DNA of 64,000 bases from Schmidtea polychroa. Lineage: Eukaryota. Positions 1-64,000 of this stretch are shown piece by piece; positions within the stretch are counted from its first letter, which is position 1, and the number at the start of each line of letters is the position of its first letter. The stretch spans positions 11,286,001 to 11,350,000 of the forward strand of contig CM097885.1 of NCBI GenBank assembly GCA_044892525.1, written 5' to 3'. A program made the position numbers and the translations under genes. The notes beneath the pieces were generated by a model, which did no database searches, had not been told where the DNA came from, and saw only the letters and a program-made list of their open reading frames with translations.

Positions 1-77
1 TCCGAGTCATCGTCAAAGTCTGGACTCAAGCCACCAAAAAGTGGTCCTACTTCAGAAAATATCTGACCATCATCAGT

Positions 78-370
78 TTAGTCAAATCCTAAATAATGCT
101 CATATGCCAGACTGGAATTAGGCCCCATCCATAGTCTCTTGTCATCGTTGTTCGACAAGGCTATTTTACTGTTCTTAAAAGTAAAGAGCTGGTGGTTACG
201 CGTCCCTATTCTAGTTTTTGGCACCGTATATACTAAGCTATTGTTGTAGCAGTCTAAATAAGACTGGTGCCCTATCTCAGTATTACCAAGCTGAACTCCC
301 TTAGCCCTAAGTGTTGCCTTATCTCCTAACAAACTATAACACTTAGGGCGCAAGAAAACCCACTCCTTCT
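78..370 (-). pseudogene. Protein-primed DNA polymerase B, C-terminal fragment
   Basis: WVFLRPKCYSL..KGV..DDKRLW..SLAY matches the C-terminus of the copy 2 pPolB. The rest of the gene is replaced by a TIR fragment. Confidence 0.9.
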
Positions 371-434
371 ATTAACCAATCAAAATCATACGGTATTAGT
401 ATAAATAAAACATCATATTTTAATTATTGTAGAA

Positions 435-779
<345 letters not shown>

Positions 780-806
780 ACAACAACAAAGGAAAGGATA
801 CATTTA

Positions 807-1218
807 TTAAAAATCAAATTTTTTGTACAATAACCAAGCTAAACAATGTTGACCACATGTTTGGGTCAAAGGATTTTGAAACATAGTTTTATTATACACA
901 ATAGGTTTCCCCATTGTTTGTAGTTTTGATATCAACAAAGCCGGGTAATAAAAACCCAATGGATCGAACACGAAAATATTACCAGGTTTCATATATATAG
1001 CTATCCAATGTTCTCCACCAAGATGAGACGATTGAGTATTGACGATTATTGCTTGATTATTGCTCAAATATGGAATTTTATCAAGAGGAAAAACTCCAAC
1101 AAATTCATTTCCCAATATCTGTTTTCCAATTTTATTGACCTGAACAGAACTACTTAAATAAATCCAGAGTATAAAAAACAACTTACTCCATGACAACTTT
1201 TTGTGTTTCTGTATACAT
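807..1218 (-). CDS. Adenain-like cysteine protease, spliced (exons 1218-1187 and 1152-807)
   Basis: GEHWIAI, FDPLG and QNPLTQTCGQHC motifs. The ATG follows the MCP stop. A 34-nt GT-AG intron restores the frame. Confidence 0.88.
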
Positions 1219-2434
1219 TTATACCAACACTGTTCTATTTGCAGTAATTTGAACTTCATTTTCAAATACTCCGTATATTATAACATGTACTGGTTCAGTA
1301 ATAACTTTTGCAAACTTTATATCCAGTCGTAAATTTCCATTTTGAGGTAATTGACTTTGATTTAAATCAAAATCAGGGGCTAAAACAAATGTAAAAAATG
1401 GGTATTTGCTTTTAAAATCTTCTAGAGTTATTCCGCAATTCAAAATTTTATCTAAATAACCCAGATTTCTAACAATACTCTGCATATATGTCGCACAGTA
1501 ATTGTCATTCTCGAAATCTTGAATATATGTTTCTCTATAATCAGTATTTTTCGACAAAGTCAATGATGTAACACCAAAGTTTTTGAAAATTGAGCTGGAC
1601 GCAGTATATGATCCATTATATTGTGCTTCACTTTGAAATGTTATCAGAATAAAATTAGGCATTCTTCTGTCACCAAATATTTGTTCTTTATAGAATGATG
1701 AAGCACCTTTAGCAATAGCAAATTGTACAATTTCCTTTGTTTTTAATGGATAAATTGCATGTTTTGAATTAAGACCCAATTGATGACCTGCTAATACTGA
1801 GGGGTCTAGTCGTACTCTTCTCACCAATAATTTTGCATCAACTAATTGACATATTGGTGTAGTAGTTCCACTAGTAAGAGATAATGCAGAATCAGACCTT
1901 TTCAGTCTAATATGTACATTAACTCCCGGTAGTAAATATTTCGGTTGATCCATAAAATCGAGTTGTAATGATGAGCACATGGTGAAAACCTTTGAGCCTT
2001 TTACCCACTTTTTTCTTTCATCATCACTACCATAACCCATAGGTGTAAGACATGTATTTTTAGTATCAGAATTGTAATTTAAAATAGTTTCTATTAATGC
2101 CTTGTGAATGAATGTATTATTTCCGCCGTCAATCTTGATATTATTAAATCCCAACACTGCATCTTTAAAAAGAGTATGAAACAGGAAATTGTTCGGTATT
2201 ACATCTGCATTGGCATCCAAAACTTTTCTATCTTTATCTACAACCTTAATCTGAACAGTCAATAAAGTATCGTTCAAATCTAAATATTTGCGAACCATTA
2301 ATATAAAACTCGATATCATTTCTACTATCGGTAATTGAATTCATAGGAAAAACTTCCTCAAATGCCCCAAATTTTATTACAGCCTAGGGCGACGGTCTAT
2401 CAAATATACATAATTCAGATTTACCACAAATTAT
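1219..2434 (-). pseudogene. Major capsid protein (double jelly-roll, PY), disrupted at the 5' end
   Basis: Homologous to 33445-34668. ATG changed to ATA, early TAG, and a small deletion near 2290. Confidence 0.9.
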
Positions 2435-2799
2435 TTTGCAAATATAGTTCCATGTCCTTTCATTCGTTTGTTTATACGTGATATTCCATGTCTTTTACGT
2501 TTTGGAGCTGGAGCTGGAGCTGGAGATTTTTCTTTTTGAAACATACCTGCAACCCCCGGTAAAACTTTCCCTAATTCAGCTAAAGCATTTGTTTTTAGAG
2601 ATGGTAATATTTTCTGTTCATTCATAATAACGTCTTTTGCAGTTTTCATACCAAAACTACCAATACGTTTAAGAATAGGCAATGCAAATCTACCAATTGT
2701 TCTCAACCATCCCGATCCGTACTGTTTACCAATAAAATATGGTAATTCACCGCCAGATTGGCTACCACTATACATACTAATAATATCAGAATTAGCCAT
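2431..2799 (-). CDS. Putative virion core / membrane-active protein with protease cleavage motifs
   Basis: QSGG and QYGSG followed by the amphipathic WLRTIGRFALPILKRIG; basic C-terminus. Lies between penton and MCP. Confidence 0.72.
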   Translation of the reverse strand: MANSDIISMYSGSQSGGELPYFIGKQYGSGWLRTIGRFALPILKRIGSFGMKTAKDVIMNEQKILPSLKTNALAELGKVLPGVAGMFQKEKSPAPAPAPKRKRHGISRINKRMKGHGTIFAK

Positions 2800-3859
2800 T
2801 TATTTTACGAAAATGTAATGTCAAATGAGTTTTTGAACCTTTTGGAAAGTTTATAAGTTTTCCACTATCATCACGAATATTTATTTCTATATTGTTTATA
2901 CATGAACTTGCTATTGATAAATACATGGGATTATCGATATTTATATTGACAACTTCATCATGTTCATATTTTCCAATCCATACCGATTTCAAAAGAGGAA
3001 CACTGGAATCACCAACAATTATGGGTTCGATAATGTTAGTATATATGAACATTTGTTGATGATGTTCTAGTATTCTTGGTTTGCGTATACCAGTCGAGTT
3101 TTCTCGATATTTTTGCTTATCTAATCCAAGTGAATTTGCCAAATTTTTATCAAATGTAACTTCGCAAATATCCTCATTTAAACTGAAGGTAAAAATCAAA
3201 TCTTTCACAATTTCCAAATTTTTAAATATGTGTGAACAATTGAACTTTAAATATTTAAGTAAATCATCAAGTTTATCAAAATATAATTCATCAGCAAAGG
3301 TAAATGATTCTTCAACTTCATCATTATACGACACAGATATTTTGATTTCTTCTTTCACTATACTGTTTGCTTCAAATAGATTAAAACGTAATAAATACTC
3401 GGTCTCCGTAACAATATTTTTCAACTTATTGCAACCCATTCGTTTGGCATCTTCAATAGTTTCGAATGTTATTGTAAATGGTTTAAAATCACAACTGATA
3501 TTTATTCCATCCTTGTAAAACATATAGCAATGCGAATCTAATATTTGATTCGGAATATGATATGTTTTATCATAATTACTGATAACAAAGATACCGCTAC
3601 ATGTTTTCACAATATTCCTTTTGAAATCAATCTTACATTGACTATAAAATGGGAATGTGTTGTACACGAATGTAAAATCTTGCAGTGCAACTTCCCAGTC
3701 ACCATTTAAAGAAATCGGATTCTGGAGATTGACCATAAATTTACTGGCTTGATTGTCTGGATGAATTAATGGGCAACTATTGCTCGGTAAAATAGTATAA
3801 AAATTCACTTTACTAGGTCTTTTGCTGATATCCATGACGGGTTTTGATAACCATACCAT
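2792..3859 (-). CDS. Minor capsid protein (penton, PX)
   Basis: FYTILPSNS..PDN..F...L..PI.L.GDWEVAL and IYTNIIEP.IVGD..VPLL..PMY motifs. Confidence 0.88.
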   Translation of the reverse strand: MVWLSKPVMDISKRPSKVNFYTILPSNSCPLIHPDNQASKFMVNLQNPISLNGDWEVALQDFTFVYNTFPFYSQCKIDFKRNIVKTCSGIFVISNYDKTYHIPNQILDSHCYMFYKDGINISCDFKPFTITFETIEDAKRMGCNKLKNIVTETEYLLRFNLFEANSIVKEEIKISVSYNDEVEESFTFADELYFDKLDDLLKYLKFNCSHIFKNLEIVKDLIFTFSLNEDICEVTFDKNLANSLGLDKQKYRENSTGIRKPRILEHHQQMFIYTNIIEPIIVGDSSVPLLKSVWIGKYEHDEVVNINIDNPMYLSIASSCINNIEINIRDDSGKLINFPKGSKTHLTLHFRKING

Positions 3860-4673
3860 TTTACATAGTATTGTTTATCCTTACCGACCTTTTTAGTTTT
3901 CAATATTTTTTGAATTCTAAATACTTTTGGGGGAGGAATGACTTTTAATTCCTGCTCATAAAATTTCCCTTGTACAATATTATTATCATTGTCTTTGATG
4001 ACATACATTACAGGATTCTGTTTAGTATTTATTTTTGAAATTACAAAGACTTCATCACTCCAATTTGTATCAAAATTTTTAATAAATGGTGATGCACTAA
4101 TTTTACTAATTCTAACATGGTCACCGACTTTATATTTAGGTTTTGCAATTTTTACAGATTTCTTAGAAGTCAATGATGTTTTTGATGTAATATCAACCGG
4201 TCTCAATCCATTCAGTCCTCGATGTGATGAATGATTATAACTTGTTATTATTTTCGGTAAAGCATTTACCCATTTTTTATTACCTTGATGCACGAACAAT
4301 TTCTTTAATCTATCTCTCAATGTACGATTAAATCTTTCAACATGGGCAGCTTTGTATTGAGAATGTACCGAGTAGTGATTTATTTTGCAAACCTGCTGTA
4401 TACATTAATACATGTTAAAATATATTTATTCCCATTGTTAATTTTCGAATAAGGTATCATCTCCATCAAATCCATTTGCCATAAATCGTCAATACCAAAT
4501 GTTTTATACGCTCTTGTTGGAAATCTTTTCCGCATTGGTTTGTTCAAACTGTACGCAAGCTGATCTGATAACCACTTCTGGGTTTCTTTTTTCGAATTCG
4601 GAACTCTTTTCTTTAATTTTGCCACTCCACCGAAACCGGCATCGTCTTCTGGGTTCGTCCAAATCTTCTCCAT
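3805..4673 (-). pseudogene. Retroviral-like integrase with chromodomain; internal deletion
   Basis: LWQMDL, ERFNRTL and YYVKWYGY motifs. About 230 bp, including the QTDxG motif and its intron, are deleted at ~4385. Confidence 0.9.
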
Positions 4674-4731
4674 TACAACAAGAAGATTTAAAATTAAATT
4701 TAATGTCGGGCAATGAAGGATTAGCACCCAT
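4504..4731 (-). CDS. Small ORF (MGANPS..CC) overlapping the integrase 5' end
   Basis: 75 aa and open in all three copies. The ATG lies just after the stop of the upstream gene. Confidence 0.5.
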   Translation of the reverse strand: MGANPSLPDIKFNFKSSCCNGEDLDEPRRRCRFRWSGKIKEKSSEFEKRNPEVVIRSACVQFEQTNAEKISNKSV

Positions 4732-4734
4732 TGT

Positions 4735-5259
4735 TTATGATTGATTTCCTACAACTCCACCTAATAATGATAATGCCAGAGGTATCAATGCTCCAATAAA
4801 TCCACCTTGTTGTTTATATATAATTTTCCTCATTTGCTTACGATTTTTATTATTTACTAAAGATAACAATGGTTTCCTATGTTTGCTCAATAAATGCTTT
4901 TTTGATTTAGTGATTTTAATTTTGCCTTTGACTACTTTAAGTATAATATTGAGTAAATCATCGACAACAAAATTTGGGAATGATTGCAATATATTCAATC
5001 TTTTCATACTCGGGGCTTTTAACAATGCATTAAAAAATGGAAAACTGCGATGATTTTTAACTACTTTTTTACTGGTTTTACGGGTTTTACGTTTAGGTTT
5101 AGGATTTTTCGAAATAAGATTCATTGCAGAGAAATTTTCAGTTACAAGTTTTTTAGATAGTGTATAACTAGTTGTTGGTGGAACTTTTGGAACTTTAATA
5201 CTCTTTCTAATACTTTTTCTTAATTTCCTAATATTTTTCACCCTTGCTTTTAGAAACAT
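4735..5259 (-). CDS. Basic virion core protein with C-terminal QQGG|F cleavage site and amphipathic tail
   Basis: Lys/Arg-rich, ending KQQGGFIGALIPLALSLLGG. Sits between ATPase and integrase. Confidence 0.72.
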   Translation of the reverse strand: MFLKARVKNIRKLRKSIRKSIKVPKVPPTTSYTLSKKLVTENFSAMNLISKNPKPKRKTRKTSKKVVKNHRSFPFFNALLKAPSMKRLNILQSFPNFVVDDLLNIILKVVKGKIKITKSKKHLLSKHRKPLLSLVNNKNRKQMRKIIYKQQGGFIGALIPLALSLLGGVVGNQS

Positions 5260-5277
5260 TATTATTCATAGAGGTTT

Positions 5278-5904
5278 TCAACTTTGTTTATAAACCATGG
5301 CACCTTTTGGGTTGAAAATATCTGTTTTTACTCGTAAATCATCGGGACATTGTTGCGTGAAATCAAGAAATATATATCCATGAGGTATTTTTGTAGCATC
5401 TTGAAATGCACTGATAAGAAAATTACGATTGTTAGGGTATGCTTGACGTGCAAGAAAATCAATCACTGTTGCATCTTTAGGATTCTCTAAAATAACTAAA
5501 TATTGTACATTTAAATTATGTGTTCGATGTGCCCCACCTTGATGAAATAGATTTTGTGTTATGAAAATAACTGTTACACCGACATGTCTGCTGATCTTTG
5601 TAAATAAATTATTAAAATCTTTTTCTTTATTAGCTTCTTGATACAAATCATCGATAATAATGACATCACCTTTCTTTAATCGCCTGGACCAGTTTTTATC
5701 GAATCCCTTTACTATTTTCATGTTTTTTAATTTACAGAAACTTGATTGAGTTAATCCATGTTCTTCATCAGCACCCCTATGCCAATAAATCCTGTTGAAT
5801 TTTGATTTGAATAAATTTGATTTTAATAATTTACAAACAAATAATGTTTTTCCACTACCGCTCGGACCAACGATTTGGTATACTGCATCATTTCTTAATT
5901 CCAT
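5278..5904 (-). CDS. FtsK/HerA-type packaging ATPase
   Basis: Walker A GPSGSGKT, Walker B IIIDDL, and SRH..V.VIFITQNLF. Confidence 0.92.
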   Translation of the reverse strand: MELRNDAVYQIVGPSGSGKTLFVCKLLKSNLFKSKFNRIYWHRGADEEHGLTQSSFCKLKNMKIVKGFDKNWSRRLKKGDVIIIDDLYQEANKEKDFNNLFTKISRHVGVTVIFITQNLFHQGGAHRTHNLNVQYLVILENPKDATVIDFLARQAYPNNRNFLISAFQDATKIPHGYIFLDFTQQCPDDLRVKTDIFNPKGAMVYKQS

Positions 5905-6007
5905 TTCAAAAATTTTATAAATATATGTGTATTTATTTATATTCGATGATTTAATGAACTCGTGCTCAATTTGTATATAAAGACTAATTTTCATAAATGA
6001 TTTAATA

Positions 6008-6445
6008 ATGTTAGCAAATATAAATTATCGAGGAAATTTTGATGTATCGAATATGAGGTTCCCACCAGGGAAACCCCAACAAATTATCGATAGAAGAGGG
6101 AAATATTCGATAATATTTTTCAAGACTGGTAAATGCAAAATCATGGGATGTAAGAAACCTTTGGATATTAATAAATTACAATATCGAATAAATAATATTA
6201 TAATCCAATCAATTACCGTTACTATGGATATGGGACATAGTATCAATCTTTATAACATGTCGAAAAAATGTGATTGTATGTTTGAACCGGAATTGTTTCC
6301 GGCACTAAGACTATTAAAATATAACCCTATATGTGTCAACGTGTTTGCTAGTGGAAAGGTTGTCATGTTGGGGTTGAGAAATTTGGAGTATAGAGAATTT
6401 GTTGACAATGTTCGAAATGAGATAATTTCATTGGTCGATTTCTAA
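6008..6445 (+). CDS. TATA-binding protein-like protein (Polinton-encoded)
   Basis: IIFFKTGKCKIMGCK, IQSITVT, FEPELFPAL and VNVFASGKVVMLG match the two TBP core repeats. Confidence 0.85.
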   Translation: MLANINYRGNFDVSNMRFPPGKPQQIIDRRGKYSIIFFKTGKCKIMGCKKPLDINKLQYRINNIIIQSITVTMDMGHSINLYNMSKKCDCMFEPELFPALRLLKYNPICVNVFASGKVVMLGLRNLEYREFVDNVRNEIISLVDF

Positions 6446-6519
6446 TTGGTTAATTTTTAATTGGTTATTGTTTGATTTAAACAAACGGTTTTTTGTTTAG
6501 GATTCATTTATTCAACAAC

Positions 6520-6936
6520 ATGTACAAAATACCAAGCGCAGCAAATTTAATGAAAGATATTGACGACTACGGTAAATTTAAAATTTTTATTTTCACATTT
6601 TTTATATTTATTATTTTAGAAAAATATTTAGAAGTAATGCTCAATAGGATAAAATATTATTATCCTCAAATTGCAGAAATAATCAAGGATAGAGAACCAG
6701 AAATCATTCCGGATCTCATATTCTATTCCACTCAAATTAGAATCATGGAGGTATTCCATCAATTTTTATGGGATATCAAGATTAATAGAACCATGAAACA
6801 AATGGAGCTGGAGTATCAATGTATGTTCGGATGTTCATGCTGTGCCGATCGATATCGGCGATATGTCGAATGGGAGTTAGTGAAAACTCTGAGAAGGTTT
6901 CACTACTCCCGGATTGTTGATTTAGGTTATCAATAA
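6520..6936 (+). CDS. Polinton accessory protein with CxxGCxCC motif (one short intron)
   Basis: Homologous to 39026-39437, with a GT..AG intron at the same position. Confidence 0.65.
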   Translation: MYKIPSAANLMKDIDDYGKFKIFIFTFFIFIILEKYLEVMLNRIKYYYPQIAEIIKDREPEIIPDLIFYSTQIRIMEVFHQFLWDIKINRTMKQMELEYQCMFGCSCCADRYRRYVEWELVKTLRRFHYSRIVDLGYQ

Positions 6937-7252
6937 ATGTATTTTTGTTTTTATTGTGATTTTATATTTGAAATAATAATATATAATAATAGTAATAATA
7001 ATAATAATATAAATAGAAATAGTAATAATAGAAATAATAATAATAGAAATAGAAATAATATAAATAGTAATAATAAAACATTAATAATAAAACATTAATA
7101 ATAATAATATTTCACATTAATAGAACATAAATGCAGCAATAATGCAAATGACATGCAAATTTAAACAAAGACCTGCTATAATCTGATTGGTTGATAGGCA
7201 TGAGTCAAAGGTATAAAAACCCTGTAACATTTCAATTTAATCATTATTCACT

Positions 7253-7744
7253 ATGACCAAGAAAATTTCATGCACCGAAAAACCAAAAGAAATGGTACAA
7301 CCAGTTCAAATGTTCCACAACTACAAAATGTATTTTTTAAAAGAAGAAATCAATATAAAATTGGTGTCACCGATCAAGCTAATTCCAACTAAATTTCAAT
7401 TCTTATCCGGCACGCTTTCAATGATTGATGTCAAAACTATTGATAATGTTTTTAAACGGATAGATTCGAATCTATCTTGTAATCAACATGCATGGTTCAA
7501 CAATAGATATGCAAGATTTTATGATGCTTTTGATGAAATCAGTTTCAAAGAAAATGAAAATTGGTATATAACAATTGCAATCCAGGGATATAAAGTTGAT
7601 AATAATGATGTATATTCTCCTATTTGGAAAATTATGTCTGCTAGACTTTCACAAATATTTATAATATATTTAATAAATGTATTAGTCATAATTGTTTTTC
7701 TCTTTATTAATTGCAACATAAATGCAAATGACATGCAAATTTAA
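7253..7744 (+). CDS. Polinton accessory protein, possible OB-fold SSB (stop lost relative to copies 2 and 3)
   Basis: Conserved in all three copies, with CCAAT and TATA boxes upstream. Confidence 0.6.
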   Translation: MTKKISCTEKPKEMVQPVQMFHNYKMYFLKEEINIKLVSPIKLIPTKFQFLSGTLSMIDVKTIDNVFKRIDSNLSCNQHAWFNNRYARFYDAFDEISFKENENWYITIAIQGYKVDNNDVYSPIWKIMSARLSQIFIIYLINVLVIIVFLFINCNINANDMQI

Positions 7745-7793
7745 CAAAGAAAATCTATAAACAAACTTATAATATAGTTTTAAAGTGATAAAA

Positions 7794-8193
7794 ATGACTG
7801 CGGAAAAAGGTTAACATGATTAATTAATTACCGAATTATTTATTATTTAGAATTTGTAATCAACTTTTTGTTGGAAAAGTTAGCAGAAATATCTGGTGTG
7901 AAAATTGAGGACATATTATTTATTACAAATGCCTTAAATATCGGCTGGATAGTTGAGAGTCAAGATCAGGATTTGATGATGAGGGAGAAACTCAAGAAAT
8001 TGATGAGGAAGAAACTCAAGAAATTGATGAGGAAATCTATGAACCTATAGATGAACCTATTGATGAACCTATAGAGGAACCTATAGAGGAACCTAACGAT
8101 GAATCTAAAGATAATATTACGACTGATTGTATTGATCATGTCGTTGAAAATATAATGAAATGTGGAGATGACGACTGCGAATGTGTTAATTAA
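7794..8193 (+). pseudogene. Acidic accessory protein, frameshifted
   Basis: Homologous to 40285-40619. Contains EEPI tandem repeats and a frameshift near 7970. Confidence 0.65.
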
Positions 8194-8263
8194 TAAATTT
8201 TAGTTAATTAGTGTTTGTAAATTTATTTAAAATTTTATTTAAAAATCAAACAAAATAACTATA

Positions 8264-8774
8264 TTAATTTTTATTTAAAAATCGCGATAAAGCATACAAA
8301 ATAGCAACACCTGTTGCAAGTTTTATATAGTTTTTAAATTTCATTTTCTGTTCATCTATTTCCTTCGCATTTCTGGCGAGTTGATTCAGTACGCCCCATC
8401 CGCCATTGTCTTCAATCCATGGTTGAAACTTTGACTTGATTATCTAGAAAATAATTATTAATAAAATATAGATTATAAAAGTATTACTTCTTGAGACCAC
8501 TGATAATAATGTTCAGAGTCCCATAAACTTTTTTCGATTATGATCTTCATATAAGCGGTATTCGAGTCCACTTCATCTTATCGTCACATAGGCAGTTAAA
8601 AATCCTATGAAAATAGAATTTTTTCGTTTCGAGGCAATCGGAATTGAGCACATCCTCATAATCAATATGATTTCCTTCGATAATCTTTTCGGTCCGATCG
8701 ATCAGGAAACTGAGGCTTTCCATAATCTTCTTGTTAATAACTTGGCTTAAAAGATTTTCCATAAAATGAGACAT
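8264..8774 (-). pseudogene. Bcl-2-family gene in the TIR, 10-bp deletion in BH1
   Basis: Exon 2 encodes WIEDNGGW (BH2) and a hydrophobic tail. TAGTAGGGTT is missing relative to copy 3. Confidence 0.85.
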
Positions 8775-8878
8775 TTCTACAATAATTAAAATATGATGTT
8801 TTATTTATACTAATACCGTATGATTTTGATTGGTTAATAGACTATAAATGTAAAAGAAAAGTTTTGATTTGATACACC

Positions 8879-9379
8879 ATGAAAACTATATTCATATTGT
8901 TAATTATTATAACGAGTGTGTGCTCACACAATACAACAATAACCGTGGAGTCTTTTAATAAATCAATATGTGTTTGTCCGAATACAGCCAAGTTGATGGA
9001 TATTTTATATATTCTCGACAAACCAAAATGGTCAAAGCATCCAGGAAAAAGAATATCTCAAAGATTGGAGAATTTAGAAAACAGTTATGAACTATCATTT
9101 TAATATATACAAAATATAAAAATTAAATTGATTGATCATATTGAAGTTTTCAATAACTCTATTGTTGAAAATAAAAAGAATATGAAAATTATTGATAAGA
9201 AGCATGATTATTTGTTAAAAAAGATCGAATTATTATTAAGAGAACTTCAAATAATCAAAGGATCAATAGAATATCTGAAAATCAATTCAACGTTACCAAT
9301 TTCAAACAATATTGCTGCGAATACTAGTACATCAATATTTAGTTTACCTTTGTTAATTTTACATTATTTTATTGTTTAA
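8879..9379 (+). pseudogene. Secreted or GPI-like coiled-coil glycoprotein in the TIR (one in-frame stop)
   Basis: ORFs 8879-9103 and 9128-9379 are in the same frame. Signal peptide, N-x-S/T sites, heptads and a hydrophobic C-terminus. Confidence 0.6.
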
Positions 9380-9514
9380 ATAAATGTATGTTTTGTTGAT
9401 TTGTTTAATAATACCCTTGTGAGATGTTGAGCGTGAGCAGTACCCTTTTGAGCATTACCCATAGGTGGACAAAATATTTTGTCGGATAAACTCGGAGTAT
9501 ATAGATTAATACTC

Positions 9515-9572
<58 letters not shown>

Positions 9573-9606
9573 TTATTATAATAATAATAATAATAATATT
9601 AATAAT

Positions 9607-9652
<46 letters not shown>

Positions 9653-10089
9653 TTTTTAAAAATAATAATAATTATATATCATTGATCATGGTCTTGGGAA
9701 AATGTTAATAACTTTGCCAATATTAAAGATGGGGGGGGTCAAAACATCCTGTCGAATAAACTCAGAGTATATATAATAAAACTGATCAACAATAAGTATT
9801 TATTGAATGCGATTTTTACATTACAATAATAAGTCAGTAGTAATAATTTAAAAGAAGAATGTTTTGTAAATTAGAATTCATTGGTATTTCATTGTAATTT
9901 TTAATTATCATCAATTCCACGTAGTGATGAGTTGACAATTATTCAATTTTGATGAAAATCAACATTTTTGTTAAACGTAGACATTTTGAAAAGGTTTTTC
10001 TACTGATTGTAATTAAAATTATTATAGAAGCTGTATAAAAAAAATTAATTTAAAAAAATACATTTCATAAAATACAATAAAGGATATTT

Positions 10090-10214
10090 AGTTGATTGTA
10101 AGTAGTTAGTTGTAAGTATGTGGTTGTTTGAGAGTTAGTACGTGGTATCATGTTGAAAGCATTTGTTAGTACCTAGTTAAAAATATTTAGTAACCGATTG
10201 TTTGTAACTGTTGA

Positions 10215-10254
<40 letters not shown>

Positions 10255-11900
10255 CATTAAAATTTTCATTAAAAATTTACTTAAAAAATTATTTCATTAA
10301 AATTAACTTAAAAAATATTTCATAAAAATTTTCATTAAAAATTTACTTAAAAAATTATTTCATTAAAATTAACTTAAAAAATTTTACATTTAAAATTAAC
10401 TTAAAAAAATTTTCATTTAAATTTTCATTAAAAATTACATTTATCAAAAAAGTTGGTGGTTATTCAATCTTTTGATAATAAATTTAAAAATCTTAGTTTA
10501 ATTTACTTATTACATTACTTATTTAAAAATTATTACTTTAATTTACTAATTTAGCTTTAATTTAAAATTTGAACCATTGTTTTCTTTAATTTTAAATTTT
10601 GAACCATAATTTACTTATTTAAAATTTTTAACTTTAATTTACTTATCCTTAATTTACCTAATTATTCTTGATTACTTAATTTTACATAATAATTTACTAA
10701 ACAACTAATTATAACCCTTATTTTCATATTTAACTAATAATTTAATGTGGTCATCTGGTTATAAGTACTTGGTATCTAGTTGACAGTGCTTAGTACTAGG
10801 TAAGTTACTTGGTTGTTAGTACTTGGTATCTGGTTGTTGTCGGTTGTTTGTACTTGGTAGGTGGTAGCTAGTTGTTAGCTGGTTTTTTTAGTTGTTAGTA
10901 CTTGGTAGTTGGTTAATAATACTTAGTACTTGGTTGTTGTTGGTTGTATGTACTTGGTAGGTGGTTGTAGGTACTTAGTAGTTGGTAGTTAATGCTTAGT
11001 ACCTGGTTGTTGACGGTTGTTAGTACTTGGTAGGTGGTAGCTAGTTGTTAGCTGGTTTTTTTAGTTGTTAGTACTTGGTAGTTGGTTAATAATACTTAGT
11101 ACTTGGTTGTTGTTGGTTGTATGTACTTGGTAGGTGGTTGTAGGTACTTAGTAGTTGGTAGTTAATGCTTAGTACCTGGTTGTTGTCGGTTGTTAGTACT
11201 TGGTAGGTGGTAGCTAGTTGGTTGGAGGTACTTAGTAGTTGGTTACTAATGCTTAGTACCTGGTTGTTGACGGTTGTGAGTACTTGGTAGGTGGTAGCTA
11301 GTTGTTAGCTGGTTGTAAGTAGTTGGTACAGTGTTGTTTACTGATTGTTGTTATATAGTTGTAGGTATCTGGTTGTAAATACATGTTCGAAAGTTACTGG
11401 TTGTTGGTACTATGTTTTTGGTTTGTTGTTGAATTATTATTAAAATTTGTCTTTGAAAAATATTTCAAAAAACTTTTCATTAAAAATTATCTTAAAAATT
11501 AATTCATAAAAATTTCCATTAAAAATTATCTTAAAAAATTATTTCATAAAAATTTCTAATAAAATTACTTAAAAAATTATTTCATAAAAATTTTCATTAA
11601 AAAATTTCAATTCTGAAACACCTACTATTATTCCAACTTTTTGTTAATAAATTTTAAAATCTTACTTTAATATACTTATTATATTACTTATTTAAAAATT
11701 ATTACTTTAATTTACTTATTTAAAATTTTTTACCATTGATTACTTAATTTTAAAATTTGGACCTTAATTAACTTTAATTTAAATTTTTAGAACCTTAATT
11801 TAGTTATTTGAGCCGTTTCATTACTTTAATTTAAAATTTTGGACCTTGATTTACTTTAATTTTAAAATTTGGATCATTATTTACTTTAATTTAAAAATTT
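10090..11900. repeat. Compound satellite: GT-rich 173-bp units plus AT-rich blocks repeated at ~1.2 kb spacing
   Basis: Units start at 10851, 11024 and 11197. The block near 10460 recurs near 11630. Confidence 0.85.
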
Positions 11901-12050
11901 ATTAATAATTCTGTCAAATTATTTATATTGAAATTAAAAATGTTTTTCTTTCAACTAACTGGTTGATGAATAAATTATTTATGAAACTAAAATTCTTTTA
12001 ATGAAATTTTATTTGTTTAAATATTGGTTTTACTATAAAATATTCAAGAA

Positions 12051-15000
12051 ATGCTTGAAATTAGAAATTTATTGTTCAATATTATTGACAAACTAGCTGT
12101 TCAAAAGCTTTTTGATTACGCTCCTGAGTTTATTGAAACTTTAAATAAAAATCGTTCTGTGTTTTTGAACATATTAGATCATGATGTGAATTATTAATTT
12201 ATTACATATTTATTTATCTAAACTTAATAGGCTTCAAGTGTAAATGATCGAAATTTAGTATTAAATTCTTATAGAGATCCAATTCAAATTCCAGGTTTCC
12301 AACAAAAAATAACACTATCTCAAGATTTCATCCAGGAAACAATAATTATAAGCGATTTATTTAAGTTAAATGAAATAACATCTGTTGAATTATTACTATT
12401 CGGTTAAATTATATATTTTAGTGTACTCTTTTTTTACTCTAGTTTTACTCCTTAGGTGAAAGTGAGCGAACATCAAATCCTGACATGACTCGTGGATTAT
12501 TGGCAGTAAATCAATATTATAATTCACAAAAAACAATAGTAGAAGCTCTGCGAAATCTACTAAAATTATTTTTAACAATCACAACAGACAATGCAAAAGC
12601 AGTGGAAATTGTAAACTTCACTCAAGCCTTTTGCGATAGTTTATTTCAACATGGCCTATTTCCGAAATTGATCGGTTTATTAAAAAATCTAGACATAAAC
12701 AAAGAAATCGAATTACTGGAATCTCAACGAGCTCTAGGAACAGCTAGGCACAGGCGTCGGTTTTTTTTAATTTTTCAAAGCATTAAAGAAACACTGGCTG
12801 AATGTATTTTGTTACGAAGCTTCAAATGTCCACTTAATACGGCTGATACAAAATTATTAATCGAATTTATGCGGGAATTTTATAAGGAAAGCAACAAAGA
12901 AATCAAGGTAATTGTTTTGCTTAATATTTGAATAGTTTAGTGAATTATTAATGTAGATAATTAATTATGAACATTTATTAGGGCAATTATTATATAATTA
13001 TATATTTCATCAGTAGCGGTGGCTGTAGCAGGCGGGTGGAGCGCGTGGGGGGGGTGAGGGTAACACGGGCTGTCCTATTTATTATCCTACATATTAATAC
13101 GTATTTAATGAATGAAATGCTTCAATCAATGAGAATAACATTGCCAAATGGAATGCCATCCGAATTATTCAGGGCGTAATTATCGATATATTGCTGTAAT
13201 CATACAGAAACATTCATTATAAATTCAACCAATCATCGATAGCAAATCAAAAAACCAGTAAATTTATTGGATATAATCACTGCTTGTCATTAACCGCCTC
13301 TATAACTATTGCGCTTAGCTTTGGGCGTCGTTGTGACCCGATCCATGAGCCGGTGACAATTCCGTGGGCATGGCAACGCCTGATATAGCGCTAGTGATCA
13401 TACACGCTAATGCATGCATGCATATCTGGAATATATCTAATATGGATCATTTTGGCATCTCAATCAATGCCATCGGTGCCAATAATCACCACAGGATTCC
13501 AATCGATTGCATTTTATCGATCAATCGCTACCAGTTTCCCCGTTGTTCATTTCCCAGCGGAAATTCCCCTCCAAACTATATAAAATGCGTTTAATCTATC
13601 GTTGACTGCTTTTTACACTATTTTATCGATATTTTATCTATTTTCTATGTGACAAAATATTAATATTTAAATTTCCATCACCAAAAACGAAAACGATCAA
13701 AGATGATTCCTACTGATTAACCGCCTAGTTCCCGATATTGCTTATTTCTACCTTTTAATGATTGATTTTTCATCTTATTAATATTGTTTGATAACATTAT
13801 ATTTGAGTAATTGTAATCAATAATGTGATTTACTCAATAAATCGATTCGTAAATTTCATTTGAATAAATGTTACAGAATGAAGAGAATGAAACAATTGCT
13901 TTGCGGGAAGTTAAAATCGTAGATAAATGCTTTGTATATTTGCTAGTCAGTTTGATGGATTCAATTAATCCAGTCATTAATGAAAACAACGCGACGAATT
14001 ATTCACAGGATTGTTGGTTTCATTCATGGCGTTTTTTATTTGTTGAATTCCATCGGTTTAGGCCTCACGCATCCTTTCTTTACTGATGACGAATACACGA
14101 GAAATATTAGCGATCTGCTTTCGAAGAATATTAATGGGAATAATGATAACGAAATGAAAGAATATGAAATGAAAAATATCGTTCAGAATTTTGATCAAGT
14201 TATATTTCTGGCATGGATTATTTCCCTACAGAAGGTGTCGCATTTGAAACAGGAGAAATGCATTAACAGTTGTCAAATGACCACCAATTTCGGAGATTAT
14301 GACGATATTTTGGACTGTGACCAATCGAAACTCGAATCTGGAAATCTCTATGAAATCTTTTCATTTTTGACCGTAATAACAGGAATTGAAGAATTCCATG
14401 AGCAGGTAAACGGATTTCAACGCGGGAAAGATTTCTGACTTTGTTTTACAGAACATTTGGATAAAATGCTTTCATGATTTGGTCACCGATTTCATTATCT
14501 ATATGCCGAAAATGCTGAAGGATTTAAAAACGGAAAGTTTAAGAACTGCATCGAATGTTACTCATTTCTCCTCATTGATGGGATTAATTGGAAATGTGCA
14601 TGGGCCTCCTGAGAGATTGTTTGAATCTTCAATTCCATTTAATAATGAATACTTGGAAAGCTTAACATTGGAATTCTGGGCTCCGCAAGACATGACAGGT
14701 ACCGATTTATCGGCATCATTGATATCGACTGGCAATTACAAGAATTTGTCTATCAAATCCAATTGTTCATATCGACAGTCGATGCTTTTTAAATTCATTC
14801 GAGACTGTGGAGATTTGATCGATAATCCAGAGTTTCTGTTGAATTTCCTCTTCATGTTGAAAGGGTTGTGCATAAATGAACGCGTGGCGGTTTATATTTA
14901 CAATATGTTCAACAGCAATCTGATTGGTAAGCGGTTTCTGTTTTCTCTTTATAATTTCCATTTCCATATGAAATATTCTCATTAAATATTCATCAACAAT

Positions 15001-18000
15001 AACTCATTTAGTAAGCACTTTTATCTGTCACGCGGTGTTACAGAGGCGCTGAAAGCGGTTTAAAGGTAGTCAAGGTCACTTAGGTAGGTTACTGTTAGAA
15101 ATGTAGGTCAAGGTCATTAAAGTAAGTTAGAGATATTGGTTAAAGTTGTTAAAAGTAAGTCAAGGTCATTAAAAGTAAATCAAGGTTATTTGAAATAGGT
15201 CAAGGTCATTAAAGTAAGTTACTGTTAGAAATATCGGTGAAGGTCATTATAAGTTAGTCAAAGTCATTCAAAAAAGTCACAGCGAGGATCGAGTATTGAT
15301 AAAAGTTGCATATACATATCAAATTATCAGGTTTCATAAATATGGCTAATAAATTATATAAGTTTCTCCTTCACTGATCTAATAGCTGAAATATTTCATT
15401 CCAGGGCATCATAATAAGCTTTCTTGGGAATATTTTTCAACTTGCATGCTTCACCATGCCAAGTTTTACCACTCGAACCCTCACAGAAATCAAGTAATGG
15501 ATCCGATGGAACTTGCAGGATTATTAGTTGTACTGCAGCTCACAAGGCAAGTGACTAAAATGGTATTGGTTTTTTGGTGACATTTTCTACTGATTATTAA
15601 CCCGGTAATTGAACAGAGTCCTAAAGTGTGTGAAATGATGGTGAATAACGACTCGCTGATGATAGTTCAAAACTTGGTCTTGCTGTTGTCTTGTGGTGTA
15701 CCAAAATCACTGAAAGCCGAGCTGTTTAATTGTTTGGCTGTGTTTTGTCATAACGTTTTAGTAGCCAAATCAATCTGGCAAGCACTCGAATCAAACAAAA
15801 TCATAAGCAACTCACATGAAATCCATTCTTGTAGTATTCAAATTGAACTTGGGGAAAATGAGCCTAAATTAGAAGAATTCGATATTACTAGAGCATTTCT
15901 CAATTTCCTATTAGCAATTGCTCCTCATATCTTGTGTGATATATCGTATTTGGATCAGTCTATGTTGTCATATGATAAATTGAATGTCTCCATTATTTCT
16001 GCTCCTTCTCATCACGCGGTTGTCGAGAATCTTACTTCTGTTGTCCAGTTGATGATGGAGAATGTTTTTCTCAAACATTCTATGAGGACCTATAGAAATA
16101 TCTACGAAAAGGTGTGATTTACTTTATATTGATTTATTGATATCATTTATTATTAATATTGATTTTAATATGATTATATTGATTTCTAAAAGTAATTAAT
16201 TTTTCGATAAATAATAAAATTTCTTCCATATTCAACAAATATTATCGAATTCTGATTTTTTGACCTTGTATAAAGAATCAATGAAATTTTCTTTATTTTC
16301 TCACTTTTCAGTTTGCAATTTGTGAAAGCTTTTTGAAGTTGAGTAGTAAATGCGTCGAGTTATTCCTTGCTCAGAGCGGTAACACAAAAAACAGCAAATC
16401 TAAAATCTCCTGGTGTCAATATGATCCAGGATTTTACATTATCAATCAATTATTGTCGGAATCTCCCTTTTTCAAAACCATCGTTAGCATTATTGAAAAT
16501 GGATTCCTACAAATCAATGAAACTCTAAATAATGTTACCTTTGGTCAGAAATCATTCAGCGAGCGAACTGTTGAGTTGTTGGGAAATTCCATATATCTTG
16601 CCATGGATTTAGTTTCAACCGTTTTGAAGCATGAATCATTTCTAGTTGAATTAAACACAAAATTTAAGTAGCTCATTTTTGGTTTTTTATCGATTTCCAA
16701 TGACGATATTTTGCAGTAGTCAATATAAAATCGATAATTATCGCTCCAACATTCGGTCTGTGAAATCAAGAAATGTCATACCGCAGGAACTTAGCCAATT
16801 GTTGATCACAACTGGTGGATCTCAATCTTTCCTACCGAATCTCATCAAGTATATCAGCATTGCTGATGAAAATGAGAAAATCGCAAGGAAAGCTTTAACG
16901 ATTTTCAATTATTGTATTGAAATAGTTCAGCCTCATAGCAATTTGATGTTGCTGTTGACCAATCAGAATGTAAATGAATTGATTTATCCCTATCATCAGC
17001 GGTTTATTGTTGTTACCATACATTAGGCAGTAGATGTGGACATTTTGCCCCTGATGGTCAATTGCATTGATAAATATGGAGATATTGATTCGACTTTCGT
17101 TGATTGCGTGGAAAGGGGGAAAATATCTCAATTGTTTTTCAATGATTATGTTTCTCACTCTCCAAGGACTTTGGTGCTGAAGATATTGATCAATTGCCTC
17201 CAACAGCCAACTCCGAATCTCGGTCAATATCTGATGGGGTTTTCTTGTGCTAGCACGTTCTCAGTCAAACGGACATCATTGCAAGAAGCAGGAGTTGGAG
17301 ATTTCCCGAAAACGTGTTTGCATTCATTGTTGAATCTCATTCAACGATTGGTTACTGGAATCGTTTCAAATCCATTATTGAAGGATAATGATATCCCTGT
17401 GGAATGTCTCCCGGAATTAGCTGCCGATATGATCGATATCTGCCTTGGATATCGCATTCTTTATCTTTTAGCCAGTAACTCATTCACATCAATGGCTGTC
17501 TTGAGGTTCATTAGGAGCAATTACCAGTTCATTTTCAAGCAAATTGATTTGCTGGCATTTACAACTGCTCGATTAAATAATCCTGGTAAGTTATTATCAT
17601 TATTGATTATTGATTAATTTAACGATATTTGAGTGTTGTTTAAATATTTTTGAGATCTCACCGCACCTTTCTAAACATATTTAAACATCAAATGTTTCAA
17701 TATATGAAAACAAATTAAAATTTTTTGGTCATTATCGATTTTCAATGTTTTTGATTTTTGAGATTCGCATTGATTTACCAGATCTTTTACAAAACACATT
17801 TATGAATCTGACAGAGAATTTAATTCTCTATGAAATGATATAAAAATATTTTAGAAGTTTTCATTTTTAATCTATTTTAATCAATACTTTGTAATGATTT
17901 ATTCGATAAATTGATTATGAAATTGCAATATTATATATTGATTAATAAATACATTATATTGACCTATAAAAACAATTTTCAATGTGACGCGAGGCCTCGA

Positions 18001-21000
18001 TTTCAATTTGCCGGCATAAACACGGAATTCATATATTTACTCTCATTTTAAATCTAGAATTGAGAGCAATCGTCTGGAATCAAAAATCATGGCTGCTGAA
18101 AATTATCGCCATAGAAATCCGTTTATGTACCGCAAATCAACAGCGCTCTTATATTTCCAAATTATTGAAACTTTTGTTCGGAGGTAACCAGTGTCTTATT
18201 TTGTGTTCCCTTATGACCTTTCCTTCCTTTTAGAAGACTTATACTCTTCCAATAGCAATTCGTTCCTATCGTGGCTGAGTGACGAAGGTATTGTAGCAAT
18301 TTGAAAACAAATTACTGTGAATATTCATTGTCAACTCTTCCTAGAAGCTGTTTGCCAAGGTCTTATTTATGTAATTCTTGAAGATTTTGACATCACAGAC
18401 TCTGAAGATTTCGTTGATTTCTCTATTTGTCAACGGTTGAAACCTGAAGTTTTGAAAGAAGTTAGGTAAATGAATGATCAGCAATTATTGATAATGTTCT
18501 GTAGTATCTGAATGATTGCATCGAAGAGACATATATGGGAATACAGTTAATTGATGGGAATAAATTCAAGCAGATCATATTTGCTGATATAAATATGGTT
18601 GGTGATGAGGAGCAGCTTCAGATGTTACAGTTCGAGGTTGATAACGTTTGCCATTTGATCGATAGATACAATACAAACAATATCTGGTTGAAATTCGGGA
18701 AATCGGCAGCCACAGATGCCTGGTCTCAAGTGATAGAGGTTGTGATGCTGTCGGGATGCAGTGGAGAAGATTCTGTACAAATCGAGATTAAGAAGAAAAA
18801 AATTTATGAAATTCTCCATTTAATCTATCAGAAAGTTCGATTTATTGAATATTGGAAATGGTTATTATGAGATTGATTGACAGATGCTAATTCCGAGCAC
18901 CCCGAGCTGTTTAGTTAGCCCTTTCAGTCGAGTTTCGCTGATATTGTCTGCCGTTCTTGCTGGCACATTTATTTGCAATCAGACCCAAAGCAATTTCCTT
19001 TCACAACTCATGCCGAGCGATGAAAGGAGAAATTCAGAAGAAAAACGGCTAGAAACAATCGACATTGAGAGCTTATGTAATCAATTGAGAATATTGATAA
19101 AGCTCACAACTAGATGTATAATGGAAATAAGTAAGCGCATTTTCCTGTTGTATTTGAATATTTTTGCATAATTATCGATTTATTATCGATTCACAACTCA
19201 ATAATTTCTATTGATTTCGATTGAATATTAAAAAATGTTAAAAATCTGCACTTATAAATAAATTGATTTATTTTATGCAATATTTAATAATAATGAATTT
19301 ATAATTATTAATAACTGATTTGGTAATATTTGATCTATAAATTTATTATAATATTGGCTAATAATTTATTTTGTGATATTTTATCCATAATTTTGATTTT
19401 TCGTTAAAAATATAGTATAATTGATTAATAATTGATTAATAATTTATTATATCTGAATCGATTAATATTTGATTTTCGGGTGTACGATCGATATATTTTT
19501 TTTTTTATTTTTTATCTTTAATAATCGCTTTTTAATTAATAAATAATTTTTTAGTATTTGATTAATTATAGTAATCGATTATATATTTGATTTTATTATA
19601 TTTTACCTATAATTTCTATCGAATAATATATTTTGGGACATGATTGATAAATATATTACTTCATTACGCCATGGTATTTTATATATAAATATCGATTTTT
19701 AATTAATAATTGATTTTTTATATTTGATCAATATTAATAATTGATTATTAATTGATTTTGTTATATTTGACTTGATTAATAATTTATTTTATTATATCTG
19801 AATTGATAAATAATTGATTTTGGGACATATGATTGATAAATGTATTACTTCATTACGCCATGGTTTTTTATTTATAATTATCGACTATATATTTGATTTT
19901 ACGATATTTTATATATAATTTCTCTCGAATAATTGATTTTTTAATTGTTTTTCGATGTTTATAAAAACATTATTTGTAATTTGCCTGCTCTAGATTTCAA
20001 ATATCAAAATATCCGAATAAAGTTTTATGGTGCTCTGACATATCTGCTTGAAATTGTCCTCGCGATAAGTTTGTATAGATAATATATTGTCGAATGCTTT
20101 TACGCGCCATTTAAGGTAAATTCAATCGAAATTTCTCGAGCCTCCTCAATGAGTGTTATTTGACCATCAATAACCATTCATTGTTGCTGGAGAAGATATC
20201 TGAGAATTCCCTCTACTCTACTGTATGCTGTGACTGCATCAGTGGGAATTTCCATTTATCTATCTCTGCATTGACTCTCCTTGATTGCATTGCTACACTT
20301 GATAATGACAATGGCGGTTTAATAGGCTACTTGAATTCACAGGGCTATCTCAAGCATTTCATTGTCAGTCTGATACGAGATTGTGACAATCTCTATATCA
20401 ATATGAAGCAGCATTGTTACGGCACGAATTATATTCAAGCAGATTCCAGCAACACAAATGCCATTTATTCATATTATTTATATCAGTCCCGATTGTCATT
20501 GCTATGCAAATTGGCAACACAACCAAGCGGTGCCAAAGCATTGGTCCAATGTGGCGCATTATCGAGCTTGTCTCGCTGTGAGATATTCAAAATGAAGCCG
20601 CCATTGATTGGAGGAGAATCAATATCCCACAACGTCATGGACACCGATGATGAAGGAGATATCGATGATATCCGCGTTCAATATAAAACAGTTATCTCAT
20701 TGGCTATTCAATTTGCCAATAATATTCTCTCTGCTTCCGGTAGAATTGAATTGATTGGTCTATAAGATTAATGATTGCTATTCGCTCCTTTCTCCTGCAG
20801 GGCTTGATAAAACCGATGCCATTCGAGAAGTGCTGATATTTATTGGCGAATCCATCGATTGCTTCATTGAGCCGTTCCATTCACCTTCCAATGCTTCCAA
20901 TAGCATTTCTATTAAGGAAATGATTCAGATTAGCAATCTATTTGTCATTCTCGTCCCGGCAATTCTCAATTCCAAATCATTAATAGAGTAAAATAATTCC

Positions 21001-22896
21001 TCCCGCCTCCCCCCTGAACAGCCAATTAATAATAGCGCGTTTAGATTGGAGTATAAATACCGGAGCTTGGAGAAGATGAAACGGGCAGGATCGATGGTGA
21101 TGAGTGTGATATTGGAATTGTTAACCAATCCCATCATGCACAATGAGCATGAAATGATGCTCCATTTCCTTCACATTCAGTTGATGGGGAATTGCCTATC
21201 GATTGCCGCTGGATTTGTCGCTCCCTGTGCTGCTGCTGGTGCTCAATGTGCCGCTGATGGTCCTGATGCATTCAATCGCGTCTTTTTCTCACCGGTGATC
21301 GATGAATCTATTGGCGGAAAGAATAGTAAGCAATGAATCCATTTGTGTGCGCGCGCGCGTTCATTTACAGCTGGATCGATAATTGCAGGTTGGAATTGCG
21401 CGCTGAGAAGGATCTCCCAGGCTGTCCGATCGGGCAATAAACCGCCTCTCAGTTTGGCAGTGATTATCCTGTTCAAATTGCAGGAATGCTTTGAAATGGC
21501 CAGCAAGAAACTGTCGGTTTTTGATGTGATGCAAGATTTGCCCGCTGCTGGTGCCGCTGCTGGTGCCGCCGGATTGCTGGATTGCAAAGGCCGCAGGAAG
21601 CTGCTGAGGTCGGCAGGGGAAATTGAGGAGAAACTGATGAGAATGTCAACTGATCAATTGCAGTTGCTGTGGAATTCAGTATTTGATTCAGTTCCTAGGA
21701 TCACTGACGACAGCCCAATTATCGCATTACCGGATCAAGTGAATGATCTCGTGATCGTATACAAGCGCATTACTTGTGTTATTTCATCACTCAAAGGTTT
21801 CCTGATTTATTTATTTGTTTATATTGCTATCGATTATTTATATTTGTCTTTTATTGTTTCATTTTTTGTTTTTGGATTTTTTTATTATTAATTTAAATAT
21901 TTAATTTATTACTTGTTTTATTTTTTTATTGTAATAATATTTTTATTAAAATTATTATTTTTACAATTTTTTCGATTTTTACTATTTATTATTTTTAAAT
22001 TTTATTATTCCATTTTAATTTTTTTTCAAAATTCAGTTTTTATTTTTTTAAGTAATATTATTTTTATTTTATTAATAATTTTATGTTTATTTAAAATAAT
22101 TAAATTTAAAATATATTTATTTTCAATAATTATTTTAAACTTTATTATTCCACTTTTAATTATTTTTATTTAAAATTTTATTCGATTATGTTTTTTTATT
22201 TTTAAAAAATTTTTTTTTTAATTCAGTTTTTATTTATATATTTATTATTAATTTTTTTTTATTATTAATTTTAATATTTTTTTAATATTTAAAATTATTT
22301 TCAAAATTCAGTTTTATTTTTATAAATATTTTTATATATCTTTAATTTTTTTAAATTATTTTAATTTATTAGTTTTAATATAAATTTTAATTAATTTATT
22401 TTGTAATTATTTTAAACTTCATTATTCCAATTTTAATTATTTTTTAAACTATTAATATTTTATTTTATTATAAATGTTATAATTCCATTTCTAGACTCAT
22501 TGGAAAGTTGCTGTTTCTTGATCTGGTATCACGCGCTGGCATACAACAACAACAACAGCTCAACGAGTGCCGATAAAGATAACTATATGATCACAGCTGA
22601 TTCCAGCCTTCATCCAATCCAGCGATTGCATAAAATTCAACAAATTAAAATGGAATTCGATACACCAAAATCAGTCAATCAATCAAATAACGATATAATT
22701 TTCTTAATATCTAAATGTATCGATGATGACCTTCTCTACAAGATCCAATCGGCATTTGAGGTGACATTTGTTGATATGTTTATCAATAATGAATCATTGA
22801 TTACTGTTTTATTTCCAGATTTATTCCGATGAGAATGAGAGCTCATTCTTGAGAATCTTGGTTCACCGACTGATGAGGATTCTTAAACTTGTTTAA
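12051..22896 (+). CDS. NUP205: Nuclear pore complex protein Nup205, multi-exon host gene
   Basis: ISDLFKLNEITSVELLLFG..TRGLLAV..KEIELLESQRALGTARHR and PNLGQYLMGF..GVGDFPKTCLHSLL match metazoan Nup205. GT-AG introns. Last exon ends SFLRILVHRLMRILKLV*. Confidence 0.92.
15060..15270. repeat. Intronic minisatellite, ~20-nt unit with GTCAAGGTCATT core
   Basis: About 8 degenerate tandem copies inside a NUP205 intron. Confidence 0.8.
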
Positions 22897-23330
22897 AAAT
22901 TTTTGATTAATAAATGTTTAATAAATTTGTTCTTTTTAATAATCTATTGCAAATATTTTTATTAAATAATTATTTATATTTTTACTTCTATTTTTGGAAT
23001 TAGAATAAATTATGTTTGCGGAAACCCATATATTATTTAGAGGAGTCATCTTTTGAAAATGCATATTTTTCTCTAAAAATATATTTTTGAGTTGTTCTTT
23101 TGAATTTTCAACCTTAATAATTCAAATTTTTCGTTTCTATTTAGTTGTTTAGAAATTTGACCAATAAAGAATTTTTTTGAAGTAAAATTAACTAAGTATA
23201 AATAAATTTATACAAACTTCTTTATAACCTTTGTTTAAAAATTCATTTTCAATTTACATTTTGAAAATGTAATATTCAAGAAATATTTCTTTTTACTATT
23301 TATTTATACTATTATAATTGTTAATGATTT

Positions 23331-24012
23331 TTAAACTATATATATTTTATTTTATTATAAATGTTATAATTTCATTTCTAGACTCATTGGAAAGTTGCTG
23401 TTTCTTGATATGGTATCAATAACAACAACAACAGCTCAACGAGTGCCGATAAATATAACTATATGATCACAGCTGATTCCAGCCTTCATCCAATCCAACG
23501 ATTGCATAAAATTCAACAAATTAAAATGGAATTCGATACACCAAAATCAGTCAATCAATCAAATAACGATATAATTTTCTTAATATCTCTACAAGATCCA
23601 ATCGGCATTTGAGGTGACATTTGTTGATATATTTATCAATAATGAATCATTGATTACTGTTTTATTTCCAGATTTATTCCGATGAGAATGAGAGCTCATT
23701 CTTGAGAATCTTGGTTCACCGAATGATGAGGATTCTTAAACTCGTTTAAAAATTTTTGATTAATAAATGTTTAATAAATTAGTTCTTTTTATTTTATTTG
23801 TTCTTTTTAATAATCTATTGCAAATATTTTTATTAAATAATTATTTATATGTTTACTTCTATTTTTGGAATTAGAATAAATTATGTTTGCTGAAACTCAG
23901 ATATTATTTAGCGGAGTCATCTTTTGAAAATGTATATTTTTCTGTTGAATTTTCAACCTAAATAATTCAAAATTTTCGTTTCTATTTAGTTGTTTAAAAA
24001 TTTGACCAATAA
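23331..24012 (+). pseudogene. Tandem duplicate of the last two NUP205 exons and 3' flank
   Basis: Copy of ~22445-23170 with small deletions in the coding exon. Confidence 0.9.
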
Positions 24013-24092
24013 AAAATTACGTTAAAAAGTTTATAAAAAGTTTACGTTAAACCACCAAATGCGAAGTGCACATCGATATGGGGTGAAGGGAT

Positions 24093-26111
24093 TGTAACTG
24101 TTGGCGTATGTGGGGAGGAAAGAAATTTTAGTACAAGGCATACAATCGTTTTCGTTCCGCTCAGGCCCTTCTCCCAGCATACCCGTATTGATTTTACTAA
24201 TATCCCTCATGTGTGCCCGTGGAGGTATTACACGTTGGTGATGCCCACATGGGTTGGAGTTGGTTAACAGGTGAGCCCCTACCTTAGGGCTACTATTAGC
24301 CCACTCACGGTTCGGGTTCTAAGGTGCCATAGAAGGTCTTACCCATACTCACATTTTAACCGGTTTGACCCTGGTCCGAGGGGACGACCTTCATCTATCG
24401 GCAGATATTCAATTTCATCATTTCATTTATACAAATTATATAGCAATTCATACCAATAACGCTCTTGACACAACAAAAATTATATTCAGGTAAGTAAAAT
24501 ACATTACACAACAGTTAATACACCGAAAAGATACTTAGAAAGCTGAATCAGGTAGTACGCTTCCTGAGAAGGCATCGGAGATTATCGCGATGTTTATTCA
24601 CAATGGAAAAGAATCGAGACAAGTCATTGGAACACTTCTCCCTCAGTAATCATTTCGTCGATGTCGACGGGTAATCGGCGATCTTCGAGGAATTTGATGC
24701 CGTCGGATGAAATTACCCGGAAAATTTCTTTCGATGGGATCGAATGGGTGGATGAGATTTCCTGGATCGTCGACTGTGCCGCGGACAACGAGGCTTCGAG
24801 CGCTTCGAGTGCGATCGTTAAGAGTGCATCCCATCATTTCTATCAGCAACACCGAAATCTCCAACAGTTGCAAAGATGATTAAACTTCAAAAGGAGAATG
24901 ATTCATGTTGAAATCGACATTTATATCTAGTTTTGACTTTGTGAGAATCCACATAGAATGGAAAGACCTTTTCGTGCGTAGCTTGTCTATCAGCATATTT
25001 AGAAGGAGAACTTGTTCGACCATAATTCGCGAGAAATTCCAACATTTTCCGTAATACACCGCATTTCCGAGATTTGTCCAATATTTCGCATCGAAAGGAC
25101 GTTAGCGAATAAACCCCTAATTTCATCTATCTGTAGGGTCCGAGTGGACGTGGAAGTCGAGGTTTGACAGGCCACTATCATTAATAACCCGTCGATCTAG
25201 ATAAAATGTAAACATTCTCCGATAATCAATACAAATACTCACCATAGTCTTGAGGAAAGCTGCTGTCGGCGAGTTTTGAGAGATTATCTTTCGGTTTTGT
25301 TCTGTTAGGAATTGGCTGCAGTCGACAGATAAGAAATTGTTGGGTTATCGAGTTGGTGATAAAATTTAATGTTACTCTGATTCCAAGCGTGTCTTTATAT
25401 AATTCACAAATAACACTTGACAACAGAAATCTTTATTGATAATCACAAATAAACTTTCACTTGACACTGACGATAAATTCAACACTCTACTTGGTGATTA
25501 TACAATGCTTATTACAACACTCGGTGAGGAATAGCACTTGTGTATAACACCGGATTAAAAGATCACAAATTACTGATTGGTTTCAAAACTGGGATTTTGA
25601 GCGGTTGTTTTCCTTGACTTTCTTTCAAACTTTATTCAAATAATCAATAACTTCTTTTCGTTTTGTTATTCAGCCAATCCTCCTCTTCAACTCTTCTCCA
25701 ATAATTATTTTCCACAATTATTTCCTTTACAATTACTTTGACAATCGTTTGTCCAACAAAGTTTCGTCCAACGTTTAATTTTCCTCAATAATTCTATTTC
25801 TCAAATCGTCTCTCAAATTGTATCTAAAATCGTCTTCCAAATCGTCTCTCAAATCGTTTCTCCCTTTGTTCCTTTTGTTTCCCTTTGGTTCTAATTTCAT
25901 GTTCACCAGTTTTCCTTTATATAATTTGCTTCTCTTGTGGCACTCCAGATAATCGAGTGTTTTTCCACTTTCCATCTCCTGCTTTTCCCGACTGTCCCAT
26001 TTTTATCTCTGACAGCTGTCTAGTTGTTTTTCCCTTTTTCCTTTCTTGTTTGGCCGCCTTCTCCCATCAATTCTATTATCACTCGCAAGCTGTCGAGATA
26101 AGGATATTGTT
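24093..26111 (-). repeat. Distal part of a long retrotransposon LTR (left boundary approximate)
   Basis: Continuous across the Polinton TSD with the PPT-adjacent LTR start at 41536. Candidate TG termini at 24093 and 24099. Confidence 0.5.
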
Positions 26112-26650
26112 AGTAGGGTATTGTGTGGACCCGGGAACAAAGACATATGACGTCATCGATGACGTCACAAAGACATATTACGTCATACCCCCCACCCCCC
26201 GGGGGGAGGGGGTATTTTTTTTTTTTTTTAATTTTTTTAAAAAAAAAATTTTTTTTTTAAATTTATATTACGTTGCGGTATTTTAAAATATATATTACGT
26301 TGCGGTATTTTAAAATTTATTATATTTTAATTATTAAATATATTACGTTGCGGTATTTTAAAAACTTATTGATAAAAGTTTAATAAAATAAAATTATTAT
26401 TACACACACACAATATAGTCTACCCGACAAAATATTCTGTTCCCCTATGGTCATACACACACACAATGTATAAAAATATTATTAGTGTCCACACACGCAA
26501 CAAGTTAGTGTTCTCATTGATATATTATTAATCTATATACTCCGAGTCTATCCGACAAAATATTCTGTCCCCCTATGGGTACTGCTCACAAGGGTACTGG
26601 TTACACTCAACAAGTCGCAAGGGTATTAATAAACAATGTAATAAAACATA

Positions 26651-26745
<95 letters not shown>
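26112..26745 (+). repeat. Left terminal inverted repeat of copy 2
   Basis: Reverse complement of 40693-41288. Contains a CRE palindrome, a C/G tract and three ATTACGTTGCGGTATTTTAAAA units (two in the right TIR). Confidence 0.95.
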
Positions 26746-26746
<1 letters not shown>

Positions 26747-26958
26747 ATTTCTATCACAAATCATGGTTAACAAAAAACATAGTCGAATATTATAAAATTA
26801 AGGTATTGTGTTAGCACACACTCGTTATAATAATTAGCAATATAGTTTTTATGGTGTATCAAATCAAAACCTTTCTTTTACATTTATAGTCTATCAACCA
26901 ATCAAAATCATATGGTATTAGTATAAATAAAAACATTATATTTTAAATTATTTTAGAA

Positions 26959-27487
26959 ATGTCGCAACCAAATTTTATGGAAAATGTTCTAAACGGAATT
27001 GTCACCGCGAATATAGTCGACAGCCTCAATTTCCTGATCAATCGAACCGAACAAATCATTGAAGGTGAACATATCGATTATCAGCAGATGATGGAGACGG
27101 AATCCCTGGAAACCAAGAAGTATTACTTCAATAGAATATTTCAGTGTCTTTTCGATGAAGACATGAAATGGACAAGGATAATTGTAGGATTCACCTACAT
27201 GAAGATAATCATTGCAAAAGGTCAACATGATTCAGAACATTATTATCATTGGTCTTTAGAAGTAAGATTTCTTTTATAATCTATATTTTAATAATATTCA
27301 TTTCTAGATAATCAAGTCCAAGTTTACCCCATGGATAGAAGCCAATGGCGGATGGGGTGTATTAAATAAACTGGCCTGCAATTTTAAAGAAACTGATGAA
27401 ATCAAAAGAAAAATGAAAAACTATATAAAACTTACAACTGGAGTTGTTATAATGTATATTTTCTGTAGATATATGAATAAAAATTAA
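26959..27487 (+). CDS. Bcl-2-family protein, 160 aa, spliced (26959-27261 and 27308-27487)
   Basis: BH1-like MKWTRIIVGFTY, BH2 PWIEANGGWG and a C-terminal hydrophobic anchor. A 46-nt GT-AG intron gives an intact frame. Confidence 0.88.
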
Positions 27488-27687
27488 TGTTTTTAATAGT
27501 ATATTTAAATGAAAATAATTCAATTTTAAAATTTATTAACACACTGGGTAAAGGTCATAAAGGTAACTAACAAAACTTTAACATATTATTATTATTATTA
27601 CAATGTATAAAAATTGTTCACAAAGTTACTGTTAAAAATAATCAAGACAATAAAATCAATACATTTATTAAATAATTTAAACACACA

Positions 27688-30600
27688 TCATCGAAAATAA
27701 TCATGTCCAAAATAATTATCATCTGCTGGATCATGGAAATCATCTGTATCATCTGCTGAGATAGCTTCCGTTGAATCTATAAATATATCGGTGTCACCGC
27801 CCCTATAATGGCCATATGCCAAACTTTGATTTTTATCCACCCAATTTCGTTTATCATCTCTACACGTCAAGGCTCTTTTATTATTTTTAATACTAAAAAG
27901 TTGGTGATTTTTTGACGTTATTCTAAACTGAGGGACTGTGTATATTTTATCATTTAAATAACAATCTAGATACGACTGATGTGTTAGTCCAGTATCTTTC
28001 ATACTTATCCCCTTAGCCTTCATACTTTCCTCATCACCCATCAAGCTGTAACATTTAGGTCTCAAGAACACCCAATCTTTATATAATAACCCTTTATTCT
28101 CGTCTTTGAATTTGCCAATGACAGAATCAAGGTTCCTACTATATAAAGGATGATTTGGGTCATAATTCGAAGTATCTAATAATTGATCTCTAATCATCGC
28201 AGGTAAAAGAATGTCAAGACTACAATGTTTAATTTCCAAGAAGAAGGAATCTGTGTCTCCAACAACGATATTAATTTCGCAGTTGAATTCGTCGCGATAT
28301 TTTTGCAACTCTTCATACTGCAGCTGGTACATCCTGAGTTTGGATAAATCAAGTACGGTTTGACCAATGTAACTAGGTCTATTCAAACACACTATGTCCT
28401 TCCTCAATAAAACCGAAATCAAGTCATCATCGATTTTCGTGGATTTACGAAAAGTCGGTTTCGAACAGAATGTTAATAATCTCTGTGAAGAATTACACAG
28501 ACGTAAATTAATACGTTTTTTAAGATTTTCAACAGTCTTGCCGTAAAGACTGTTGTTTAATAATTTATAAAAATTTTTATCGAGTTTATTTGTCGACGCT
28601 GCTCGTAACGCCGTATTTGTGTTAATATAATTTTTGAAAATTTTATCTTGTTTAAATTTAATTGCTCTATGTGTTTTTGATATTTTAACACCTAATTTAA
28701 TAAATATTTGTAGAAGCCTCCAATGAAGAACGTAGTTCCTCTTGGGGCTATGTGTAAGCAACAGCTTCTCTATTTTCGAACCCGGTACACACATCTTTTC
28801 AGCGGCAACGGGAAGATCGTCCAGTTTGTCGTGAATTGACGTCGGTATTTCTAAATCCACTTCTATGGTATAACCATAATCAAGCAGATCTAAATCTACC
28901 GTTGTGCATTCAACAATTAAATTATTTAATAAATTATCATCAGTAACCCATTCAAAGTCACTGCAAGGTAATGGTTGACTTAAAGCCCAACCGTATAAAT
29001 TATTTATATCTATGTAAAGCAAAGCGGTATCCGGGTCTGTTTTTACATAATGTTTATTTACAAAAGTTAGTCCGCCACGGATACCGCCCTCGAAAAAGTT
29101 ATACATCTCCATATCGGTGAGGAGCTCAATTGGAGAGTTTAAAGTTAATAAGGCTGAATTCCAAGACATACCTGGAATCCCTAAGAAATTTAATGGCTCT
29201 AGTCGGTTATGAGCAATGGACTTAGCTCTAAATTGCTGGAAAAAATCGGCTAAAAGGAAAACATCAAGTTTTAAATAAACCATCATGTAATCGAAAAGTG
29301 AAGTACATGAAGTTTCAACCCAAATTCGCTGAGCTGTTTCATATTCAGCAGGAGTCACATCTTTCCAAATAGGTGGTAACTGATGAGTGTTATGTAAAAC
29401 CTCTAATGAAGTTGCGACATCATAAGGAAAAATTCCCTTTGCAGTTATTATTGTACCCTGAAATTCTGATTCGGTCAAGGGTAAAGATGATAAAGTTTTG
29501 ACAGCATTATTTAAAGACTCGCTGACAAATTGATAAGAGTCTATAAATTTAACAGTTAATGAGTCAATCCTAGCAAAAAGACTAAGGAATTTCTCGCTGG
29601 TTAAAGGAATACAACTAATATTCCATGAATGATATTTTGAAAGGCCAAATTTCAAGATATGATGCAGATCATAACCCTTTAAATTATGAAATACTACAGG
29701 AAGGGTATGTCTAATTTGCCTCGACAGATTACAAGTTGTACAAGCGGCACCAAGATATAGACCGGTAAAATGATCATGGTCCCTAACTGGACTAACTAAA
29801 GGCTTATTACACAAATAACATGATGTGCTGTTTTCAAACATTAATTGTTGCTCATCTGTAATTATCATTTTCTTTTGATAATTTTTATAATAATAAGGAG
29901 TTACAATATATTTCCCTATCATTTCAATTTCAGTAAGAAATTGATCGACACAATCTAAACCGGTGAACGACTTATAAATTTTTACGCCTGTGAAATTATT
30001 AATAAAAAGCATACCGGCAGAAATAGGCAGATGACGTTGAAAGTAGCGAGTGTCTTTAGGTAAGATAGCCTCAAAGTCAGCGTAAATAACAAAGGGAGGA
30101 GTAACTGTTTTACTCCAATCAGTAAATTCTAAATATTTATTTTTAGGCAATGTGTACAAGGTAGTACCAAGCTGATTTTTATCGCAAAGACCCTTATGTC
30201 TATTAAAAGCGTCATCATTCCTAAAACCGTTTAAACATCTAGGGCACCACTGACTACAAATCCTAACAGGAGTGATTGAACTATTCCTACAATTAAGAAA
30301 TCTATTTAGGTCTGTGATTCCAAGATAATGATAATTATCATTCTTTTCGATTAATAATAAATTGATAGGTATGGCTCCTACTATCTTACTCCTATATATT
30401 ATATCAATAAATGGATGTTTCATAACTGCATCTTCATCGGAAATGTCAATCAAAGCCTTTTCGTTATAAGTAAGAACATTAATACTATAACCCGGATTTT
30501 GTTGTTCAAATTTACTTATATTTGATAGTTTCATCGGCATATCATTAGGATCAAATTTAATTTCAGAAAGATTGTAGGAATTAGGGCGATTTCTATATTG

Positions 30601-31490
30601 CCTATTTATACAGTCATATTTAATAATTGACAAGAAACTATACAAAAAGCAGAAGTGGTCATTATTAACTACATTAATGAGACAGCTTAAGTTTCTTAAA
30701 GATTTTGGGGTTTCAATAAAACTTCTACCACTTAATCGACTTATTTCAGCAAATTTAGTAAGAACAAAGCTTATGTATTCTATTTTATTGATAGTCCAAT
30801 TACTACCTTTCTCATTAATTCTAATTATTTTTTCATTTAAACGAGCAATACCTTCGTCAATGAATGTATCGCTCCAAACTCGGGCGGAATTCGAGATTAC
30901 AAAAGATTGTAACTCATCATCTTTTATAAATTCCACCTTTAGACAAAATTGAATTTTACATGATTTTAATTTATTTACATATAAATTTAATTTATTTATT
31001 AAAATTTCTGGTACAGAGACCGTTTTTAAATCTAAAGACGAAACGTCCATTTTTAATATAATATGATTATTATTTAAATCACTGGTGACATCTACGACAC
31101 CATAACCTATTTGATTAGTATTATTAATACGATTATTATAATAAATATTACTACTACTATTATTATTATTATTATTATTATCAATTTCCTCATCACTTAT
31201 GTTGATTATTTCATCATCATCACTTATTGTGATTACATCAATAACTTTAGATTTTTTACTTGGTATTGAATTTATTTTTTCATTATTTTTTCTTTTATTC
31301 ATATTAATTAGATTATTTATTTGTTCATTTAATTTATTTACTTGATCTTTTAGATTATTTATTTCGTTTATATCATTATTATTATTATTGGTGCTGTTAG
31401 TATTATTGTTGGTGATATTATTATTATTATTATTGTTGATATTATTATTATTATTATTGTTGTTGATATTATTATTATTGTTGTTGTTGA

Positions 31491-31536
<46 letters not shown>

Positions 31537-32321
31537 GTTAACAAACGATTCATATAAGCTATAGAAAAGAGACTTCTTAGAAGGTTTAAATTGTTGGAGA
31601 TGGAGTCTATGCTTATTATAAAATTCCTTATACGTTATAACTTCAATAACCTCACATTTAGGGCATAGGATGTAGGTGACACCGTTATATTTATGACTAT
31701 AATATCTTTCCATTATATCATCGCAGTCATTATGATATTGACTATTACAAAAGTTTTGGTATTTCAAACCTATGAAAATATTTTTATCATAAAATGTTTA
31801 AAAAATATTAAGATAATAATCATTTTTAAAGTTTAAGATATTTTTCGTAAGATATTATTCAAAATTATCTTTTAAATAGTATCTTATAAAAAATATTATT
31901 CAAAATTATCTTTTAAATAGTATCTTATAAAAAATATTATAAAATATATATAATTTAATTCGTTTTCATAAATAATTTAATTCATTTTCATAAATAATAT
32001 ATAAAAGTTATTAATTATAATGTTCAAAATCATCATAAATAAATAGGTAAATCTTCTTTTCATGAATAAATCTTCTTTTCAAAATCATCATAAATAAATA
32101 AGTAAATCTTCTTTTCATAAATTATCATAAATAAATAGGTAAATCTTCTTTTCATGAATAAATCTTCTTTTCAAAATCAACATAAATAAATAAGTAAATC
32201 TTCTTTTCATGAATAAATCTTCTTTTCATAAATCTTCCTTTCAAAATCATCATAAATAAATCTTCTTTTAAAATATCTTCTTTTCATGAAAAAATCTTCT
32301 TTTCATAAGTTTCTTCTTTTA

Positions 32322-32363
<42 letters not shown>

Positions 32364-32690
32364 ATATTTTAAAAAACTTAAAAACTTATAACAATAAATA
32401 AATACTTACATTTTCGTCCTTTCGAAAGAAATTTTCCAGCATCAGCAGCAGCAGAAGTATTTATTACATTTCCATCTAAAAGCATAATAAAAATAATAAT
32501 GATAATAAGAGTAAACTATTACCATTTATTCTATTCATGTCTACAGCTTGTCCGTCGATATTCATTTTAATTTGTTGATTAGTACCTAATAATCATATTA
32601 AAAATAATAAAATAATAAAATAATAAATTTACCATTAATTCCTCCAACGATCTTTCCGTCAACTCTTTGAATATTGTTGTTGTTGTTCAT
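27688..32690 (-). CDS. Protein-primed DNA polymerase B (exons 32690-32633, 32585-32523, 32475-32410, 31769-27688)
   Basis: Exonuclease YADFEA and FHNLKGYDLH; polymerase YIDINNLYG, KLLNNSLYGK and GDTDSF. Three phase-1 introns connect an upstream ATG in frame. Confidence 0.93.
31850..32320. repeat. Tandem AAATCTTCTTTTCA-type repeats in pPolB intron 3
   Basis: Many degenerate copies between 31850 and 32320. Confidence 0.8.
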
Positions 32691-33032
32691 GTTGCTAATA
32701 GATTTTTAAAAGTGATGAAAAAATGAAAGTGTAGACTATATAAGAGAGATATTACAGGTTTTATTAACCGACCAATGAAAATAGAGATAGGATAGGAAAA
32801 GACCCTACATGTTTGTTTATACAAACCATGACGAAATAATGACCTTTACATGTCTTTATTACTCAGTGCTTTGTTACTTTGCACTGTGCATGCACTGAAC
32901 ATGTAATAGTATTACATAATATTTTTAAACATAAAATTTTAAACATAAAATAATAAAATAATAAAATAATAAAACAAATAATAATATTTAACAAATAATT
33001 AAAATAGTCAACAAATAAAAATCATACATTTA

Positions 33033-33444
33033 TTAACCATCAAATTTTTTATACAACAACCATGCCAAACAGTGTTGACCACATGTTTGAGTCAATGGAT
33101 TTTGAAACATAGTTTTATTATATACAATAGGTTTCCCAATTGTTTGAAGTTTTGATATCAACAAAGCAGGATAATAGAAACCCATAGGATCGAATACGAA
33201 TATATTACCAGGTTTCACATATATAGCTATCCAATGTTCTCCACCAAGATGAGACGAATGAGTATTGATGATTATGGCTTGATTATTGCTCAAATAAGGA
33301 ATTTTATCAAGAGGAAAAACTCCTACAAATTCATTTCCTAATATTTGTTTTCCAATTCGATTAACCTGAACAGAACTACTTTAATAAAATTAAACAGTAT
33401 CAAAAAACTTACTCCATGACAACTTTTTGTGTTTCTGTATACAT
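33033..33444 (-). CDS. Adenain-like maturation protease, spliced (33444-33413 and 33378-33033)
   Basis: His, Asp, Gln and Cys catalytic motifs. The 34-nt intron is required for an open frame. Confidence 0.9.
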
Positions 33445-34668
33445 TTATACTAGCACGGTTCTATTTGCAGTAATTTGAACTTCATTTTCAAATACTCCAT
33501 ATATTATAACATGTACCGGTTCAGTAATAGCTTTTGCAAACTTAATATCCAGTCGTAAATTCCCGTTTTGTGGTAGTTGACTCTGATTTAAATCAAAATC
33601 AGGGGCTAAAACAAATGTAAAAAATGGATATTTGCTTTTAAATTCTTCTAGAGTTATTCCACAATTCAAGTTTTTATCTAAGTAACCCAGATTTCTAACA
33701 ATACTCTGCATATATGTCGCACAGTAATTATCGCTTTCGAAATCTTGAGTATATGTTTCTCTATAATCAGTATTTTTCGACAAAGTCAAAGAAGTAACAC
33801 CAAAATTTTTGAAAATTGAGCTGGAAGCAGTATAAGATCCATTATATTGCGTTTCATTTTGAAATGTTACCAGAATAAAATTAGGCATTCTTCTGTCACC
33901 AAATATTTGTTCTTTATAGAATGATGAAGCACCTTTAGCAATAGCAAATTGTACAATTTCCTTTGTTTTTAAAGGATAAATTGCATGTTTTGAATTAAGA
34001 CCCAATTGATGACCAGCTAATACTGACGGGTCTACTCGAACTCTTCTCACCAATAATTTTGCATCAACTAATTGGCATATTGGTGCACCAGTTGCACTAG
34101 TAAGAGATAATGCAGAATCAGACCTTTTCAATCTAATGTGTACATTAACTCCTGGTAGCAAATATTTCGGTTGATCCATAAAATCGAGTTGTAATGATGA
34201 GCACATAGTGAATGATTTTGAGCCTTTAACCCACTTTTTTCTTTCATCATCTGTTGCTGCATAACCCATAGGTGTAAGACAGGTATTTTTAGTATCAGAA
34301 TTGTAATTTAAAATAGTTTCTATCAAAGCCTTGTGAATGAATGTATTATTTCCGCCCTCAATCTTAATATTATTAAATCCCAAGACTGCATCTTTAAACA
34401 GAGTATGAAACATGAAATTGTTCGGTATTACATCTGCATTGGCATCCAAAACTTTTCTATCTTTATCTACAACCTTGATCTGAACAGTCAATAAAGTATC
34501 ATTCAAATCTAAATATTCAGTTTGCGAACCATTAATATAAAACTCGATATCATTTCTACTATCAGTAATTGAATTCATAGGAAAAACTTCCTCAAAGGCC
34601 CCAAATTCGATTACAGCTTGAGGCGATGGTCTATCAAATATACATAATTCAGATTTACCACAAATCAT
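33445..34668 (-). CDS. Major capsid protein (double jelly-roll, PY)
   Basis: KSEL.IF..P..Q..IE......P.......IEF.I.G....YLDL.DT.L.V is the Polinton MCP N-terminus. Intact 407 aa. Confidence 0.92.
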   Translation of the reverse strand: MICGKSELCIFDRPSPQAVIEFGAFEEVFPMNSITDSRNDIEFYINGSQTEYLDLNDTLLTVQIKVVDKDRKVLDANADVIPNNFMFHTLFKDAVLGFNNIKIEGGNNTFIHKALIETILNYNSDTKNTCLTPMGYAATDDERKKWVKGSKSFTMCSSLQLDFMDQPKYLLPGVNVHIRLKRSDSALSLTSATGAPICQLVDAKLLVRRVRVDPSVLAGHQLGLNSKHAIYPLKTKEIVQFAIAKGASSFYKEQIFGDRRMPNFILVTFQNETQYNGSYTASSSIFKNFGVTSLTLSKNTDYRETYTQDFESDNYCATYMQSIVRNLGYLDKNLNCGITLEEFKSKYPFFTFVLAPDFDLNQSQLPQNGNLRLDIKFAKAITEPVHVIIYGVFENEVQITANRTVLV

Positions 34669-35027
34669 TTTGCAAATATAGTTCCATGTCCTTTCATTCG
34701 TTTGTTTATACGCGATATTCCATGTCCTTTACGTTTTGGAGCTGGGGCTGGGGGCGTATCTTTTTGAAACATACCAGCAACTCCAGGTAGAACCTTCCCT
34801 AACTCAGCTAAAGCATTTGTTTTTATGGATGGTAATATTTTCTGTTCATTCATAATAACATCTTTTGCAGTTTTCATGCCAAAACTACCAATACGTTTAA
34901 GAATAGGAAGTGCAAATCTCCCTATTGTTTTTAACCAACCTGATCCGTACTGTTTACCAATAAAATATGGTAATTCACCGCCAGATTGGCTATCACTATA
35001 CATACTAATAATATCGGAATTAGCCAT
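34665..35027 (-). CDS. Putative core / membrane-active protein
   Basis: QSGG, QYGSG and MKGHG motifs plus an amphipathic helix. Confidence 0.72.
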   Translation of the reverse strand: MANSDIISMYSDSQSGGELPYFIGKQYGSGWLKTIGRFALPILKRIGSFGMKTAKDVIMNEQKILPSIKTNALAELGKVLPGVAGMFQKDTPPAPAPKRKGHGISRINKRMKGHGTIFAK

Positions 35028-36087
35028 CTACTTTACGAAAATGTAGTGTCAAATGAGTTTTTGAGTCTTTTGGAAAGTTTATAAGTTTTCCACTATCGTC
35101 ACGAATATTTATTTCTATATTGTTTATACATGAACTTGCTATTGGTAAATACATGGGATTATCTATATTTATATTGACAACTTCATCATGTTCATATTTT
35201 CCAATCCATACCGATTTCAAAAGAGGAACACTGGAATCACCAACAATTATAGGCTCAATAATATTAGTATATATGAACATTTGTTGATGATGTTCAAGTA
35301 TTCTTGGTTTACGTATACCAGCCGATTTTTCCCGATATTGCTGCTTCTCTAATCCAAGTGTATTTGTCAAATTTTTATCAAATGTAACTTCGCAAATATC
35401 ATCATTCAAACTGAAGGTAAACATCAAATCTTTCACAATGTCCAAACTTTTAAATATGTGTGAACAATTGTACTTTAAATATTTAAGTAACACATCAAGT
35501 TTATCAATATATAATTCGTCAGCAAAGGTGAATGATTCTTCAACTTCATTATTATACGACACTGATATTTTGATTTCTTCTCTCATTACACTGTTTGCTT
35601 CAAATAGATTAAAGCGTAATAAATATTCTGTTTCCATAACTTCATTTTTCAACTTATTGCAACCCAATCGTTTGGCATCTTCAATATATTCGAATGTTAT
35701 TGTAAATGGTTTAAAATCACAACTGATATTTAATCCATCCTTGTAAAACATAGAGCAGTGCTGATCTAATAGTTGATTTGGAATATGATATGTTTTATCA
35801 TAATTACTGATAATAAAGATACCGCTACATGTTTTCATAGCATTCCTTTTGAAATCAATCTTACATTGACTATAAAATGGGAATGTATTGTACACGAATG
35901 TAAAATCTTGCAGTGCAACTTCCCAGTCCCCATTTAAAGAAATCGGATTCTGGAGATTGACCATGAATTTACTGGCTTGATTATCTGGATGAATAAGCGG
36001 GCAACTATTGCTTGGTAAAATAGTATAAAAATTCACTTTACTAGATCCTTTTCTGATATCCATGATGGGTTTTGATAACCATGCCAT
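35020..36087 (-). CDS. Minor capsid protein (penton, PX)
   Basis: FYTILPSNS and GDWEVAL motifs; intact ORF. Confidence 0.88.
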   Translation of the reverse strand: MAWLSKPIMDIRKGSSKVNFYTILPSNSCPLIHPDNQASKFMVNLQNPISLNGDWEVALQDFTFVYNTFPFYSQCKIDFKRNAMKTCSGIFIISNYDKTYHIPNQLLDQHCSMFYKDGLNISCDFKPFTITFEYIEDAKRLGCNKLKNEVMETEYLLRFNLFEANSVMREEIKISVSYNNEVEESFTFADELYIDKLDVLLKYLKYNCSHIFKSLDIVKDLMFTFSLNDDICEVTFDKNLTNTLGLEKQQYREKSAGIRKPRILEHHQQMFIYTNIIEPIIVGDSSVPLLKSVWIGKYEHDEVVNINIDNPMYLPIASSCINNIEINIRDDSGKLINFPKDSKTHLTLHFRKVDG

Positions 36088-36662
36088 TTGACATAGAATT
36101 GTTTATCCTTGCCGACCTTTTTAGTTTTCAATATCTTTTGAATTCTAAATACTTTTGGGGGAGGAATAACTTGTAATTCTTGCTCATAAAACTTTCCTTG
36201 TACAATATTGTTATCATAATCACTGATGACATACATTACAGGATTCTGACTAGTATTTATTTTTGAAATTACAAAGACTTCATCACTCCAATTTGTATCG
36301 AAATTTTTAATAAATGGTGATGCACTAATTTTACTAATTCTAACATGGTCACCGACTTTATATTTAGGTTTTGCAATTTTTACAGATTTCTTAGAATAGA
36401 TTGTTTTTGATGTAATATCAACCGGTCTCAATCCATTAAGTCCTCGATGTGATGAATGATTATAACTTGTTATTATTTTCGGTAAAGCATTTACCCATTT
36501 TTTATTACCTTGATGCACGAACAATTTCTTTAATCTATCTCTCAATGTTCGATTAAATCTTTCAACATGGGCAGCTTTGTATTGAGAATGTACCGAGTAG
36601 TGATTTATTTTCAGTTTATCGAGGATTTGCTTGACTTTACTGTTGTAGAATTCTTTACCTAA

Positions 36663-36739
<77 letters not shown>

Positions 36740-37127
36740 CTAAATCTGTTTGCAAGTTATTAGGATGTCCATCTTTAAATAAATCATTAACAGCTTTAGA
36801 CATTTCATCTGCAGATTTTGCCTTGACGGGTATTGCTCGGGCAAACCGACTGAATACATCAATACATGTTAAAATATATTTATACCCATTGTTAATTTTC
36901 GAATAAGGTATCATCTCCATCAAATCCATTTGCCATAAATCATTTATTCCATATGTTTTATATACTCTTGTTGGGAATCGTTTCTGCATTGGTTTGTTCA
37001 AACTGTACGCAAGCTGGTCTGATAACAACTTCTGGGTTTCCTTTTTCGAATTCGGAACTCTTTTGTTTAATTTTGCCACTCCACCGAAACCGGCTTCGTC
37101 TTCTGGGTTCGTCCAAATCTTCTCCAT
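36033..37127 (-). CDS. Retroviral-like integrase with chromodomain (intron 36659-36739)
   Basis: DDE residues in LWQMDL, QTDLG|KEF and VERFNRTL. C-terminal FYVKWHGY..SWI chromodomain. Confidence 0.93.
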
Positions 37128-37185
37128 TACAACAAGAAGATTTAATATTAAATTTAATGTCTGGTAATGAAGGATTAGCACCCAT
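36958..37185 (-). CDS. Small MGxxxS ORF overlapping the integrase
   Basis: 75 aa, conserved across both subfamilies. Confidence 0.5.
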   Translation of the reverse strand: MGANPSLPDIKFNIKSSCCNGEDLDEPRRRSRFRWSGKIKQKSSEFEKGNPEVVIRPACVQFEQTNAETIPNKSI

Positions 37186-37188
37186 TGT

Positions 37189-37683
37189 TTATGATCGACT
37201 TCCTATTATTCCACCTAATAATGATATTGCTAAAGGTATCAATGCACCGATAAATCCCCCTTGTTGTTTATATATAATTTTTCTCATTTGTTGACGATTT
37301 TTATTATTTACTAATGATAGCAAAGGTTTCCTATGTTTACTCAATAATTGCTTTTTAGATTTACTGATTTTAATCTTACCTTTGACTACTTTAAGTATAA
37401 TATCGAGTAAATCATCGACAACATAATTTGGAAAAGATTGCAAAATACTGTTTCTTTTCATACTGGGTGCTTTTAACAATGTATTGAAAAACGGGAAACT
37501 CCGATGATTTTTAACAACTTTTACTTTCTTAGTGGTTTTACTTTTAGTTTTAGGTTTAGGATTTTTCGAAATGAGATTCATTGCAGGAAAATTTTCTGTA
37601 ATAAGTTCTTTAGATGGAGTATAACTAGTTGTTGGTGGAACTTTTGGTTGTTTTTTACTCGATATCCTTGTTTTTGAAAACAT
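37189..37683 (-). CDS. Basic virion core protein with QQGG|F site
   Basis: Homologous to 4735-5259. Confidence 0.72.
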   Translation of the reverse strand: MFSKTRISSKKQPKVPPTTSYTPSKELITENFPAMNLISKNPKPKTKSKTTKKVKVVKNHRSFPFFNTLLKAPSMKRNSILQSFPNYVVDDLLDIILKVVKGKIKISKSKKQLLSKHRKPLLSLVNNKNRQQMRKIIYKQQGGFIGALIPLAISLLGGIIGSRS

Positions 37684-37696
37684 GATTTATGTGTTT

Positions 37697-38335
37697 TCAA
37701 ATTTGTTTTAAACTTTGTTTATATACCATGGCGCCTTTTGGGTTGAAAATATCTGTTTTTACCCGTATATCATCAGGACATTGTTGTGTGAAATCGAGAA
37801 ATATATACCCATGAGGTATTTTCGTAGCATCTTGAAATGCACTGATAAGAAAATTACGGTTATTAGGGTATGCTTGTCGTCCAAGAAAATCGATGACAGT
37901 TGCATCTCTAGGATTCTTGAAAATAACTAGATATTGTACATTTAAATTACGTGTTCGATGTGCACCACCTTGATGAAATAGATTTTGTGTTATGAAAATA
38001 ACTGTTACACCAACATGTCTGCTGATTTTTGTGAATAAATTATTAAAATCCTTTTCTTTATTGGCTTCTTGATACAAATCATCGATAATGATGACATCAT
38101 CTTTTTTCAAACGACTTGACCAGTTTTTATCAAAACCCTTTACTATTTTCATGTTTTTCAATTGACAGAAACTTGATTGAGTCAATCCATGTTCTTCATC
38201 GGCGCCCCTATGCCAATAAATATTGTTGAATTTTGTTTTGAACAAATTAGATTTTAGTAATTTACAAACAAATAATGTTTTTCCACTACCACTCGGACCA
38301 ACGATTTGGTATACTGCATCATTTCGTAATTCCAT
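37697..38335 (-). CDS. Packaging ATPase
   Basis: Walker A and B motifs; intact 212 aa. Confidence 0.93.
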   Translation of the reverse strand: MELRNDAVYQIVGPSGSGKTLFVCKLLKSNLFKTKFNNIYWHRGADEEHGLTQSSFCQLKNMKIVKGFDKNWSSRLKKDDVIIIDDLYQEANKEKDFNNLFTKISRHVGVTVIFITQNLFHQGGAHRTRNLNVQYLVIFKNPRDATVIDFLGRQAYPNNRNFLISAFQDATKIPHGYIFLDFTQQCPDDIRVKTDIFNPKGAMVYKQSLKQI

Positions 38336-38439
38336 TTTTTAAATTTAAACTATATAATTATTGTTTATATTGATAATTTAAATGAACTCCTTTTTAAAAT
38401 AACTATATATAACAGAGTTTTTATAATTATTTCATTAAA

Positions 38440-38904
38440 ATGCTTTCAAATATAAATTACAGGGCAAAAGCTGATGTATCGAAAATGGTATTTCCAATGG
38501 GGAAACCACAACAACTTATCAATAGAAGTAAAAAATATCCAATAATATATTTCAAAACTGGTAAATGTAGAATTATGGGGTGTAAGGAAATAATCAAAGC
38601 TAGTGAATATAATGTTTATGATTTAGAAATACAATCGATAACCGTAACTTCCGATATAGATTTTTCTTGTAATTTAAATAATTTCGCTAAATTAATACCA
38701 TGCTTTTACGAACCAGAATTATTTCCAGCTTTGAGATATATAAAATATAACCCTATGTGTGTAAATATATTCGCTAGCGGTAAGATAGTAATTCTTGGAA
38801 TAAAAAATATTGATTACAAATGTATAGTTGATAATATCATATCTGAAATTAAATCAATAATTGAAGGAAAAGAATTTTTAGATTTTTTATTATCACTTAA
38901 TTAA
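38440..38904 (+). CDS. TATA-binding protein-like protein
   Basis: IIYFKTGKCRIMGCK, IQSITVTSD, YEPELFPAL and VNIFASGKIVILGIK. Confidence 0.86.
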   Translation: MLSNINYRAKADVSKMVFPMGKPQQLINRSKKYPIIYFKTGKCRIMGCKEIIKASEYNVYDLEIQSITVTSDIDFSCNLNNFAKLIPCFYEPELFPALRYIKYNPMCVNIFASGKIVILGIKNIDYKCIVDNIISEIKSIIEGKEFLDFLLSLN

Positions 38905-39025
38905 TTATTTATCATTTCAAATTCAATGCAATTAAAATGCATGATTCTGATTGGTCAAAATCTAATTGGCTGATGATTATTTATAACAAAATGTTTTCGG
39001 TTTAGTTATCATTTATTCAACAAAA

Positions 39026-39437
39026 ATGTACAACATACAAAGTTCCGCAATCACCTCAATGAAAGAGCATGCAAATTATGGTAATTTCAAATTTTTATTG
39101 TTACATTAATATATATATATTTTTTACAGATGAATATCAATCAATTATCCTGCAAAGATTATGCTTCTATTATCCAGAATTAAATGAAATTCTACAAGAT
39201 AGAGATCCATCTATCATTCCGGATTTGGTATACAACCAAACTCGAATCTGGATATTCGATATAATAAACACCTTTCTATGGGATATCAAGATAGGAAGGG
39301 GGATGAAAGAAATGAAAGCAGAGGCTCCTTGCATTTTCGGATGTAGCTGTTGCAATTTCCGTTATCAACAATATATTGAATGGTGTTTGGTGAAGACTCT
39401 GAGAAATCATCACTCGAGTCAGATTGTATCAAAATAA
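39026..39437 (+). CDS. Accessory protein with CxxGCxCC motif (intron 39081-39129)
   Basis: The spliced frame is open and the intron position is shared by all three copies. Confidence 0.68.
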
Positions 39438-39594
39438 ATTTTTTTTTTTTTTTTTTTTTTATGTTGAATTGTTTTGTTTTTGTAAATCGAAATAATAGAA
39501 ATAGAAATAATAATAATAGAAATAATATAAGTAATAATAGAAATATTAGAAATAATAATAATAAAAAACAATATTTATAATAAAAACATTAATG

Positions 39595-39700
39595 CAACAT
39601 TAATGCAAATGACATGCAATTTAAACAAAGACATGTAATTTAAACAAAGACATACATCAATCTGATTGGTTGATAAACAATAGTCATAGGTATAAAAACC
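39595..39700 (+). promoter_or_regulatory. Promoter module: octamer ATGCAAAT, AACAAAG, CCAAT box, TATAAAA
   Basis: Motifs lie upstream of the ATG at 39732. The octamer block recurs at 40213 and in copies 1 and 3. Confidence 0.6.
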
Positions 39701-39731
39701 CTGTACCATTTCATTTTAATCATTATTTACG

Positions 39732-40151
39732 ATGACAAAGAAAATTTCAAGCACTGAAAAGCCAAAAGTTGTTCCAGAACTTGTACAACCTGTTCAAATG
39801 TTCCACAACTATAAAATGTATTTTTTAAAAGAAGAAATCAATATAAAATTGGTGTCACCGATCAAGCTAATTCCAACTAAATTTCAATTCTTATCCGGCA
39901 CGCTTTCAATGTTAGATGTTAAATCTATTGATGAGGTTTTCAAACGGTTGAATACGAATCTATCTTGTAATCAACATGCCTGGTTCAACAACAGATATGC
40001 AAGATTTTATGATTCATTTGATGAAATCGGTTTCAAAGAAAACGAAAATTGGTATATAACAATTGCAATCCAAGGATATAAAGTTGATAATAATGATGTG
40101 TATTCTCCAATTTGGAAAATTATGTCTGCTAGACTTTCACAACTATTTTAA
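39732..40151 (+). CDS. Accessory protein, possible OB-fold ssDNA-binding protein
   Basis: Conserved 136-139 aa ORF with an aromatic, beta-rich C-terminus (WYITIAIQGYKV..YSPIWKI). Confidence 0.6.
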   Translation: MTKKISSTEKPKVVPELVQPVQMFHNYKMYFLKEEINIKLVSPIKLIPTKFQFLSGTLSMLDVKSIDEVFKRLNTNLSCNQHAWFNNRYARFYDSFDEIGFKENENWYITIAIQGYKVDNNDVYSPIWKIMSARLSQLF

Positions 40152-40284
40152 TGTTATATTTAATAAATGTATTAGTCATATTTGTTTTTTCTCTTTATTA
40201 ATTGCAACATTAATGCAAATGACATGCAAATTTAACAAAGAAAATCTATAAACAAACTTATAATATAGTTTTAAAGTGTTATTA

Positions 40285-40619
40285 ATGACTACAGAAAAAG
40301 GTTAACATGATTAATTAAATACCGAATTATTTATTATTTAGAATTATTAATCAACTTTTTGTTGGAAAAGTTAGCAGAAATAGCTGGTGTAAAAATTGAG
40401 GATATATTATCTATTACAAATGCCTTAAATATCGGCTGGGTAGCTGAGAGTCAAGATTCAGGATTTGACAATCATGAAGAAACTCAAGAAATTGATGACG
40501 AAATCTATGAACCTATAGAGGAACCTAAAGATAATATTACGAATGATTGTATTGATCATGTCGTTGAAAATATAATGAAATGTGGAGATGACGATTGCGA
40601 ATGTGTTAATAAATTTTAA
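40285..40619 (+). CDS. Small acidic accessory protein (intron 40301-40341)
   Basis: Spliced MTTEKE|LLINFLL frame; DSGF motif, acidic tract and CGDDDCEC tail. Confidence 0.65.
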
Positions 40620-40691
40620 AATTGAATTATTTTCATTTAAATATACTATTAAAAACAATAACATTAATTTTTATTCATATATCTACAGAAA

Positions 40692-40692
<1 letters not shown>

Positions 40693-40755
<63 letters not shown>

Positions 40756-41288
40756 TATGTTTTATTACATTGTTTATTAATACCCTTGCGAGTTGTTGAG
40801 CGTGACCAGTACCCTTGTGAGCAGTACCCATAGGGGGACAGAATATTTTGTCGGATAGACTCGGAGTATATAGATTAATAATATATCAATGAGAACACTA
40901 ACTTGTTGCGTGTGTGGACACTAATAATATTTTTATACATTGTGTGTGTATGACCATAGGGGAACAGAATATTTTGTCGGGTAGACTATATTGTGTGTGT
41001 GTAATAATAAATTTATTTTATTAAACTTTTATCAATAAGTTTTTAAAATACCGCAACGTAATATATATTTTAAAATACCGCAACGTAATATAAATTAAAA
41101 AAAAAATTTTTTTTTAAAAAAATTTAAAAAAAAAAAAAATTTTAAAAAAAAATTTTAAAAAAAAATTTAAAAAAAAAAAAAAAAAACCCCCCCTCCCCCC
41201 GGGGGTGGGGGGTATGACGTAATATGTCTTTGTGACGTCATCGATGACGTCATATGTCTTTGTTCCCGGGTCCACACAATACCCTACT
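40693..41288 (-). repeat. Right terminal inverted repeat of copy 2
   Basis: Reverse complement of 26112-26745. Confidence 0.95.
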
Positions 41289-41550
41289 ATTGTTGTTTTC
41301 CTTTTTTCCCTGATTTCAAAATTCTTTTTTCTTTTTTGTACTAATTAATTAGTACTGATCTTCATTTTTATTTTCCTGTTTGATAACTTTTATTTCCTTT
41401 CTCTTTCTCATTTTTGATTTCTTTTCACTTCCGTTTTCTTTTCTGAGTCCCTATAGATCGTCCCGTTTGTCATGGCGATCTTCCCCAGGTAATTTTATTT
41501 ATTTCTTTATGAATTATTATTTAGGTATCCTCAACATATCTCCCCCTTTA
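41289..41550 (-). repeat. Start of a 3' LTR (TG at 41536) with its polypurine tract
   Basis: The minus strand reads TTCGAGGACGAAAT..AAAGGGGGAGA-TA-TGTTGAGG, a typical Gypsy PPT/LTR junction. Confidence 0.7.
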
Positions 41551-42264
41551 AAATAATTTCGTCCTCGAAATAAATTAAGATTTTGTTCTAAAAAATTTTA
41601 AATAATCAATATTTTATTTTTAAAATTCGATGAAAAAAATTATTTGAAGATTGTTTTAGGTGTTTAAAGTCAATCAGTAACTCTTAATTAACTTAAAAGT
41701 AAAATTGGATATAATAAATGTTAAAATATTCTAAATTCCTACAATGAATATTAGAAGGTATGTGTTGATTAAGTGTTGATAAATTTTTAAGAGTTATTGG
41801 AAATTAATTTTTATTTTACAATTTCAAATACATATTAAAGTTTCCTTTCTTCATTTGGAATTATTATTTGATATAATATTTTGTTATAAAAATATTTATT
41901 TTATAATATTTCTGGTAAAAATAATATACACAAATATATACAGTCATATTTGTTGATTCAGACTCTCGGAATTTCAATGATTAATTTCCCAAGAACAATA
42001 TTTGAAACTCCAAAAGTTCAAGACAACTATCAAATAGTTTGCACCGTAACACAGATCAGACAACACATGAAATTTTTAAATTTTTGATAAATTCTAAAGG
42101 AAACATTGATTTTGCTCGATGGAAGAGATTAAAAATAGTTATAACAAATAGGTTTAATCAATATTAGTTTTTTAAATTTCCTAGCATAGCGTAATTTAAT
42201 TTTAATTTTTATATTATTCATTTTGGTGGGTATTTCATCAAAATTAATAGTCGACTAGTCATTG

Positions 42265-42695
<431 letters not shown>

Positions 42696-43375
42696 TAAAT
42701 TGGCATTACTTATTTAATTATTTTAATATTATAAATAACCATAAATCAACTAATTTAATGCAATTTTTTGTTGTTAGAATAAATATTTTTCATTTCATAT
42801 CAAATTCATGTCAAATTTTCATGTCAAATTATTTGATCTTTTGATTAAAATATAGTTTGAATAAATATTTTTCATTTCATTTCAAATTCATGTCAAATTT
42901 TCATGTCAAATTTTCATGTCAAATTATTTGATTAAAATATAATTATTAGTTGAGTGCCTTCAATATTTTAATTGCACAATTCCTCTAAGAGGAAAAAAAA
43001 TTTGTCATTGTCTAGCACTTTCGTGCCTTTACTTTTTTTTTACTTATTTGCCGCTATCTGGACACATGTTTTTTTATTACGAGATTTTTATTAAAGTGGC
43101 ACTTATGTGCCTAATTTTTATGTTCGTTGCGCAGGCTTAAATGGAGAATTAGAGATTGGTTTGCATTTGTTTTCTGATTGGCTAGCATGCAGAATTTTAA
43201 CATTCTGATTGGCTACCTTGAGGAATTCCAACATTCGTTAGTACGAAAAATGATAAATTATAAAATGAACAACATTTTTAAAATTGTTCATTAATTTGAT
43301 AAAAAAATATTTTTAATTTGAATGATCACCGTAACGAATGCTCTAATTATTATTATGTTAATTTGACAAATTCCC

Positions 43376-43648
43376 GTGACTATTTCCTTACAAATCGATC
43401 GATGGAGCCACGCGGAAAAGGTTAATAAATTGTTAAGAAAAGCCATATCATGTTACAATATCCAAGGATTTGGAATATCGGTGGTGAAAAGGGATAAAAT
43501 TATTTCTCAGAAAATTTTTTTTGGTTATCCTGTTATTAGAAATAAAGTGCCTTATTTGGTAAATGAAACAAATATGTTAATAGCATTAATTAGTAAAAGT
43601 TCAAAGCGATGCTCATTAGTTATTTTTCAATTGGAAACAGGTTATTAG
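43376..43648 (+). pseudogene. Possible fragment of a beta-lactamase-family (serine hydrolase) gene
   Basis: LLRKAISCYNIQGFGISVVKRDKII..GY..V....IALISK resembles the family N-terminus up to the SxxK region. CCAAT boxes lie upstream. Confidence 0.4.
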
Positions 43649-43679
43649 TTTGAAATTCATCAGTATTTTTATATGGTTG

Positions 43680-43793
<114 letters not shown>

Positions 43794-44493
43794 TTAATAA
43801 TAATGATCATACTGATAATAATAACAGTAGTAGTAATAAAGGTAGCAAAAATTCTATAATAATACAATAATTACAATGATTCTAATGATGATGATAATAA
43901 TAATAATTAATCAATAATGAAAATAATAATAATTAATTGAAATAATAACTATGTAATAATGCCTCTTCCATAATTACAATGATTTTAATGATGATGATAA
44001 TAATAATTAATCAATAATGACAATAATAATAATTAATTGAAATAATAATTATGTAATAATGCCTCTTCCTCTCTATATAGGGTTTATTATTTATGTCGTT
44101 CTTTTCCAAATTACCTAGCACGCTGGTTACGCCATGCTGCAGGCGGCGAGGTAATTTTGCCATGAAGTCTTCAGATCCCGAAGTTCGTGATCTGGGAACT
44201 TCAAGGCCTTTTTATTACTTCCGAATTACATATATTTATTTATTCATTTTTATTTATTTGAGTAGCTCCCGTAGGATTCTTACTACAACTGTATTAGTAT
44301 TGAAAAAAAAATTTTTTTTTTACATTATACAATATTATATTATTAAATTTTCAACTTATAATTATGATTTAATTAATTTTTTTGTTGCCTTTGCTATTTT
44401 ATTATTTTATTATTTATTTGATAAAAGATTTTTAGGGTACAAAAAAAATAAAGTAATTACGAATAATAAATTTTATTTATTTATTACAATTAT

Positions 44494-44859
44494 TCATCTT
44501 TTGTCGAGTAACTTTGTAATTTTTATCTTTTCATCTTCTCTTTGATAAGTGGCTAAGATTTTTGAGCTTCCATTCTTCTCCGTTGATGATAATTGTATTT
44601 CCCACGAATTTTCCGTAGTTACCGTTTGGGTTTCCATATCTTTGAGTCTTCGTTTTGCCATTCTCTTTATACGAAGCTCAATTTTCCCCGCCATTTTTAA
44701 TTCCTCTTCCATTGTTATCGTTACTTTATATCTCTTGATGGTTTTCATTGATTCGATGGAATGAAGATTTATTTCCATCTCTTGGATTTCCACAGCTTTT
44801 TCCTTTTGTGGTTTTTCCGGGATTTTGAGTTTACTATATTCCCTTTTTTGATTCATCAT
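44494..44859 (-). CDS. Unknown 121-aa ORF at the 3' end of the retroelement
   Basis: Its start overlaps the exonuclease stop (TAATG); same K/E-rich composition. Confidence 0.45.
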   Translation of the reverse strand: MMNQKREYSKLKIPEKPQKEKAVEIQEMEINLHSIESMKTIKRYKVTITMEEELKMAGKIELRIKRMAKRRLKDMETQTVTTENSWEIQLSSTEKNGSSKILATYQREDEKIKITKLLDKR

Positions 44860-46016
44860 TAGTTGGCGAGTTCTAACTCTTGTAGGGAGTGAGATATCCG
44901 CGTTGGCACTTTTATATCATCTTCCCAATCGCTTTCCAATGCCAAATAAACTCGTCTCACTGCATCCGTATCTTCTCTTGCCGAGTGCGTTCCCTTTTGC
45001 ATTGATATTTGGCATATTTCTTGAGCAATTATCGACAATTTGTACCATTGCCCATTCTTTGTGATTTTCCTTTTCGTTAGAGCTTGGACTGCTGCTAGAT
45101 CCCGAATTCCCCATAAATCATTTGGGTTAACTCCACTATACCTTAATTCATTTTGTAGATCATGTACTACCAATATTTTTCGTGCTGTTAGTTCCTGAAT
45201 TTTCCTTTGGCTCTCATATTGGTCTTCTTGGTTCCTAGACATTTTTTCAGTAATGCCGTGAACCTGTGTAACATAGTTTTTTATTTTTTCTCTCGGAGTT
45301 ATCAAAGCATTATAGATTATTTTCCCGGTATATTCGATGAGGCATACCGCTAGTGGGATCATTCTATTGTCCTCACTTACTCCATATTCGGCATCCATGA
45401 ATATTATATTTTTTCGGATTTCTTCAGTGGTTAAATATTTTCTCAGGAATGACTTTCGGTGTTTCAACATTTCCTCAGTAATTGGGAGCAAGGTATTTTC
45501 TTCTTCTATTGAGATGATTCTTTCTACCGCGTTACTTGTGGGCATTTTACTGCGGCATTCTAATACTAACCACGCGGTTCCATTCGTTGCTCGCATACGT
45601 TTATGCCATGTTTCTTTATCAATTTTCCATGATGAATTGTTTGGCATTGTTCAGGTTATGGTTCCTTCATTGTTTATGATTTCCACTATTCCTTTAAATA
45701 CACGGATCTCCCAATTTTCATCATTTTTCCTCACTAATAATTCGGCTATTTTCATTCTTGATCTCCATTCGATCTCCATTAGACATATCCTCATTTTCTC
45801 ATTGCCTGTTCTTGCCCAATTTGGGATTCTCAGATTTTCTTCGATTACATATGTCTTCTCTATTCGGCTTCTCTTTTCTCTAAGATACTGTGAATATAAT
45901 TTCGCTGGTCTGCTGATTTTCTCCATTTGATATTCTTTGTTTTTCTTCGTTTTCTTCTTTAAAAATTTTGTCAAATCGCTGAAAACAACCATACTCTTAT
46001 ATCCCAACTCTCCCAT
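44859..46016 (-). pseudogene. DEDDh 3'-5' exonuclease (REX4/ISG20-like) with N-terminal extension; one in-frame stop
   Basis: IFMDAEYG, VTQVHGIT, ILVVHDLQNE, IRDLA and HSAREDT motifs. ORF 45651-46016 is in the same frame. Confidence 0.82.
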
Positions 46017-46184
46017 CAGTAGTACAATCGTTTAACCAATCAAATTACAGGAATGATAATTTAATTTTAGATCACGAATAATCACAATACAAGATCACTA
46101 TTAGTCATTTTTATGTAATTATAAAAGGTATGAAAGAAAGAAATACTCTACGATATTAATAGCATGCAACGAAATCATATCTTA

Positions 46185-47360
46185 CTACACCCATGTCTCT
46201 AACTGCTGCGGCTCAGAATATTGATAGTCGCAGATAGAATTGTCATTGTCATTACTTCTCAAGATTAGAACAATGTAGATGAGTAGGATACCACTTGGTA
46301 TTGCCACAATGATACATATGAATAGCAATTCGACACAATTGTTATGAGATGATTTTTCTTTACAGTTTAGTGAAAAGCTTTCGTTTTTTGACCATGAGGG
46401 TTTTACGGTTAATGTTAGATTATGATCACTTATTATTTCTCCAATGGGTTGAGTATGAGGAAGATGAATATGTCTATTTTCAATGAAAGTGACTTTCCAT
46501 TGATCTGAGTTCGCTTTGCGCTTGCAATATTGAATTTTGATCATGAAATTTCTTGGTTTCGGATTAGATACTGAGTTCAAGGTACTCAACTTTGCTCTTT
46601 GTTGGTATTCGTCTAACACCACCTGAATTTTATTATTTACAAAAATATTTACCCTTTGTCTGAGGCCTGGTTGGCGTAACACAATTATTTCATTGTTCTC
46701 AATTTTTATTTGAACTCGATTAGTTTCGTTAACCAAGTGTACTGCTTCATATTGACTCTATCCATTGATTATTCATATACGTCCCATTGTCATGAATGAG
46801 TTTCTCGTAATAATGTATTGAAAGACTGTAAGTGAGATTTTCTTGTAAATTTTTGTATTTAACAAAAGATTTTCTTTTATTTAATGTTTCAATCGTAATG
46901 TTTTGAAAAACAATTCTGACTTTCTGTTGCTCTTCCGCTTTCCAATATACGTGAATTTCATTTATCATCGGTTCAATTTCAGCTAAATTTCTCCATTCAT
47001 TTGTCCAAATGTTAATTTGTATAAGGTTATAAATATTTTGAGTAGTATTTGTTTGATGCGTATATTGTTTAATGGTCCAAGGATATTTGTAATTTGCTGT
47101 CAATCGACGAGCTACATATATGCTTTTCTCATAATTCAACGTAACAGATGGTTCGAAAGGGTTCAATAAATTACTAACTTCTATTTGTTCTGATATTTCA
47201 CAATGATATGTCCACACAATACTAGTAAATGTTGTATATATATATAAATTTTATCCAATAAGGGTACTTTTTCTACTGAATATGGTAGATTCATTGTTAT
47301 TCCACTTGCATTTGCTATGACATTTATTATGACTGTAGTTATAAATAAAACTCTGTTCAT
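46185..47360 (-). pseudogene. Type I membrane protein with FN3-like ectodomain, downstream of integrase
   Basis: Signal-like VLFITTVIINVIANA, EIHVYW..YKNLQENLTYSLSI, TM LLFICIIVAIPSGILLIYIVLIL, and tail ETWV. Confidence 0.55.
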
Positions 47361-47439
47361 ATATCCCAATGGCGTAGGGTTTTTTTGAAATTTTTGTTGA
47401 ATAATTTTTTCATCATTAAGTTTTTTTTGTTTTGATCGT

Positions 47440-48895
47440 AATTGATACTCTATTTCGGATACTTTCTTACATCGATTGGCATGAACTATAATTGTTTCTG
47501 CTCTTTTGTTATTCATTGGACGTAACTTCAAATTAGTTGCTGTAACATCACATACTGTATATGGACCTTTGAATGGTCTTTGTAATTTTATTGATAGGCC
47601 CCTTACTGGCTCCGGCCTGTTTAAATATACTGAATCTCCGATTTTATTCCGTGCTCATGCGCCTTTTTGTCATAGTTTTCTTTATATTTTTCTTGACGAT
47701 ACTTAATTTTTAACCCCGCACGAGTCCATGCAGATTATAATCGTTCTTGTATTATTACTTTATAATTTGGAACGTCCATGTATTGAGACGTTGGGGGTTG
47801 AAATTTCAGGTCAATTGTCATATTGTTTCGTCTCAAATACATTAAATAAAAAGGTGTTTCACCTGTACTCTCGTTAACTGCATTTCGATAGGCAAACAGA
47901 CATGGATTGATAAATAAGTCCCAATCTTTTTGTTTCCGATTTACATACGATGAGATCATATTGATTAAAGTACCATTAAATCTTTCTACTAGCCCGTCTG
48001 TTTGCGGGTGATATGGTGATGTATTTAATTTATAAATACCAAATAATTCGGTAATGGATTTAAATAAATCACTTTGAAAATTTGTTCCTTGATCTATTAA
48101 CAATTTCTTTGGAGCACCATATCTGAATATAATCTTTTCGACAAATATTTGAGCAACTTCTTCCGCTTGTTGATTTGGTATTGCGTACGCCTCTGGCTAT
48201 TTTGTTAAATAATCACAAAATACAATAATATATTTATTTCCATTTGTAGTTTCGGGTAAGGGCCCGATAATATCCATTGCTGAAAATTCTATTGGCACAT
48301 CTGGTATTGGCATTGGTTTTAGTGGGACTTTTATTTTCTTTCCTGTATTCTTTCGAGTTAGACAAATTTTGCACGTATTACACTAATGCTTTACATCTTG
48401 GTCCATTGTATTCCAAAAATACTTTAGTTTTAATCGTGACATTGTTTTTCTTGCTGATAAATGTCCACCCAATGCTCCATCATGATATTGTAACAATAAC
48501 GTATTTCGATGCTTAGTTGGAACAACTATTAATAATTCATCACCTTTAATACACTTTAATATACCTTTGTGAATTACATATTTATGCTTTTCCTCAATTA
48601 ATTGTTTCAATTCACTGTCCTTTTTCATTATCACTGTATGTTTGATTATTTGTTTTAGTTCATCATCCATTTTCTGATCTCGTTGCAGCTCTGACATATT
48701 GTTTGCTGCTTTGATTACTGATAATACTGTATCTCTCAAACTTATTTCTTCCTGGTCAACACTAATTTCCTCATTTGAGATCCTTGACAATGCATCTGCG
48801 TTAGCGTTTGATTTTCCTGTTCGGTATTTTATTTCAAAATCATATTCTTGTAAGGCTATAGACCACCTTATCAATTTGCTTGCTGCATCTCGATG
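47440..48895 (-). pseudogene. Gypsy RNase H end, linker and integrase (HHCC, DDE, GPY/F)
   Basis: RWSIALQEYDFEIKYRTGKSNANADALSR, HDGALGGH..CKIC, MDIIGPLP, DQGTNF, YHPQTDGLVER and FKGPY. Confidence 0.93.
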
Positions 48896-50242
48896 TTACA
48901 TTAACCATTGTAACGGATTATGATCTGTATAAACAATAAATTTCCGACCCACTAGATATTGTCGAAATGTTGTTATCCCATATACCAAAGCTAAAGTTTC
49001 TTTTTCAATTGTTGAATAATTTTTCTCATGGGGTTTCAGTGATCGGCTAGCATATGCAATGACATGATCCTTTTCTCCTTCTACTTTTTGCCCCAACACT
49101 GCCCCTAATGCAAAACCACTTGCATCTGTCATTAATATGAACATCTTTGTAAAATCTGGGCATCGCAATATTGGATTAATTATAAGATTTTGTTTGAGAA
49201 TTTCGAAAGCATCTTGTTGAGCTTTATTCCACGTAAATTTAAGAGTTTTCTTTAATAACATTGTTAATGGTTGAGCAATATGTGCAAAGTTTCTAATAAA
49301 TTTTCTATAATAACTTGCTAACCCGAGAAACTGTCTGACGTCATCAACATTTTTTGGAATAGGATATTCTTGGATTTTCTTAACATTATCTGGATTTGGT
49401 TGTAAACCCCTCCGTGAGATAATATGTCCAACATATACTACCTCTGACTTACCCCATTCACATTTTGATGGTTTGATTTTGAGACTTGCTTCTCTAAGCC
49501 GTTTAAATACTGTCTCATCTCTCACATGCTCCTCAAAGTCACTTGAAAATATTATAATATCATCTATGTACACTAAAGCATGTGGGATATCTCTCAGTAC
49601 AAAATTCATTCCTCTTTGAAATGTTGCTGGTGCATCTGTCAAACCAAATGGTAAAACATTAAATTCATACAAACCTTTTCCATCTGAGAATGCTGTTTTT
49701 CCTTTATCTGATTCTTTAACTTTGAATTGATTATACCCTTTATTTAAATCAATAACAGTAAAATATTGAGCTTCTCCCATTTTGTCGAACATTTCCTGAG
49801 GAACTGGGATTGGATATGTATCCTTTCTTGTAACTTGGTTCAATTTTCGATAATCGATACAAAATCTTATTTCACCGTCTTTCTTCTTAACAACAACAAT
49901 GGATGAAGAAAATGGTGAAAAACTGTCTCTGATGATATTGAAATCCTTCATCGCCTTTATTTGTCTATCACTTTCCTCTTGATGTGCATAAGGAATTCTG
50001 TATGGTCGTAGTTTAATTGGAGTCTCATCCATTAATGGAATTTCGTGCTCAATTACATGAGTAACTCCTAGATCATATTCATGTTTTGCAAAGACGTCTT
50101 GATATTTTCTCAATAATTTCATAAATGTTTGTATTTGTTCTTGGGTCAAATCTTTACTGTTTACTTGAGGTTCTTTGTATATTTTTATATTTTTTGGTAA
50201 TCTTTTATTGTCCATTTTTAAGATTTTTGTCAATTTTCCCAA
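48896..50242 (-). CDS. Gypsy reverse transcriptase and RNase H (polyprotein segment)
   Basis: RFCIDYRKLN, LPFGL, YIDDIIIFS, TDASGFALGAVL and YTDHNPL. Confidence 0.96.
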   Translation of the reverse strand: MGKLTKILKMDNKRLPKNIKIYKEPQVNSKDLTQEQIQTFMKLLRKYQDVFAKHEYDLGVTHVIEHEIPLMDETPIKLRPYRIPYAHQEESDRQIKAMKDFNIIRDSFSPFSSSIVVVKKKDGEIRFCIDYRKLNQVTRKDTYPIPVPQEMFDKMGEAQYFTVIDLNKGYNQFKVKESDKGKTAFSDGKGLYEFNVLPFGLTDAPATFQRGMNFVLRDIPHALVYIDDIIIFSSDFEEHVRDETVFKRLREASLKIKPSKCEWGKSEVVYVGHIISRRGLQPNPDNVKKIQEYPIPKNVDDVRQFLGLASYYRKFIRNFAHIAQPLTMLLKKTLKFTWNKAQQDAFEILKQNLIINPILRCPDFTKMFILMTDASGFALGAVLGQKVEGEKDHVIAYASRSLKPHEKNYSTIEKETLALVYGITTFRQYLVGRKFIVYTDHNPLQWLM

Positions 50243-50269
50243 TTTCGTTTTTGGTCTTAATGCTATTTC

Positions 50270-50830
50270 TTAATCATTATTGTTGGTAATATAAACAGGA
50301 ATTAATTGGTCTTGGACTTTTACTAGTTCATCGCACATGGGGATATCATACTTTTCGATTAATGTTTCACTTGGTTGAAATATAAATTCATCATCTGGAA
50401 CTCCCATTGTATTCACATAACAAATAACTTCACTTTGAGGTGGAACTCTTAATGTTTGGTTTAGAAACACGTCTCCTGTTTCATGAATGGCTTTCCCCGT
50501 TTCTTCCATAATCAAATTTCCCGTTTTCAAATCAAGACAAACTCCTTCTAGCTGTGCTAAAACATCCATACCCACTAAGCATTCCACTGGACAATTTTGC
50601 ATTATTAGAACATCATGAGCAATTTCCTGATTTCCAATATTGAACTTGACTCTAATCTGCCCAATAATATTTAGTTTGTTTTTCGTCATTGATCGTACCA
50701 CTTCTTCTGTACTTCTCATTTGTGCTTTCTCATCTGAATTCAACACTTCGTCTGATAATATCGTATTACTCGAACCTGAATCTAATCATGCTTCAACTCT
50801 ATGTTTATTTACTTGTACCCATATTCTTGG
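50270..50830 (-). pseudogene. Gypsy aspartic protease and spacer
   Basis: LDSGSSNTIL catalytic motif and CLVGMDVL. In frame with the upstream glycoprotein and downstream RT, separated only by stops. Confidence 0.88.
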
Positions 50831-53142
50831 TTATCTGCCTCTGTTTCCGACTGTCATTAGCGCATAATTTCCTGGTAATCCCAGCATATTTCTCCTTTCA
50901 ATTTCTGCACTTGTCGGTATAATTTGCTCATTTGTTAATTCAATATTCTCAATTGGCCTCATTTCCTTTAGGTTTTCCACTGGATATATTGGTGCTGTTG
51001 GAATAAAAGTTTTTGGAATACATAATCGACTGAAAGTGTCTGTTCCACTTGCCTGTGGTACTGTATGTAATAAACTCATAGATTTAGATTTTTCCTTTAT
51101 ATCATTTATTTTTGTTTTATTATTTTTATAATAATACATAGGGGGTACTCTTGGTTTATCATTATCATTATCCCCATATCCACTTCCATTACTCGAACTT
51201 GAATCAATATTTCTTTTATTGTTAGTTAGTCGTGATTTTACTTTCCCCATTTCTTTGTATTGATGCTTGGTAATCAGAAATCTGGCCAAGAACGGTATGC
51301 ATCCAATAATCAATTTCCATGACCAACCAGATATAACATATAATTGGTGTGTAGTTAATATTTGAGATATTATTACCTTTGTCATCACTATTATAACATA
51401 AATTCCAATCAATCCCGCACACGCTTGTCCTAAAAACATAAATTTTCCCCATATATTTTTCATCGTATTATACGTTGCCTTTTTATAATGATCTGGTGTT
51501 AATAGATAATCATAGTTTACTTTTCCTTCACCTCCTGGTAGTATAGTATCAATCATTTCAGTTATTACTCGTTCCTTTTTCGATGGAAATAACAAATTCA
51601 TTCTAGCTTCCTCAACATCTTCTTGAGAATACAATCCGGTTTGTGCTAATTTATCCAATGATGTGAAATTTATTAAATACTCAAGCTTTGTTAATTCGAG
51701 CTTTTCTGGAGTTTTTACTCCTTTGTGATCTGGTAACGATATCCATGAATCTGATGTTAATCGATATAATGGTGCGAGTAATCTGTTGCATTTTAAAACC
51801 TTTGGTTTTACGTCTTCCTCTAACAATATCCGAGTTATTGGTTCCATAAATCTTAGTTTACCATTGGCACTCACTGGTAATTCATTTGTGCATTGTTCGT
51901 GTTTTATAATTTGTACGGAAATTTCATTGCATTTATAGCTATACAACGCTTCACCAAATATCCTTGCAAATACACCGTTTTCCGATATTAACATAGGTGC
52001 TACTAAATTCGGATTTGTGACCGCCATCGCCATTCTATTTCGTAATATTTCTTTGTTTAATTTACAATCGTTTAATATCATTTCTCGATAAATATTTTCC
52101 ACAATGCTTTGGCTGTAATGGAAAAGATAATCTATTTTGTTATTGAAATAATTTGTCAATTTAATATCTGTACTATGTATTTTAATTTGAGCTTCCTCGA
52201 CTCTTTTCTTGGACACATAAATCCCTTTATAATTCGTCTCATACACCGTTTGGCCGCACTTATCCACTACTCGTTTTCGTATGAATCTCATCCCATCGTC
52301 CAATAAAGTTGACATCAGAACTACTGGAGTTTTTCTCTTTCTCAATCGCGTAATTTTAACTGTCATATCCGGCTTTGCTTCCACATTCAATCTTTCCGGT
52401 CTATCTCTCAATTGCTCGCCACTCATTTCACTGAAACTCATTGATTTCAAATGTATCAAGTTACACAAGTTTTTCTTTACTTCATATACCAAAATCGATT
52501 CTCCTGTTTGACAACTGGTCTGTTTCATATTACAGAATGGATGAGTTTGTAATTTGCCTGTATCATCGTCAAAAGCTCCTTTAAATTCTCTCAATTCTGT
52601 TAAATATTCCTCCATCACAACAACTTTGTCAATAATTTGCCCATTCATTTTGTATGGTTCGCCTTCACAATCACCATTGGCCTTTATCACCTCTTTTTCA
52701 ATAATCGTTTCTCGTATTGCATGATTCAATTTAGCCTTCAATTTAATTTCGGGACTTATTTTCAATTCTCCGGTCTGGAATGCAGCCATGCATTTTCTGG
52801 ATTTACATCAACTGGCGTTGGTATTGCATACATTTTTATTAATGATGTGTGACTCCATTTGCCACAATAGAATACAAAACTTGTTCTTTTCACAATACAT
52901 TCTCTCACCGTGGCATGTCTAAATCCAGACTCTTGATATACATAGTATTTTACATCTTTTTCCACTGTTAAACTCAGTGGATGTGCATCTGGACATTCTG
53001 TCATATCTACCATCGAATATACCTTTCCCATTTTTGTTTGAGAACAGCCATAAGCGATTAAAGACGTCGTTTGAGTTGTAATTGCACATAATATCATAAT
53101 CATGAACATTAAAAATGGAAATTTCATGGTGTTTCGTTTCAA
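50831..53142 (-). pseudogene. Chuvirus-like / gB-like (class III-type) envelope glycoprotein; frameshift near 52790
   Basis: Signal peptide, LIAYGC..YSMVD..EC, YCGKWSH, Y.NNKIDY, GEALYSYKC, CTNELPV..FMEPITRIL and C-terminal TM segments. Confidence 0.8.
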
Positions 53143-53762
53143 GACCCCTTATAATTTTCTCTCAATTCCACAACTGGTTTTATTTTTTGTTTAAGCGGCT
53201 TTTCCCAACCTCCATTCTCTTTTACCCATTTGCCAACATGTTTATGTAAAACTTTACTCGCCGTTTTTATTATTTCCTCTTGATTTTCCATATCTGAGCA
53301 ATCATAGGTTCCGATTTCTAACAAAATATAACTCATAATTGTTAATACCATATCTCTATCTATTTTCCCTGTCATCATCTCAGTTATCACATTATCATCG
53401 CAAAATTCCATACCTTCTTTTGCTTGTTTTAACACTACACAAAATCTCTTTTTAACTTTCTCTGCGATTTTTCTCACATATTTCTCAACTTGTATCCTCT
53501 CTGTTGATTCACCATATAATTCGTTTACTAGAGCACGTACAATTTTCTCAGTTTCCTTTGAGTCTTTCTGATCTTTCTCCTCTTGAAATTTCTGTATTAT
53601 TTTACATCTTATTTCATACAAATTTCTGCATTGTTTTTCTTTAATATCATTATCAATCGTCATCTTGGTCATATATGCCTCATTTTTAACTTCAGTTCTC
53701 ATTTCATTTTCAACAATAATCTGCTCCGCTTCATTTTCTATTTCATCTTTTTCAGTCTTCAT
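53139..53762 (-). CDS. Bcl-2-like domain in the retroelement polyprotein region
   Basis: BH3-like YVRKIAEKV, BH1-position KIDRDMVLTIMSY and BH2 VGKWVKENGGWE. Confidence 0.65.
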   Translation of the reverse strand: MKTEKDEIENEAEQIIVENEMRTEVKNEAYMTKMTIDNDIKEKQCRNLYEIRCKIIQKFQEEKDQKDSKETEKIVRALVNELYGESTERIQVEKYVRKIAEKVKKRFCVVLKQAKEGMEFCDDNVITEMMTGKIDRDMVLTIMSYILLEIGTYDCSDMENQEEIIKTASKVLHKHVGKWVKENGGWEKPLKQKIKPVVELRENYKGS

Positions 53763-53790
53763 CTCATTTTTAACAATAATCTCTCCAGTT

Positions 53791-54742
53791 TCATTTTTTT
53801 ATTACATCTCTTTTCATTTCTTGTTCATCGTGCATCTCATCATCATTACTCATTATCTCATTTTCCCAGTTCGGTAATTCCATTTTATTGCTTTCTTCTA
53901 CTTCCTTTGATTCAAATTGTTTCATCGCAACTAAATCATTAATAAACGTTTCCTGATTCGCCAAAGATCCATTTTCATCAAATTTTCGTGGTACACAGCC
54001 ACAATCAAATAAGTACTCATCATCATCATCTAACTCAAAACCTTTGTATGTCAATACAATTATTCCATCACTGCCCATAATTTCTGCTGCTCTCCGTCGT
54101 ATTTTACTCACTTTCGTACACCAATGCTCGTTGGTACATTCCACTTCTTGATCATTTATTTTTAACATTATTACGAATGGCTCAATATAAACTCCTTTTT
54201 CTCTAAATTCTTGTCCAAATTTACGAATAAGCTATTTTATCATTTCACTATATTTATTATCAGAATTTACATAGGATCTGACACAATCTAAAATTTTTAA
54301 TTTATCTTCCACTTCAAATTCTAAATTCAAAATATTATTTAATTTATCAATAATATCACCTGTGTCTCCCTTGATCAATGCGTCATTTAATTCAAATTTA
54401 ATTTTATTGACATCATATTTGACTGGTTTTTCATTGGCAATCATGCTCACTATTTGTATCTCATTTTCAACGCCGGGGATCAATCCACAATCTATCAAAA
54501 ATTCGTCGTCTTCCAACACTCGATTCATAAATCTAAGTTCTACTGCCCAAACTTCACATTTGTGCATTATTTCTCTTTTTAACTCGCGTATTTTCCGTAT
54601 GCCTTAATTTGATACTCGGATTTGATGTCGCCTGATGTATTTGTTTTAATAAATATCGGGTCTAACCATTTGATTTTTCGTAGAGTTTGGCCAAATTCTT
54701 TCATATACTTTTCAAATACATCTCGCTTTTCCACACTTGCTG
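53791..54742 (-). pseudogene. Two tandem ubiquitin-like domains (disrupted)
   Basis: IFIKT..G...KIRELKREI..ELRFMNRVLEDDEFLIDCGL and KVSKIRRRA..VLTYKGFELDDDDEYLFDCG follow the ubiquitin fold pattern. Confidence 0.62.
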
Positions 54743-55144
54743 AGTAGATGGTATGGTCACCGCTAGAACAGGTCACCGCTGGAACAAAGACATTTTTTAC
54801 CCCACCCCCCCCGCCGGCCGGAAAAAATTAAAAAAATTTTTTTTTTCAAGAACAAAGACATATGACTCATCCGATGACTCATCAAGCATTGAAGGTCAAC
54901 TTAAGAACAAAGACATATGACTCATCAATGATATATAATTATTATTATTTTTAAAAATATTATTATTTCTAATGTCTTTGTTCCAGCGGTGACCTACTAT
55001 TTGGCCTGCCAAAAGTTATCGTTCACATCAACTTATTTCATCGATCGATAGCTTATTTTGAAGCTTGGTGCAAGACCTTTCGAATGAGCTATTGTTGTCA
55101 TCACCATCTTTAATATTGACAAAGTTATTAACATTTTCCCAAGA

Positions 55145-55216
<72 letters not shown>

Positions 55217-55351
55217 GAGTATTAATCTATATACTCCGAGTTTATCCGACAAAATATTTTGTCCCCCTATGGGTAATGCTCAAAAGGGTACTGCTCACGC
55301 TCAACAACTCACAAGGGTATTATTAAACAAATCAACAAAACATACATTTAT

Positions 55352-55848
55352 TTAAACAATAAAATAATGTAAAATTAACAAAGGTAAACTAAATATTGAT
55401 GTACTATTCGCAGCAATATTGTTTGAAATTGGTAACGTTGAATTGATTTTCAGATATTCTATTGATCCTTTGATTGTTTGAATTTCTCTTAATAATAATT
55501 CAATCTTTTTTAATAAATAATCATGCTTCTTATCAATAATTTTCATATTCTTTTAATTTTCAACAATAGAGTTATTGAAAACTTCAATATGATCAATCAA
55601 TTTAATTTTTATATTTATATATATGCAAATGATAGTTCATAACTGTTTTCTAAATTCTCCAATCTTTGAGATATTCTTTTTCCTGGATGCTTTGACCATT
55701 TTGGTTTGTCGAGAATATATAAAATATCCATCAACTTGGCTGTATTCGGACAAACACATATTGATTTATTAAAAGACTCCACTGTTATTGTTGTATTGTG
55801 TGAGCACACACTCGTTATAATAATTAACAATATGAATATAGTTTTCAT
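55352..55848 (-). pseudogene. Secreted coiled-coil TIR gene, disrupted
   Basis: Homologous to 8879-9379. Confidence 0.6.
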
Positions 55849-55953
55849 GGTGTATCAAATCAAAACCTTTCTTTTACATTTATAGTCTATCAACCAATCA
55901 AAATCATACGGTATTAGTATAAATAAAACATCATATTTTAAATTATTGTAGAA

Positions 55954-56468
55954 ATGTCTCATTTTATGGAAAATCTTTTAAGTGAAATTATAAACAAGAA
56001 CATTCTGGAAAGCCTGAGTTTCCTAGTGGACCGGGCCGAAAAGATAATTGAAGGAAATCATATCGATTATCAGGATATGATCAATTCTGAGTGCCTGGAA
56101 ACGAAAAAATTCTATTTTCATAGGATTTTTAACTGCCTATGCGACGAGGAGATGAATTGGACCCGAATACTAGTAGGGTTCGCTTATATGAAGATAATAA
56201 TAGAAAAAAGTTTATGGGACTCGGAACATTATTATCAGTAGTCTCAAGAAGTAATACTTTTATAATCTATATTTTATTATTATTTATTTTCTAGATAATC
56301 AAGTCAAAGTTTCAACCATAGATTGAAGCCAATGGCGGATGGGGCGTACTGAATCAACTCGCCAGAAATGCGAAGGAAATAGATCAACAGAAAATTAAAT
56401 TTAAAAACTATATAAAACTTGCAACAGGTGTTGCTATTTTGTATGTTTTATGCCGGTTTTTTAAATAA
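55954..56468 (+). pseudogene. Bcl-2-family gene (intron 56251-56294), two Trp-to-stop changes
   Basis: MNWTRILVGFAY (BH1), P*IEANGGWG (BH2) and a TM tail. Confidence 0.87.
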
Positions 56469-56545
56469 AAATTAATATAGTTATTTTGTTTGATTTTTAA
56501 ATAAAAGTTTAAATAAATTTACAAACACTAATTAACTAAGATTTA

Positions 56546-56928
56546 TTAATTAACACATTCGCAGTCGTCATCTCCACATTTCATTATATTTTCAACGACA
56601 TGATCAATACAATCATACGTAATATTATCTTTAGGTTCATCTTTAGGTTCCTCTATAGGTTCCTCTATAGGTTCATCTATAGGTTCATAGATTTCCTCAT
56701 CAATTTCTTGAGTATCAGTTTCTTGAGTTTCTTCCTCCTCATCATCAAATCCTGTATCTTGACTCTCAACCATCCATCCGATATTTAAGGCATTTGTAAT
56801 AGATAATATGTCCTCAATTTTCACACCAGCTATTTCTGCTAACTTTTCCAACAAAAAGTTGATTAAAAATTCTAAATAATAAATAATTCGGTAATTAATT
56901 AATCATGTTAACCTTTTTCTGCAGTCAT
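56546..56928 (-). CDS. Small acidic accessory protein (one intron)
   Basis: Homologous to 40285-40619. Confidence 0.65.
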
Positions 56929-57061
56929 TTTCATCACTTTAAAGATATATTATAAGTTTGTTTATAGATTTTCTTTGTTAAATTTGCATGTCATTTGCAT
57001 TTATGTTGCAATTAATAAAGAGAAAAAACAAATCTGACTAATACATTTATTAAATATAACA

Positions 57062-57472
57062 CTAAAATATTTGTGAAAGTCTAGCAGACATAATTTTCCA
57101 AATAGGAGAATATACATCATTATTATCAACTTTATATCCCTGGATTGCCATAGTTATATACCAATTTTCATTTTCCTTGAAACTGATTTCATCAAAAGCA
57201 TCATAAAATCTTGCATATCTATTGTTGAACCATGCATGTTGATTACATGATAGATTCGAATCTATCCGTTTAAAAACATCATCAATTGTTTTGACATCAA
57301 TCATTGAAAGCGTGACGGATAAGAATTGAAATTTAGTTGGAATTAGCTTGACTGGTGCAACCAATTTCATATTGATTTCTTCTTTCAAAAAATACATTTT
57401 GTAGTTATGAAAGATTTGAACTGGTTGTACCATTTCTTTAGGTTTTTCGGTGCATGAAATTTTCTTGGTCAT
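57062..57472 (-). CDS. Possible OB-fold SSB accessory protein
   Basis: Homologous to 39732-40151. Confidence 0.6.
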   Translation of the reverse strand: MTKKISCTEKPKEMVQPVQIFHNYKMYFLKEEINMKLVAPVKLIPTKFQFLSVTLSMIDVKTIDDVFKRIDSNLSCNQHAWFNNRYARFYDAFDEISFKENENWYITMAIQGYKVDNNDVYSPIWKIMSARLSQIF

Positions 57473-57800
57473 AGTGAATAATGATGAAATTGAAATGTTA
57501 CAGGGTTTTTATACCTTTGACTCATGCCTATCAACCAATCAGATTATAGCATGTCTTTGTTTAAATTTGCATGTCATTTGCATTAATGCTGCATTTATGT
57601 TCTATTAATGTTTTATTATTACTATTATTATTTATATTATTTCTATTATTACTATTCATATTTCTATTATTTCTATTATTATTATTATTACTATTCATAT
57701 TTCTATTATTTCTATTATTATTACTATTATTATTACTATTATTATTTATTACTATTTCAAATATAAAATAAAAAAAAACACAACAGATACAAAAATACAT

Positions 57801-58218
57801 TTATTCATAACCTAAATCAACAATCCGGGAGTAGTGAAACCTTCTCAGAGTTTTCACTAACTCCCATTCGACATATCGCCGATATCGATCGGCACAGCAT
57901 GAGCATCCGATGATGCATTGGTACTCCGGCTCCATTTGTCTCATAGTTCTGTTGATTTTGATATCCCATAAAAATTGGTGGAATACCTCCATGATTCTTA
58001 TTTGGGTTGAATAAAAAATCAAATCAGGTATGATTTCCGGTTCCCGATCTTTGATTACTTCAGCAATTTGCGGATAATAATATTTTATCCTATTGATCAT
58101 TATTTCTAAATATTTTTCTAAAATAATAAATATAAAAAAATGTGAAAATAAAAATTTTAAATTTACCGTAGTCGTCAATATCTTTCATTAGATTTGCTGC
58201 GCTTGGAATTTTGTACAT
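57801..58218 (-). CDS. CxxGCxCC accessory protein (one intron)
   Basis: Homologous to 6520-6936. Confidence 0.65.
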
Positions 58219-58292
58219 TTTGTTGAATAAATGAATCCTAAACAAAAAACCGTTTGTTTAAATCAATCAATAACCAATTAGAAATTAACCAA

Positions 58293-58730
58293 TTAGAAAT
58301 CGACCAATGAAATTATCTCATTTCGAACATTGTCAACAAATTCTCTATACTCCAAATTTCTCAACTCCAGCATGACAACCTTTCCACTAGCAAACACGTT
58401 GACACATATAGGGTTATATTTTAATAGTCTTAGTGCCGGAAACAATTCCGGTTCAAACATACAATCACATTTTTTCGACATGTTATATAGATTGATACTA
58501 TGTCCCATATCCATAGTAACGGTAATTGATTGGATTATAATATTATTTATTCGATATTGTAATTTATTAATATCCAAAGGTTTCTTACATCCCATGATTC
58601 TACATTTGCCTGTCTTGAAAAATATTATCGGATATTTCCCGCTTCTATCGATAATTTGCTGGGGTTTCCCTGGTGGGAACCTCATATTCGATACATCAAA
58701 ATTTCCTCAATAATTTATATTTGCTAACAT
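58293..58730 (-). pseudogene. TBP-like gene with an early CGA-to-TGA stop
   Basis: Near-identical to 6008-6445. Confidence 0.85.
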
Positions 58731-58833
58731 TATTAAATCATTTATGAAAATTAGTCTTTATATACAAATTGAGCACGAGTTCATTAAATCATCGAATATA
58801 AACAAATACTCGTATATTTATAAAATTTTTGAA

Positions 58834-59460
58834 ATGGAATTAAGAAATGATGCAGTATACCAAATCGTTGGTCCGAGCGGTAGTGGAAAAACATTATTTG
58901 TTTGTAAATTATTAAAATCAGATTTATTGAAATCAAAATTCAACAAGATTTATTGGCATAGGGGTGCTGATGAAGAACATGGATTAACTCAATCAAGTTT
59001 CTGTAAATTAAAAAACATGAACATTGTAAAGGGATTCGATAAAAACTGGTCCAGCCGATTAAAGAAAGGTGATGTCATTATTATCGATGATTTGTATCAA
59101 GAAGCTAATAAAGAAAAAGATTTCAATAATTTATTTACAAAGATCAGCAGACATGTCGGTGTAACAGTTATTTTCATAAAACAAAATCTATTTCATCAAG
59201 GTGGGGCACATCGAACACGTAATTTAAATGTACAATATTTAGTTATTTTCAAGAATCCTAGAGATGCAACAGTGATTGATTTTCTTGCACGTCAAGCATA
59301 CCCTAACAATCGTAATTTTCTTATCAGTGCATTTCAAGATGCTACAAAAATACCTCATGGATATATATTTCTTGATTTCACACAACAATGTCCCGATGAT
59401 TTACGTGTAAAAACAGATATCTTCAACCCAAAAGGTGCCATGGTTTATAAACAAAGTTGA
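58834..59460 (+). CDS. Packaging ATPase
   Basis: GPSGSGKT and IIIDDL motifs. Confidence 0.92.
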   Translation: MELRNDAVYQIVGPSGSGKTLFVCKLLKSDLLKSKFNKIYWHRGADEEHGLTQSSFCKLKNMNIVKGFDKNWSSRLKKGDVIIIDDLYQEANKEKDFNNLFTKISRHVGVTVIFIKQNLFHQGGAHRTRNLNVQYLVIFKNPRDATVIDFLARQAYPNNRNFLISAFQDATKIPHGYIFLDFTQQCPDDLRVKTDIFNPKGAMVYKQS

Positions 59461-59478
59461 AAACCTCTATGAATAATA

Positions 59479-59997
59479 ATGTTTCTAAAAGCAAGGGTGA
59501 AAAATATTAGGAAATTAAGAAAAAGTATTAGAAAGAGTATTAAAGTTCCAAAAGTTCCACCAACAACTAGTTATACACTATCTAAAAAACTTGTAACTGA
59601 AAATTTCTCTGCAATGAATCTTATTTCGAAAAATCCTAAACCTAAACGTAAAACCCGTAAAACCAGTAAAAAAGTAGTTAAAAATCATCGCAGTTTTCCA
59701 TTTTTTAATGCATTGTTAAAAGCCCCGAGTATGAAAAGATTGAATATATTGCAATCATTCCCAAATTTTGTTGTCGATGATTTACTCAATATTATACTTA
59801 AAGTAGTCAAAGGCAAAATTAAAATCACTAAATCAAAAAAGCATTTATTGAGCAAACATAGGAAACCATTGTTATCTTTAGTAAATAATAAAAATCGTAA
59901 GCAAATGAGGAAAATTATATATAAACAACAAGGTGGATTTATTGGTGCATTGATACCTCTGGCATCATCATTATTAGGTGGAGTTACACAGTCATAA
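59479..59997 (+). CDS. Basic core protein with QQGG|F site
   Basis: Near-identical to 4735-5259. Confidence 0.72.
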   Translation: MFLKARVKNIRKLRKSIRKSIKVPKVPPTTSYTLSKKLVTENFSAMNLISKNPKPKRKTRKTSKKVVKNHRSFPFFNALLKAPSMKRLNILQSFPNFVVDDLLNIILKVVKGKIKITKSKKHLLSKHRKPLLSLVNNKNRKQMRKIIYKQQGGFIGALIPLASSLLGGVTQS

Positions 59998-60000
59998 ACA

Positions 60001-60228
60001 ATGGGTGCTAATCCTTCATTACCCGACATTAAATTTAATTTTAAATCTTCTTGTTGTAATGGAGAAGATTTGGACGAACCCAGAAGACGAAGCCGGTTTC
60101 GGTGGAGTGGCAAAATTAAAGAAAAGAGTTCCGAATTCGAAAAAAGAAACCCAGAAGTGGTTATCAGATCAGCTTGCGTACAGTTTGAACAAACCAATGC
60201 GGAAAAGATTTCCAACAAGAGCGTATAA
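60001..60228 (+). CDS. Small MGxxxS ORF overlapping the integrase
   Basis: Third copy of the 75-aa ORF. Confidence 0.5.
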   Translation: MGANPSLPDIKFNFKSSCCNGEDLDEPRRRSRFRWSGKIKEKSSEFEKRNPEVVIRSACVQFEQTNAEKISNKSV

Positions 60229-60446
60229 AACATTTGGTATTGACGATTTATGGAAAATGGATTTGATGGAGATGATACCTTATTCGAAAATTAACAATGG
60301 AAATAAATATATTTTAACATGTATTAATGTATACAGCAGGTTTGCACGAGCAATACCAGTCAAGGCAAAATCTGCAGAAGAAATGTCCAAGGCAATTAAT
60401 ATTTTATTTAAAGATGGACATCCTAATAACTTGCAAACAGATTTAG

Positions 60447-60508
<62 letters not shown>

Positions 60509-61095
60509 GTTATTATTATTATTATTATTTTAGGTAAAGAATTCTACAATAGCAAAGTTAAGCAAATCCTCGATAAACTGAAAATAAATCACTACTCGGT
60601 ACATTCTCAATACAAAGCTGCCCATGTTGAAAGATTTAATCGAACATTAAAAGATAGATTAAAGAAATTGTTCGTGCATCAAGGTAATAAAAATGGGTAA
60701 ATGCTTTACCGAAAATAATAACAAGTTATAATCATTCATCACATCGAGGACTGAATGGATTGAGACCGGTTGATATTACATCAAAAACATCATTGACTTT
60801 TAAGAAATCTGTAAAAATTGCAAAACCTAAATATAAAGTCGGTGACCATGTTAGAATTAGTAAAATTAGTGCATCACCATTTATTAAAAATTTAGATACA
60901 AATTGGAGTGATGAAGTCTTTGTAATTTCAAAAATAAATACTAAACAGAATCCTGTAATGTATGTCATCAAAGACAATGATAATAATATTGTACAAGGGA
61001 AATTTTATGAGCAGGAATTACAAGTCATTCCACCCCCAAAAGTATTTAGAATTCAAAAAATATTGAAAACTAAAAAGGTCGGTAAGGATAAACAA
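60059..61095 (+). pseudogene. Polinton integrase (intron 60447-60533), frameshifted and split by the hAT insertion; resumes at 63955
   Basis: DDE motifs present. 1-bp loss near 60690. Chromodomain codons continue after the TSD. Confidence 0.92.
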
Positions 61096-63946
61096 TAGGA
61101 TGGAGTGAAAATTTTTTTTTCTTAATATCTTGTTTGGATAGCTATAAAAACTTGGTAACACATGCAATTAGTAATGTGGCAAACAATTAGACAATTTAAA
61201 GCATATCTTGAGGTTCCACAATTGACCTAAAGTATAGGCACATTTCGATAAAAAAGCAATAATCTTTAAAAAAAACATTTTTTTATAAGTAACATATTTA
61301 TGTTATGGTTTAACTTTTTAACAGTCTGTACATAACATTACAAGTAATAAGAACCATATCTGTGAAGGGAAACCACATGCAAACTGTCTAACATGTTTTT
61401 ATAACTACAAATGATGTTGGGCTTTGGTGTCCAGTTTTGGCATTTTCAATCTCGATTCCAAGCGTGCTCTAATGAATCCGTCGCGTTTTTCTGGACCACA
61501 CACCATTTCGGATGCTTCTGTCACTAGCTTGATATGTCTCTCTACTGCCTGGGTGTGACAAGGATAGCGGGCGAAATCCAGTCTTGGCGTTTCTTCTTCC
61601 CGGATCATGGTTAACAAAGTATCTTCGTCAATGTCCACTACGATTGGAGGCTCTGTGATCGGAGTTTTCTGCCAATCGATCATGTCTATGTAGCTAGTAG
61701 CTTCAAAGTTGATTACTGGCACGAAGAAAGATCTAACTGAAGTCGTACGTTTCTGCTTTCTGGATTTCAGTATGCGTCGCAGAGCTAACTCGCGTATATC
61801 TGATCTTTCATCGGTAAGCATCGCAAGCAACAGATTTTCTGGATGACTAAAGAATGCGTTGCGTTGAATTACCGGGTCAACAACTTTCTTCAGCTCGTCT
61901 GTGAGGTAGCGTGATTTCAGTATCGTACTGTGGACATGTCGAGCGCCGTCTTTACACGAAGGGGTATTCTTTATTTCAAACCATGCAGGTGCATAAACTG
62001 TTACGATGAAGGTAGCAAGCGTCTTTAGTTCATCCGACGGGCTTCTTGTGGCAACATACAGACGTAGTATGCGATTAGCCGTGGTTAACCATCTCGAATG
62101 GTTGATAAGACCAGGATTGCGAAGTGAATGGTCGACAGGACAAATACCAACACTTACAGCAGTACACAAATCGAACAGGTATTTCTGATCTGTACTTAAA
62201 TCGTCGGAATTTGCACTTGACGGTAGAACACAGTTTATCGGCATGTAGTCAACGATGGGAAGCTTCTCACAATTCAACAATGACTTTCCAATGGGACCAG
62301 AAAATCCTTTTGGACCATTGGTAGGTCCATCGAGATACTGAAACAAATGTCTTAACGGTAATTCGTTTGCATGCAACTGACATACGAACCACTGTAGCGG
62401 TCTGTGTAACGTCACTTCAAGTAATCGAATGATGCCTCCTCGAATGCCCGTATTAGTGGCTGTCCCATCACAACCTATTGCTTTTATGCCACTCGTGTCA
62501 ACATTTCTTTTATTCAAATATGCAATCAACTCAGCCGTGATAACTTTGCTTGACCCTGCAGTTGGTGTAATGTGACCGAAATATGTAGCTCCTGGTTCGG
62601 CTATAATCGATATATGTTCTTCAGTTATTATTTTCCGATGAAATTTACCATCGCATTCTTTAATTTGGGTCATTGTATTGTCTTTTCTGCCGTCAAAATA
62701 TAACCCAGTGATTGTGTTACTGACTTCGGCACATAATGCGCCACGCTTATTACAACGTTCTCGACGCACTTTACTTCTGTCAATCACTTTAGAAACATCA
62801 TGTTCGTGGATTATTCCAACATCTTGAAGAACAGCACTGGCGATTCCTGCTGCCGCCCTGTCGGATACGCCATGTCGATCACACGCTAAAGCCAACGACG
62901 GTAGCTTAACTCTCATCTGCTTGTCATTCAATTTTCGCGGTTGTTTAATTTGGCTTATACAATCGTCATCAGAGTCATCATCGCCGGTATCCATTTCCTC
63001 TTCCATTCCAGAAATCTCGTCACAGACATCCGACTGTTTATCACCGATGTCATCAATGGCAGATTTGGTACACATCTGCCTCTGTGTCGACTCTTTACGG
63101 ATATACCGCTTTTGTAATATACTGGATTCAAACTCATCAACTCCAGCTATGATCATACAGCGTGAACCCCGCTGATCTTCTAGAAAGTCACGTTCAATTG
63201 TGGGTATCTTTCTTGACTTCTCACAGTGACACTGAGACATACAAGAGCACTTGCAGGAGCAAATGTCAAAGAGTTTAATCGATTCATCTTTAAACTGCGA
63301 TATTTTCTCTCTGTATGGTTCTGAGTCCTTCCTAGATTTATACGGCTTCAGCAATTTCATGAACGTCTTGTGGTACACGTTCAACATTTCATGAACACGG
63401 CGGTGGCTTACATGTGGTATGGAAGCTTTGTCCCATATTTGTTCTACTTTCATTGACACTGTTTCTGCCACGTTGCGATGTGAAGGATCTTTATTGGTCA
63501 ATTCGCATTTCAGTCTCTGCTTTGTCAGGTTGTAGAATTTCATAACATCTGCATAAGTCGGTAGTTGATTGTCGGGCATCTCGGATGGACCACCAAAGAT
63601 GACACAAGACACTTTCTTTCTGGTTACAGCCATTGCAACTCTAAAAAGGAAAACCAGAGGCATTTAAAATCCATAGTGTATGGGTGGCAAATATTTTGCT
63701 ATTAAAAGTAATGAAAATATTATTTAAATGCCATCAATGACTTCAATAATATGTCAATAATAGCAAATACATTATCGTTTTCTTATCAATGGTTACATTT
63801 TAAAGTTGGTTGTGGAACCTCAAGACATTATTTAAATTATTGTTTTTCTTTACAGAGTACTTCATTGGACCTCATAGCAAGTTTTTATAACTATCCAAAG
63901 TCTACTAAGTCAAAAAAATTTTTTCGGTCATTTTCACTCCACCCTA
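61096..63946 (-). mobile_element. hAT-superfamily (hATm-like) DNA transposon, 2851 bp
   Basis: TIRs TAGGATGGAGTGAAAA and TTTTCACTCCACCCTA; 8-bp TSD ATAAACAA at 61088-61095 and 63947-63954; subterminal inverted blocks. Confidence 0.93.
61405..63663 (-). CDS. DDE transposase (hATm-like), intact
   Basis: YFDGRKD, GCDGTATNTG, CQLHANEL, HSRWLTTA and HTQAVERHIK motifs. Confidence 0.9.
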   Translation of the reverse strand: MPLVFLFRVAMAVTRKKVSCVIFGGPSEMPDNQLPTYADVMKFYNLTKQRLKCELTNKDPSHRNVAETVSMKVEQIWDKASIPHVSHRRVHEMLNVYHKTFMKLLKPYKSRKDSEPYREKISQFKDESIKLFDICSCKCSCMSQCHCEKSRKIPTIERDFLEDQRGSRCMIIAGVDEFESSILQKRYIRKESTQRQMCTKSAIDDIGDKQSDVCDEISGMEEEMDTGDDDSDDDCISQIKQPRKLNDKQMRVKLPSLALACDRHGVSDRAAAGIASAVLQDVGIIHEHDVSKVIDRSKVRRERCNKRGALCAEVSNTITGLYFDGRKDNTMTQIKECDGKFHRKIITEEHISIIAEPGATYFGHITPTAGSSKVITAELIAYLNKRNVDTSGIKAIGCDGTATNTGIRGGIIRLLEVTLHRPLQWFVCQLHANELPLRHLFQYLDGPTNGPKGFSGPIGKSLLNCEKLPIVDYMPINCVLPSSANSDDLSTDQKYLFDLCTAVSVGICPVDHSLRNPGLINHSRWLTTANRILRLYVATRSPSDELKTLATFIVTVYAPAWFEIKNTPSCKDGARHVHSTILKSRYLTDELKKVVDPVIQRNAFFSHPENLLLAMLTDERSDIRELALRRILKSRKQKRTTSVRSFFVPVINFEATSYIDMIDWQKTPITEPPIVVDIDEDTLLTMIREEETPRLDFARYPCHTQAVERHIKLVTEASEMVCGPEKRDGFIRARLESRLKMPKLDTKAQHHL

Positions 63947-64000
63947 ATAAACAATACTATGTCAAATGGCATGGTTATCAAAACCCGTCATGGATATCAG

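Follow-up and report, generated by a model that had tools for sequence, protein, structure and literature searches.

Animal Polintons have close described relatives in the adintoviruses, and Polinton/Maverick group 2 corresponds to the Beta adintoviruses in the accessible parts of three reports (PMC8502044; 10.64898/2026.06.19.733378; PMC10748475). According to the accessible text and maps of one of these, some adintoviruses carry Bcl2, IAP and SSDBP genes, with Bcl2 and SSDBP labelled in the maps, and the single figure in which TBP is labelled concerns related elements from non-animal data sets; no mention of a late-promoter box was found in that text (PMC8502044). Some polintoviruses carry a gene for the viral late transcription factor VLTF3, as given in the accessible text of another report, which does not mention TBP (PMC11131425). 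In planarians, Polintons are reported to be de-repressed upon PIWI knockdown (PMC8532177). A viral TBP fold is also used in the late transcription of beta- and gammaherpesviruses, where a TBP mimic (ORF24/BcRF1/UL87) acts on TATT promoters; that system requires six viral proteins, and ORF24 uses an extra domain to bind the Pol II tail (PMC7498053). A search of openly available texts on Polintons/Mavericks, adintoviruses and planarians turned up no report that describes a TBP together with a late box in a Polinton.

Here, we analysed a 64,000-nt window of the Schmidtea polychroa genome (GenBank assembly GCA_044892525.1, contig CM097885.1, positions 11,286,001 to 11,350,000, forward strand), in which a Polinton encodes a TBP-like protein and carries a TATA-like box ahead of most of its virion, packaging and integrase genes.

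RESULTS

A young, high-copy Polinton family

The element is 15.2 kb long (26112..41288) and both of its ends begin with AGTAG. It had initially been annotated as an apparently intact Polinton, and this was borne out by its inverted ends, the ATTGTT on both flanks (Table 1), core frames that are all open (pPolB, protease, putative major and minor capsid proteins, PX, integrase, pW and ATPase) and the catalytic motifs present in them. Its terminal inverted repeats with a 6-bp duplication, pPolB, retroviral-type (RVE) integrase, packaging ATPase and adenain protease are those of Polintons/Mavericks and, together with the putative capsid proteins, are shared with adintoviruses; by resemblance, the element would be placed in group 2, the Beta adintoviruses. 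What sets its family apart from adintoviruses are introns of spliceosomal type, a polymerase leader predicted to be spliced, and differences between the arms in a Bcl-2 cassette.

The outer inverted repeat of about 600 nt (26112-26714 versus 40691-41288) matches at 89-90% with microsatellite length differences, and an inner piece of 90 nt (27455-27543) is repeated at the right end (40602-40696), so that the full left repeat extends to 27543 and encloses the Bcl-2-like gene. The annotated location of this gene within the terminal repeats thus holds for the left arm but not for the right arm, which lacks most of it.

Among 20 sister copies fetched, both termini were found in 14, and all 14 had matching 6-mer duplications, each different. 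At least 150 TBP-like matches at 95% or more and at least 111 polymerase matches at 98% or more were obtained, with at least 150 further TBP-like matches from a second subfamily; genome-search candidate counts of 4132, 2388 and 14071 were rejected as copy numbers. The element is one copy of a young, recently amplified, high-copy Polinton/Maverick family with hundreds of sister copies, those seen being all integrated.

Table 1. Features of the S. polychroa element and its flanks (positions in the window)
Feature	Position	Strand	Remarks
Left target-site duplication	26106..26111		ATTGTT, identical 6-mer at both flanks
Left terminal inverted repeat	26112..27543		Full form, Bcl-2-like gene inside
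Bcl-2-like gene	26959..27481	+	Exons 26959-27261, 27308-27481; predicted 46-nt intron 27262-27307
Protein-primed DNA polymerase B, main exon	27688..31769	-	ATG frame 27688-31713; predicted acceptor 31769
Predicted polymerase 5' leader	32410..32690	-	Three mini-exons 32690-32633, 32585-32523, 32475-32410
Adenain-type protease	33033..33444	-	PF00770 E 5e-6; predicted 34-nt intron 33412-33379
Putative major capsid protein	33445..34668	-	ATAAAC 41 nt upstream (34709)
PX / GasderminX-like small virion protein (presumed)	34665..35027	-	ATAAAC 100 nt upstream (35127)
Putative minor capsid (penton)	35020..36087	-	ATAAAC 19 nt upstream (36106)
Retroviral-type integrase with chromodomain	36033..37127	-	ATAAAC 65 nt upstream (37192)
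pW-like basic core protein (presumed)	37189..37683	-	ATAAAC 39 nt upstream (37722)
A32/FtsK-type packaging ATPase	37697..38335	-	PF04665 E 2e-7; ATAAAC 33 nt upstream (38368)
TBP-like protein, 154 aa	38440..38904	+	PF00352 E 2e-14; head-to-head with ATPase
Cys-rich protein	39026..39437	+	No known family; predicted intron 39081-39129; two ATTGG boxes upstream
SSB-like OB-fold protein, 139 aa	39732..40151	+	Model pLDDT 92
Acidic protein	40285..40619	+	Predicted intron 40301-40341; ATAAAC 37 nt upstream (40248)
Right terminal inverted repeat	40602..41288		Short form, without most of the Bcl-2-like gene
Right target-site duplication	41289..41294		ATTGTT, identical 6-mer at both flanks

Core genes and predicted introns

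The ATPase and protease matches were above the Pfam cut-off, and the integrase match (PF00665, E 2e-7) was just under it, with a PF00385 chromodomain and the D, D and E motifs present. The polymerase main exon has a zinc-finger-like start, Asn tracts, an endonuclease VII-like insert, and exonuclease and polymerase motifs; in Pfam it matched neither PF03175, the cut-off of which is passed by relatives 58-63% identical to it, nor an OTU domain. No capsid match was found in Pfam for the putative counterparts of the double and single jelly-roll capsid proteins of Polintons, the position of which is conserved across relatives, and the putative major capsid protein is 28-78% identical to products of same-position genes in related elements. 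Its label as major capsid protein is putative and comes from this position and from similarity, and the PX / GasderminX-like, minor capsid (penton) and pW-like labels are also putative.

A CCAAT and TATA-type promoter lies ahead of the polymerase leader, in which the exon phases add up to 0 mod 3 in all 17 copies for which every anchor was found, with intron lengths that vary. Frames in the leader interval were also considered as a separate small gene and rejected, as their phases fit the polymerase. At the other predicted introns, GT..AG was kept in 24/24 (Bcl-2), 24/26 (integrase), 31/31 (protease) and 23/23 (Cys-rich) matches from fetched loci, where overlapping stretches count some copies twice. 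The predicted lengths vary and, outside the integrase, are for the most part not divisible by 3. The integrase intron (36739-36659) is predicted at an in-frame AAT repeat, and the two halves abut in intron-less relatives; a poly-Ile stretch was rejected as integrase sequence, as it is missing in relatives.

Contigs of four sequencing runs, three guessed to be RNA and one unclassified, were compared with a 2.8-kb stretch of a sister copy. The TBP-like gene is covered, and some poly-T loose ends are present. At the predicted Cys intron, the sole intron covered, no splice joint was listed, and one contig ran unspliced across it, from a run that was guessed to be RNA but may be DNA.

A reduced but conserved TBP-like protein

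The structure model of the TBP-like protein (pLDDT 95.7) matched TBP in Foldseek (E 4e-9, probability 1.0, TM 0.6-0.7). It has the two-repeat saddle of cellular TBP (PF00352), the second repeat of which is alignable by sequence and forms a complete lobe; unlike in cellular TBP, the first repeat is reduced and lacks both long helices and the acidic stirrup. In 73 of 73 aligned proteins, N6, P23, F38, R44, M46, E91, E93, F95, C107, N109 and F111 were invariant. These include the acidic stirrup pair of the second repeat (E91, E93) and probably three of the four intercalating phenylalanines (F38, F95, F111), with P23 at the fourth position, the first-repeat mapping resting on a weak internal alignment (probability 0.9%) and on general TBP numbering. 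A proline at the first phenylalanine position, under the same mapping, and invariant Asn, Arg and Met on the DNA face set the protein apart from cellular TBP. Between subfamilies, dN/dS for the gene was 0.22-0.28.

The gene was found in 6/6 further Polinton regions of the genome sampled by polymerase and in many metagenome Polintons, and a search with PF03175 for Polintons without TBP retrieved TBP-bearing ones instead. A Polinton core gene was present at 38, and an SSB-like neighbour at 21, of 81 loci with a TBP-like match, among which no second gene was common to all. In IMG/VR, scans recovered one giant-virus-like TBP locus and no related capsid or ATPase. Judged from these matches, the TBP-like gene is a widespread trait of the clade, which runs against the initial view of it as part of an unusual set. 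The host TFIIB gene is split by introns.

An ATAAAC box tied to late genes

In the focal copy, ATAAAC stands ahead of 6 of the 7 late genes, the protease gene being the one without it. We then counted the box in de-duplicated 110-nt windows of TBP-bearing relatives, 'late' being defined by gene type and not by timing. ATAAAC was the top 6-mer in an unbiased ranking and was present in 63 of 73 windows before virion, packaging and integrase genes against 5 of 51 before the TBP-like gene, although the counted loci were chosen by their TBP-like gene and are mutually related, and are therefore not independent. The background was 16/235 in internal windows, and 0/73 on the reverse strand. The distance from box to ATG was most often 30-45 nt.

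Instead of a promoter, the box could mark the 3' end of the gene upstream or be a side effect of the encoded protein sequence, since it often lies near the end of that gene, partly inside its coding sequence, and resembles AATAAA. We regard this as very improbable: ATAAAC precedes the ATPase in 22/22 cases, where the spacer is non-coding and the focal copy has no same-strand gene upstream; the preceding base is T or C in 58/62, not A; and the motif occurs in different reading frames.

Gene and box are both present in three more families of the source genome, and elements without a TBP-like match are mostly without the box, which occurred at 1 of 16 labelled late starts in five partial contigs (two from one bin) and at about 1 of 32 long-frame starts in seven copies of a single other Polinton-like family in the genome. 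This bears on the alternative in which ATAAAC is read by a protein of the host, be it TBP, a paralog of it or a Forkhead protein, and the TBP-like gene does something else. TATAAAC is a TATA variant, and ATAAACA fits the Forkhead consensus; in one contig (L174) gene and box are uncoupled, the TBP-like gene (185 aa, E 3e-14) being more distant and ATAAAC standing before only 1 of 5 labelled late genes. However, the strict strand bias and the spacing suit a core promoter rather than an enhancer site, and ordinary TATA boxes precede the element's own early genes, so we consider a host reader unlikely. The more probable reading is an early-to-late switch in which the viral TBP recognises ATAAAC ahead of most of the virion, packaging and integrase genes and brings in host Pol II.

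Accessory genes

The opposite-strand block of TBP-like, Cys-rich, SSB-like and acidic frames was located as initially annotated, and the TBP and SSB labels were upheld by Pfam and fold comparisons, as, more tentatively, was the Bcl-2 label. The SSB-like model shares an OB-like fold with the SSBs of phage Enc34, ASFV (CP312R) and giant viruses, though its PDB matches are weak (E 0.14-0.6; best, Enc34 SSB, probability 0.87, E 0.14); against giant-virus proteins, E values reached 4e-6. By sequence, nothing was found for it in PDB, Pfam or Atlas, and 41 relatives were recovered. Both promoter types precede its gene. The Cys-rich protein gave nothing in Pfam, Atlas or a protein search from a 3-row alignment (lengths 55-177 only), and in the searches made, the Cys-rich and acidic genes were the only ones for which no relatives turned up beyond the source genome. 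Purifying selection acts on all accessory frames (dN/dS 0.10-0.34).

The Bcl-2-like gene, preceded by CCAAT and TATA, matched PF00452 below the cut-off (E 8e-4), and its second exon encodes a BH2-like motif and a hydrophobic tail. At BH1, NWGR is replaced by KWTR in 6/6 aligned copies. The gene was missing from both ends in five of eight sister copies picked by their TBP-like gene, was not found beside the 81 loci related by TBP-like match, and is dispensable in cis.

The initial annotation saw in these genes a host-control module, in which the TBP-like protein would act on host transcription, for example as a TFIIB decoy, and the Bcl-2-like protein would keep the cell alive. The invariant acidic stirrup is what a decoy would require, the Bcl-2-like frame is conserved within the dN/dS range above, and Bcl2 and IAP homologs are known from the accessible part of the adintovirus report (PMC8502044). 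But the DNA face of the TBP-like protein is likewise invariant and the matching box tracks its gene, which points to the element's own late genes, as the SSB-like protein points to its replication; the acidic gene lies behind a late box, and the frequent absence of the Bcl-2-like gene and its altered BH1 also speak against such a module. We therefore give host control little credence: the block is likely to serve the life cycle of the element itself. Nor is the set as unusual as first thought, Bcl2 and SSDBP being already among the genes of the mapped adintoviruses (PMC8502044, accessible maps).

DISCUSSION

The herpesvirus late system is an analogy for this Polinton and not a class to which it belongs. 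Common to both would be a virus-encoded protein with a TBP fold, a TATA-like but non-canonical box ahead of structural genes, and dependence on host Pol II. The Polinton protein differs in being a bare 154-aa core that keeps a TFIIB-type stirrup, and neither a six-protein complex nor a Pol II tail-binding domain was found. With VLTF3-bearing polintoviruses the element would share a late transcription factor gene of its own, from another protein family.

In the proposed cycle, integration with 6-bp duplications, as seen at many sites, would be followed by host transcription of early genes (polymerase leader, Bcl-2-like, Cys-rich and SSB-like) from CCAAT and TATA promoters. The TBP-like protein is predicted to keep the saddle, three of the four intercalating phenylalanines and the second-repeat acidic stirrup, with invariant polar changes on its DNA face and loss of the first-lobe helices. 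Given the association of its gene with the box, it would bind and activate ATAAAC promoters, where it is predicted to bring in host TFIIB and RNA polymerase II. The SSB-like protein would coat displaced strands in protein-primed replication, and exchange between the repeat arms would move the optional Bcl-2-like cassette from end to end.

More broadly, a wide clade of animal Polintons may run an autonomous early-to-late programme with one miniature TBP, re-tooled to YATAAAC and stripped of host-regulator surfaces; this would be the smallest known viral late-transcription system, independent of herpesviruses and an indirect sign of a true virion stage, a proposal for which we see even chances.

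The self-encoded TBP and its matching box offer a small, direct test with one protein and one 7-nt motif, and the box also marks where start sites may be sought in existing RNA data. How the ends are copied is recorded in the movable Bcl-2 cassette and in the inverted-arm copies. If true, the switch would add a second and far simpler example of host Pol II under the direction of a viral TBP, with a natural variant that illustrates how TBP specificity can change, and it bears on how animal Polintons time their capsid genes and whether particles form.

Structure and copy number of the element

As the initial annotation had proposed, the element is a Polinton with terminal repeats, a target duplication and open core genes. 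ATTGTT 6-mers bracket it, both of its ends are AGTAG, and the outer 600 nt of its terminal inverted repeats match between the arms. All of the core frames are open with the expected catalytic motifs in place, and Pfam matches were obtained for the protease, ATPase, integrase with chromodomain and TBP, and below the cut-off for Bcl-2. The two capsid labels are putative and were assigned from position, conservation and general similarity. The focal element is genuine and appears intact, and elements of its kind are already known. Palindromic TGACGTCA repeats lie close to its terminus, and a variable tandem-repeat tract lies within a long predicted polymerase intron.

Coordinates of the features (window positions unless a locus is named)
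Feature	Location	Strand	Remark
Focal Polinton	26112-41288		
Palindromic repeats	26140-26190		
Endonuclease VII/HNH-like insert	29700-29860		polymerase residues 620-663 (Pfam)
Tandem-repeat tract	31850-32310		
Host Nup192/205-type nucleoporin exons	12400-21900	+	one flank of focal copy
Decayed LTR retroelement, RT and RNase H	44000-54600	-	other flank of focal copy
Partial, more diverged Polinton copies	368-9511 and 55220-61096		second subfamily
TFIIB-like frames, examples	L126:4572-5486; L127:4682-5596		
Tandem minor-capsid-like genes	L154:6626-8714; L048:5652-7684		related families

In the 781-Mb animal assembly, which includes four very large contigs, the TBP-like gene has at least 150 matches at ≥95%, with at least 150 more in the second subfamily, the Bcl-2 exon at least 150, and the polymerase at least 111 at ≥98%. 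Both termini were found by pattern in 14 of 20 fetched sister copies, and the 6-bp duplications were matching, and all different, in 14 of 14. The closest sister copies are 98–99.5% identical across 7.2 kb. Stops or frameshifts interrupt many of the sister copies, and several are free of them. The family is young and large, and the focal copy is therefore not special. Among the neighbors, the partial copy nearer the window start retains almost no polymerase, and both of its ends bear Bcl-2-like sequence. The LTR retroelement encodes, upstream of RT, a 658-aa frame that matches a viral fusion glycoprotein of the Monjiviricetes type (PF24664, E 3e-71) and, downstream, an exonuclease-like frame.

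The introns are predicted from comparative evidence rather than seen in RNA. GT..AG ends are conserved while intron lengths vary, and relatives without the intron have the two integrase halves directly adjoining. Upstream of the polymerase, three mini-exons hold its frame in all 17 copies in which every anchor was found, again with varying intron lengths; as a leader, they would place the polymerase behind a CCAAT and TATA promoter. Counting against splicing, in the one region compared, a contig from a presumed RNA run reads through the predicted Cys intron unspliced. The HNH-like insert may widen the known range of this trait, which PMC10748475 restricts to nematode and oomycete group-2 polymerases.

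Bcl-2-like cassette and arm exchange

A second, inner 90-nt arm match extends the full left repeat to position 27543, so that the Bcl-2-like gene lies within it as annotated, but most of the gene is missing from the right arm. Eight copies selected through the TBP-like gene could be read at both arms: the cassette was at neither end in five, on the left only in two and on the right only in one. Insertion does not require the gene in cis. In copies picked by Bcl-2, the cassette was at both ends in 4 of 10 ordinary copies, and one arm was doubled in inverted form in 3 of 10. Because the identical short-arm junction is found on right and on left arms, the arms exchange sequence. At L022/L023, L028/L029 and L030/L031 (fetched loci), one arm is doubled, inverted, at the other end, with matching duplications in two, and many inverted polymerase pairs among the polymerase matches listed suggest fold-back derivatives. 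The protein is conserved (dN/dS 0.10–0.34), with KWTR instead of NWGR at the BH1 position in all six aligned copies; an anti-apoptotic action is possible.

Other accessory genes and module exchange

The SSB-like protein has 41 relatives and a confident fold model, which best matches phage Enc34 SSB and giant-virus proteins and, weakly, ASFV CP312R; on this model it reads as a replication factor. Within S. polychroa, the Cys-rich and acidic proteins show conservation (dN/dS 0.20–0.27), and our searches returned no relatives of either elsewhere. Comparison of subfamilies gives 84–97% identity for the virion, integrase, ATPase and SSB-like genes, and 51–74%, with synonymous sites near saturation, for the polymerase, TBP-like, Cys-rich and Bcl-2-like genes. 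Given these differing identities, and terminal sequences that also differ, modules have been exchanged.

The TBP-like gene

We retrieved 99 TBP-like relatives and aligned 73. In the structure model (pLDDT 95.7), the second repeat is complete and only strands and one short helix of the first remain; Foldseek returned TBP structures (E 4e-9 to 1e-6). Invariant residues are F38, F95, F111, the acidic pair E91/E93, N6, P23, R44, M46, C107 and N109. On standard TBP numbering and a weak internal alignment, P23 would stand in for one of the intercalating Phe residues, and valines would be replaced by N6 and R44 on the saddle half meeting the box's 3' end.

A metagenome scan confirmed 122 TBP-like loci, of which 80 were kept and joined by one viral locus. 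Of these 81, 38 carried a Polinton core gene, while many of the others lie on short contigs; an SSB-like neighbor was present at 21; Cys-rich, acidic and Bcl-2 matches were found at none of the 81. The gene was also present in all six regions fetched around other polymerase matches in S. polychroa. The gene is a trait of the clade. Elsewhere in the genome, at least 13 alike, intronless, diverged TFIIB-like frames of 301–310 aa form two clusters (contig C3, 38.2–39.1 Mb; C1, 23.8–24.2 Mb), with no Polinton-sized frames nearby in the two 10-kb stretches examined. Locus L162 is a tandem array of ∼1.3-kb units, each with a 291–300 aa frame.

The ATAAAC box

In the focal copy, ATAAAC lies 19–100 nt upstream of six of the seven late-type genes and 37 nt upstream of the acidic gene. 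The Bcl-2-like, Cys-rich and SSB-like genes and the polymerase leader are preceded by a CCAAT box, in most cases together with a standard TATA. After exclusion of windows ≥75% alike and genes with <110 nt upstream, ATAAAC occurred in 63 of the 73 windows upstream of late genes in metagenome relatives (ATPase 22/22, capsid 8/8, PX 5/5, minor capsid 8/9, protease 4/5, integrase 11/16, pW 5/8), against 16/235 internal windows, 0/73 on the reverse strand and 5/51 upstream of TBP-like genes. It ranked top of all 6-mers, with the consensus YATAAACR. In related families, the box precedes each of two tandem minor-capsid-like genes.

The control set was small and incomplete. In five ATPase-bearing contigs without a TBP-like match, the box stood at 1 of 16 labelled starts. 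A hand count over seven copies of another Polinton-like family of S. polychroa, excluding integrase frames cut by stretch ends, put it at roughly 1 of 32 long-frame starts; no element of this kind was present in an eighth region. The genome's second large Polinton-like family (L176-L191) has a jelly-roll capsid match (PF21738), an A32 ATPase and a PLA2-like domain within the integrase frame (at least 150 PLA2 matches), and gave no TBP-like match. Contig L169, with a TBP-like gene, had the box at 3/3 and L174, with a distant one, at only 1/5. The Polinton-like contigs L169-L175 were assigned in GTDB to bacterial MAGs, where they are probably contamination of eukaryotic origin.

A candidate late-transcription switch

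Most likely, host machinery would transcribe the early genes, after which the element's TBP-like protein would bind YATAAAC and, through its kept stirrup, engage host TFIIB and Pol II, switching on the virion, packaging and integrase genes, presumably late and with particles as a putative product. The herpesvirus system described in PMC7498053 is an analogue. The accessory set had been thought unusual, but the TBP-like gene is widespread in the clade, and the consulted portion of PMC8502044 reports Bcl2 and IAP homologs and labels SSDBP in adintoviruses. The sole mention of TBP there, and in the preprint version, is in a figure legend that concerns related elements. The term was absent from the searched text of 10.1101/2024.03.25.586562, PMC11161782, PMC11131425, PMC10748475 and 10.64898/2026.06.19.733378; section 8 of PMC11131425 gives VLTF3 without TBP. 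For planarians, PMC8532177 and a Dugesia preprint report that Polintons are under piRNA control and have expanded. The accessory genes had also been read as a host-control module, which we judge weak, the TBP-like gene and its box association fitting a switch for the element's own late genes instead. In sum, the part of interest is a candidate self-encoded late-transcription switch, well supported by association, rather than host control.

Follow-up and report, generated by a model that had tools for sequence, protein, structure and literature searches.

The window, meaning the whole 64,000-nucleotide stretch of Schmidtea polychroa DNA analysed here, contains several copies of a mobile element that carries a spliced Bcl-2-like gene. 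The best preserved of these genes lies in copy 2, whose features are as follows:

26112 to 41288, no strand assigned: Polinton copy 2, 15,177 bp, with AG...CT ends and a 6-bp target-site duplication (26106–26111, 41289–41294)
26112 to 26714, plus strand: left terminal repeat of copy 2, ~600 bp, 90% match to the right repeat
26898 to 26902 and 26922 to 26929, plus strand: CCAAT and TATA-like motifs 5' of the Bcl-2-like gene, with putative promoter function
26959 to 27261, plus strand: exon 1 of the Bcl-2-like gene, 101 codons, with the ATG at 26959 and BH1-like WTR
27262 to 27307, plus strand: intron of the Bcl-2-like gene, 46 nt, phase 0, GT-AG, at a site absent from the host gene
27308 to 27487, plus strand: exon 2 of the Bcl-2-like gene, 59 codons plus stop (27485–27487), with BH2 and a tail anchor-like segment
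27476 to 27481, plus strand: AATAAA, within exon 2
27688 to 31713, minus strand: putative family B DNA polymerase reading frame with an endonuclease VII-like insert, 1341 aa; Pfam gives PF02945 only
33033 to 33380, minus strand: main exon of an adenovirus-type cysteine protease, PF00770 at 26.8 bits (above cut-off), without an in-frame ATG
33445 to 34668, minus strand: major capsid protein, double jelly roll-like (Atlas 0.98; PF21738 clusters; recognition under the tool threshold)
34665 to 36087, minus strand: two reading frames labelled core protein and penton, without a family match
36033 to 37127, minus strand: retroviral-type integrase with chromodomain, containing an (ATT)n insert with GT-AG ends at 36659–36739
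37697 to 38335, minus strand: A32-type packaging ATPase (PF04665)
38440 to 38904, plus strand: short TBP homologue (PF00352, E 2e-14)
39069 to 39437, plus strand: orf122, with a likely upstream intron
39732 to 40151, plus strand: orf139, conserved in element families A, B and C, without a family match
40602 to 41288, minus strand: right terminal repeat of copy 2, in which 40602–40696 is the remnant of a second Bcl-2 gene copy

Terminal inverted repeats, AG...CT ends and a 6-bp target-site duplication were found together with an integrase, a packaging ATPase, a maturation protease and a double jelly roll capsid, and by its sequence copy 2 is a Polinton/Maverick carrying a full predicted virion module. 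The frame at 27688–31713 is taken to be a polymerase from its family B-like motifs, and the core protein and penton labels at 34665–36087 are assumed from Polinton gene order. A PHROGs search of the element proteins returned endonuclease VII and nothing further, and an Atlas search gave no usable match for orf139. The protease (33033–33445, minus strand) was absent from the list of open reading frames; a short leader follows the capsid stop, a GT-AG stretch of ~34 nt in the region is suggestive of splicing, and the gene likely has a short upstream intron.

The (ATT)n insert of the integrase occupies one fixed site with AG/GT flanks on both sides. Of 13 matches, 12 have an insert of 81–120 nt, out of frame in one case, and the remaining one has 882 nt (loci L032, L035, L079, L082, L129, L137, L139, L141, L146 and L148); the insert is absent from the integrase of element family B. 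From its sequence, it resembles an intron that arose from a microsatellite together with an AGGT duplication. Inside the integrase region of copy 3 lies a 752-aa reading frame (61405–63663, minus strand) with no clear Pfam family.

Structure and splicing of the Bcl-2-like gene

Joining 26959–27261 to 27308–27487 yields a product of 160 aa, and translation places KWTRI in exon 1 and WIEANGGW with a hydrophobic tail in exon 2. The original prediction had been of exactly such a gene, missed by the ORF track and interrupted by an intron of 44–46 nt, and it was borne out in its coordinates, motifs and product length, the copy 2 intron being 46 nt. Among the 21 GT-AG pairs tried, products of 155–160 aa arose only from donor 27262 with acceptor 27307, 27316 or 27322; the alignment to the host protein and the junction contigs favour 27307, and the other two acceptors were rejected.

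The predicted 27261/27308 junction was seen in contigs from two of four sequencing runs (X1 and X2, from one study whose RNA status is a guess), which skip exactly 27262–27307; unspliced contigs stand beside them in X1. The junction was absent from the contigs of X3, which cross the intron unspliced, and from those of X7, which barely cover the gene, and no listed run containing the stretch is recorded as RNA. Of 1965 exon-2 candidates 150 were scored, and these (open frames of 59–62 aa) included no intronless retro-copy that could be the source of the junction. Contig depth is higher on the Bcl-2 gene than on the polymerase in X2 and the opposite in X3, but it cannot rank the genes. In X3, the summed contig depth on the polymerase at 27736–30900 is hundreds to thousands of times that on the Bcl-2 gene.

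The intron is 46 nt long in 29 of the 30 best-matching loci (in the remaining one it was not located), 42–51 nt in all eight subfamily loci and 38–47 nt in 11 of 12 more distant loci, with a GT start in 10 of those. Four lines of evidence back the intron: the junction contigs, the host alignment, the variation in length with the frame kept, and purifying selection.

Homology to host bcl2-1 and origin of the gene

The two exons align ungapped and contiguously to Bcl2-1 of Schmidtea mediterranea (ACW83059.1, 'Bcl2-like protein', UniRef C9WPR4), exon 1 to residues 43–126 (E 4e-10) and exon 2 to residues 127–182 (E 2e-9), with 23–25% identity. This end-to-end homology to a named family member bears out the predicted Bcl-2-family identity, and since the exons align in this way, the exon boundary falls between the adjacent host residues 126 and 127. 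The element protein differs from Bcl2-1 in its shorter N-terminus and shorter helix 1–2 linker, and is encoded by hundreds of mobile element copies, whereas bcl2-1 is a single host locus. The host-type locus L050, the orthologue of bcl2-1 in this genome, scored 100% (the next best of 150 scored reached at most 57%), its product is 89% identical to ACW83059.1, and no Polinton gene was found within 10 kb of it.

For all 11 element proteins the bcl2-1 lineage was the best or near-tied best partner, and window exon 1 scores 41.6 bits against this lineage versus 26.2 bits against the next host paralogue. The proposed phylogeny against host paralogues joined the element genes to the bcl2-1 lineage at 70/78 (four of 25 rows, long or partial, were left out); the alternative grouping with retrotransposon Bcl-2 domains is not rejected (p-AU 0.29). 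The sequence comparisons make the survival gene bcl2-1 the closest host relative of the element gene. A supplement to PMC4993586 gives accession ACW83059.1 as the top match of bcl2-1, and PMC4993586 and PMC6970515 describe systemic cell death and total lysis upon bcl2-1 knockdown.

A genome search with PF00452 yields host-type genes, retrotransposon polyproteins and element genes. Exon 1 alone falls under the cut-off of 31.4 bits (20.3 bits, E 8e-4), close subfamily copies read across an in-frame intron reach 32–34.5 bits, the sister-family protein reaches 32.7 bits and the host proteins 43–46 bits. Scans of viral and metagenome contigs gave 134 and 117 pattern matches, respectively, of which none was confirmed, and a mollusc protein of 1016 aa (P0010), from a representative search with four matches, was dropped as a spurious repeat match. 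Elsewhere in the genome (G000), seven near-identical host-type Bcl-2 genes (L039–L045) form a local cluster at C4:89.95–90.83 Mb; in these, NWGR is present and there is no intron after GGW.

In the alignment, WTR and W-x-x-x-N-G-G-W of the element protein stand opposite the host WSR and BH2. The predicted replacement of the NWGR glycine by threonine holds in that the glycine is missing (WTR), but it does not mark a viral rewiring: neither the host nor the element has the BH1 glycine, and WSR or WSK stands at this point in other element lineages. Since host Bcl2-1 reads WSR, the absence of the glycine is inherited. The element protein retains the BH1 arginine, the BH2 tryptophan pair and a tail similar to that of the host; its C-terminal 17-residue segment has a mean hydropathy of 1.29 (host 1.39) with basic residues after it, and we predict a Bcl-2-fold protein anchored by its tail. 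A Gly-Asp pair is a feature of the BH3 motif; helix 2 is without it in both the element and the host proteins.

Comparison of models with known structures found the expected Bcl-2 fold in an intronless sister protein from family B, whereas the exon-1 model of the gene itself (pLDDT 67) matched only at E 0.7–3, although all 41 of the listed Foldseek rows were Bcl-2 proteins. The family B protein, modelled with the window exons as alignment rows, reached pLDDT 81 and had 77 Foldseek matches below E 0.001 (Foldseek E 5e-5; Z 16.1 to Bcl-xL, with rmsd 2.1 over 120), and in its fold search 36 Bcl-2-fold chains ranked above the first unrelated chain (Z 5.6). For the 160-aa protein we infer a Bcl-2 fold by homology. 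A wide fold search with the exon-1 model was uninformative, its best Z of 5.9 being to an unrelated repeat protein. In a PDB search with the exon-1 profile, the top rows were designed PPR repeats, rejected as an artefact of summed repeats, and Bak leads the Bcl-2 proteins with a weak match (E 7e-4).

The host orthologue has a single phase-0 intron of 2.97 kb straight after the BH2 GGW. A GT directly follows GGW in five of eight host-like loci versus none of five element genes, and the host intron arrangement is therefore taken to be the old one. The proposed check of intron position placed the element intron 16 codons upstream of the host site. Families A and C have this upstream intron in common with three further lineages, and together they form one group (82/75); the further intron-sharing lineages are 31–45% identical to window exon 1. 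Family B carries an intronless version of 144 aa that shares 46% identity with the host exon. In families A, B and C alike the gene lies beside orf139 and has the same CCAAT context ahead of its ATG, a context that the 110 bases preceding the host ATG do not show. It is likely that an ancestral Polinton captured the gene from the host. Because the element copy is without the host intron, capture may well have gone through spliced RNA, and on the simplest reading the upstream intron would have been gained inside the element. As to one versus two captures, 103 of 500 bootstrap trees unite the element genes in a single clade (p-AU 0.49).

Copies, terminal repeats and selection

The window holds three further copies of the gene:

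435 to about 653, plus strand: fourth Bcl-2-like copy, truncated, with the first 72 codons followed by a microsatellite
8264 to 8774, minus strand: Bcl-2-like gene of copy 1, ATG at 8774, 44-nt intron, exon 1 frameshifted
55954 to 56465, plus strand: Bcl-2-like gene of copy 3, 44-nt intron, a premature stop in both exons

As had been predicted, the gene occurs in all three element copies and is intact in copy 2, those of copies 1 and 3 being broken; the truncated fourth copy had gone unlisted. Across the genome (781 Mb, four large contigs), all of the 40 scored DNA matches, the best 40 of 1314 candidates, are 99–100% identical, and the exon 2 protein is identical in at least 141 copies (141 of 150 scored, from 1965 candidates). 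A strict test for 101 + 59 codons was passed in 51 of the 58 best-match loci with a located junction, a set that is biased to good copies and includes duplicates. The Polinton with the Bcl-2-like gene is abundant in the Schmidtea polychroa genome.

The gene had also been described as carried in the terminal repeat, which is true of some family members but not of copy 2, where it stands at one end only. The matching stretch of the two copy 2 ends is only ~600 bp long; with its start 848 bp in from the left end, the gene falls outside the present repeat. At the right end, 40602–40696 holds the final 90 bp of the gene fused to a (TAT)n tract. The same right-end deletion is found in two other target-site-flanked elements, and one target-site-flanked element has the gene at the opposite end only. 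In an element with the whole gene set at C4:16.01 Mb, the gene is wholly inside both 1.46-kb terminal repeats. The gene is present at both ends in eight of 13 other elements examined, but these eight were picked for inverted pairs and seven of them are long palindromes. In family C it is just inside the 1.4-kb repeat and not within it, and in family B it is internal. Seven elements (C2:188.21, C1:197.28, C1:224.75, C1:224.24, C2:124.53, C3:98.53 and C3:13.63 Mb) have mirror-image arms of 3.2–8.3 kb, one end being replaced by an inverted copy of the other, which hints at fold-back or end-conversion during replication.

Purifying selection acts on both exons in their frames. Between subfamilies dN/dS is 0.10–0.23 (10 of 12 pairs were computable, the other two having saturated dS), with Fisher p ≤ 8e-9 in 12/12 pairs; for comparison, the capsid gives 0.115 and the ATPase 0.085. 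Among three near-identical copies (three pairs, few changes) dN/dS is 0.8–1.5. The near-neutral change among close copies and the many broken copies place the selection on the replicating phase, suggesting that the gene matters during element replication and drifts after insertion.

Proposed role and relation to known systems

We think it fairly probable that the gene encodes a pro-survival protein, likely captured from bcl2-1, which restrains Bak/Bax-type death while the element copies itself. A CCAAT/TATA promoter of its own, close to the end of the element, would drive transcription of the gene, and the host would splice the transcript; the product would be anchored in a membrane by its C-terminal segment and, as a Bcl-2-fold protein, would bind pro-death BH3 helices. 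Cell death of the Bak/Bax type, set off by the replication of linear DNA and its integration, would thereby be restrained, and the benefit would go to the element, not the host. Each of these functional steps is drawn from the donor phenotype and the retained motifs. Set against a pro-survival role are the 23–25% identity to Bcl2-1, which leaves room for a change of function, the tree values for the bcl2-1 grouping (only 70/78, with p-AU 0.29 for the alternative), the origin of the junction in one study of guessed RNA status with unspliced contigs in X1, and the sub-threshold Pfam score and poor model of exon 1.

Some poxvirus and herpesvirus Bcl-2-fold proteins act in non-apoptotic roles, and the element protein could use the same fold for another job, for instance to dampen innate signalling or autophagy. 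Its low identity to the donor, together with strong conservation within the element lineages, would fit such a job, as would the short helix 1–2 linker, a trait of compact viral homologues; we nevertheless hold it to be unlikely, given that the BH1 arginine, BH2 and tail are retained and that the sister-protein fold search gave Z 15–16 for Bcl-xL-type chains versus Z 7–9 for vaccinia A46, A52, N1 and B14. It also seems rather improbable that the gene serves the host through extra Bcl2-1-like activity, or serves nobody as a neutral passenger in the terminal repeat. The very high copy number, with the many identical exon-2 copies, the spread of three elements despite loss of the gene copy at one end and the existence of junction-bearing contigs are in favour of such a view. 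However, neutral carriage is excluded by the dN/dS values and Fisher tests between subfamilies, and the near-neutral close copies and many broken copies indicate selection during replication and not after insertion, which speaks against host benefit. A decoy or pro-death factor directed against host Bcl2-1, for example for late cell killing and particle release, would suit an element that keeps its capsid, protease and packaging ATPase, and Bak does lead the Bcl-2 proteins among the weak exon-1 profile matches. We rate this as highly improbable: helix 2 is without the BH3 Gly-Asp, the donor bcl2-1 is pro-survival, and more than 100 intact copies of a killer gene with junction contigs would presumably be costly to the host.

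A Bcl-2 gene in a Polinton is not new, since adintoviruses are described in part of Starrett et al. (2021, PMC8502044) as carrying Bcl2 and IAP homologues. The likeness is one of gene content, namely a Bcl-2 homologue on a Polinton-type element with polymerase, integrase, capsid and ATPase. The parts of PMC8502044 considered give the adintovirus Bcl2 one sentence and map labels, with no donor, intron or selection data seen, and the examined part of its supplement holds no flatworm terms. Anti-apoptotic homologues in mammal-associated adintoviruses are described in part of Buck et al. (PMC11071296), PMC10748475 makes no mention of Bcl or apoptosis, and no published planarian Polinton Bcl-2 was found in a literature search that covered mainly open-access papers and not Repbase. 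Cargo of this kind was thus already known; the present analysis adds the tracing of its donor, the exchange of introns and the pattern of selection.

Planarian Burro LTR retrotransposons are mobile elements with BCL2 and BIR domains (part of PMC6431247, citing Grohme et al. 2018). They resemble the present element as planarian mobile elements with a Bcl-2 domain, but the Burro domain lies within a long polyprotein beside a fusion glycoprotein. It has no pairwise similarity to element exon 1 (E 14), and the Burro and element groups are joined in 0 of 500 bootstrap trees, although the AU test does not reject joining them. The window itself holds a Burro-like LTR retrotransposon (43000–55000, minus strand) with its own Bcl-2 domain (reading frame 53139–53762), a Monjiviricetes-type fusion glycoprotein, RT-RNase H and an exonuclease, which is present in many copies genome-wide.

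Adenovirus E1B-19K and the vBcl-2 proteins of herpesviruses and poxviruses are examples of a compact Bcl-2 fold encoded in linear dsDNA virus genomes. Several vBcl-2 proteins are among the fold matches of the family B protein, and by analogy the same logic, with death blocked during replication, likely applies here. The element gene differs from them in that it is spliced, is integrated in the host genome as many copies and can be traced to a single host paralogue. Intact vertebrate Mavericks, in which no introns were found (part of PMC8097293), represent a reported tendency to intronless genes that is not a defining Polinton/Maverick feature and is not followed here, the Bcl-2 gene being spliced and the integrase and protease containing intron-like inserts.

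The gene had further been taken to suggest a virus phase. It is in itself no proof of one, since the selection pattern fits any replicating phase and the LTR retrotransposon in the window carries a Bcl-2 domain too; the conserved capsid module (dN/dS 0.115) would be consistent with a virion phase. The phase so protected may be particle infection or multiplication within stem cells. Planarian Polintons are reported to be piRNA-repressed and up-regulated during differentiation (part of PMC8532177), which would provide an intracellular setting for the same survival need. We tentatively raise, as possible but doubtful, a broader hypothesis: planarian Polintons would be functional viruses of the nucleus that acquired bcl2-1 a single time, gave it a new intron and kept it in at least five lineages as an equivalent of E1B-19K, with Burro acquiring its domain independently and apoptosis being a main obstacle that planarian stem cells pose to mobile elements.

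In practical terms, many Bcl-2 matches in planarian genomes and transcriptomes are mobile-element genes and not host paralogues. The intron exchange would represent a clean, polarised example of a virus-like element gaining an intron, its relatives in vertebrates being reported to have none. In the parts of the literature considered, the anti-apoptotic cargo of adintoviruses was previously just a genome-map label; a donor with a lethal knockdown phenotype, a capture direction marked by introns and selection in the replicating phase may now carry it to experiment in a model animal. If the broader hypothesis is true, planarians would offer an RNAi-tractable animal for testing the function of Polinton cargo and an infectious phase of animal Polintons.

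Follow-up and report, generated by a model that had tools for sequence, protein, structure and literature searches.

A conserved, reduced TATA-binding-protein gene in a Polinton of Schmidtea polychroa and a candidate promoter motif of the virion-block genes

The mini-TBP locus and its Polinton

The window analysed in this study, a stretch of 64,000 nucleotides of Schmidtea polychroa DNA, contains three copies (A, B and C) of a predicted gene for a small homologue of the TATA-binding protein (TBP), hereafter mini-TBP. Copy B sits in a complete 15.2-kb Polinton (26112-41288), which is bounded by terminal inverted repeats (TIRs) of about 600 nt and flanked by the target site duplication (TSD) ATTGTT (Table 1). 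The TIR arms, aligned over 26111-26714 and 40691-41289, match each other at 561 positions and the element ends in AGTAGGG...CCCTACT; long TIRs, a 6-bp TSD and 5'-AG...CT-3' ends are reportedly the features of Polintons described by Kapitonov and Jurka in 2006. The first-pass annotation had regarded the gene as Polinton-borne, and its surroundings agree with this, as the element bounded by these TIRs and the 6-bp TSD also encodes an A32-type ATPase, an adenain-type protease, a predicted family-B DNA polymerase (PolB) with motifs of the DTDS type and a putative rve integrase.

Table 1. Features of the Polinton carrying mini-TBP copy B, and related features elsewhere in the window
Feature	Coordinates	Strand	Remarks
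Left TIR, copy B	26112..26714	.	TSD ATTGTT at 26106-26111
PolB, predicted protein-primed family-B DNA polymerase, main exon	27688..31713	-	1341 aa; motifs LYGWA, NSLYGK, GDTDS in translation
Adenain-type protease remnant, copy B	33033..33380	-	Open frame without start
orf407, major-capsid-like (MCP-like) by size and position only	33445..34668	-	Homologues 25-59% identical adjoin protease in relatives
ATAAACA before orf407	34703..34709	-	41 nt before ATG, in orf120 3' end (I-N-K)
orf120, small virion-block protein	34665..35027	-	Homologues in relatives
ATAAACA before orf120	35121..35127	-	100 nt before ATG, in orf355 (I-N-N)
orf355, penton-like by position only	35020..36087	-	Syntenic homologues in relatives
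ATAAACA before orf355	36100..36106	-	19 nt before ATG, in integrase 3' end (D-K-Q)
Putative rve-type integrase	36033..37127	-	Pfam rve, Chromo; chromo-like C-terminus; (ATT)n-encoded poly-Ile run
ATAAACA before integrase	37186..37192	-	65 nt before ATG
orf164, small basic virion-block protein	37189..37683	-	Homologues at equivalent place in relatives
ATAAACA before orf164	37716..37722	-	39 nt before ATG, in ATPase 3' end (Y-K-Q)
A32/FtsK-type packaging ATPase	37697..38335	-	Pox_A32 E 2.1e-7, 31.1 bits, cut-off 22.8
TATAAACA motif before ATPase	38362..38369	-	33 nt before ATG, noncoding DNA
TATATATAA, canonical-type TATA box	38404..38412	+	28-36 nt before mini-TBP ATG
Mini-TBP gene, copy B	38440..38904	+	Intact ORF, 154 aa
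orf122 gene, Cys-rich	39027..39437	+	Short intron probable near 39081-39129 (GT...AG); copy A homologue 6520..6936
orf139, candidate OB-fold single-stranded-DNA-binding protein (SSB)	39732..40151	+	AF2 pLDDT 89.5
Right TIR, copy B	40691..41288	.	TSD ATTGTT at 41289-41294
Intact protease homologue, copy A	807..1259		Peptidase_C5 E 2.2e-6, 27.9 bits, cut-off 21.3
Mini-TBP gene, copy A, other subfamily	6008..6445	+	Intact, 145 aa; Pfam TBP E 3.5e-15, 56.0 bits
Mini-TBP gene, copy C	58293..58730	-	In-frame stop at codon 8; Pfam TBP E 4.5e-14, 52.5 bits on 130-aa remainder

For the putative integrase the rve match (E 1.9e-7, 31.7 bits) fell slightly short of its cut-off of 32.6, and the Chromo match (E 6e-4) was likewise below cut-off. 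The PolB ORF, which is 27-54% identical to PolB-like ORFs of relatives, gave no match in Pfam and PDB sequence searches; likewise, searches of Pfam, PHROG and PDB sequences returned nothing for orf407, and no family match was found for orf355 in Pfam or PHROG. For orf139 the sequence had no match in Pfam, PHROG, PDB-sequence and Atlas searches, and the best matches of its AlphaFold (AF2) model were T7 gp2.5-type SSBs, ASFV CP312R and LEF-3, at middling VIA-align scores (Z 5.2-7.2). A homologue of orf139 was present in 20 of 77 loci with a TBP ORF, which makes it a frequent neighbour of mini-TBP. The intergenic DNA between the ATPase and mini-TBP genes (38336-38439) showed secondary structure no better than chance (z 0.05).

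Four contig runs, for which the label 'RNA' is a guess, span the mini-TBP gene and are uninformative on its expression. Run X4 shows a non-templated stretch of A after 40178, beyond the stop codon of orf139, as well as a stretch of T before 37061 and an adapter-like loose end at 38337; these are at most hints of polyadenylated transcripts. Runs X1 and X2 share a joint from 38916 to 39637 which skips 720 nt and whose ends are not GT..AG, and which most likely represents element copies without orf122.

Fold and anatomy of mini-TBP

The copy B protein matched the Pfam TBP family (PF00352) in two stretches at E 2e-14 (53.6 bits, cut-off 22.9), and a phmmer search of PDB sequences gave 36 matches at E <= 10, of which 35 were TBPs, the top one being 2z8u_A (2.6e-14). 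Comparison with 20 canonical TBPs using hhalign gave a probability of 99.35 and E 6.4e-21. The AF2 model was of high confidence (pLDDT 92.1, pTM 0.80) and all 44 of its PDB matches at E <= 1e-3 in Foldseek were TBP entries. With VIA-align the top 38 rows were all TBPs (Z 9.9-11.8, rmsd 2.6-3.7 Å, 139-146 residues), including 1ais_A at Z 11.8 with 140 residues aligned, and the row below them stood at Z 6.2; rolling-circle Rep proteins were among the lower matches (Z 5.6-6.0). Residues 1 to about 145 of the model align onto entire TBP cores, e.g. 66..240 of 1ytb. The TBP fold proposed in the first-pass annotation was thus recovered both by the Pfam profile and by structure prediction and, judged from sequence and model together, the ORF is a genuine gene for a TBP-family protein of reduced form.

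In the model the tandem repeats build a single, complete beta-sheet saddle, with strands at residues 2-10, 25-28, 35-38 and 42-48 and again at 60-72, 88-90, 97-100, 107-111 and 115-121. Mini-TBP shares this two-lobed ten-strand architecture with canonical TBPs such as those of yeast (1YTB), P. woesei (1AIS) and M. jannaschii (2Z8U), at Z 11.3-11.8 over about 140 residues, but it is only 145-170 aa long against a canonical core of about 180. Each repeat of canonical TBP carries helices H1 and H2 on its convex face, and those of the N-terminal repeat form the binding surface for TAF1, NC2, Mot1 and TFIIA. In mini-TBP the C-repeat has helices at 79-83 and 127-153, whereas the N-repeat lacks H1 and retains a four-residue remnant of H2 (54-57) as its sole helix; a 16-residue gap lies at the place of H2 in the hhalign alignment. 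The N-terminal repeat is therefore shortened, as had been noticed from the sequence at first sight.

Four phenylalanines, two per repeat, intercalate into DNA in TBP-TATA crystal structures. Mini-TBP keeps three of these positions in the hhalign alignment, namely both of the C-repeat (F95 and F111, within the segment YEPELFPAL...IFASGKIV) and the second of the N-repeat (F38), while the first of the N-repeat is replaced by P23 of an invariant Pro-x-Gln, in agreement with the earlier remark that this Phe appeared to be missing. Across 25 family members 18 columns are invariant, and F38, F95 and F111 are conserved together with the S1 strands NINY and QSxT. The C-terminal stirrup E-P-E-L of canonical TBP contacts TFIIB; E91-L94 of mini-TBP align to YEPELFPGL of canonical TBP, and among the 25 members E91, P92, E93, F95 and L98 show no variation and L94 hardly any. 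Sequence conservation thus indicates that the stirrup E-P-E-L-F, i.e. the residues by which canonical TBP holds TFIIB, is retained. The DNA face of the N-repeat has been altered, since N6, R44, M46 and P23 are invariantly non-canonical. By hhalign and VIA mapping N6, R44 and M46 stand in place of canonical V, V and T, and S66, T68 and L119 in place of N, V and T of the C-repeat, and we take the DNA-facing roles of these positions to be as in yeast TBP.

Distribution, phylogeny and selection

All three window copies had been described as ORFs of 145-154 aa, which applies to copies A and B, both of them open, but not to copy C, in which a TGA at codon 8 leaves a 130-aa ORF from an internal Met. 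The statement that motifs persist between diverged subfamilies was upheld, with copies A and B being 57% identical and the invariant columns running through the alignment of 25 members. A genome search gave 2998 first-look candidates, and all 150 of those scored were above cut-off; 99 out of 111 candidates were homologues, the cluster representatives numbered 960 at E <= 1e-3, 95 at 1e-10 and 3 at 1e-30, and 86 of 113 metagenome stretches were confirmed. A TBP ORF was found in 77 of the 80 metagenome loci kept, together with at least one Polinton hallmark gene in 37 of them; among loci of 3 kb or more a hallmark gene was present in 27 of 38. Mini-TBP thus travels with Polinton genes, in relatives whose ATPases range from 75% down to 35% identity.

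In a tree of 50 rows, 46 formed a single mini-TBP clade behind a branch with SH-aLRT 99, and the host's own TBP paralogues fell outside it. As a side observation on the host's general factors, its canonical TFIIB core is intron-split, and locus L112 is Brf1-like by sequence reading, Pfam giving TFIIB repeats only. The dN/dS ratio between subfamilies was 0.17-0.34 (six pairs), which rejects neutral evolution and denotes purifying selection; ratios within a subfamily reached 0.7-1.5, resting on a handful of changes. The first-pass annotation had also described the gene and the virion block as divergently oriented, which is true of this window but not of most relatives. Of 24 metagenome loci having both TBP and ATPase, 21 have the TBP gene upstream of the ATPase and in the same direction, one has the two genes divergent and two have other arrangements. 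Taken together, these comparisons of sequence show that a large Polinton clade has conserved the mini-TBP gene, which is no oddity of the window copies.

Two classes of upstream motif

The heptamer ATAAACA was the top 7-mer upstream of the virion genes, being present in 41 of 55 non-redundant upstream regions as compared to 0 of 61 upstream of mini-TBP. Its longer form, YATAAACA, stands some 35 nt in front of the start codon in the genes of the ATPase, the MCP-like and penton-like proteins and the small virion-block proteins. Within 120 nt of the start codon ATAAACA was found in 18/21 ATPase (mode 35 nt), 10/12 MCP-like, 8/10 orf164, 9/12 orf355, 7/7 orf120 and 10/19 integrase genes, against a background of 0.058 per 150 nt per strand. 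By the same count mini-TBP had it in 1/61, and the protease (0/6) and PolB (0/5) genes were devoid of it, the last figure being uninformative if the first exons of PolB lie further upstream. At the ATPase the motif is consistently placed 31-40 nt before the start codon, a spacing like that of a TATA box, and is found also in other subfamilies of the S. polychroa genome; at orf120 six of the seven motifs lie at 97-106 nt. All eight copy B motifs between 32.8 and 38.4 kb of the window follow the coding strand, the opposite strand having none. Since they occur in noncoding DNA as well as in two codon phases (I-N-K, Y-K-Q, D-K-Q), the constraint acts on the DNA. Over the whole window ATAAACA is not enriched (43 matches, 36 expected), and each TIR arm of copy B has one (26629, plus strand; 40771, minus strand), no excess over the AT-rich background. 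The occurrence of YATAAACA on virion-block genes and its absence upstream of mini-TBP are new observations of this study.

The mini-TBP genes themselves tend to have a canonical TATA box. Of the 61 non-redundant regions upstream of mini-TBP, however, only 17 had TATAWAAR, located at positions 34-60 (background 0.055 per 150 nt), and a mini-TBP gene situated at a short distance behind orf139 or the protease may be co-transcribed with it. The CCAAT box by itself was not enriched upstream of mini-TBP (14/61; background 0.36 per 150 nt), and the composite of CCAAT plus TATA was modestly enriched (7/61; 0.021 in a random stretch of 150 nt). The division into two promoter classes is not clean, because 4 of 19 orf139 upstreams, that of the window among them, carry ATAAACA.

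ATAAACA was also considered as a poly(A) signal and rejected, since the ATPase of the window has no upstream gene on the same strand and since the motif of the MCP-like gene lies ahead of the orf120 stop codon.

Proposed function and alternatives

We lean towards the view that mini-TBP is an element-encoded promoter-recognition factor for late-type YATAAACA promoters. Under this scheme the host machinery would transcribe the mini-TBP gene, often from an ordinary TATA-box promoter, and the protein would then bind the YATAAACA boxes of its own element, at the position of a TATA box, in front of the ATPase, orf164, integrase, penton-like, orf120 and MCP-like genes. Once at the box it would, by way of TFIIB, nucleate a pre-initiation complex of the host's Pol II, the outcome being a self-encoded switch for the late-type genes; the two promoter classes would then correspond to early and late in time. 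The link between motif and mini-TBP is one of co-occurrence, with a single outgroup element, L079, which encodes a full-length TBP and is the sole such locus with an ATPase or MCP-like upstream region, and in which the motif is absent at both genes. An ATPase profile search of IMG/VR for further outgroups gave no relatives, and a TBP profile search of IMG/VR gave one locus only, non-Polinton by its neighbours.

The protein could instead be a general supply of TBP, replacing host TBP at all promoters of the element or lifting their output, and the motif could be read by a host factor or another protein of the element, such as a forkhead factor (ATAAACA matches the forkhead core site) or orf122. 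As the TFIIB stirrup and all but one of the four intercalating Phe are canonical in sequence, ordinary TATA binding is plausible; TATAAAC does resemble a TATA box, and the orf139 upstreams mix both motifs. However, a generic TBP would have no need of invariant non-canonical residues at N6, R44, M46 and P23, and the fixed spacing of the motif at the ATPase is unlike that of scattered enhancer sites. We therefore hold this explanation to be unlikely, though it deserves serious attention.

The earlier note had suggested, side by side, a late transcription factor and a TFIIB decoy. The former gains indirect support from a motif specific to the virion block, and the latter gains nothing from it. 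As a decoy or dominant negative, mini-TBP would titrate host TFIIB (or Brf1) or block host TATA boxes, so as to damp host transcription or evade the regulators of TBP. The stirrup for TFIIB contact is indeed retained, and the loss of the N-repeat helices, on which TAF1, NC2, Mot1 and TFIIA act, would make it an unregulated competitor. But a pure TFIIB sponge needs no selected DNA-binding saddle, and yet F38, F95, F111, NINY and QSxT are conserved; moreover, the dedicated motif on the virion genes would be left unexplained. A decoy thus appears improbable to us.

We give even less credence to an architectural role, in which the TBP fold would bend AT-rich DNA for terminal protein-primed replication, integration or packaging and not for transcription. 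The gene adjoins those of the candidate SSB orf139 and the packaging ATPase, and TBP-like folds are known in proteins outside transcription, the Rep proteins among the structural matches being a case in point. Against this, we know of no role of the EPELFPALR stirrup, invariant here, besides TFIIB or Brf binding, and the single ATAAACA in each TIR arm is what AT-rich DNA yields by background. Lastly, that mini-TBP is a decaying captured host gene without function for the element, as the broken copy C and the high within-subfamily dN/dS might suggest, is refuted by the low dN/dS between subfamilies, the 18 invariant columns, the synteny held among elements with ATPases only 35% identical and the separation of the clade from the host TBP paralogues.

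Returning to mini-TBP as reader of the YATAAACA box, a fuller reading, which we offer tentatively and would not be surprised to see fail, is that in a large clade of Polintons from animal genomes transcription proceeds as a two-step programme run by a minimal TBP of their own, which has shed the helices of the N-lobe, re-tooled the DNA face of that lobe (N6, R44, M46, P23) for the 3' half of YATA-AACA and kept the TFIIB stirrup. If this is true, the virion genes would be switched on independently of TFIID, mini-TBP would rank as the smallest two-lobed TBP in nature, and the system would be a convergent counterpart of herpesvirus late-gene control.

Relation to other TBP-like proteins of viruses and Polintons

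The TBP-like factors of beta- and gammaherpesviruses (EBV BcRF1, KSHV ORF24, HCMV UL87) are alike in the proposed scheme and are treated here as functional analogues of mini-TBP, not as members of its family. According to three papers, these viruses rely on host Pol II and encode a TATA-box-type factor, their late genes having a variant TATT box at the TATA position, and the factor works in a six-protein viral complex and contacts Pol II directly (PMC4893493, PMC7498053, PMC12529657). With several hundred to about 1000 aa these factors are larger than mini-TBP, whose sequence, unlike theirs, is clearly homologous to that of cellular TBP, with the stirrup for TFIIB retained; in BFVD the fold matches of U58 (E 1.4e-3) and BcRF1 (E 1.2e-2) to the copy B model were weak (TMq 0.37-0.46).

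The TBPs of nucleocytoplasmic large DNA viruses and ASFV B263R are virus-encoded proteins that have the TBP fold in common with mini-TBP but are longer (186-547 aa), and the best BFVD matches came from this group (e.g. Heterosigma akashiwo virus, Terrestrivirus, Aureococcus virus and the B263R homologue of abalone asfa-like virus; E 3.7e-7 to 8e-5). These viruses bring their own RNA polymerase, whereas the Polinton must use that of the host, because its 15.2 kb hold no RNA polymerase gene.

Full-length TBPs were also found in other Polinton-type contigs (L079, 188 aa; L075, 180 aa), which are elements of the same type by their neighbouring genes (integrase, MCP-like, protease, ATPase and PolB). 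Unlike mini-TBP, both have the two Pfam repeats complete and group with canonical TBPs in the tree; they were either captured independently or preserve the ancestral form that preceded the reduction.

The first-pass view that TBP is not a standard Polinton gene needs softening, as the legend of Fig. 5 in a paper by Starrett et al. (2021, PMC8502044) already labels a 'TBP' gene for some MELD virus whose PolB is adintovirus-like. Section 3.4 of that paper, to which the figure belongs, covers non-animal datasets; its text adds nothing to the label and does not describe the reduced form, the clade, the selection or the promoter motif. No paper analysing a Polinton TBP or YATAAACA was found in the openly accessible literature, the label of Starrett et al. 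being the only precedent found in print.

Significance

Few virus-like elements of animals are as widespread as Polintons/Mavericks, yet to our knowledge next to nothing has been described of how they control their genes. As a natural minimal TBP, mini-TBP would tell that the helices of the N-lobe are dispensable and that the saddle and the TFIIB stirrup are not. Mini-TBP and YATAAACA may also serve as markers of this Polinton clade in genomes and metagenomes. A self-encoded promoter-recognition factor with a matching box on each gene of the virion block would, if true, provide Polintons with an early-to-late switch of the viral type.

Structure of mini-TBP

Mini-TBP, the size-reduced TATA-binding-protein homologue encoded by Polintons, occurs in the window as gene copies A, B and C. 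Copy B, the gene under study, matched the Pfam TBP family (PF00352) in two stretches, the best covering residues 62-125, with an E value of 2e-14 and a score of 53.6 bits (gathering score 22.9). When it was compared by phmmer with PDB sequences at E <= 10, 35 of the 36 matches were TBPs, the best being those of M. jannaschii (2z8u_A, 2.6e-14) and Encephalitozoon. The first-pass annotation had assigned an ORF of 145-154 aa to all three copies, which held for A and B; copy C is not intact, as its first ATG frame has a TGA at codon 8 and its listed 130-aa ORF begins at an internal Met.

Coordinates of the features described in the text
Feature	Position	Strand	Remark
mini-TBP gene, copy A	6008..6445	+	145 aa; Pfam E 3.5e-15
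mini-TBP gene, copy B	38440..38904	+	154 aa ORF
mini-TBP gene, copy C	58293..58730	-	
TATA box of mini-TBP gene, copy B	38404-38412		TATATATAA
orf122	39027-39437	+	start apparently 39027
orf139	39732-40151	+	also 7253-7744 and 57062-57472
Inverted repeat arms, copy B	26111-26714 and 40691-41289		561 matching positions
Adenain-type protease, copy B	33033-33460	-	start region lost through frame disruption
Integrase ORFs with isoleucine run	36033-37127	-	
	60059-60700	+	
One-strand ORF series	12485-21891	+	ORFs of 120-190 aa
Retroelement-like block	44859-53762	-	
439-aa ORF in block	48896-50215		reverse-transcriptase YIDD motif
652-aa ORF in block	50831-52789		transmembrane-looking tail
Full-length TBP gene	L079:2165-2731		188 aa; two complete Pfam repeats
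Full-length TBP gene	L075:3043-3585		180 aa; two complete Pfam repeats
TFIIB-like gene copies	L120:1180-2085	-	
	L122:2275-3180	-	
	G000 C3 38.2-39.1 Mb		
	G000 C1 23.8-24.2 Mb		

Structure prediction recovered the TBP fold. The AlphaFold2 model, for which 25 family members served as alignment, had a pLDDT of 92.1 and a pTM of 0.80; Foldseek against the PDB returned 44 matches at E <= 1e-3, TBP entries only, and in VIA-align the top 38 rows were all TBP (Z 9.9-11.8, rmsd 2.6-3.7 A over 139-146 aligned residues), the next row having a Z of 6.2. Residues 1 to ~145 of the model map to whole TBP cores (e.g. 1ytb 66..240). The strands of both lobes are complete and helices are modelled only in the C-terminal lobe (79-83, 127-153), the N-terminal lobe being without H1 and having a 4-residue remnant of H2. 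Profile-profile alignment of the family with 20 canonical TBPs (probability 99.35, E 6.4e-21) left a 16-residue gap where H2 belongs, and put an invariant P23 at one of the four canonical Phe positions, the other three being occupied by F38, F95 and F111. Model and alignment thus confirm and sharpen the earlier description of a shortened N-terminal repeat lacking its first Phe beside a canonical C-terminal repeat; as modelled, mini-TBP is a saddle with a bare N-lobe.

The stirrup of canonical TBP contacts TFIIB in TBP-TFIIB-DNA structures. In the mini-TBP family its motif, E91-P92-E93-(L94)-F95, is invariant or nearly so, and the YEPELFPGL stirrup of canonical TBP is identical to it. Several positions that face DNA in the yeast TBP-TATA structure carry, throughout the family, residues unlike those of canonical TBP, namely N6, R44 and M46 in the N-lobe and S66, T68 and L119 in the C-lobe; they were placed by profile-profile alignment and VIA-align, S66 and T68 also by pairwise PDB-sequence alignment.

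The Polinton carrying copy B

The inverted repeat of this element, first reported as 254 nt, could be extended (see the table), and its inner 254 nt are 99% alike between the arms. Because both flanks carry ATTGTT and the termini read AGTAGGG...CCCTACT, copy B is a complete insertion of 15.2 kb (26112-41288), flanked by a 6-bp target-site duplication. On the minus strand the order is polymerase ORF, protease remnant, orf407, orf120, orf355, integrase, orf164 and ATPase. The 1341-aa polymerase ORF carries family-B motifs (LYGWA, NSLYGK and GDTDS, read in translation); the A32-type ATPase scored 31.1 bits against a cut-off of 22.8 and the rve-type integrase (E 1.9e-7) fell slightly below its cut-off. 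Orf407 is called MCP-like and orf355 penton-like by position alone, and sequence searches with these two candidate capsid proteins gave no match. An intact adenain-type protease is present in copy A (27.9 bits against 21.3); in copy B the start region of this gene is missing, so that the element, otherwise complete and young, is not fully intact. In two integrase ORFs of the window the catalytic core is interrupted midway by a long (ATT)n-type microsatellite, read as 25-30 consecutive isoleucines, and poly-Ile, poly-Asn and poly-Leu runs of similar kind occur in other window ORFs.

The TBP gene, orf122 and orf139 lie on the plus strand and point towards the right end. Sequence-family searches with orf139 found no match, and its confident model (pLDDT 89.5) had as best structural matches T7 gp2.5-type SSBs, ASFV CP312R and baculovirus LEF-3 at middling Z (5.2-7.2), which makes it a candidate for a single-stranded-DNA-binding protein of Polintons. 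Should this be its function, the right arm would be an early-type module. In several relatives an apparent intron (AG|GTAA ... TTTTAG) precedes orf139. Orf122 encodes a Cys-rich stretch, CxFGCSCC, and has an apparent short intron, GTAATTT...TTTTTACAG, near 39081-39129; contigs of two runs skip 38917-39636, therefore some copies are probably without orf122.

The ORF series between Polinton copies A and B looks like exons of a large host gene, and the retroelement-like block holds, besides the two ORFs tabulated, a 262-aa exonuclease-like ORF.

Distribution, selection and phylogeny

A word-indexed search gave 99 mini-TBP homologues among 111 candidates, nearly all of 140-180 aa and all with PF00352. 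Exhaustive phmmer against 1.84 billion cluster representatives gave 960 matches at E <= 1e-3, 95 at <= 1e-10 and 3 at <= 1e-30; among the matches listed, the upper part consisted of single stretches over residues 1 to ~140, below which ranked the canonical TBPs (~180 aa, two stretches). In metagenome contigs, 86 of the 113 stretches picked out as candidates were confirmed; 80 of them served as loci, whose ORFs were matched to the proteins of the window's element by BLASTP. A TBP ORF was found in 77/80 loci, 37 of them also with at least one of ATPase, integrase, MCP-like, penton-like, protease and PolB; among loci of at least 3 kb, 27/38 had both. IMG/VR yielded one locus, which by its neighbours is not a Polinton. 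Across relatives, the ATPase is between 75% and 35% identical to that of the window and PolB between 54% and 27%, therefore the mini-TBP gene is old in its Polinton lineage.

A search of the genome to which the window belongs (781 Mb, 1012 contigs) with the TBP profile brought up 2998 first-look candidates, and all 150 scored passed the cut-off. Ten of these rows were stronger, host-type matches at six places; the others scored ~50-56 bits, those sampled (L092-L111) being Polinton-type, and four mini-TBP subfamilies were recognisable. By the Nei-Gojobori method, dN/dS between subfamilies was 0.17-0.34 in 6 pairs, at a saturated dS of 1.1-2.3. Within subfamilies it spread over 0.09-1.51 in 12 pairs differing by only 4-12 changes each, as expected of recently inserted copies. 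Six further pairs included one or two metagenome genes: two of these pairs gave 0.16 and 0.26; in the other four pS was >= 0.75, where dN/dS is not computable.

The host has several TBP paralogues (L082-L091, on contigs C1 and C2): a canonical gene split by an intron (L082/L089), a pair of canonical-like copies with 38 kb between them (L083, L084) and three divergent intronless paralogues of 166-215 aa (L085, L087, L088). An intronless TFIIB-like gene (~301-304 aa, Zn ribbon plus TFIIB repeat) has at least 12 genome copies, arrayed and in places ~8 kb apart; a 10-kb sample was without other ORFs of at least 120 aa, therefore it is not on a Polinton.

For phylogeny, 86 hand-chosen rows were analysed by IQ-TREE (quick search, LG+C20, unrooted): 4 from the window's genome, 26 ORFs with Polinton neighbours, 4 from other contexts, 3 host paralogues, 12 of 120 eukaryotic TBPs listed, and, of 150 phmmer matches listed, 17 two-stretch and 20 one-stretch cluster representatives. 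A branch with SH-aLRT 99 set apart 46 of the 50 mini/Polinton rows; the genome's four subfamilies formed one clade (98), as did the 12 eukaryotic TBPs (98), which grouped with the host paralogues (95). Four Polinton-context rows fell on the canonical side, L079, L078 and L081 beside one representative and L075 near a host TRF-like paralogue. From the tree and the full-length genes of L079 and L075, either Polintons acquired TBPs repeatedly or a single reduction befell a full-length ancestor; the unrooted tree fits both readings and names no donor.

Promoter motifs

We collected 150 nt before each BLASTP-assigned gene of the window and the 80 loci, removing upstreams >= 80% identical to one retained. 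When k-mers were counted without bias in the 80 nt closest to ATPase, orf164, orf355 and MCP-like genes, ATAAACA ranked first (41/55 sequences); it was in 0/61 mini-TBP upstreams. The preceding base was T in 27/42 and C in 11/42 aligned cases and the following base A in 29. Within 120 nt in the sense direction (background 0.058 per 150 nt per strand) it preceded the ATPase in 18/21 cases, starting 31-52 nt (mode 35) before the ATG, MCP-like genes in 10/12, orf164 in 8/10, orf355 in 9/12, orf120 in 7/7 (mostly at ~98 nt) and integrase in 10/19. Counts were 1/61 for mini-TBP, 0/6 for protease, 0/3 for orf122, 4/19 for orf139 and 0/5 for PolB, the last meaning little if first PolB exons lie further upstream. 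Three ATPase upstreams do not have the exact 7-mer: two carry ATAAACG instead and the third is that of L079, with its full-length TBP, where the motif is missing also at the MCP-like gene; the remaining MCP-like case is an N-truncated ORF of copy A.

In copy B the stretch from 32.8 to 38.4 kb holds 8 ATAAACA, every one on the coding strand; over the whole window there is no enrichment (43 vs 36 expected). The sites before ATPase and integrase are noncoding, and those inside upstream genes use two codon phases (I-N-K/I-N-N and Y-K-Q/D-K-Q), which points to constraint on DNA and not on peptide. Two subfamilies sampled at other places in the genome also have the motif ~30 nt from the start of the ATPase; one of them is the most abundant subfamily, and its intergenic sequence otherwise differs. 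Before mini-TBP, TATAWAAR was found in 17/61 upstreams, 34-60 nt from the ATG (background 0.055 per 150 nt), and a CCAAT-plus-TATA composite was only modestly enriched (7/61 vs 0.021 per random stretch of 150 nt). Thus a TATA-like box, YATAAACA, is private to the virion-block genes (the minus-strand ATPase, orf164, integrase, orf355, orf120 and orf407) at a TATA-like distance from their start codons, and the mini-TBP gene has a more ordinary TATA box. The two promoter classes are not clean, because orf139 upstreams mix both motifs.

Proposed role of mini-TBP

Virus-encoded TBPs are already known. The label 'TBP' appears for a Polinton-related element in the Fig. 5 legend of Starrett et al. 2021 (PMC8502044). 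A literature search, outside which most subscription journals lie, provisionally found no account of a reduced TBP, its clade-wide conservation or YATAAACA boxes. In its proposed way of working, mini-TBP comes nearest to the TBP-like protein of beta/gamma-herpesviruses and their TATT late box (PMC4893493); we treat it as an analogue, not as a member, of that family.

Combined together, these results show that mini-TBP is a two-lobed TBP under selection and in conserved synteny, whose TFIIB stirrup is canonical and whose N-lobe is altered and has no full helices. We propose that it would be made first, would then bind YATAAACA and would recruit TFIIB and Pol II there. ATAAACA may instead be read by a host forkhead factor or another element protein, with mini-TBP acting at ordinary boxes; mini-TBP may be a TFIIB decoy; or it may bend DNA for replication or packaging. 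Each of these three accounts for less of the evidence than binding of mini-TBP to YATAAACA. In canonical complexes the N-terminal repeat of TBP sits on the 3' half of the box, and the coincidence of a divergent N-lobe with a divergent box half (AACA vs AAAG) fits such binding. The N-lobe helices are the surfaces used by TAF1, NC2, Mot1 and TFIIA; loss of these helices would remove those surfaces, and mini-TBP could then act outside TFIID control.

Follow-up and report, generated by a model that had tools for sequence, protein, structure and literature searches.

Does a fusion glycoprotein that lies ahead of pol belong to the retroelement around it, and can one reading frame hold both? The question is raised by 64,000 nucleotides from the planarian Schmidtea polychroa (assembly GCA_044892525.1, contig CM097885.1, positions 11,286,001 to 11,350,000), which we call the window. 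A first-pass annotation of the window had described a chuvirus-like glycoprotein upstream of, and in frame with, Gypsy protease and reverse transcriptase. We argue that the glycoprotein is a genuine part of the element. The explanation as a whole is very likely a GAG-ENV-POL element whose one polyprotein gives both a predicted gB-type fusion protein and a predicted FN3 surface protein.

The window copy

The window's minus strand carries, in 5' to 3' order, a ubiquitin-like region, BCL2-like domain, glycoprotein (Env), protease (PR), reverse transcriptase (RT), RNase H (RH), integrase (IN), a further region and an ORF with a DEDD exonuclease domain. The features are as follows.

53799 to 54742, minus strand: remnant between Gag and the BCL2-like domain (ubiquitin-like region), with frameshifts near 54594 and 53800; the alignment to other copies begins at 54742
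53150 to 53798, minus strand: BCL2-like domain with ENGGW at 53219-53205 and a frameshift near 53150 in the window copy only (Pfam Bcl-2 E 0.0013, under the curated cut-off)
53053 to 53127, minus strand: predicted internal signal-peptide-like stretch 1 (hydropathy peak kept in four families)
51425 to 53052, minus strand: Env ectodomain of chuvirus/gB type with 14 Cys and, in this copy, a frameshift near 52792 (PF24664)
51368 to 51424, minus strand: predicted Env transmembrane helix TM1 (Kyte-Doolittle 2.1-2.6 in all families)
50834 to 51367, minus strand: Env tail with the late-domain-like motifs PPMY (51145-51134), PTAP (51001-50990) and YPVENL (50986-50969)
50270 to 50833, minus strand: aspartic protease with LDSGS at 50785-50771 and the linker behind it, interrupted by stops at 50833-50831, 50788-50786 and 50272-50270 (Pfam and copy alignment)
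48896 to 50269, minus strand: reverse transcriptase (YIDD 49570) and RNase H of Ty3/Gypsy type (RVT_1 E 3e-30, RT_RNaseH_2 E 6.5e-35)
47400 to 48895, minus strand: integrase with zinc finger, core and a KGPY motif at 47570; stops and frameshifts interrupt it (Integrase_H2C2 E 2.6e-14, rve E 8.6e-6)
46188 to 47354, minus strand: second predicted membrane protein, split over three frames in the window, in frame after the integrase in unbroken relatives
Parts of the second membrane protein, minus strand: signal-like stretch 47354-47307; three FN3-fold domains and a stalk; transmembrane helix 46319-46263; C-terminal ETWV 46199-46188
44497 to 46031, minus strand: separate ORF2, disrupted in the window, with a DEDD-type 3'-5' exonuclease domain (Pfam RNase_T E 3.4e-5)
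41288 to 41549, minus strand: polypurine tract and first ~250 bp of the 3' LTR (TG start at 41536)
26112 to 41288, no strand assigned: ~15-kb Maverick/Polinton-like insertion that splits the 3' LTR and is foreign to the element (~600-bp inverted ends, 6-bp target duplication)
25338 to 26111, minus strand: rest of the 3' LTR (CA end)

The glycoprotein is of the chuvirus/gB type, as had been proposed. In the Pfam scan window 52807-50834 matches PF24664 (Monjiviricetes_fusion) on the minus strand with E 3.1e-71, and 53148-52765 matches the N-terminal part of this family with E 2.9e-12. The Env of another copy, L031, matches it with E 6.7e-89. There are 14 cysteines in the ectodomain, and conserved cysteine columns are found among the relatives. 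Env has a predicted signal stretch, conserved cysteines and a predicted transmembrane helix, and it is close to a published C1a sequence. By sequence it finds no solved fusogen in the PDB, either with single-sequence or with profile searches, and no Env relatives were found in viral contigs. We provisionally assign Env to class III, on its Pfam match and on PMC13524379.

The same Pfam scan puts Env on the minus strand of the window, 5' of the protease, RT, RNase H and integrase. The attribution of pol to Ty3/Gypsy was also correct. It is borne out by the RVT_1, RT_RNaseH_2 and integrase matches, by the order PR-RT-RH-IN with RT and integrase of Ty3 type, and by the PDB, where the best sequence matches of the L031 RT are 4ol8 and the Ty3-G Gag-Pol 7q5b (E about 1e-48). 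We take the matched pol models to be assigned to the Gypsy and not the Bel/Pao superfamily. The ubiquitin-like region is identified from the corresponding region of copy L031, which has a Pfam ubiquitin match with E 9e-6.

The claim of a shared frame needs more care, since in the window 53142-50270 is not a single frame. A 1-nt frameshift near 52792 cuts off the first ~120 aa of Env, and the one near 53150 parts Env from the BCL2-like domain. The three single stops of the first-pass annotation are real. Those at 50833-50831, 50788-50786 and 50272-50270 all share the frame of LDSGS (50785) and YIDD (49570), although the middle one had been placed at ~50792. None of the window's five breaks between the BCL2-like domain and RT recurs in ten other copies, so we read them as decay and not as recoding. 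Programmed frameshifting or read-through at the Env borders was considered and ruled out, because the breaks are private to copies. The window copy is also 5'-truncated at 54742, and it has neither gag nor a 5' LTR.

ORF2 is open over 513 aa in two copies, and it was not found in one sister family. Its last motif carries a His (HSAxED), which presumably fits the DEDDh type. The insertion at 26112-41288 holds an ORF with rve and chromo domains, and we take it to be Maverick/Polinton-like. Copies related to it lie near 55100-61100 and 400-9600 of the window; these elements feature an integrase-chromo ORF, an A32-like ATPase and long inverted ends. The window also has an open ORF of 752 aa at 61405-63663 on the minus strand. 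It has no Pfam match and is possibly a DNA transposase.

Intact copies and sister families

A 1.3-kb Env-PR probe gave at least 43 matches in the element's own genome. From these we took an own-family set of 11 copies, made up of the window, the nine best others and one more. A complete copy at C1:194.87 Mb is 16,123 bp long. Its 916-bp TG..CA LTRs agree at 99.9%, it is flanked by a 4-bp target duplication, and both a primer site and a polypurine tract are present. LTR length across the families is 0.9-1.06 kb, and the primer site of the element matches the host tRNA-Trp(CCA). A tandem array of this tRNA with a 284-bp unit starts at about 55.02 Mb on C4 (L132), and its 3' end matches the element's primer site. 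The tRNA pattern has 821 matches genome-wide; among the matches listed, all but one are in the C4 array.

It is the unbroken copies that answer whether one frame can hold everything. Copy L031 has a natural frame of 2,828 aa from Gag through the integrase core. In the Pfam scan its order is Retrotrans_gag, three zinc knuckles, ubiquitin-like, Bcl-2-like (weak), Env, protease, RT, RNase H and integrase. The stretch from the BCL2-like domain to RT is unbroken in 3 of the 11 own-family copies, two of which resemble one duplicated locus, and a fourth is unbroken across the 75% of it that it retains. The border between the BCL2-like domain and Env is free of breaks in eight of the ten copies that hold it. 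When contigs of four runs of uncertain type were aligned to L031, just one joint occurred in two of the runs. It has no GT-AG ends, it changes the frame and it lies at a short inverted repeat, and we read it as a deletion variant and not as a splice.

Searching the genome with Pfam turned up 2,580 candidates, and 68 Env loci were scored; frames of more than 3,000 aa are listed at 14 of these. Three sister families were found besides the window's own. Two of them have natural frames, of 3,334 and 3,437 aa, that run to the final transmembrane helix, and LTR pairs in the sister families are up to 100% identical. The order in the sister families is Gag, zinc knuckles, ubiquitin-like (Ubl), BCL2-like, hydrophobic stretch 1, Env, TM1, tail, PR, RT, RH, IN, stretch 2, three FN3 domains (predicted fold), TM2 and tail. 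A metagenomic protein of 3,181 aa has a matching domain order, with Env identity of about 40%.

The single frame that had been proposed, with Env in frame with PR and RT, is thus present in intact copies and sister families even if the window copy has lost it. The proposed order Env-PR-RT-RH-INT is likewise correct but incomplete, because the polyprotein is longer at both ends: Gag-Ubl-BCL2-Env-PR-RT-RH-IN-FN3 membrane protein. We are all but certain of what the window holds: a 5'-truncated, dead member of a planarian Ty3/Gypsy family of 16-kb GAG-ENV-POL retroelements, to which Burro and Smed_errantivirus_1/2 are related.

Two deletion copies belong beside these frames. At C52:148576-152874 (L090-L091) a copy lacks the part from RT to most of IN, and its Env, PR and FN3 protein form one frame of 1,433 aa; its LTRs are partly identical. 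At C4:18.509-18.520 Mb (L114-L115) a deletion has made one frame of the FN3 region and the ORF2 exonuclease, 3,565 aa long and with no final transmembrane helix.

Env is inherited with the element

One can imagine that the glycoprotein is a nested chuvirus-derived insertion, or that it came to lie next to pol by chance. The frameshifts at the BCL2-Env border and inside Env would fit such an origin, but they occur in the window copy alone. The natural frames across this region are unbroken, and Env has the same place in the four families, in a ~30-kb giant element of the same genome and in the distant polyprotein P0008. Among the copies examined there was no intact one without the glycoprotein and none in which it was a separate nested insertion.

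Sequence divergence argues the same way. Env ectodomain identity among the four families is 69-82%. Relative to copy L031, the sister families are 70-76% identical in Env and 80-82% in Pol, P0008 is 40% and 57% identical, and the giant element 38% and 52%. Env dN/dS is about 0.05 where dS is unsaturated, which is strong purifying selection. Since Env and Pol identities rank alike and dN/dS is low, Env must be a selected, co-inherited part of the element. An Env tree of nine sequences has poor support (48-76) and is given no weight here. Taken with the frames and the constant position, the selection on Env leaves the insertion or chance-neighbour scenario with practically no probability.

Some other loci and proteins carry related Env sequences. 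The giant element at C1:270149-284415 (L126-L127) is a ~30-kb Burro-type element with ankyrin and MATH domains, in which ankyrin repeats are followed by a signal-like stretch, ~250 aa and a transmembrane helix. By eye its Env resembles that of Smed_errantivirus_5 (PMC13524379). P0007 is a metagenomic Gag-Env polyprotein that continues into four tandem aspartic-protease-like domains and has no RT. The database proteins P0003, P0004 and P0005 have Env fragments fused to unrelated host genes, and they are probably gene-prediction chimeras.

A second predicted membrane protein after the integrase

Past the integrase, in the same frame, all four families encode a hydrophobic stretch and then about 280 aa of beta structure; a stalk, a strong transmembrane helix and a short tail complete the protein. 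The C-terminal ends are ETWV, ETFV or ETRL, and we take this ETxV/L end to be of the PDZ-binding-like motif class. Searches of Pfam and of PDB sequences gave no match for this family. A profile search against 1.84 billion representatives gave 8 distant relatives, of which one starts with the integrase-end motif and several have similar terminal motifs.

The fold is predicted from a model. A single-sequence fold had a pLDDT of 40, and an AlphaFold2 model from 12 sequences was used instead; its mean pLDDT is 74, with values mostly of 85-94 over residues 41-310. In Foldseek this model matches tandem fibronectin FN3 domains with E 2.8e-10. A single domain gives Z 8.5 and an rmsd of 2.9 over 81 aa. 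An Atlas feature search also pointed to fn3, with low recognition. The ectodomain has a dN/dS of 0.27-0.29 and is under purifying selection. The post-integrase proteins of P0008 and the giant element have the same layout of signal, ectodomain and transmembrane helix, and in sequence no homology between them and the FN3 family was detected.

What would such a protein do? Its most likely part would be that of an attachment or trafficking partner in the envelope of the particles. An attachment role is a tentative proposal. The other scenario is that the FN3 protein is not in the virion at all and that entry is by Env alone. Like the BCL2-like and ubiquitin-like cargo, the protein would then be an accessory that modulates the host, as a receptor decoy or by mimicking adhesion. 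Its rate of evolution is close to that of the BCL2-like domain, which has a dN/dS of 0.26, and far above that of Env; its fold resembles cell-surface receptors and its end resembles a PDZ-binding motif. The ectodomain may also have been swapped in relatives. However, a fast rate fits an attachment protein too. The FN3 protein would be produced one-to-one with Env from one frame, and the C52 deletion copy has kept both in one frame without RT-IN. We put the accessory scenario somewhat short of an even chance. The host-modulating role and the attachment or trafficking role are about equally likely.

Proposed membrane topology and exit

In each of the four families, domains and hydrophobic stretches take turns along the chain, with four such stretches in total. 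The polyproteins of flaviviruses are threaded through the membrane co-translationally and cleaved into products. We argue that the polyprotein described here probably threads the ER membrane four times in a similar way, as its sequence predicts. Stretch 1 would act as an internal signal sequence and direct Env to the ER lumen. TM1 would bring the chain back to the cytosol, where PR, RT and IN would stay, and stretch 2 and TM2 would play the same roles for the FN3 protein. Both ectodomains would in this way lie across the membrane from Gag-Ubl-BCL2 and PR-RT-RH-IN. The products would then be separated by signal peptidase and by the protease of the element itself.

N-glycosylation sequons are consistent with this for one of the two ectodomains. 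The FN3 ectodomain has 1.3-3.3 per 100 aa, compared with 0.2-0.8 in the cytosolic segments. The Env ectodomain has only 0-2 sequons, so the lumenal position of Env gets no support from them. Signal peptides were judged by hydropathy alone. It must be noted that a moderately hydrophobic stretch follows TM1 in all homologues; should this form a second helix, the topology would be the reverse.

One can also imagine that Env and the FN3 protein come mainly from subgenomic RNAs, either spliced or internally initiated, and that the long frame is incidental. Other errantiviruses do have env as a separate ORF (PMC6431247), and in several copies of our element a Met stands directly ahead of stretch 1. 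This Met is not universal, as L032 has a T and family 2 has none there. More importantly, the frame is open across both junctions in four families at near-saturated dS. Subgenomic expression is therefore improbable, and translation as one polyprotein is our preferred scenario.

The Env tail, ~170-190 aa between the transmembrane helix and the protease, points to how the element might leave the cell. YPX3L has its sole copy in the Env tail in all five polyproteins. P[ST]AP has its sole copy there in three of the five, and PTAP is missing in the other two. These ESCRT-type motifs are found in the Env tail only, with none in Gag. Shuffled tails have both motifs at most 2 times in 10,000, a control that is invalid for family 2, where the tail was mis-delimited. 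The counts are not independent, because the four families are related and P0008 is the sole distant repeat. P0007 has a YPXL in its Env tail, and the giant element has only YPxL. In retroviruses late-domain motifs bind TSG101 and ALIX. The PTAP and YPX3L motifs in the Env tail would recruit ESCRT for the budding of enveloped particles, and on these motifs we give ESCRT-driven budding by way of the Env tail an even chance.

Put together, these elements would be flavivirus-like endogenous retroviruses. They would make four ER passes; pol would be preceded by a gB-type fusogen, and a captured FN3 protein for attachment would follow the integrase. They would bud through ESCRT by means of the Env tail and not Gag. 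This combined scenario is an analogy, and it is possible but doubtful in its entirety.

With a single frame, Gag, Env and Pol are bound to be produced one-to-one. It then has to be asked how a membrane protein is released from the middle of Gag-Pol, and the alternating signal and anchor stretches are a testable answer. If the second surface protein and the Env-tail late domains are what they seem, these elements would be among the most virus-like retroelements of invertebrates. They would have a two-component entry machine and an Env-driven exit, which are not known to have been described for Ty3/Gypsy elements, together with near-identical LTRs in a genetically tractable animal. Knockdown of piwi raises Burro transcripts in planarians (PMC8532177), so planarians permit a direct look for particles.

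Comparison with known systems

The first-pass annotation implied that the arrangement was new and named Burro as the comparison to make. That comparison removes the novelty, since the arrangement has been in print since 2019 and was surveyed in 2026. Arkhipova and Yushenova (PMC6431247) reported env in frame between BCL2 and PR in Burro. Burro/GYPSM1 and our element both have one polyprotein with Gag, three CCHC knuckles, Ubl, a BCL2-like domain, an in-frame env before PR, and pol. They differ in size: our element is 16 kb with a frame of ~3,300-3,400 aa, whereas Burro is >30 kb with 4,873 aa (PMC6431247). Unlike Burro, our polyprotein and ORF2 have no MATH, BIR or ankyrin match in the Pfam scan, a scan that does find ankyrin and MATH in the giant element. 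Between PR and RT, Burro has a dUTPase-like domain (PMC6431247); at this place our element has a conserved segment of ~130 aa, with no dUTPase match in Pfam.

Chary and Hayashi (eLife 2026, PMC13524379) describe gB-type GAG-ENV-POL elements of nematodes, bryozoans and flatworms, and S. mediterranea accounts for six of these. Smed_errantivirus_1 and _2 share the order, the Env class (HSV/gB-type, C1a) and the host group with our element. In a comparison by eye, copy L031 agrees with the printed Env domain I-II of Smed_errantivirus_1 at ~112 of its first 150 residues. P0003 looks almost the same as the printed sequence, and BLAST with it gives 70% identity over 160 aa. Their account treats three ORFs, and the main text makes no mention of a single ORF, in-frame, polyprotein, fibronectin, late domain or ESCRT.

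Two other kinds of element share single parts with ours. Bel/Pao elements with a chuvirus glycoprotein (Dezordi 2020, cited in PMC13524379) have the same glycoprotein family, but the pol here is Ty3/Gypsy and matches Gypsy-type Pfam models only. Bdelloid LTR elements have a DEDDy exonuclease as ORF3 (Rodriguez 2017, PMC5408684). Both they and our element have an accessory DEDD exonuclease ORF after pol, but ours has a His in the last motif and is preceded by a membrane protein.

Our element is a compact relative of Burro inside the published GAG-ENV-POL group. An in-frame env before pol is already published, and the present copy adds one family to it. For the FN3 protein and the Env-tail motifs no earlier description was met in full-text literature searches or in the text of PMC6431247 and PMC13524379, which does not establish absence from print. 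The second predicted FN3 membrane protein at the end of the polyprotein and the late-domain motifs in the Env tail are an apparently undescribed addition to a known type of element.

Follow-up and report, generated by a model that had tools for sequence, protein, structure and literature searches.

A diverged domain that likely adopts the Bcl-2 fold lies directly before the envelope glycoprotein (env) of a broken, likely Burro-type Ty3/gypsy retroelement in the 64,000-nucleotide stretch of Schmidtea polychroa DNA analyzed here (hereafter the window). The Bcl-2-like module is real, but it matches the family weakly. We favor, with better than even but far from full confidence, the reading that in working copies of this env-carrying element the domain is cut from one polyprotein and likely holds back host-cell death.

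The retroelement lies on the minus strand. Two ubiquitin/SUMO-like units (53791..54603; one stop between them, the first unit cut by a frame change) are located upstream of the Bcl-2-like domain. Downstream of the domain are the env leader with an N-terminal piece of env (52762..53148; PF24664, E 2.9e-12), the main env, which is a Monjiviricetes-type fusion glycoprotein (50831..52807; PF24664, E 3.1e-71), an aspartic protease followed by a ~90-aa stretch (50270..50830; Pfam protease E ~0.002), and a Ty3/gypsy reverse transcriptase (RT), RNase H and integrase (47181..50269) that are broken by stops and a frame change. The domain order is thus ubiquitin-like, Bcl-2-like, env, protease, RT, RNase H and integrase. 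The main env shares its frame with the protease-RT-RNase H-integrase part when 4 stops are read through as X, and from 52807 to the integrase core there is a single, stop-interrupted frame. The top PDB matches of the RT region were Ty3 RT (E 2.8e-76 and 7e-76). Accessory ORFs downstream of the integrase (44494..47250, minus strand) contain a hydrophobic leader-like stretch, beta-rich pieces, a TM helix and a DEDD-type exonuclease (45650-44859, minus strand; RNase_T E 3.4e-05); the rest of this region gave no Pfam match at E<=0.1 apart from a weak Apc5_N. It is possible that the 44494-47250 region encodes a second membrane protein of the element. No LTR pair for the retroelement was found in the window.

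A protein search based on env found 3 relatives among 5921 candidates. The env of P0003 and that of P0004 are 43% and 44% identical, respectively, to the env of the window; the third match, P0005, a piece of env fused with unrelated sequence, was excluded. P0003 (2099 aa) consists of gag, one CCHC knuckle, one ubiquitin-like unit, an acidic linker, env and proteases; with gag-env-PR in one ORF it is a compact relative of the Burro layout. No Bcl-2-like stretch was found in P0003 (z -0.4 against the window domain). In P0004 a Bcl-2-like stretch shares its frame with the env leader, the two being about as far apart as in the window (~53 codons). Since P0003 lacks the domain that P0004 has, the two make a natural comparison for the contribution of the module. 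Both proteins carry two tandem aspartic-protease domains after env, and the window element shows one.

The same domain order has been published for Burro/GYPSM1, the planarian giant gypsy-like LTR retroelements. Section 7 of PMC6431247 gives it as Ubi2/SUMO-like (PF11976), BCL2-like, mononegaviral-fusion-glycoprotein-like env, PR, dUTPase-like and RT, and describes decayed Burro copies with stops and frameshifts. The window element shares with Burro the order Ubi2/SUMO-like, BCL2-like, env, PR, spacer and RT-RNase H-integrase, an env in frame with pol, a multi-copy state and decayed copies, a likeness drawn from the published description and not from Burro sequences. The two upstream units of the window align to each other and to the unit of P0003. 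The P0003 unit matches PF11976, the family named for Burro (E 0.0034, one of three aligned members); the window's own two units gave no PF11976 match. A three-row profile of the ubiquitin-like units returned ubiquitin-like proteins in 5/6 PDB rows, at weak E values of 0.4-1.1. The ~90-aa stretch at the position of the Burro dUTPase-like unit had no Pfam or PDB match. The gag of Burro with its CCHC knuckles, the MATH, BIR and ankyrin parts, the ~5000-aa ORF1 and the full size (>30 kb with LTRs) lie beyond what the window covers, the 5' part having been cut off by a Polinton; the exonuclease and TM ORFs downstream are unnamed in section 7 of PMC6431247. Judged on the parts inside the window, the element probably belongs to the Burro-type giant retroelements of flatworms. 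A Bcl-2-like domain before env is already known for Burro, so this is not a new system. GAG-ENV-POL errantiviruses, reported from Platyhelminthes, Nematoda and Bryozoa (PMC13524379), likewise have env between gag and pol; the main text of that paper has 0 mentions of 'Bcl' or 'Burro'. Burro and Polintons are reported as piRNA targets, and Burro as abundant in planarian genomes (PMC8532177, PMC11410931).

The window copy is broken at several places. A Polinton inserted at 54743 severs the gag side of the retroelement from the window, and a contig of run X7 departs from the window sequence at 54742. Frame changes flank the Bcl-2-like ORF on both sides; the ORF closes with a stop and does not share its frame with the env leader, so that a fused protein is impossible from this copy. 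The family is multi-copy, with 3071, 1933, 352 and 90 contigs in the four runs (4/4), whose identity ranges from 99+% down to less than 90%. Since other copies differ in length from the window copy at several of the frame changes, including the Bcl-2/env junction, decay of the window copy is the best interpretation of the breaks. The length of an acidic repeat linker also differs among copies in the public runs (53744-53851).

This acidic repeat linker makes up the first ~75 residues (about 53798-53570, minus strand) of the Bcl-2-like ORF, a minus-strand frame of 219 aa between stops (53798-53139), and it is not Bcl-2. The first ATG of the ORF, at 53762, was considered as the true start and judged unlikely: in P0003 a single frame runs from the ubiquitin-like units into this region, and the first residues after the ATG are repeat linker. 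The Bcl-2-like domain itself (about 53555-53190, minus strand) is helical and ends in BH2, and its tblastn homologue in P0004 corresponds to 53399-53181. As the first-pass annotation had it, the domain contains no intron and carries a BH2, WVKENGGW (53228-53205, minus strand). The BH3 and BH1 helices proposed there did not fare as well, being assigned by position only (BH1-position helix at 53381, minus strand). The canonical BH1 NWGR is absent: when placed by alignment to 6v4m, the window has KIDRD-M and P0004 has ITDSK-V. Since NWGR is missing, we class the retroelement domain as Bcl-2-like and not as a canonical Bcl-2 member.

The Pfam Bcl-2 profile matched the whole ORF with E 0.0013 (19.7 bits) and the last 153 aa with E 0.00056 (20.9 bits, profile positions 47-100), scores that do not attain the PF00452 gathering score of 31.4 bits. 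In a PDB sequence search all of the best 60 of 92 matches (E<=10) were Bcl-2 family, and the top one was BFL-1 (E 0.0053) over residues 152-196, which cover helix 6 and BH2. The Bcl-2 scores of the window domain are in fact carried mostly by helix 6 plus BH2. The BH2 pattern W-x-x-x-x-G-G-W is present after helix 6 both in the window and in P0004 (WIRSKGGW). In a post-hoc test, W[IVLM]xxxGGW occurred in 0/5000 residue shuffles of the 3268 aa of the element, and W[IVL]xxxGGW occurs 3 times in the six-frame translation of the window, the other two occurrences being the Polinton Bcl-2 copies discussed below.

P0004 provides the second line of evidence. Its N-terminal stretch matched the window domain with z 10.2 (0/2000 shuffles; 20.3-20.7 bits) at about 23% identity, and by tblastn P0004 is colinear with the window from Bcl-2 into env. 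When BH2 and everything after it were removed, z fell to 2.8 (50/3000 shuffles) and the best local alignment was out of register. The P0004 domain alone matched Pfam Bcl-2 with E 0.2 and PDB 6v4m with E 0.17 across BH1-BH2 (one of two matches). The Bcl-2 identity is supported because the BH2 motif and the Pfam and PDB matches point to Bcl-2 alone, and because P0004 weakly and independently matches Bcl-2 at the same place.

Structure prediction added little to this identification. AlphaFold models of the domain were of low confidence both from a single sequence (pLDDT 45.9) and from two sequences (57.7). With these models, 44/45 rows among the Foldseek matches listed were Bcl-2 family in both PDB searches; these rows had TM 0.17-0.27 and rmsd 12-19, no match reached E<=0.001, and neither low-confidence model packs as Bcl-2. 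The Foldseek rows for these models reflect sequence and helix pattern, not packing. With a weak model, the best E of a BFVD structural search was 0.57, and a wide VIA structural search placed no Bcl-2 chain among its best 50 rows (best Z 6.5, none >=8). When the Bcl-2 ORF was used as a sequence query, relatives numbered 0/133 candidates, 0/160 longer candidates and 0 at E<=0.001 among 1.84 billion representatives, and the ESM Atlas gave no usable match to this ORF; these results prove neither novelty nor absence. No locus was confirmed in viral_contigs, queried with env, the retroelement Bcl-2, the Polinton Bcl-2 and an env alignment, or in metagenome_contigs. The wide structural search, the Pfam score under the cut-off and three sequence searches without relatives would all be expected if the stretch were a helical polyprotein linker with a BH2-like motif acquired by chance or convergence. 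We consider this very unlikely, given that the motif does not arise in the shuffled sequences, that its position is kept in P0004, which matches Bcl-2 across BH1-BH2, and that BCL2 is annotated at the same position in published Burro (PMC6431247). The Bcl-2 fold of the window domain is likely.

Bcl-2-like genes are also present in the Polintons of the window. Copy B (26962..27487, plus strand; Pfam E 0.00078) has two exons with a predicted 46-nt GT-AG intron at 27262-27307, BH1 MKWTR, BH2 WIEANGGW and its own C-terminal hydrophobic tail; its exon 1, with 20.4 bits, is also under the PF00452 gathering score. Copy C (55957..56471, plus strand; Pfam E 0.0033) is broken by stops, and further broken copies lie near 418-830 (plus strand) and 8270-8800 (minus strand). 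Bcl-2 cargo in Polintons is already in print. Adintoviruses carry Bcl2 and IAP homologues (PMC8502044), and in keeping with this the Polinton of the window has a Bcl-2-like accessory gene; the BFVD entry A0A5H3CWZ2, 'Bcl2 [Branchiostoma lancelet adintovirus]', is the adintovirus comparator. Whereas the Polinton Bcl-2 is a free-standing two-exon gene with a BH1 W-x-R and its own tail, the retroelement domain lacks both and is embedded in a polyprotein.

The retroelement domain had been described as a second, independent capture dissimilar to the Polinton Bcl-2. The dissimilarity is borne out: the likeness between the window domain and the Polinton Bcl-2 is confined to the 8-residue BH2 (z 2.5, 56/2000 shuffles; 4.8 bits), and without BH2 it is at chance (z -0.2). 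In a profile-profile comparison, the alignment between the retroelement and Polinton domains was limited to 19 columns around BH2 (Prob 60). A four-row alignment that included Polinton exon 1 placed BH1 opposite BH2 and was discarded. Introns are expected to be lost in anything carried through an RNA stage. Since the element passes through RNA, the absence of introns is uninformative on independent capture.

The comparison of P0004 with copy B gave a different picture, with z 9.5 (0/2000 shuffles) and 17.9-19.5 bits, nearly as much as the 20.3-20.7 bits of P0004 against the window domain and more than the 15.3 bits of the best PDB Bcl-2 match of the P0004 domain. This score, together with the physical nesting of the two elements, the Polinton being inserted at 54743, is what could be expected if there had been one capture followed by transfer between elements, either because the retroelement acquired the Polinton Bcl-2 as a spliced mRNA or because both descend from a common mobile Bcl-2 ancestor, in which case the cargoes would not be independent. 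However, the margin over an unrelated Bcl-2 is only 3-4 bits, the P0004 match falls to z 2.4 (76/3000 shuffles) once BH2 is removed, the window domain is then at chance against the Polinton, and a shared ancestor in the host lineage gives the same pattern. A single capture is on this balance quite unlikely. The four compared domains are short and roughly 20% identical, and since the score margins are small, they do not discriminate two captures of host paralogues from a single transfer. From the sequences, separate capture of the Polinton Bcl-2 and of the retroelement's domain appears most likely, because the Polinton Bcl-2 keeps the BH1 W-x-R, an intron and its own tail.

As to function, we infer an anti-apoptotic role for the window domain and go no further, because its BH1 is without NWGR. 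The Arg of NWGR makes the hallmark BH3 contact (PMC7719400). Compact, diverged Bcl-2-like domains are found in virus-like elements in the cases of ORFV125, DPV022, N1L and A49, as here; those are separate genes of dsDNA viruses, whereas the window domain belongs to the polyprotein of a retroelement and has lost even the Gly-Arg retained in ORFV125. Some viral Bcl-2 folds serve other functions: vaccinia A49 is reported to have a Bcl-2 fold without the function (PMC4358236), and N1L to act mainly on NF-kB (PMC11209288). With these precedents, it is conceivable that the fold has been re-used, so that the domain is no BH3-binding apoptosis inhibitor but blocks innate signaling, as some poxviral Bcl-2-like proteins do, or is a structural spacer before env. 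The BH1 Gly-Arg is lost in 2/2 retroelement domains, the domains are ~23% identical while env keeps 44%, and P0003 has no such domain, all of which would fit. We nevertheless regard re-use as rather unlikely: the BH2 W..GGW is kept in both retroelement domains, several viral Bcl-2s without BH motifs are reported to still bind Bak, Bax and Bim (PMC11209288), and other Burro1 cargo is reported to be anti-apoptotic. The Burro1 IAP region protects stem cells from caspase-mediated apoptosis, as stated second-hand in PMC13465017, and section 7 of PMC6431247 (2019) links Burro domains to apoptosis control. The suggestion in the first-pass annotation that apoptosis is a shared host defence is therefore in line with the Burro1 IAP (PMC13465017) and with the adintovirus Bcl2/IAP homologues (PMC8502044), but it is not a new idea.

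In the anti-apoptotic reading that we prefer, a spliced host Bcl-2-family mRNA would have entered the element lineage in a single origin, and the domain would be optional in that lineage, P0003 being without it. The N-terminus of the domain would be freed by the element's protease, while cleavage by signal peptidase would follow the internal env leader. Should the polar linker of 21-32 residues contain no protease site, the leader would remain attached to the domain and anchor it in the ER. A rough motif search gave no protease site at this junction, a result that does not decide the matter. Once released, the domain would bind host pro-apoptotic Bcl-2 proteins, through a groove that would be non-canonical because the BH1 Gly-Arg is absent, act alongside the IAP cargo reported for Burro1, and delay apoptosis of the cell making the element.

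The position of the domain directly before the env signal sequence, also claimed earlier, was found as described and is the layout already published for Burro (PMC6431247). The leader starts at ATG 53127 and contains the hydrophobic stretch FLMFMIMILCAI, with a hydrophobic core of ~12 residues by hydropathy; judged by eye, cleavage would fall near 53061. A Met immediately preceding the leader is absent from both P0003 and P0004, so the leader is an internal signal sequence. In flavivirus and hepacivirus polyproteins internal signal peptides remain as ER anchors. With domain and leader in one frame in P0004, it is plausible that the env signal sequence may serve as the membrane anchor of the Bcl-2-like domain. 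Counting against this are the hydrophobic core of only ~12 residues, the polar linker, which could be cut, and P0003, which has the same leader without the Bcl-2 domain. If the leader is the anchor, one peptide would serve two products of a retroelement polyprotein. We tentatively suggest, as a possibility well short of even, that the leader, left as an ER tail anchor, couples env synthesis and death blockade 1:1, and that transfer of the Bcl-2 module may have taken place between Polintons and Burro-type elements that share a genome. A literature search, whose reach did not extend to the Dev Cell 2026 Burro1 paper and Grohme 2018, returned no paper on an env leader as a Bcl-2 anchor and no joint Burro/Polinton Bcl-2 tree, and the literature found contained no test of the Burro BCL2-like domain, its release or anchoring, or its origin. 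The remaining interest is thus mechanistic and concerns the release, anchoring and origin of the Burro BCL2-like domain.

Several other features of the window were noted. The Polinton inserted into the retroelement (54743..64000) starts with AGTAG at 54743 and gave A32 ATPase, rve and TBP matches. It is one of at least three related Polinton copies (368-9585, 26457-40949 and 54743-64000), which are 88-99% alike in blocks, and ATT microsatellite expansions break several Polinton genes. The TBP-like Polinton gene is miniature (58293-58706, minus strand; PF00352, E 5.2e-14). A DNA transposon (61108-63922) is inserted into the Polinton integrase region; its terminal inverted repeats of ~114 nt (61108-61221 and 63810-63922) are 73% alike, and it has an open ORF of 752 aa (63663-61405) with no good Pfam match. 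Between Polinton copies lies a host gene of the Nup205/Nup192 family with many exons (12443-21891, plus strand).
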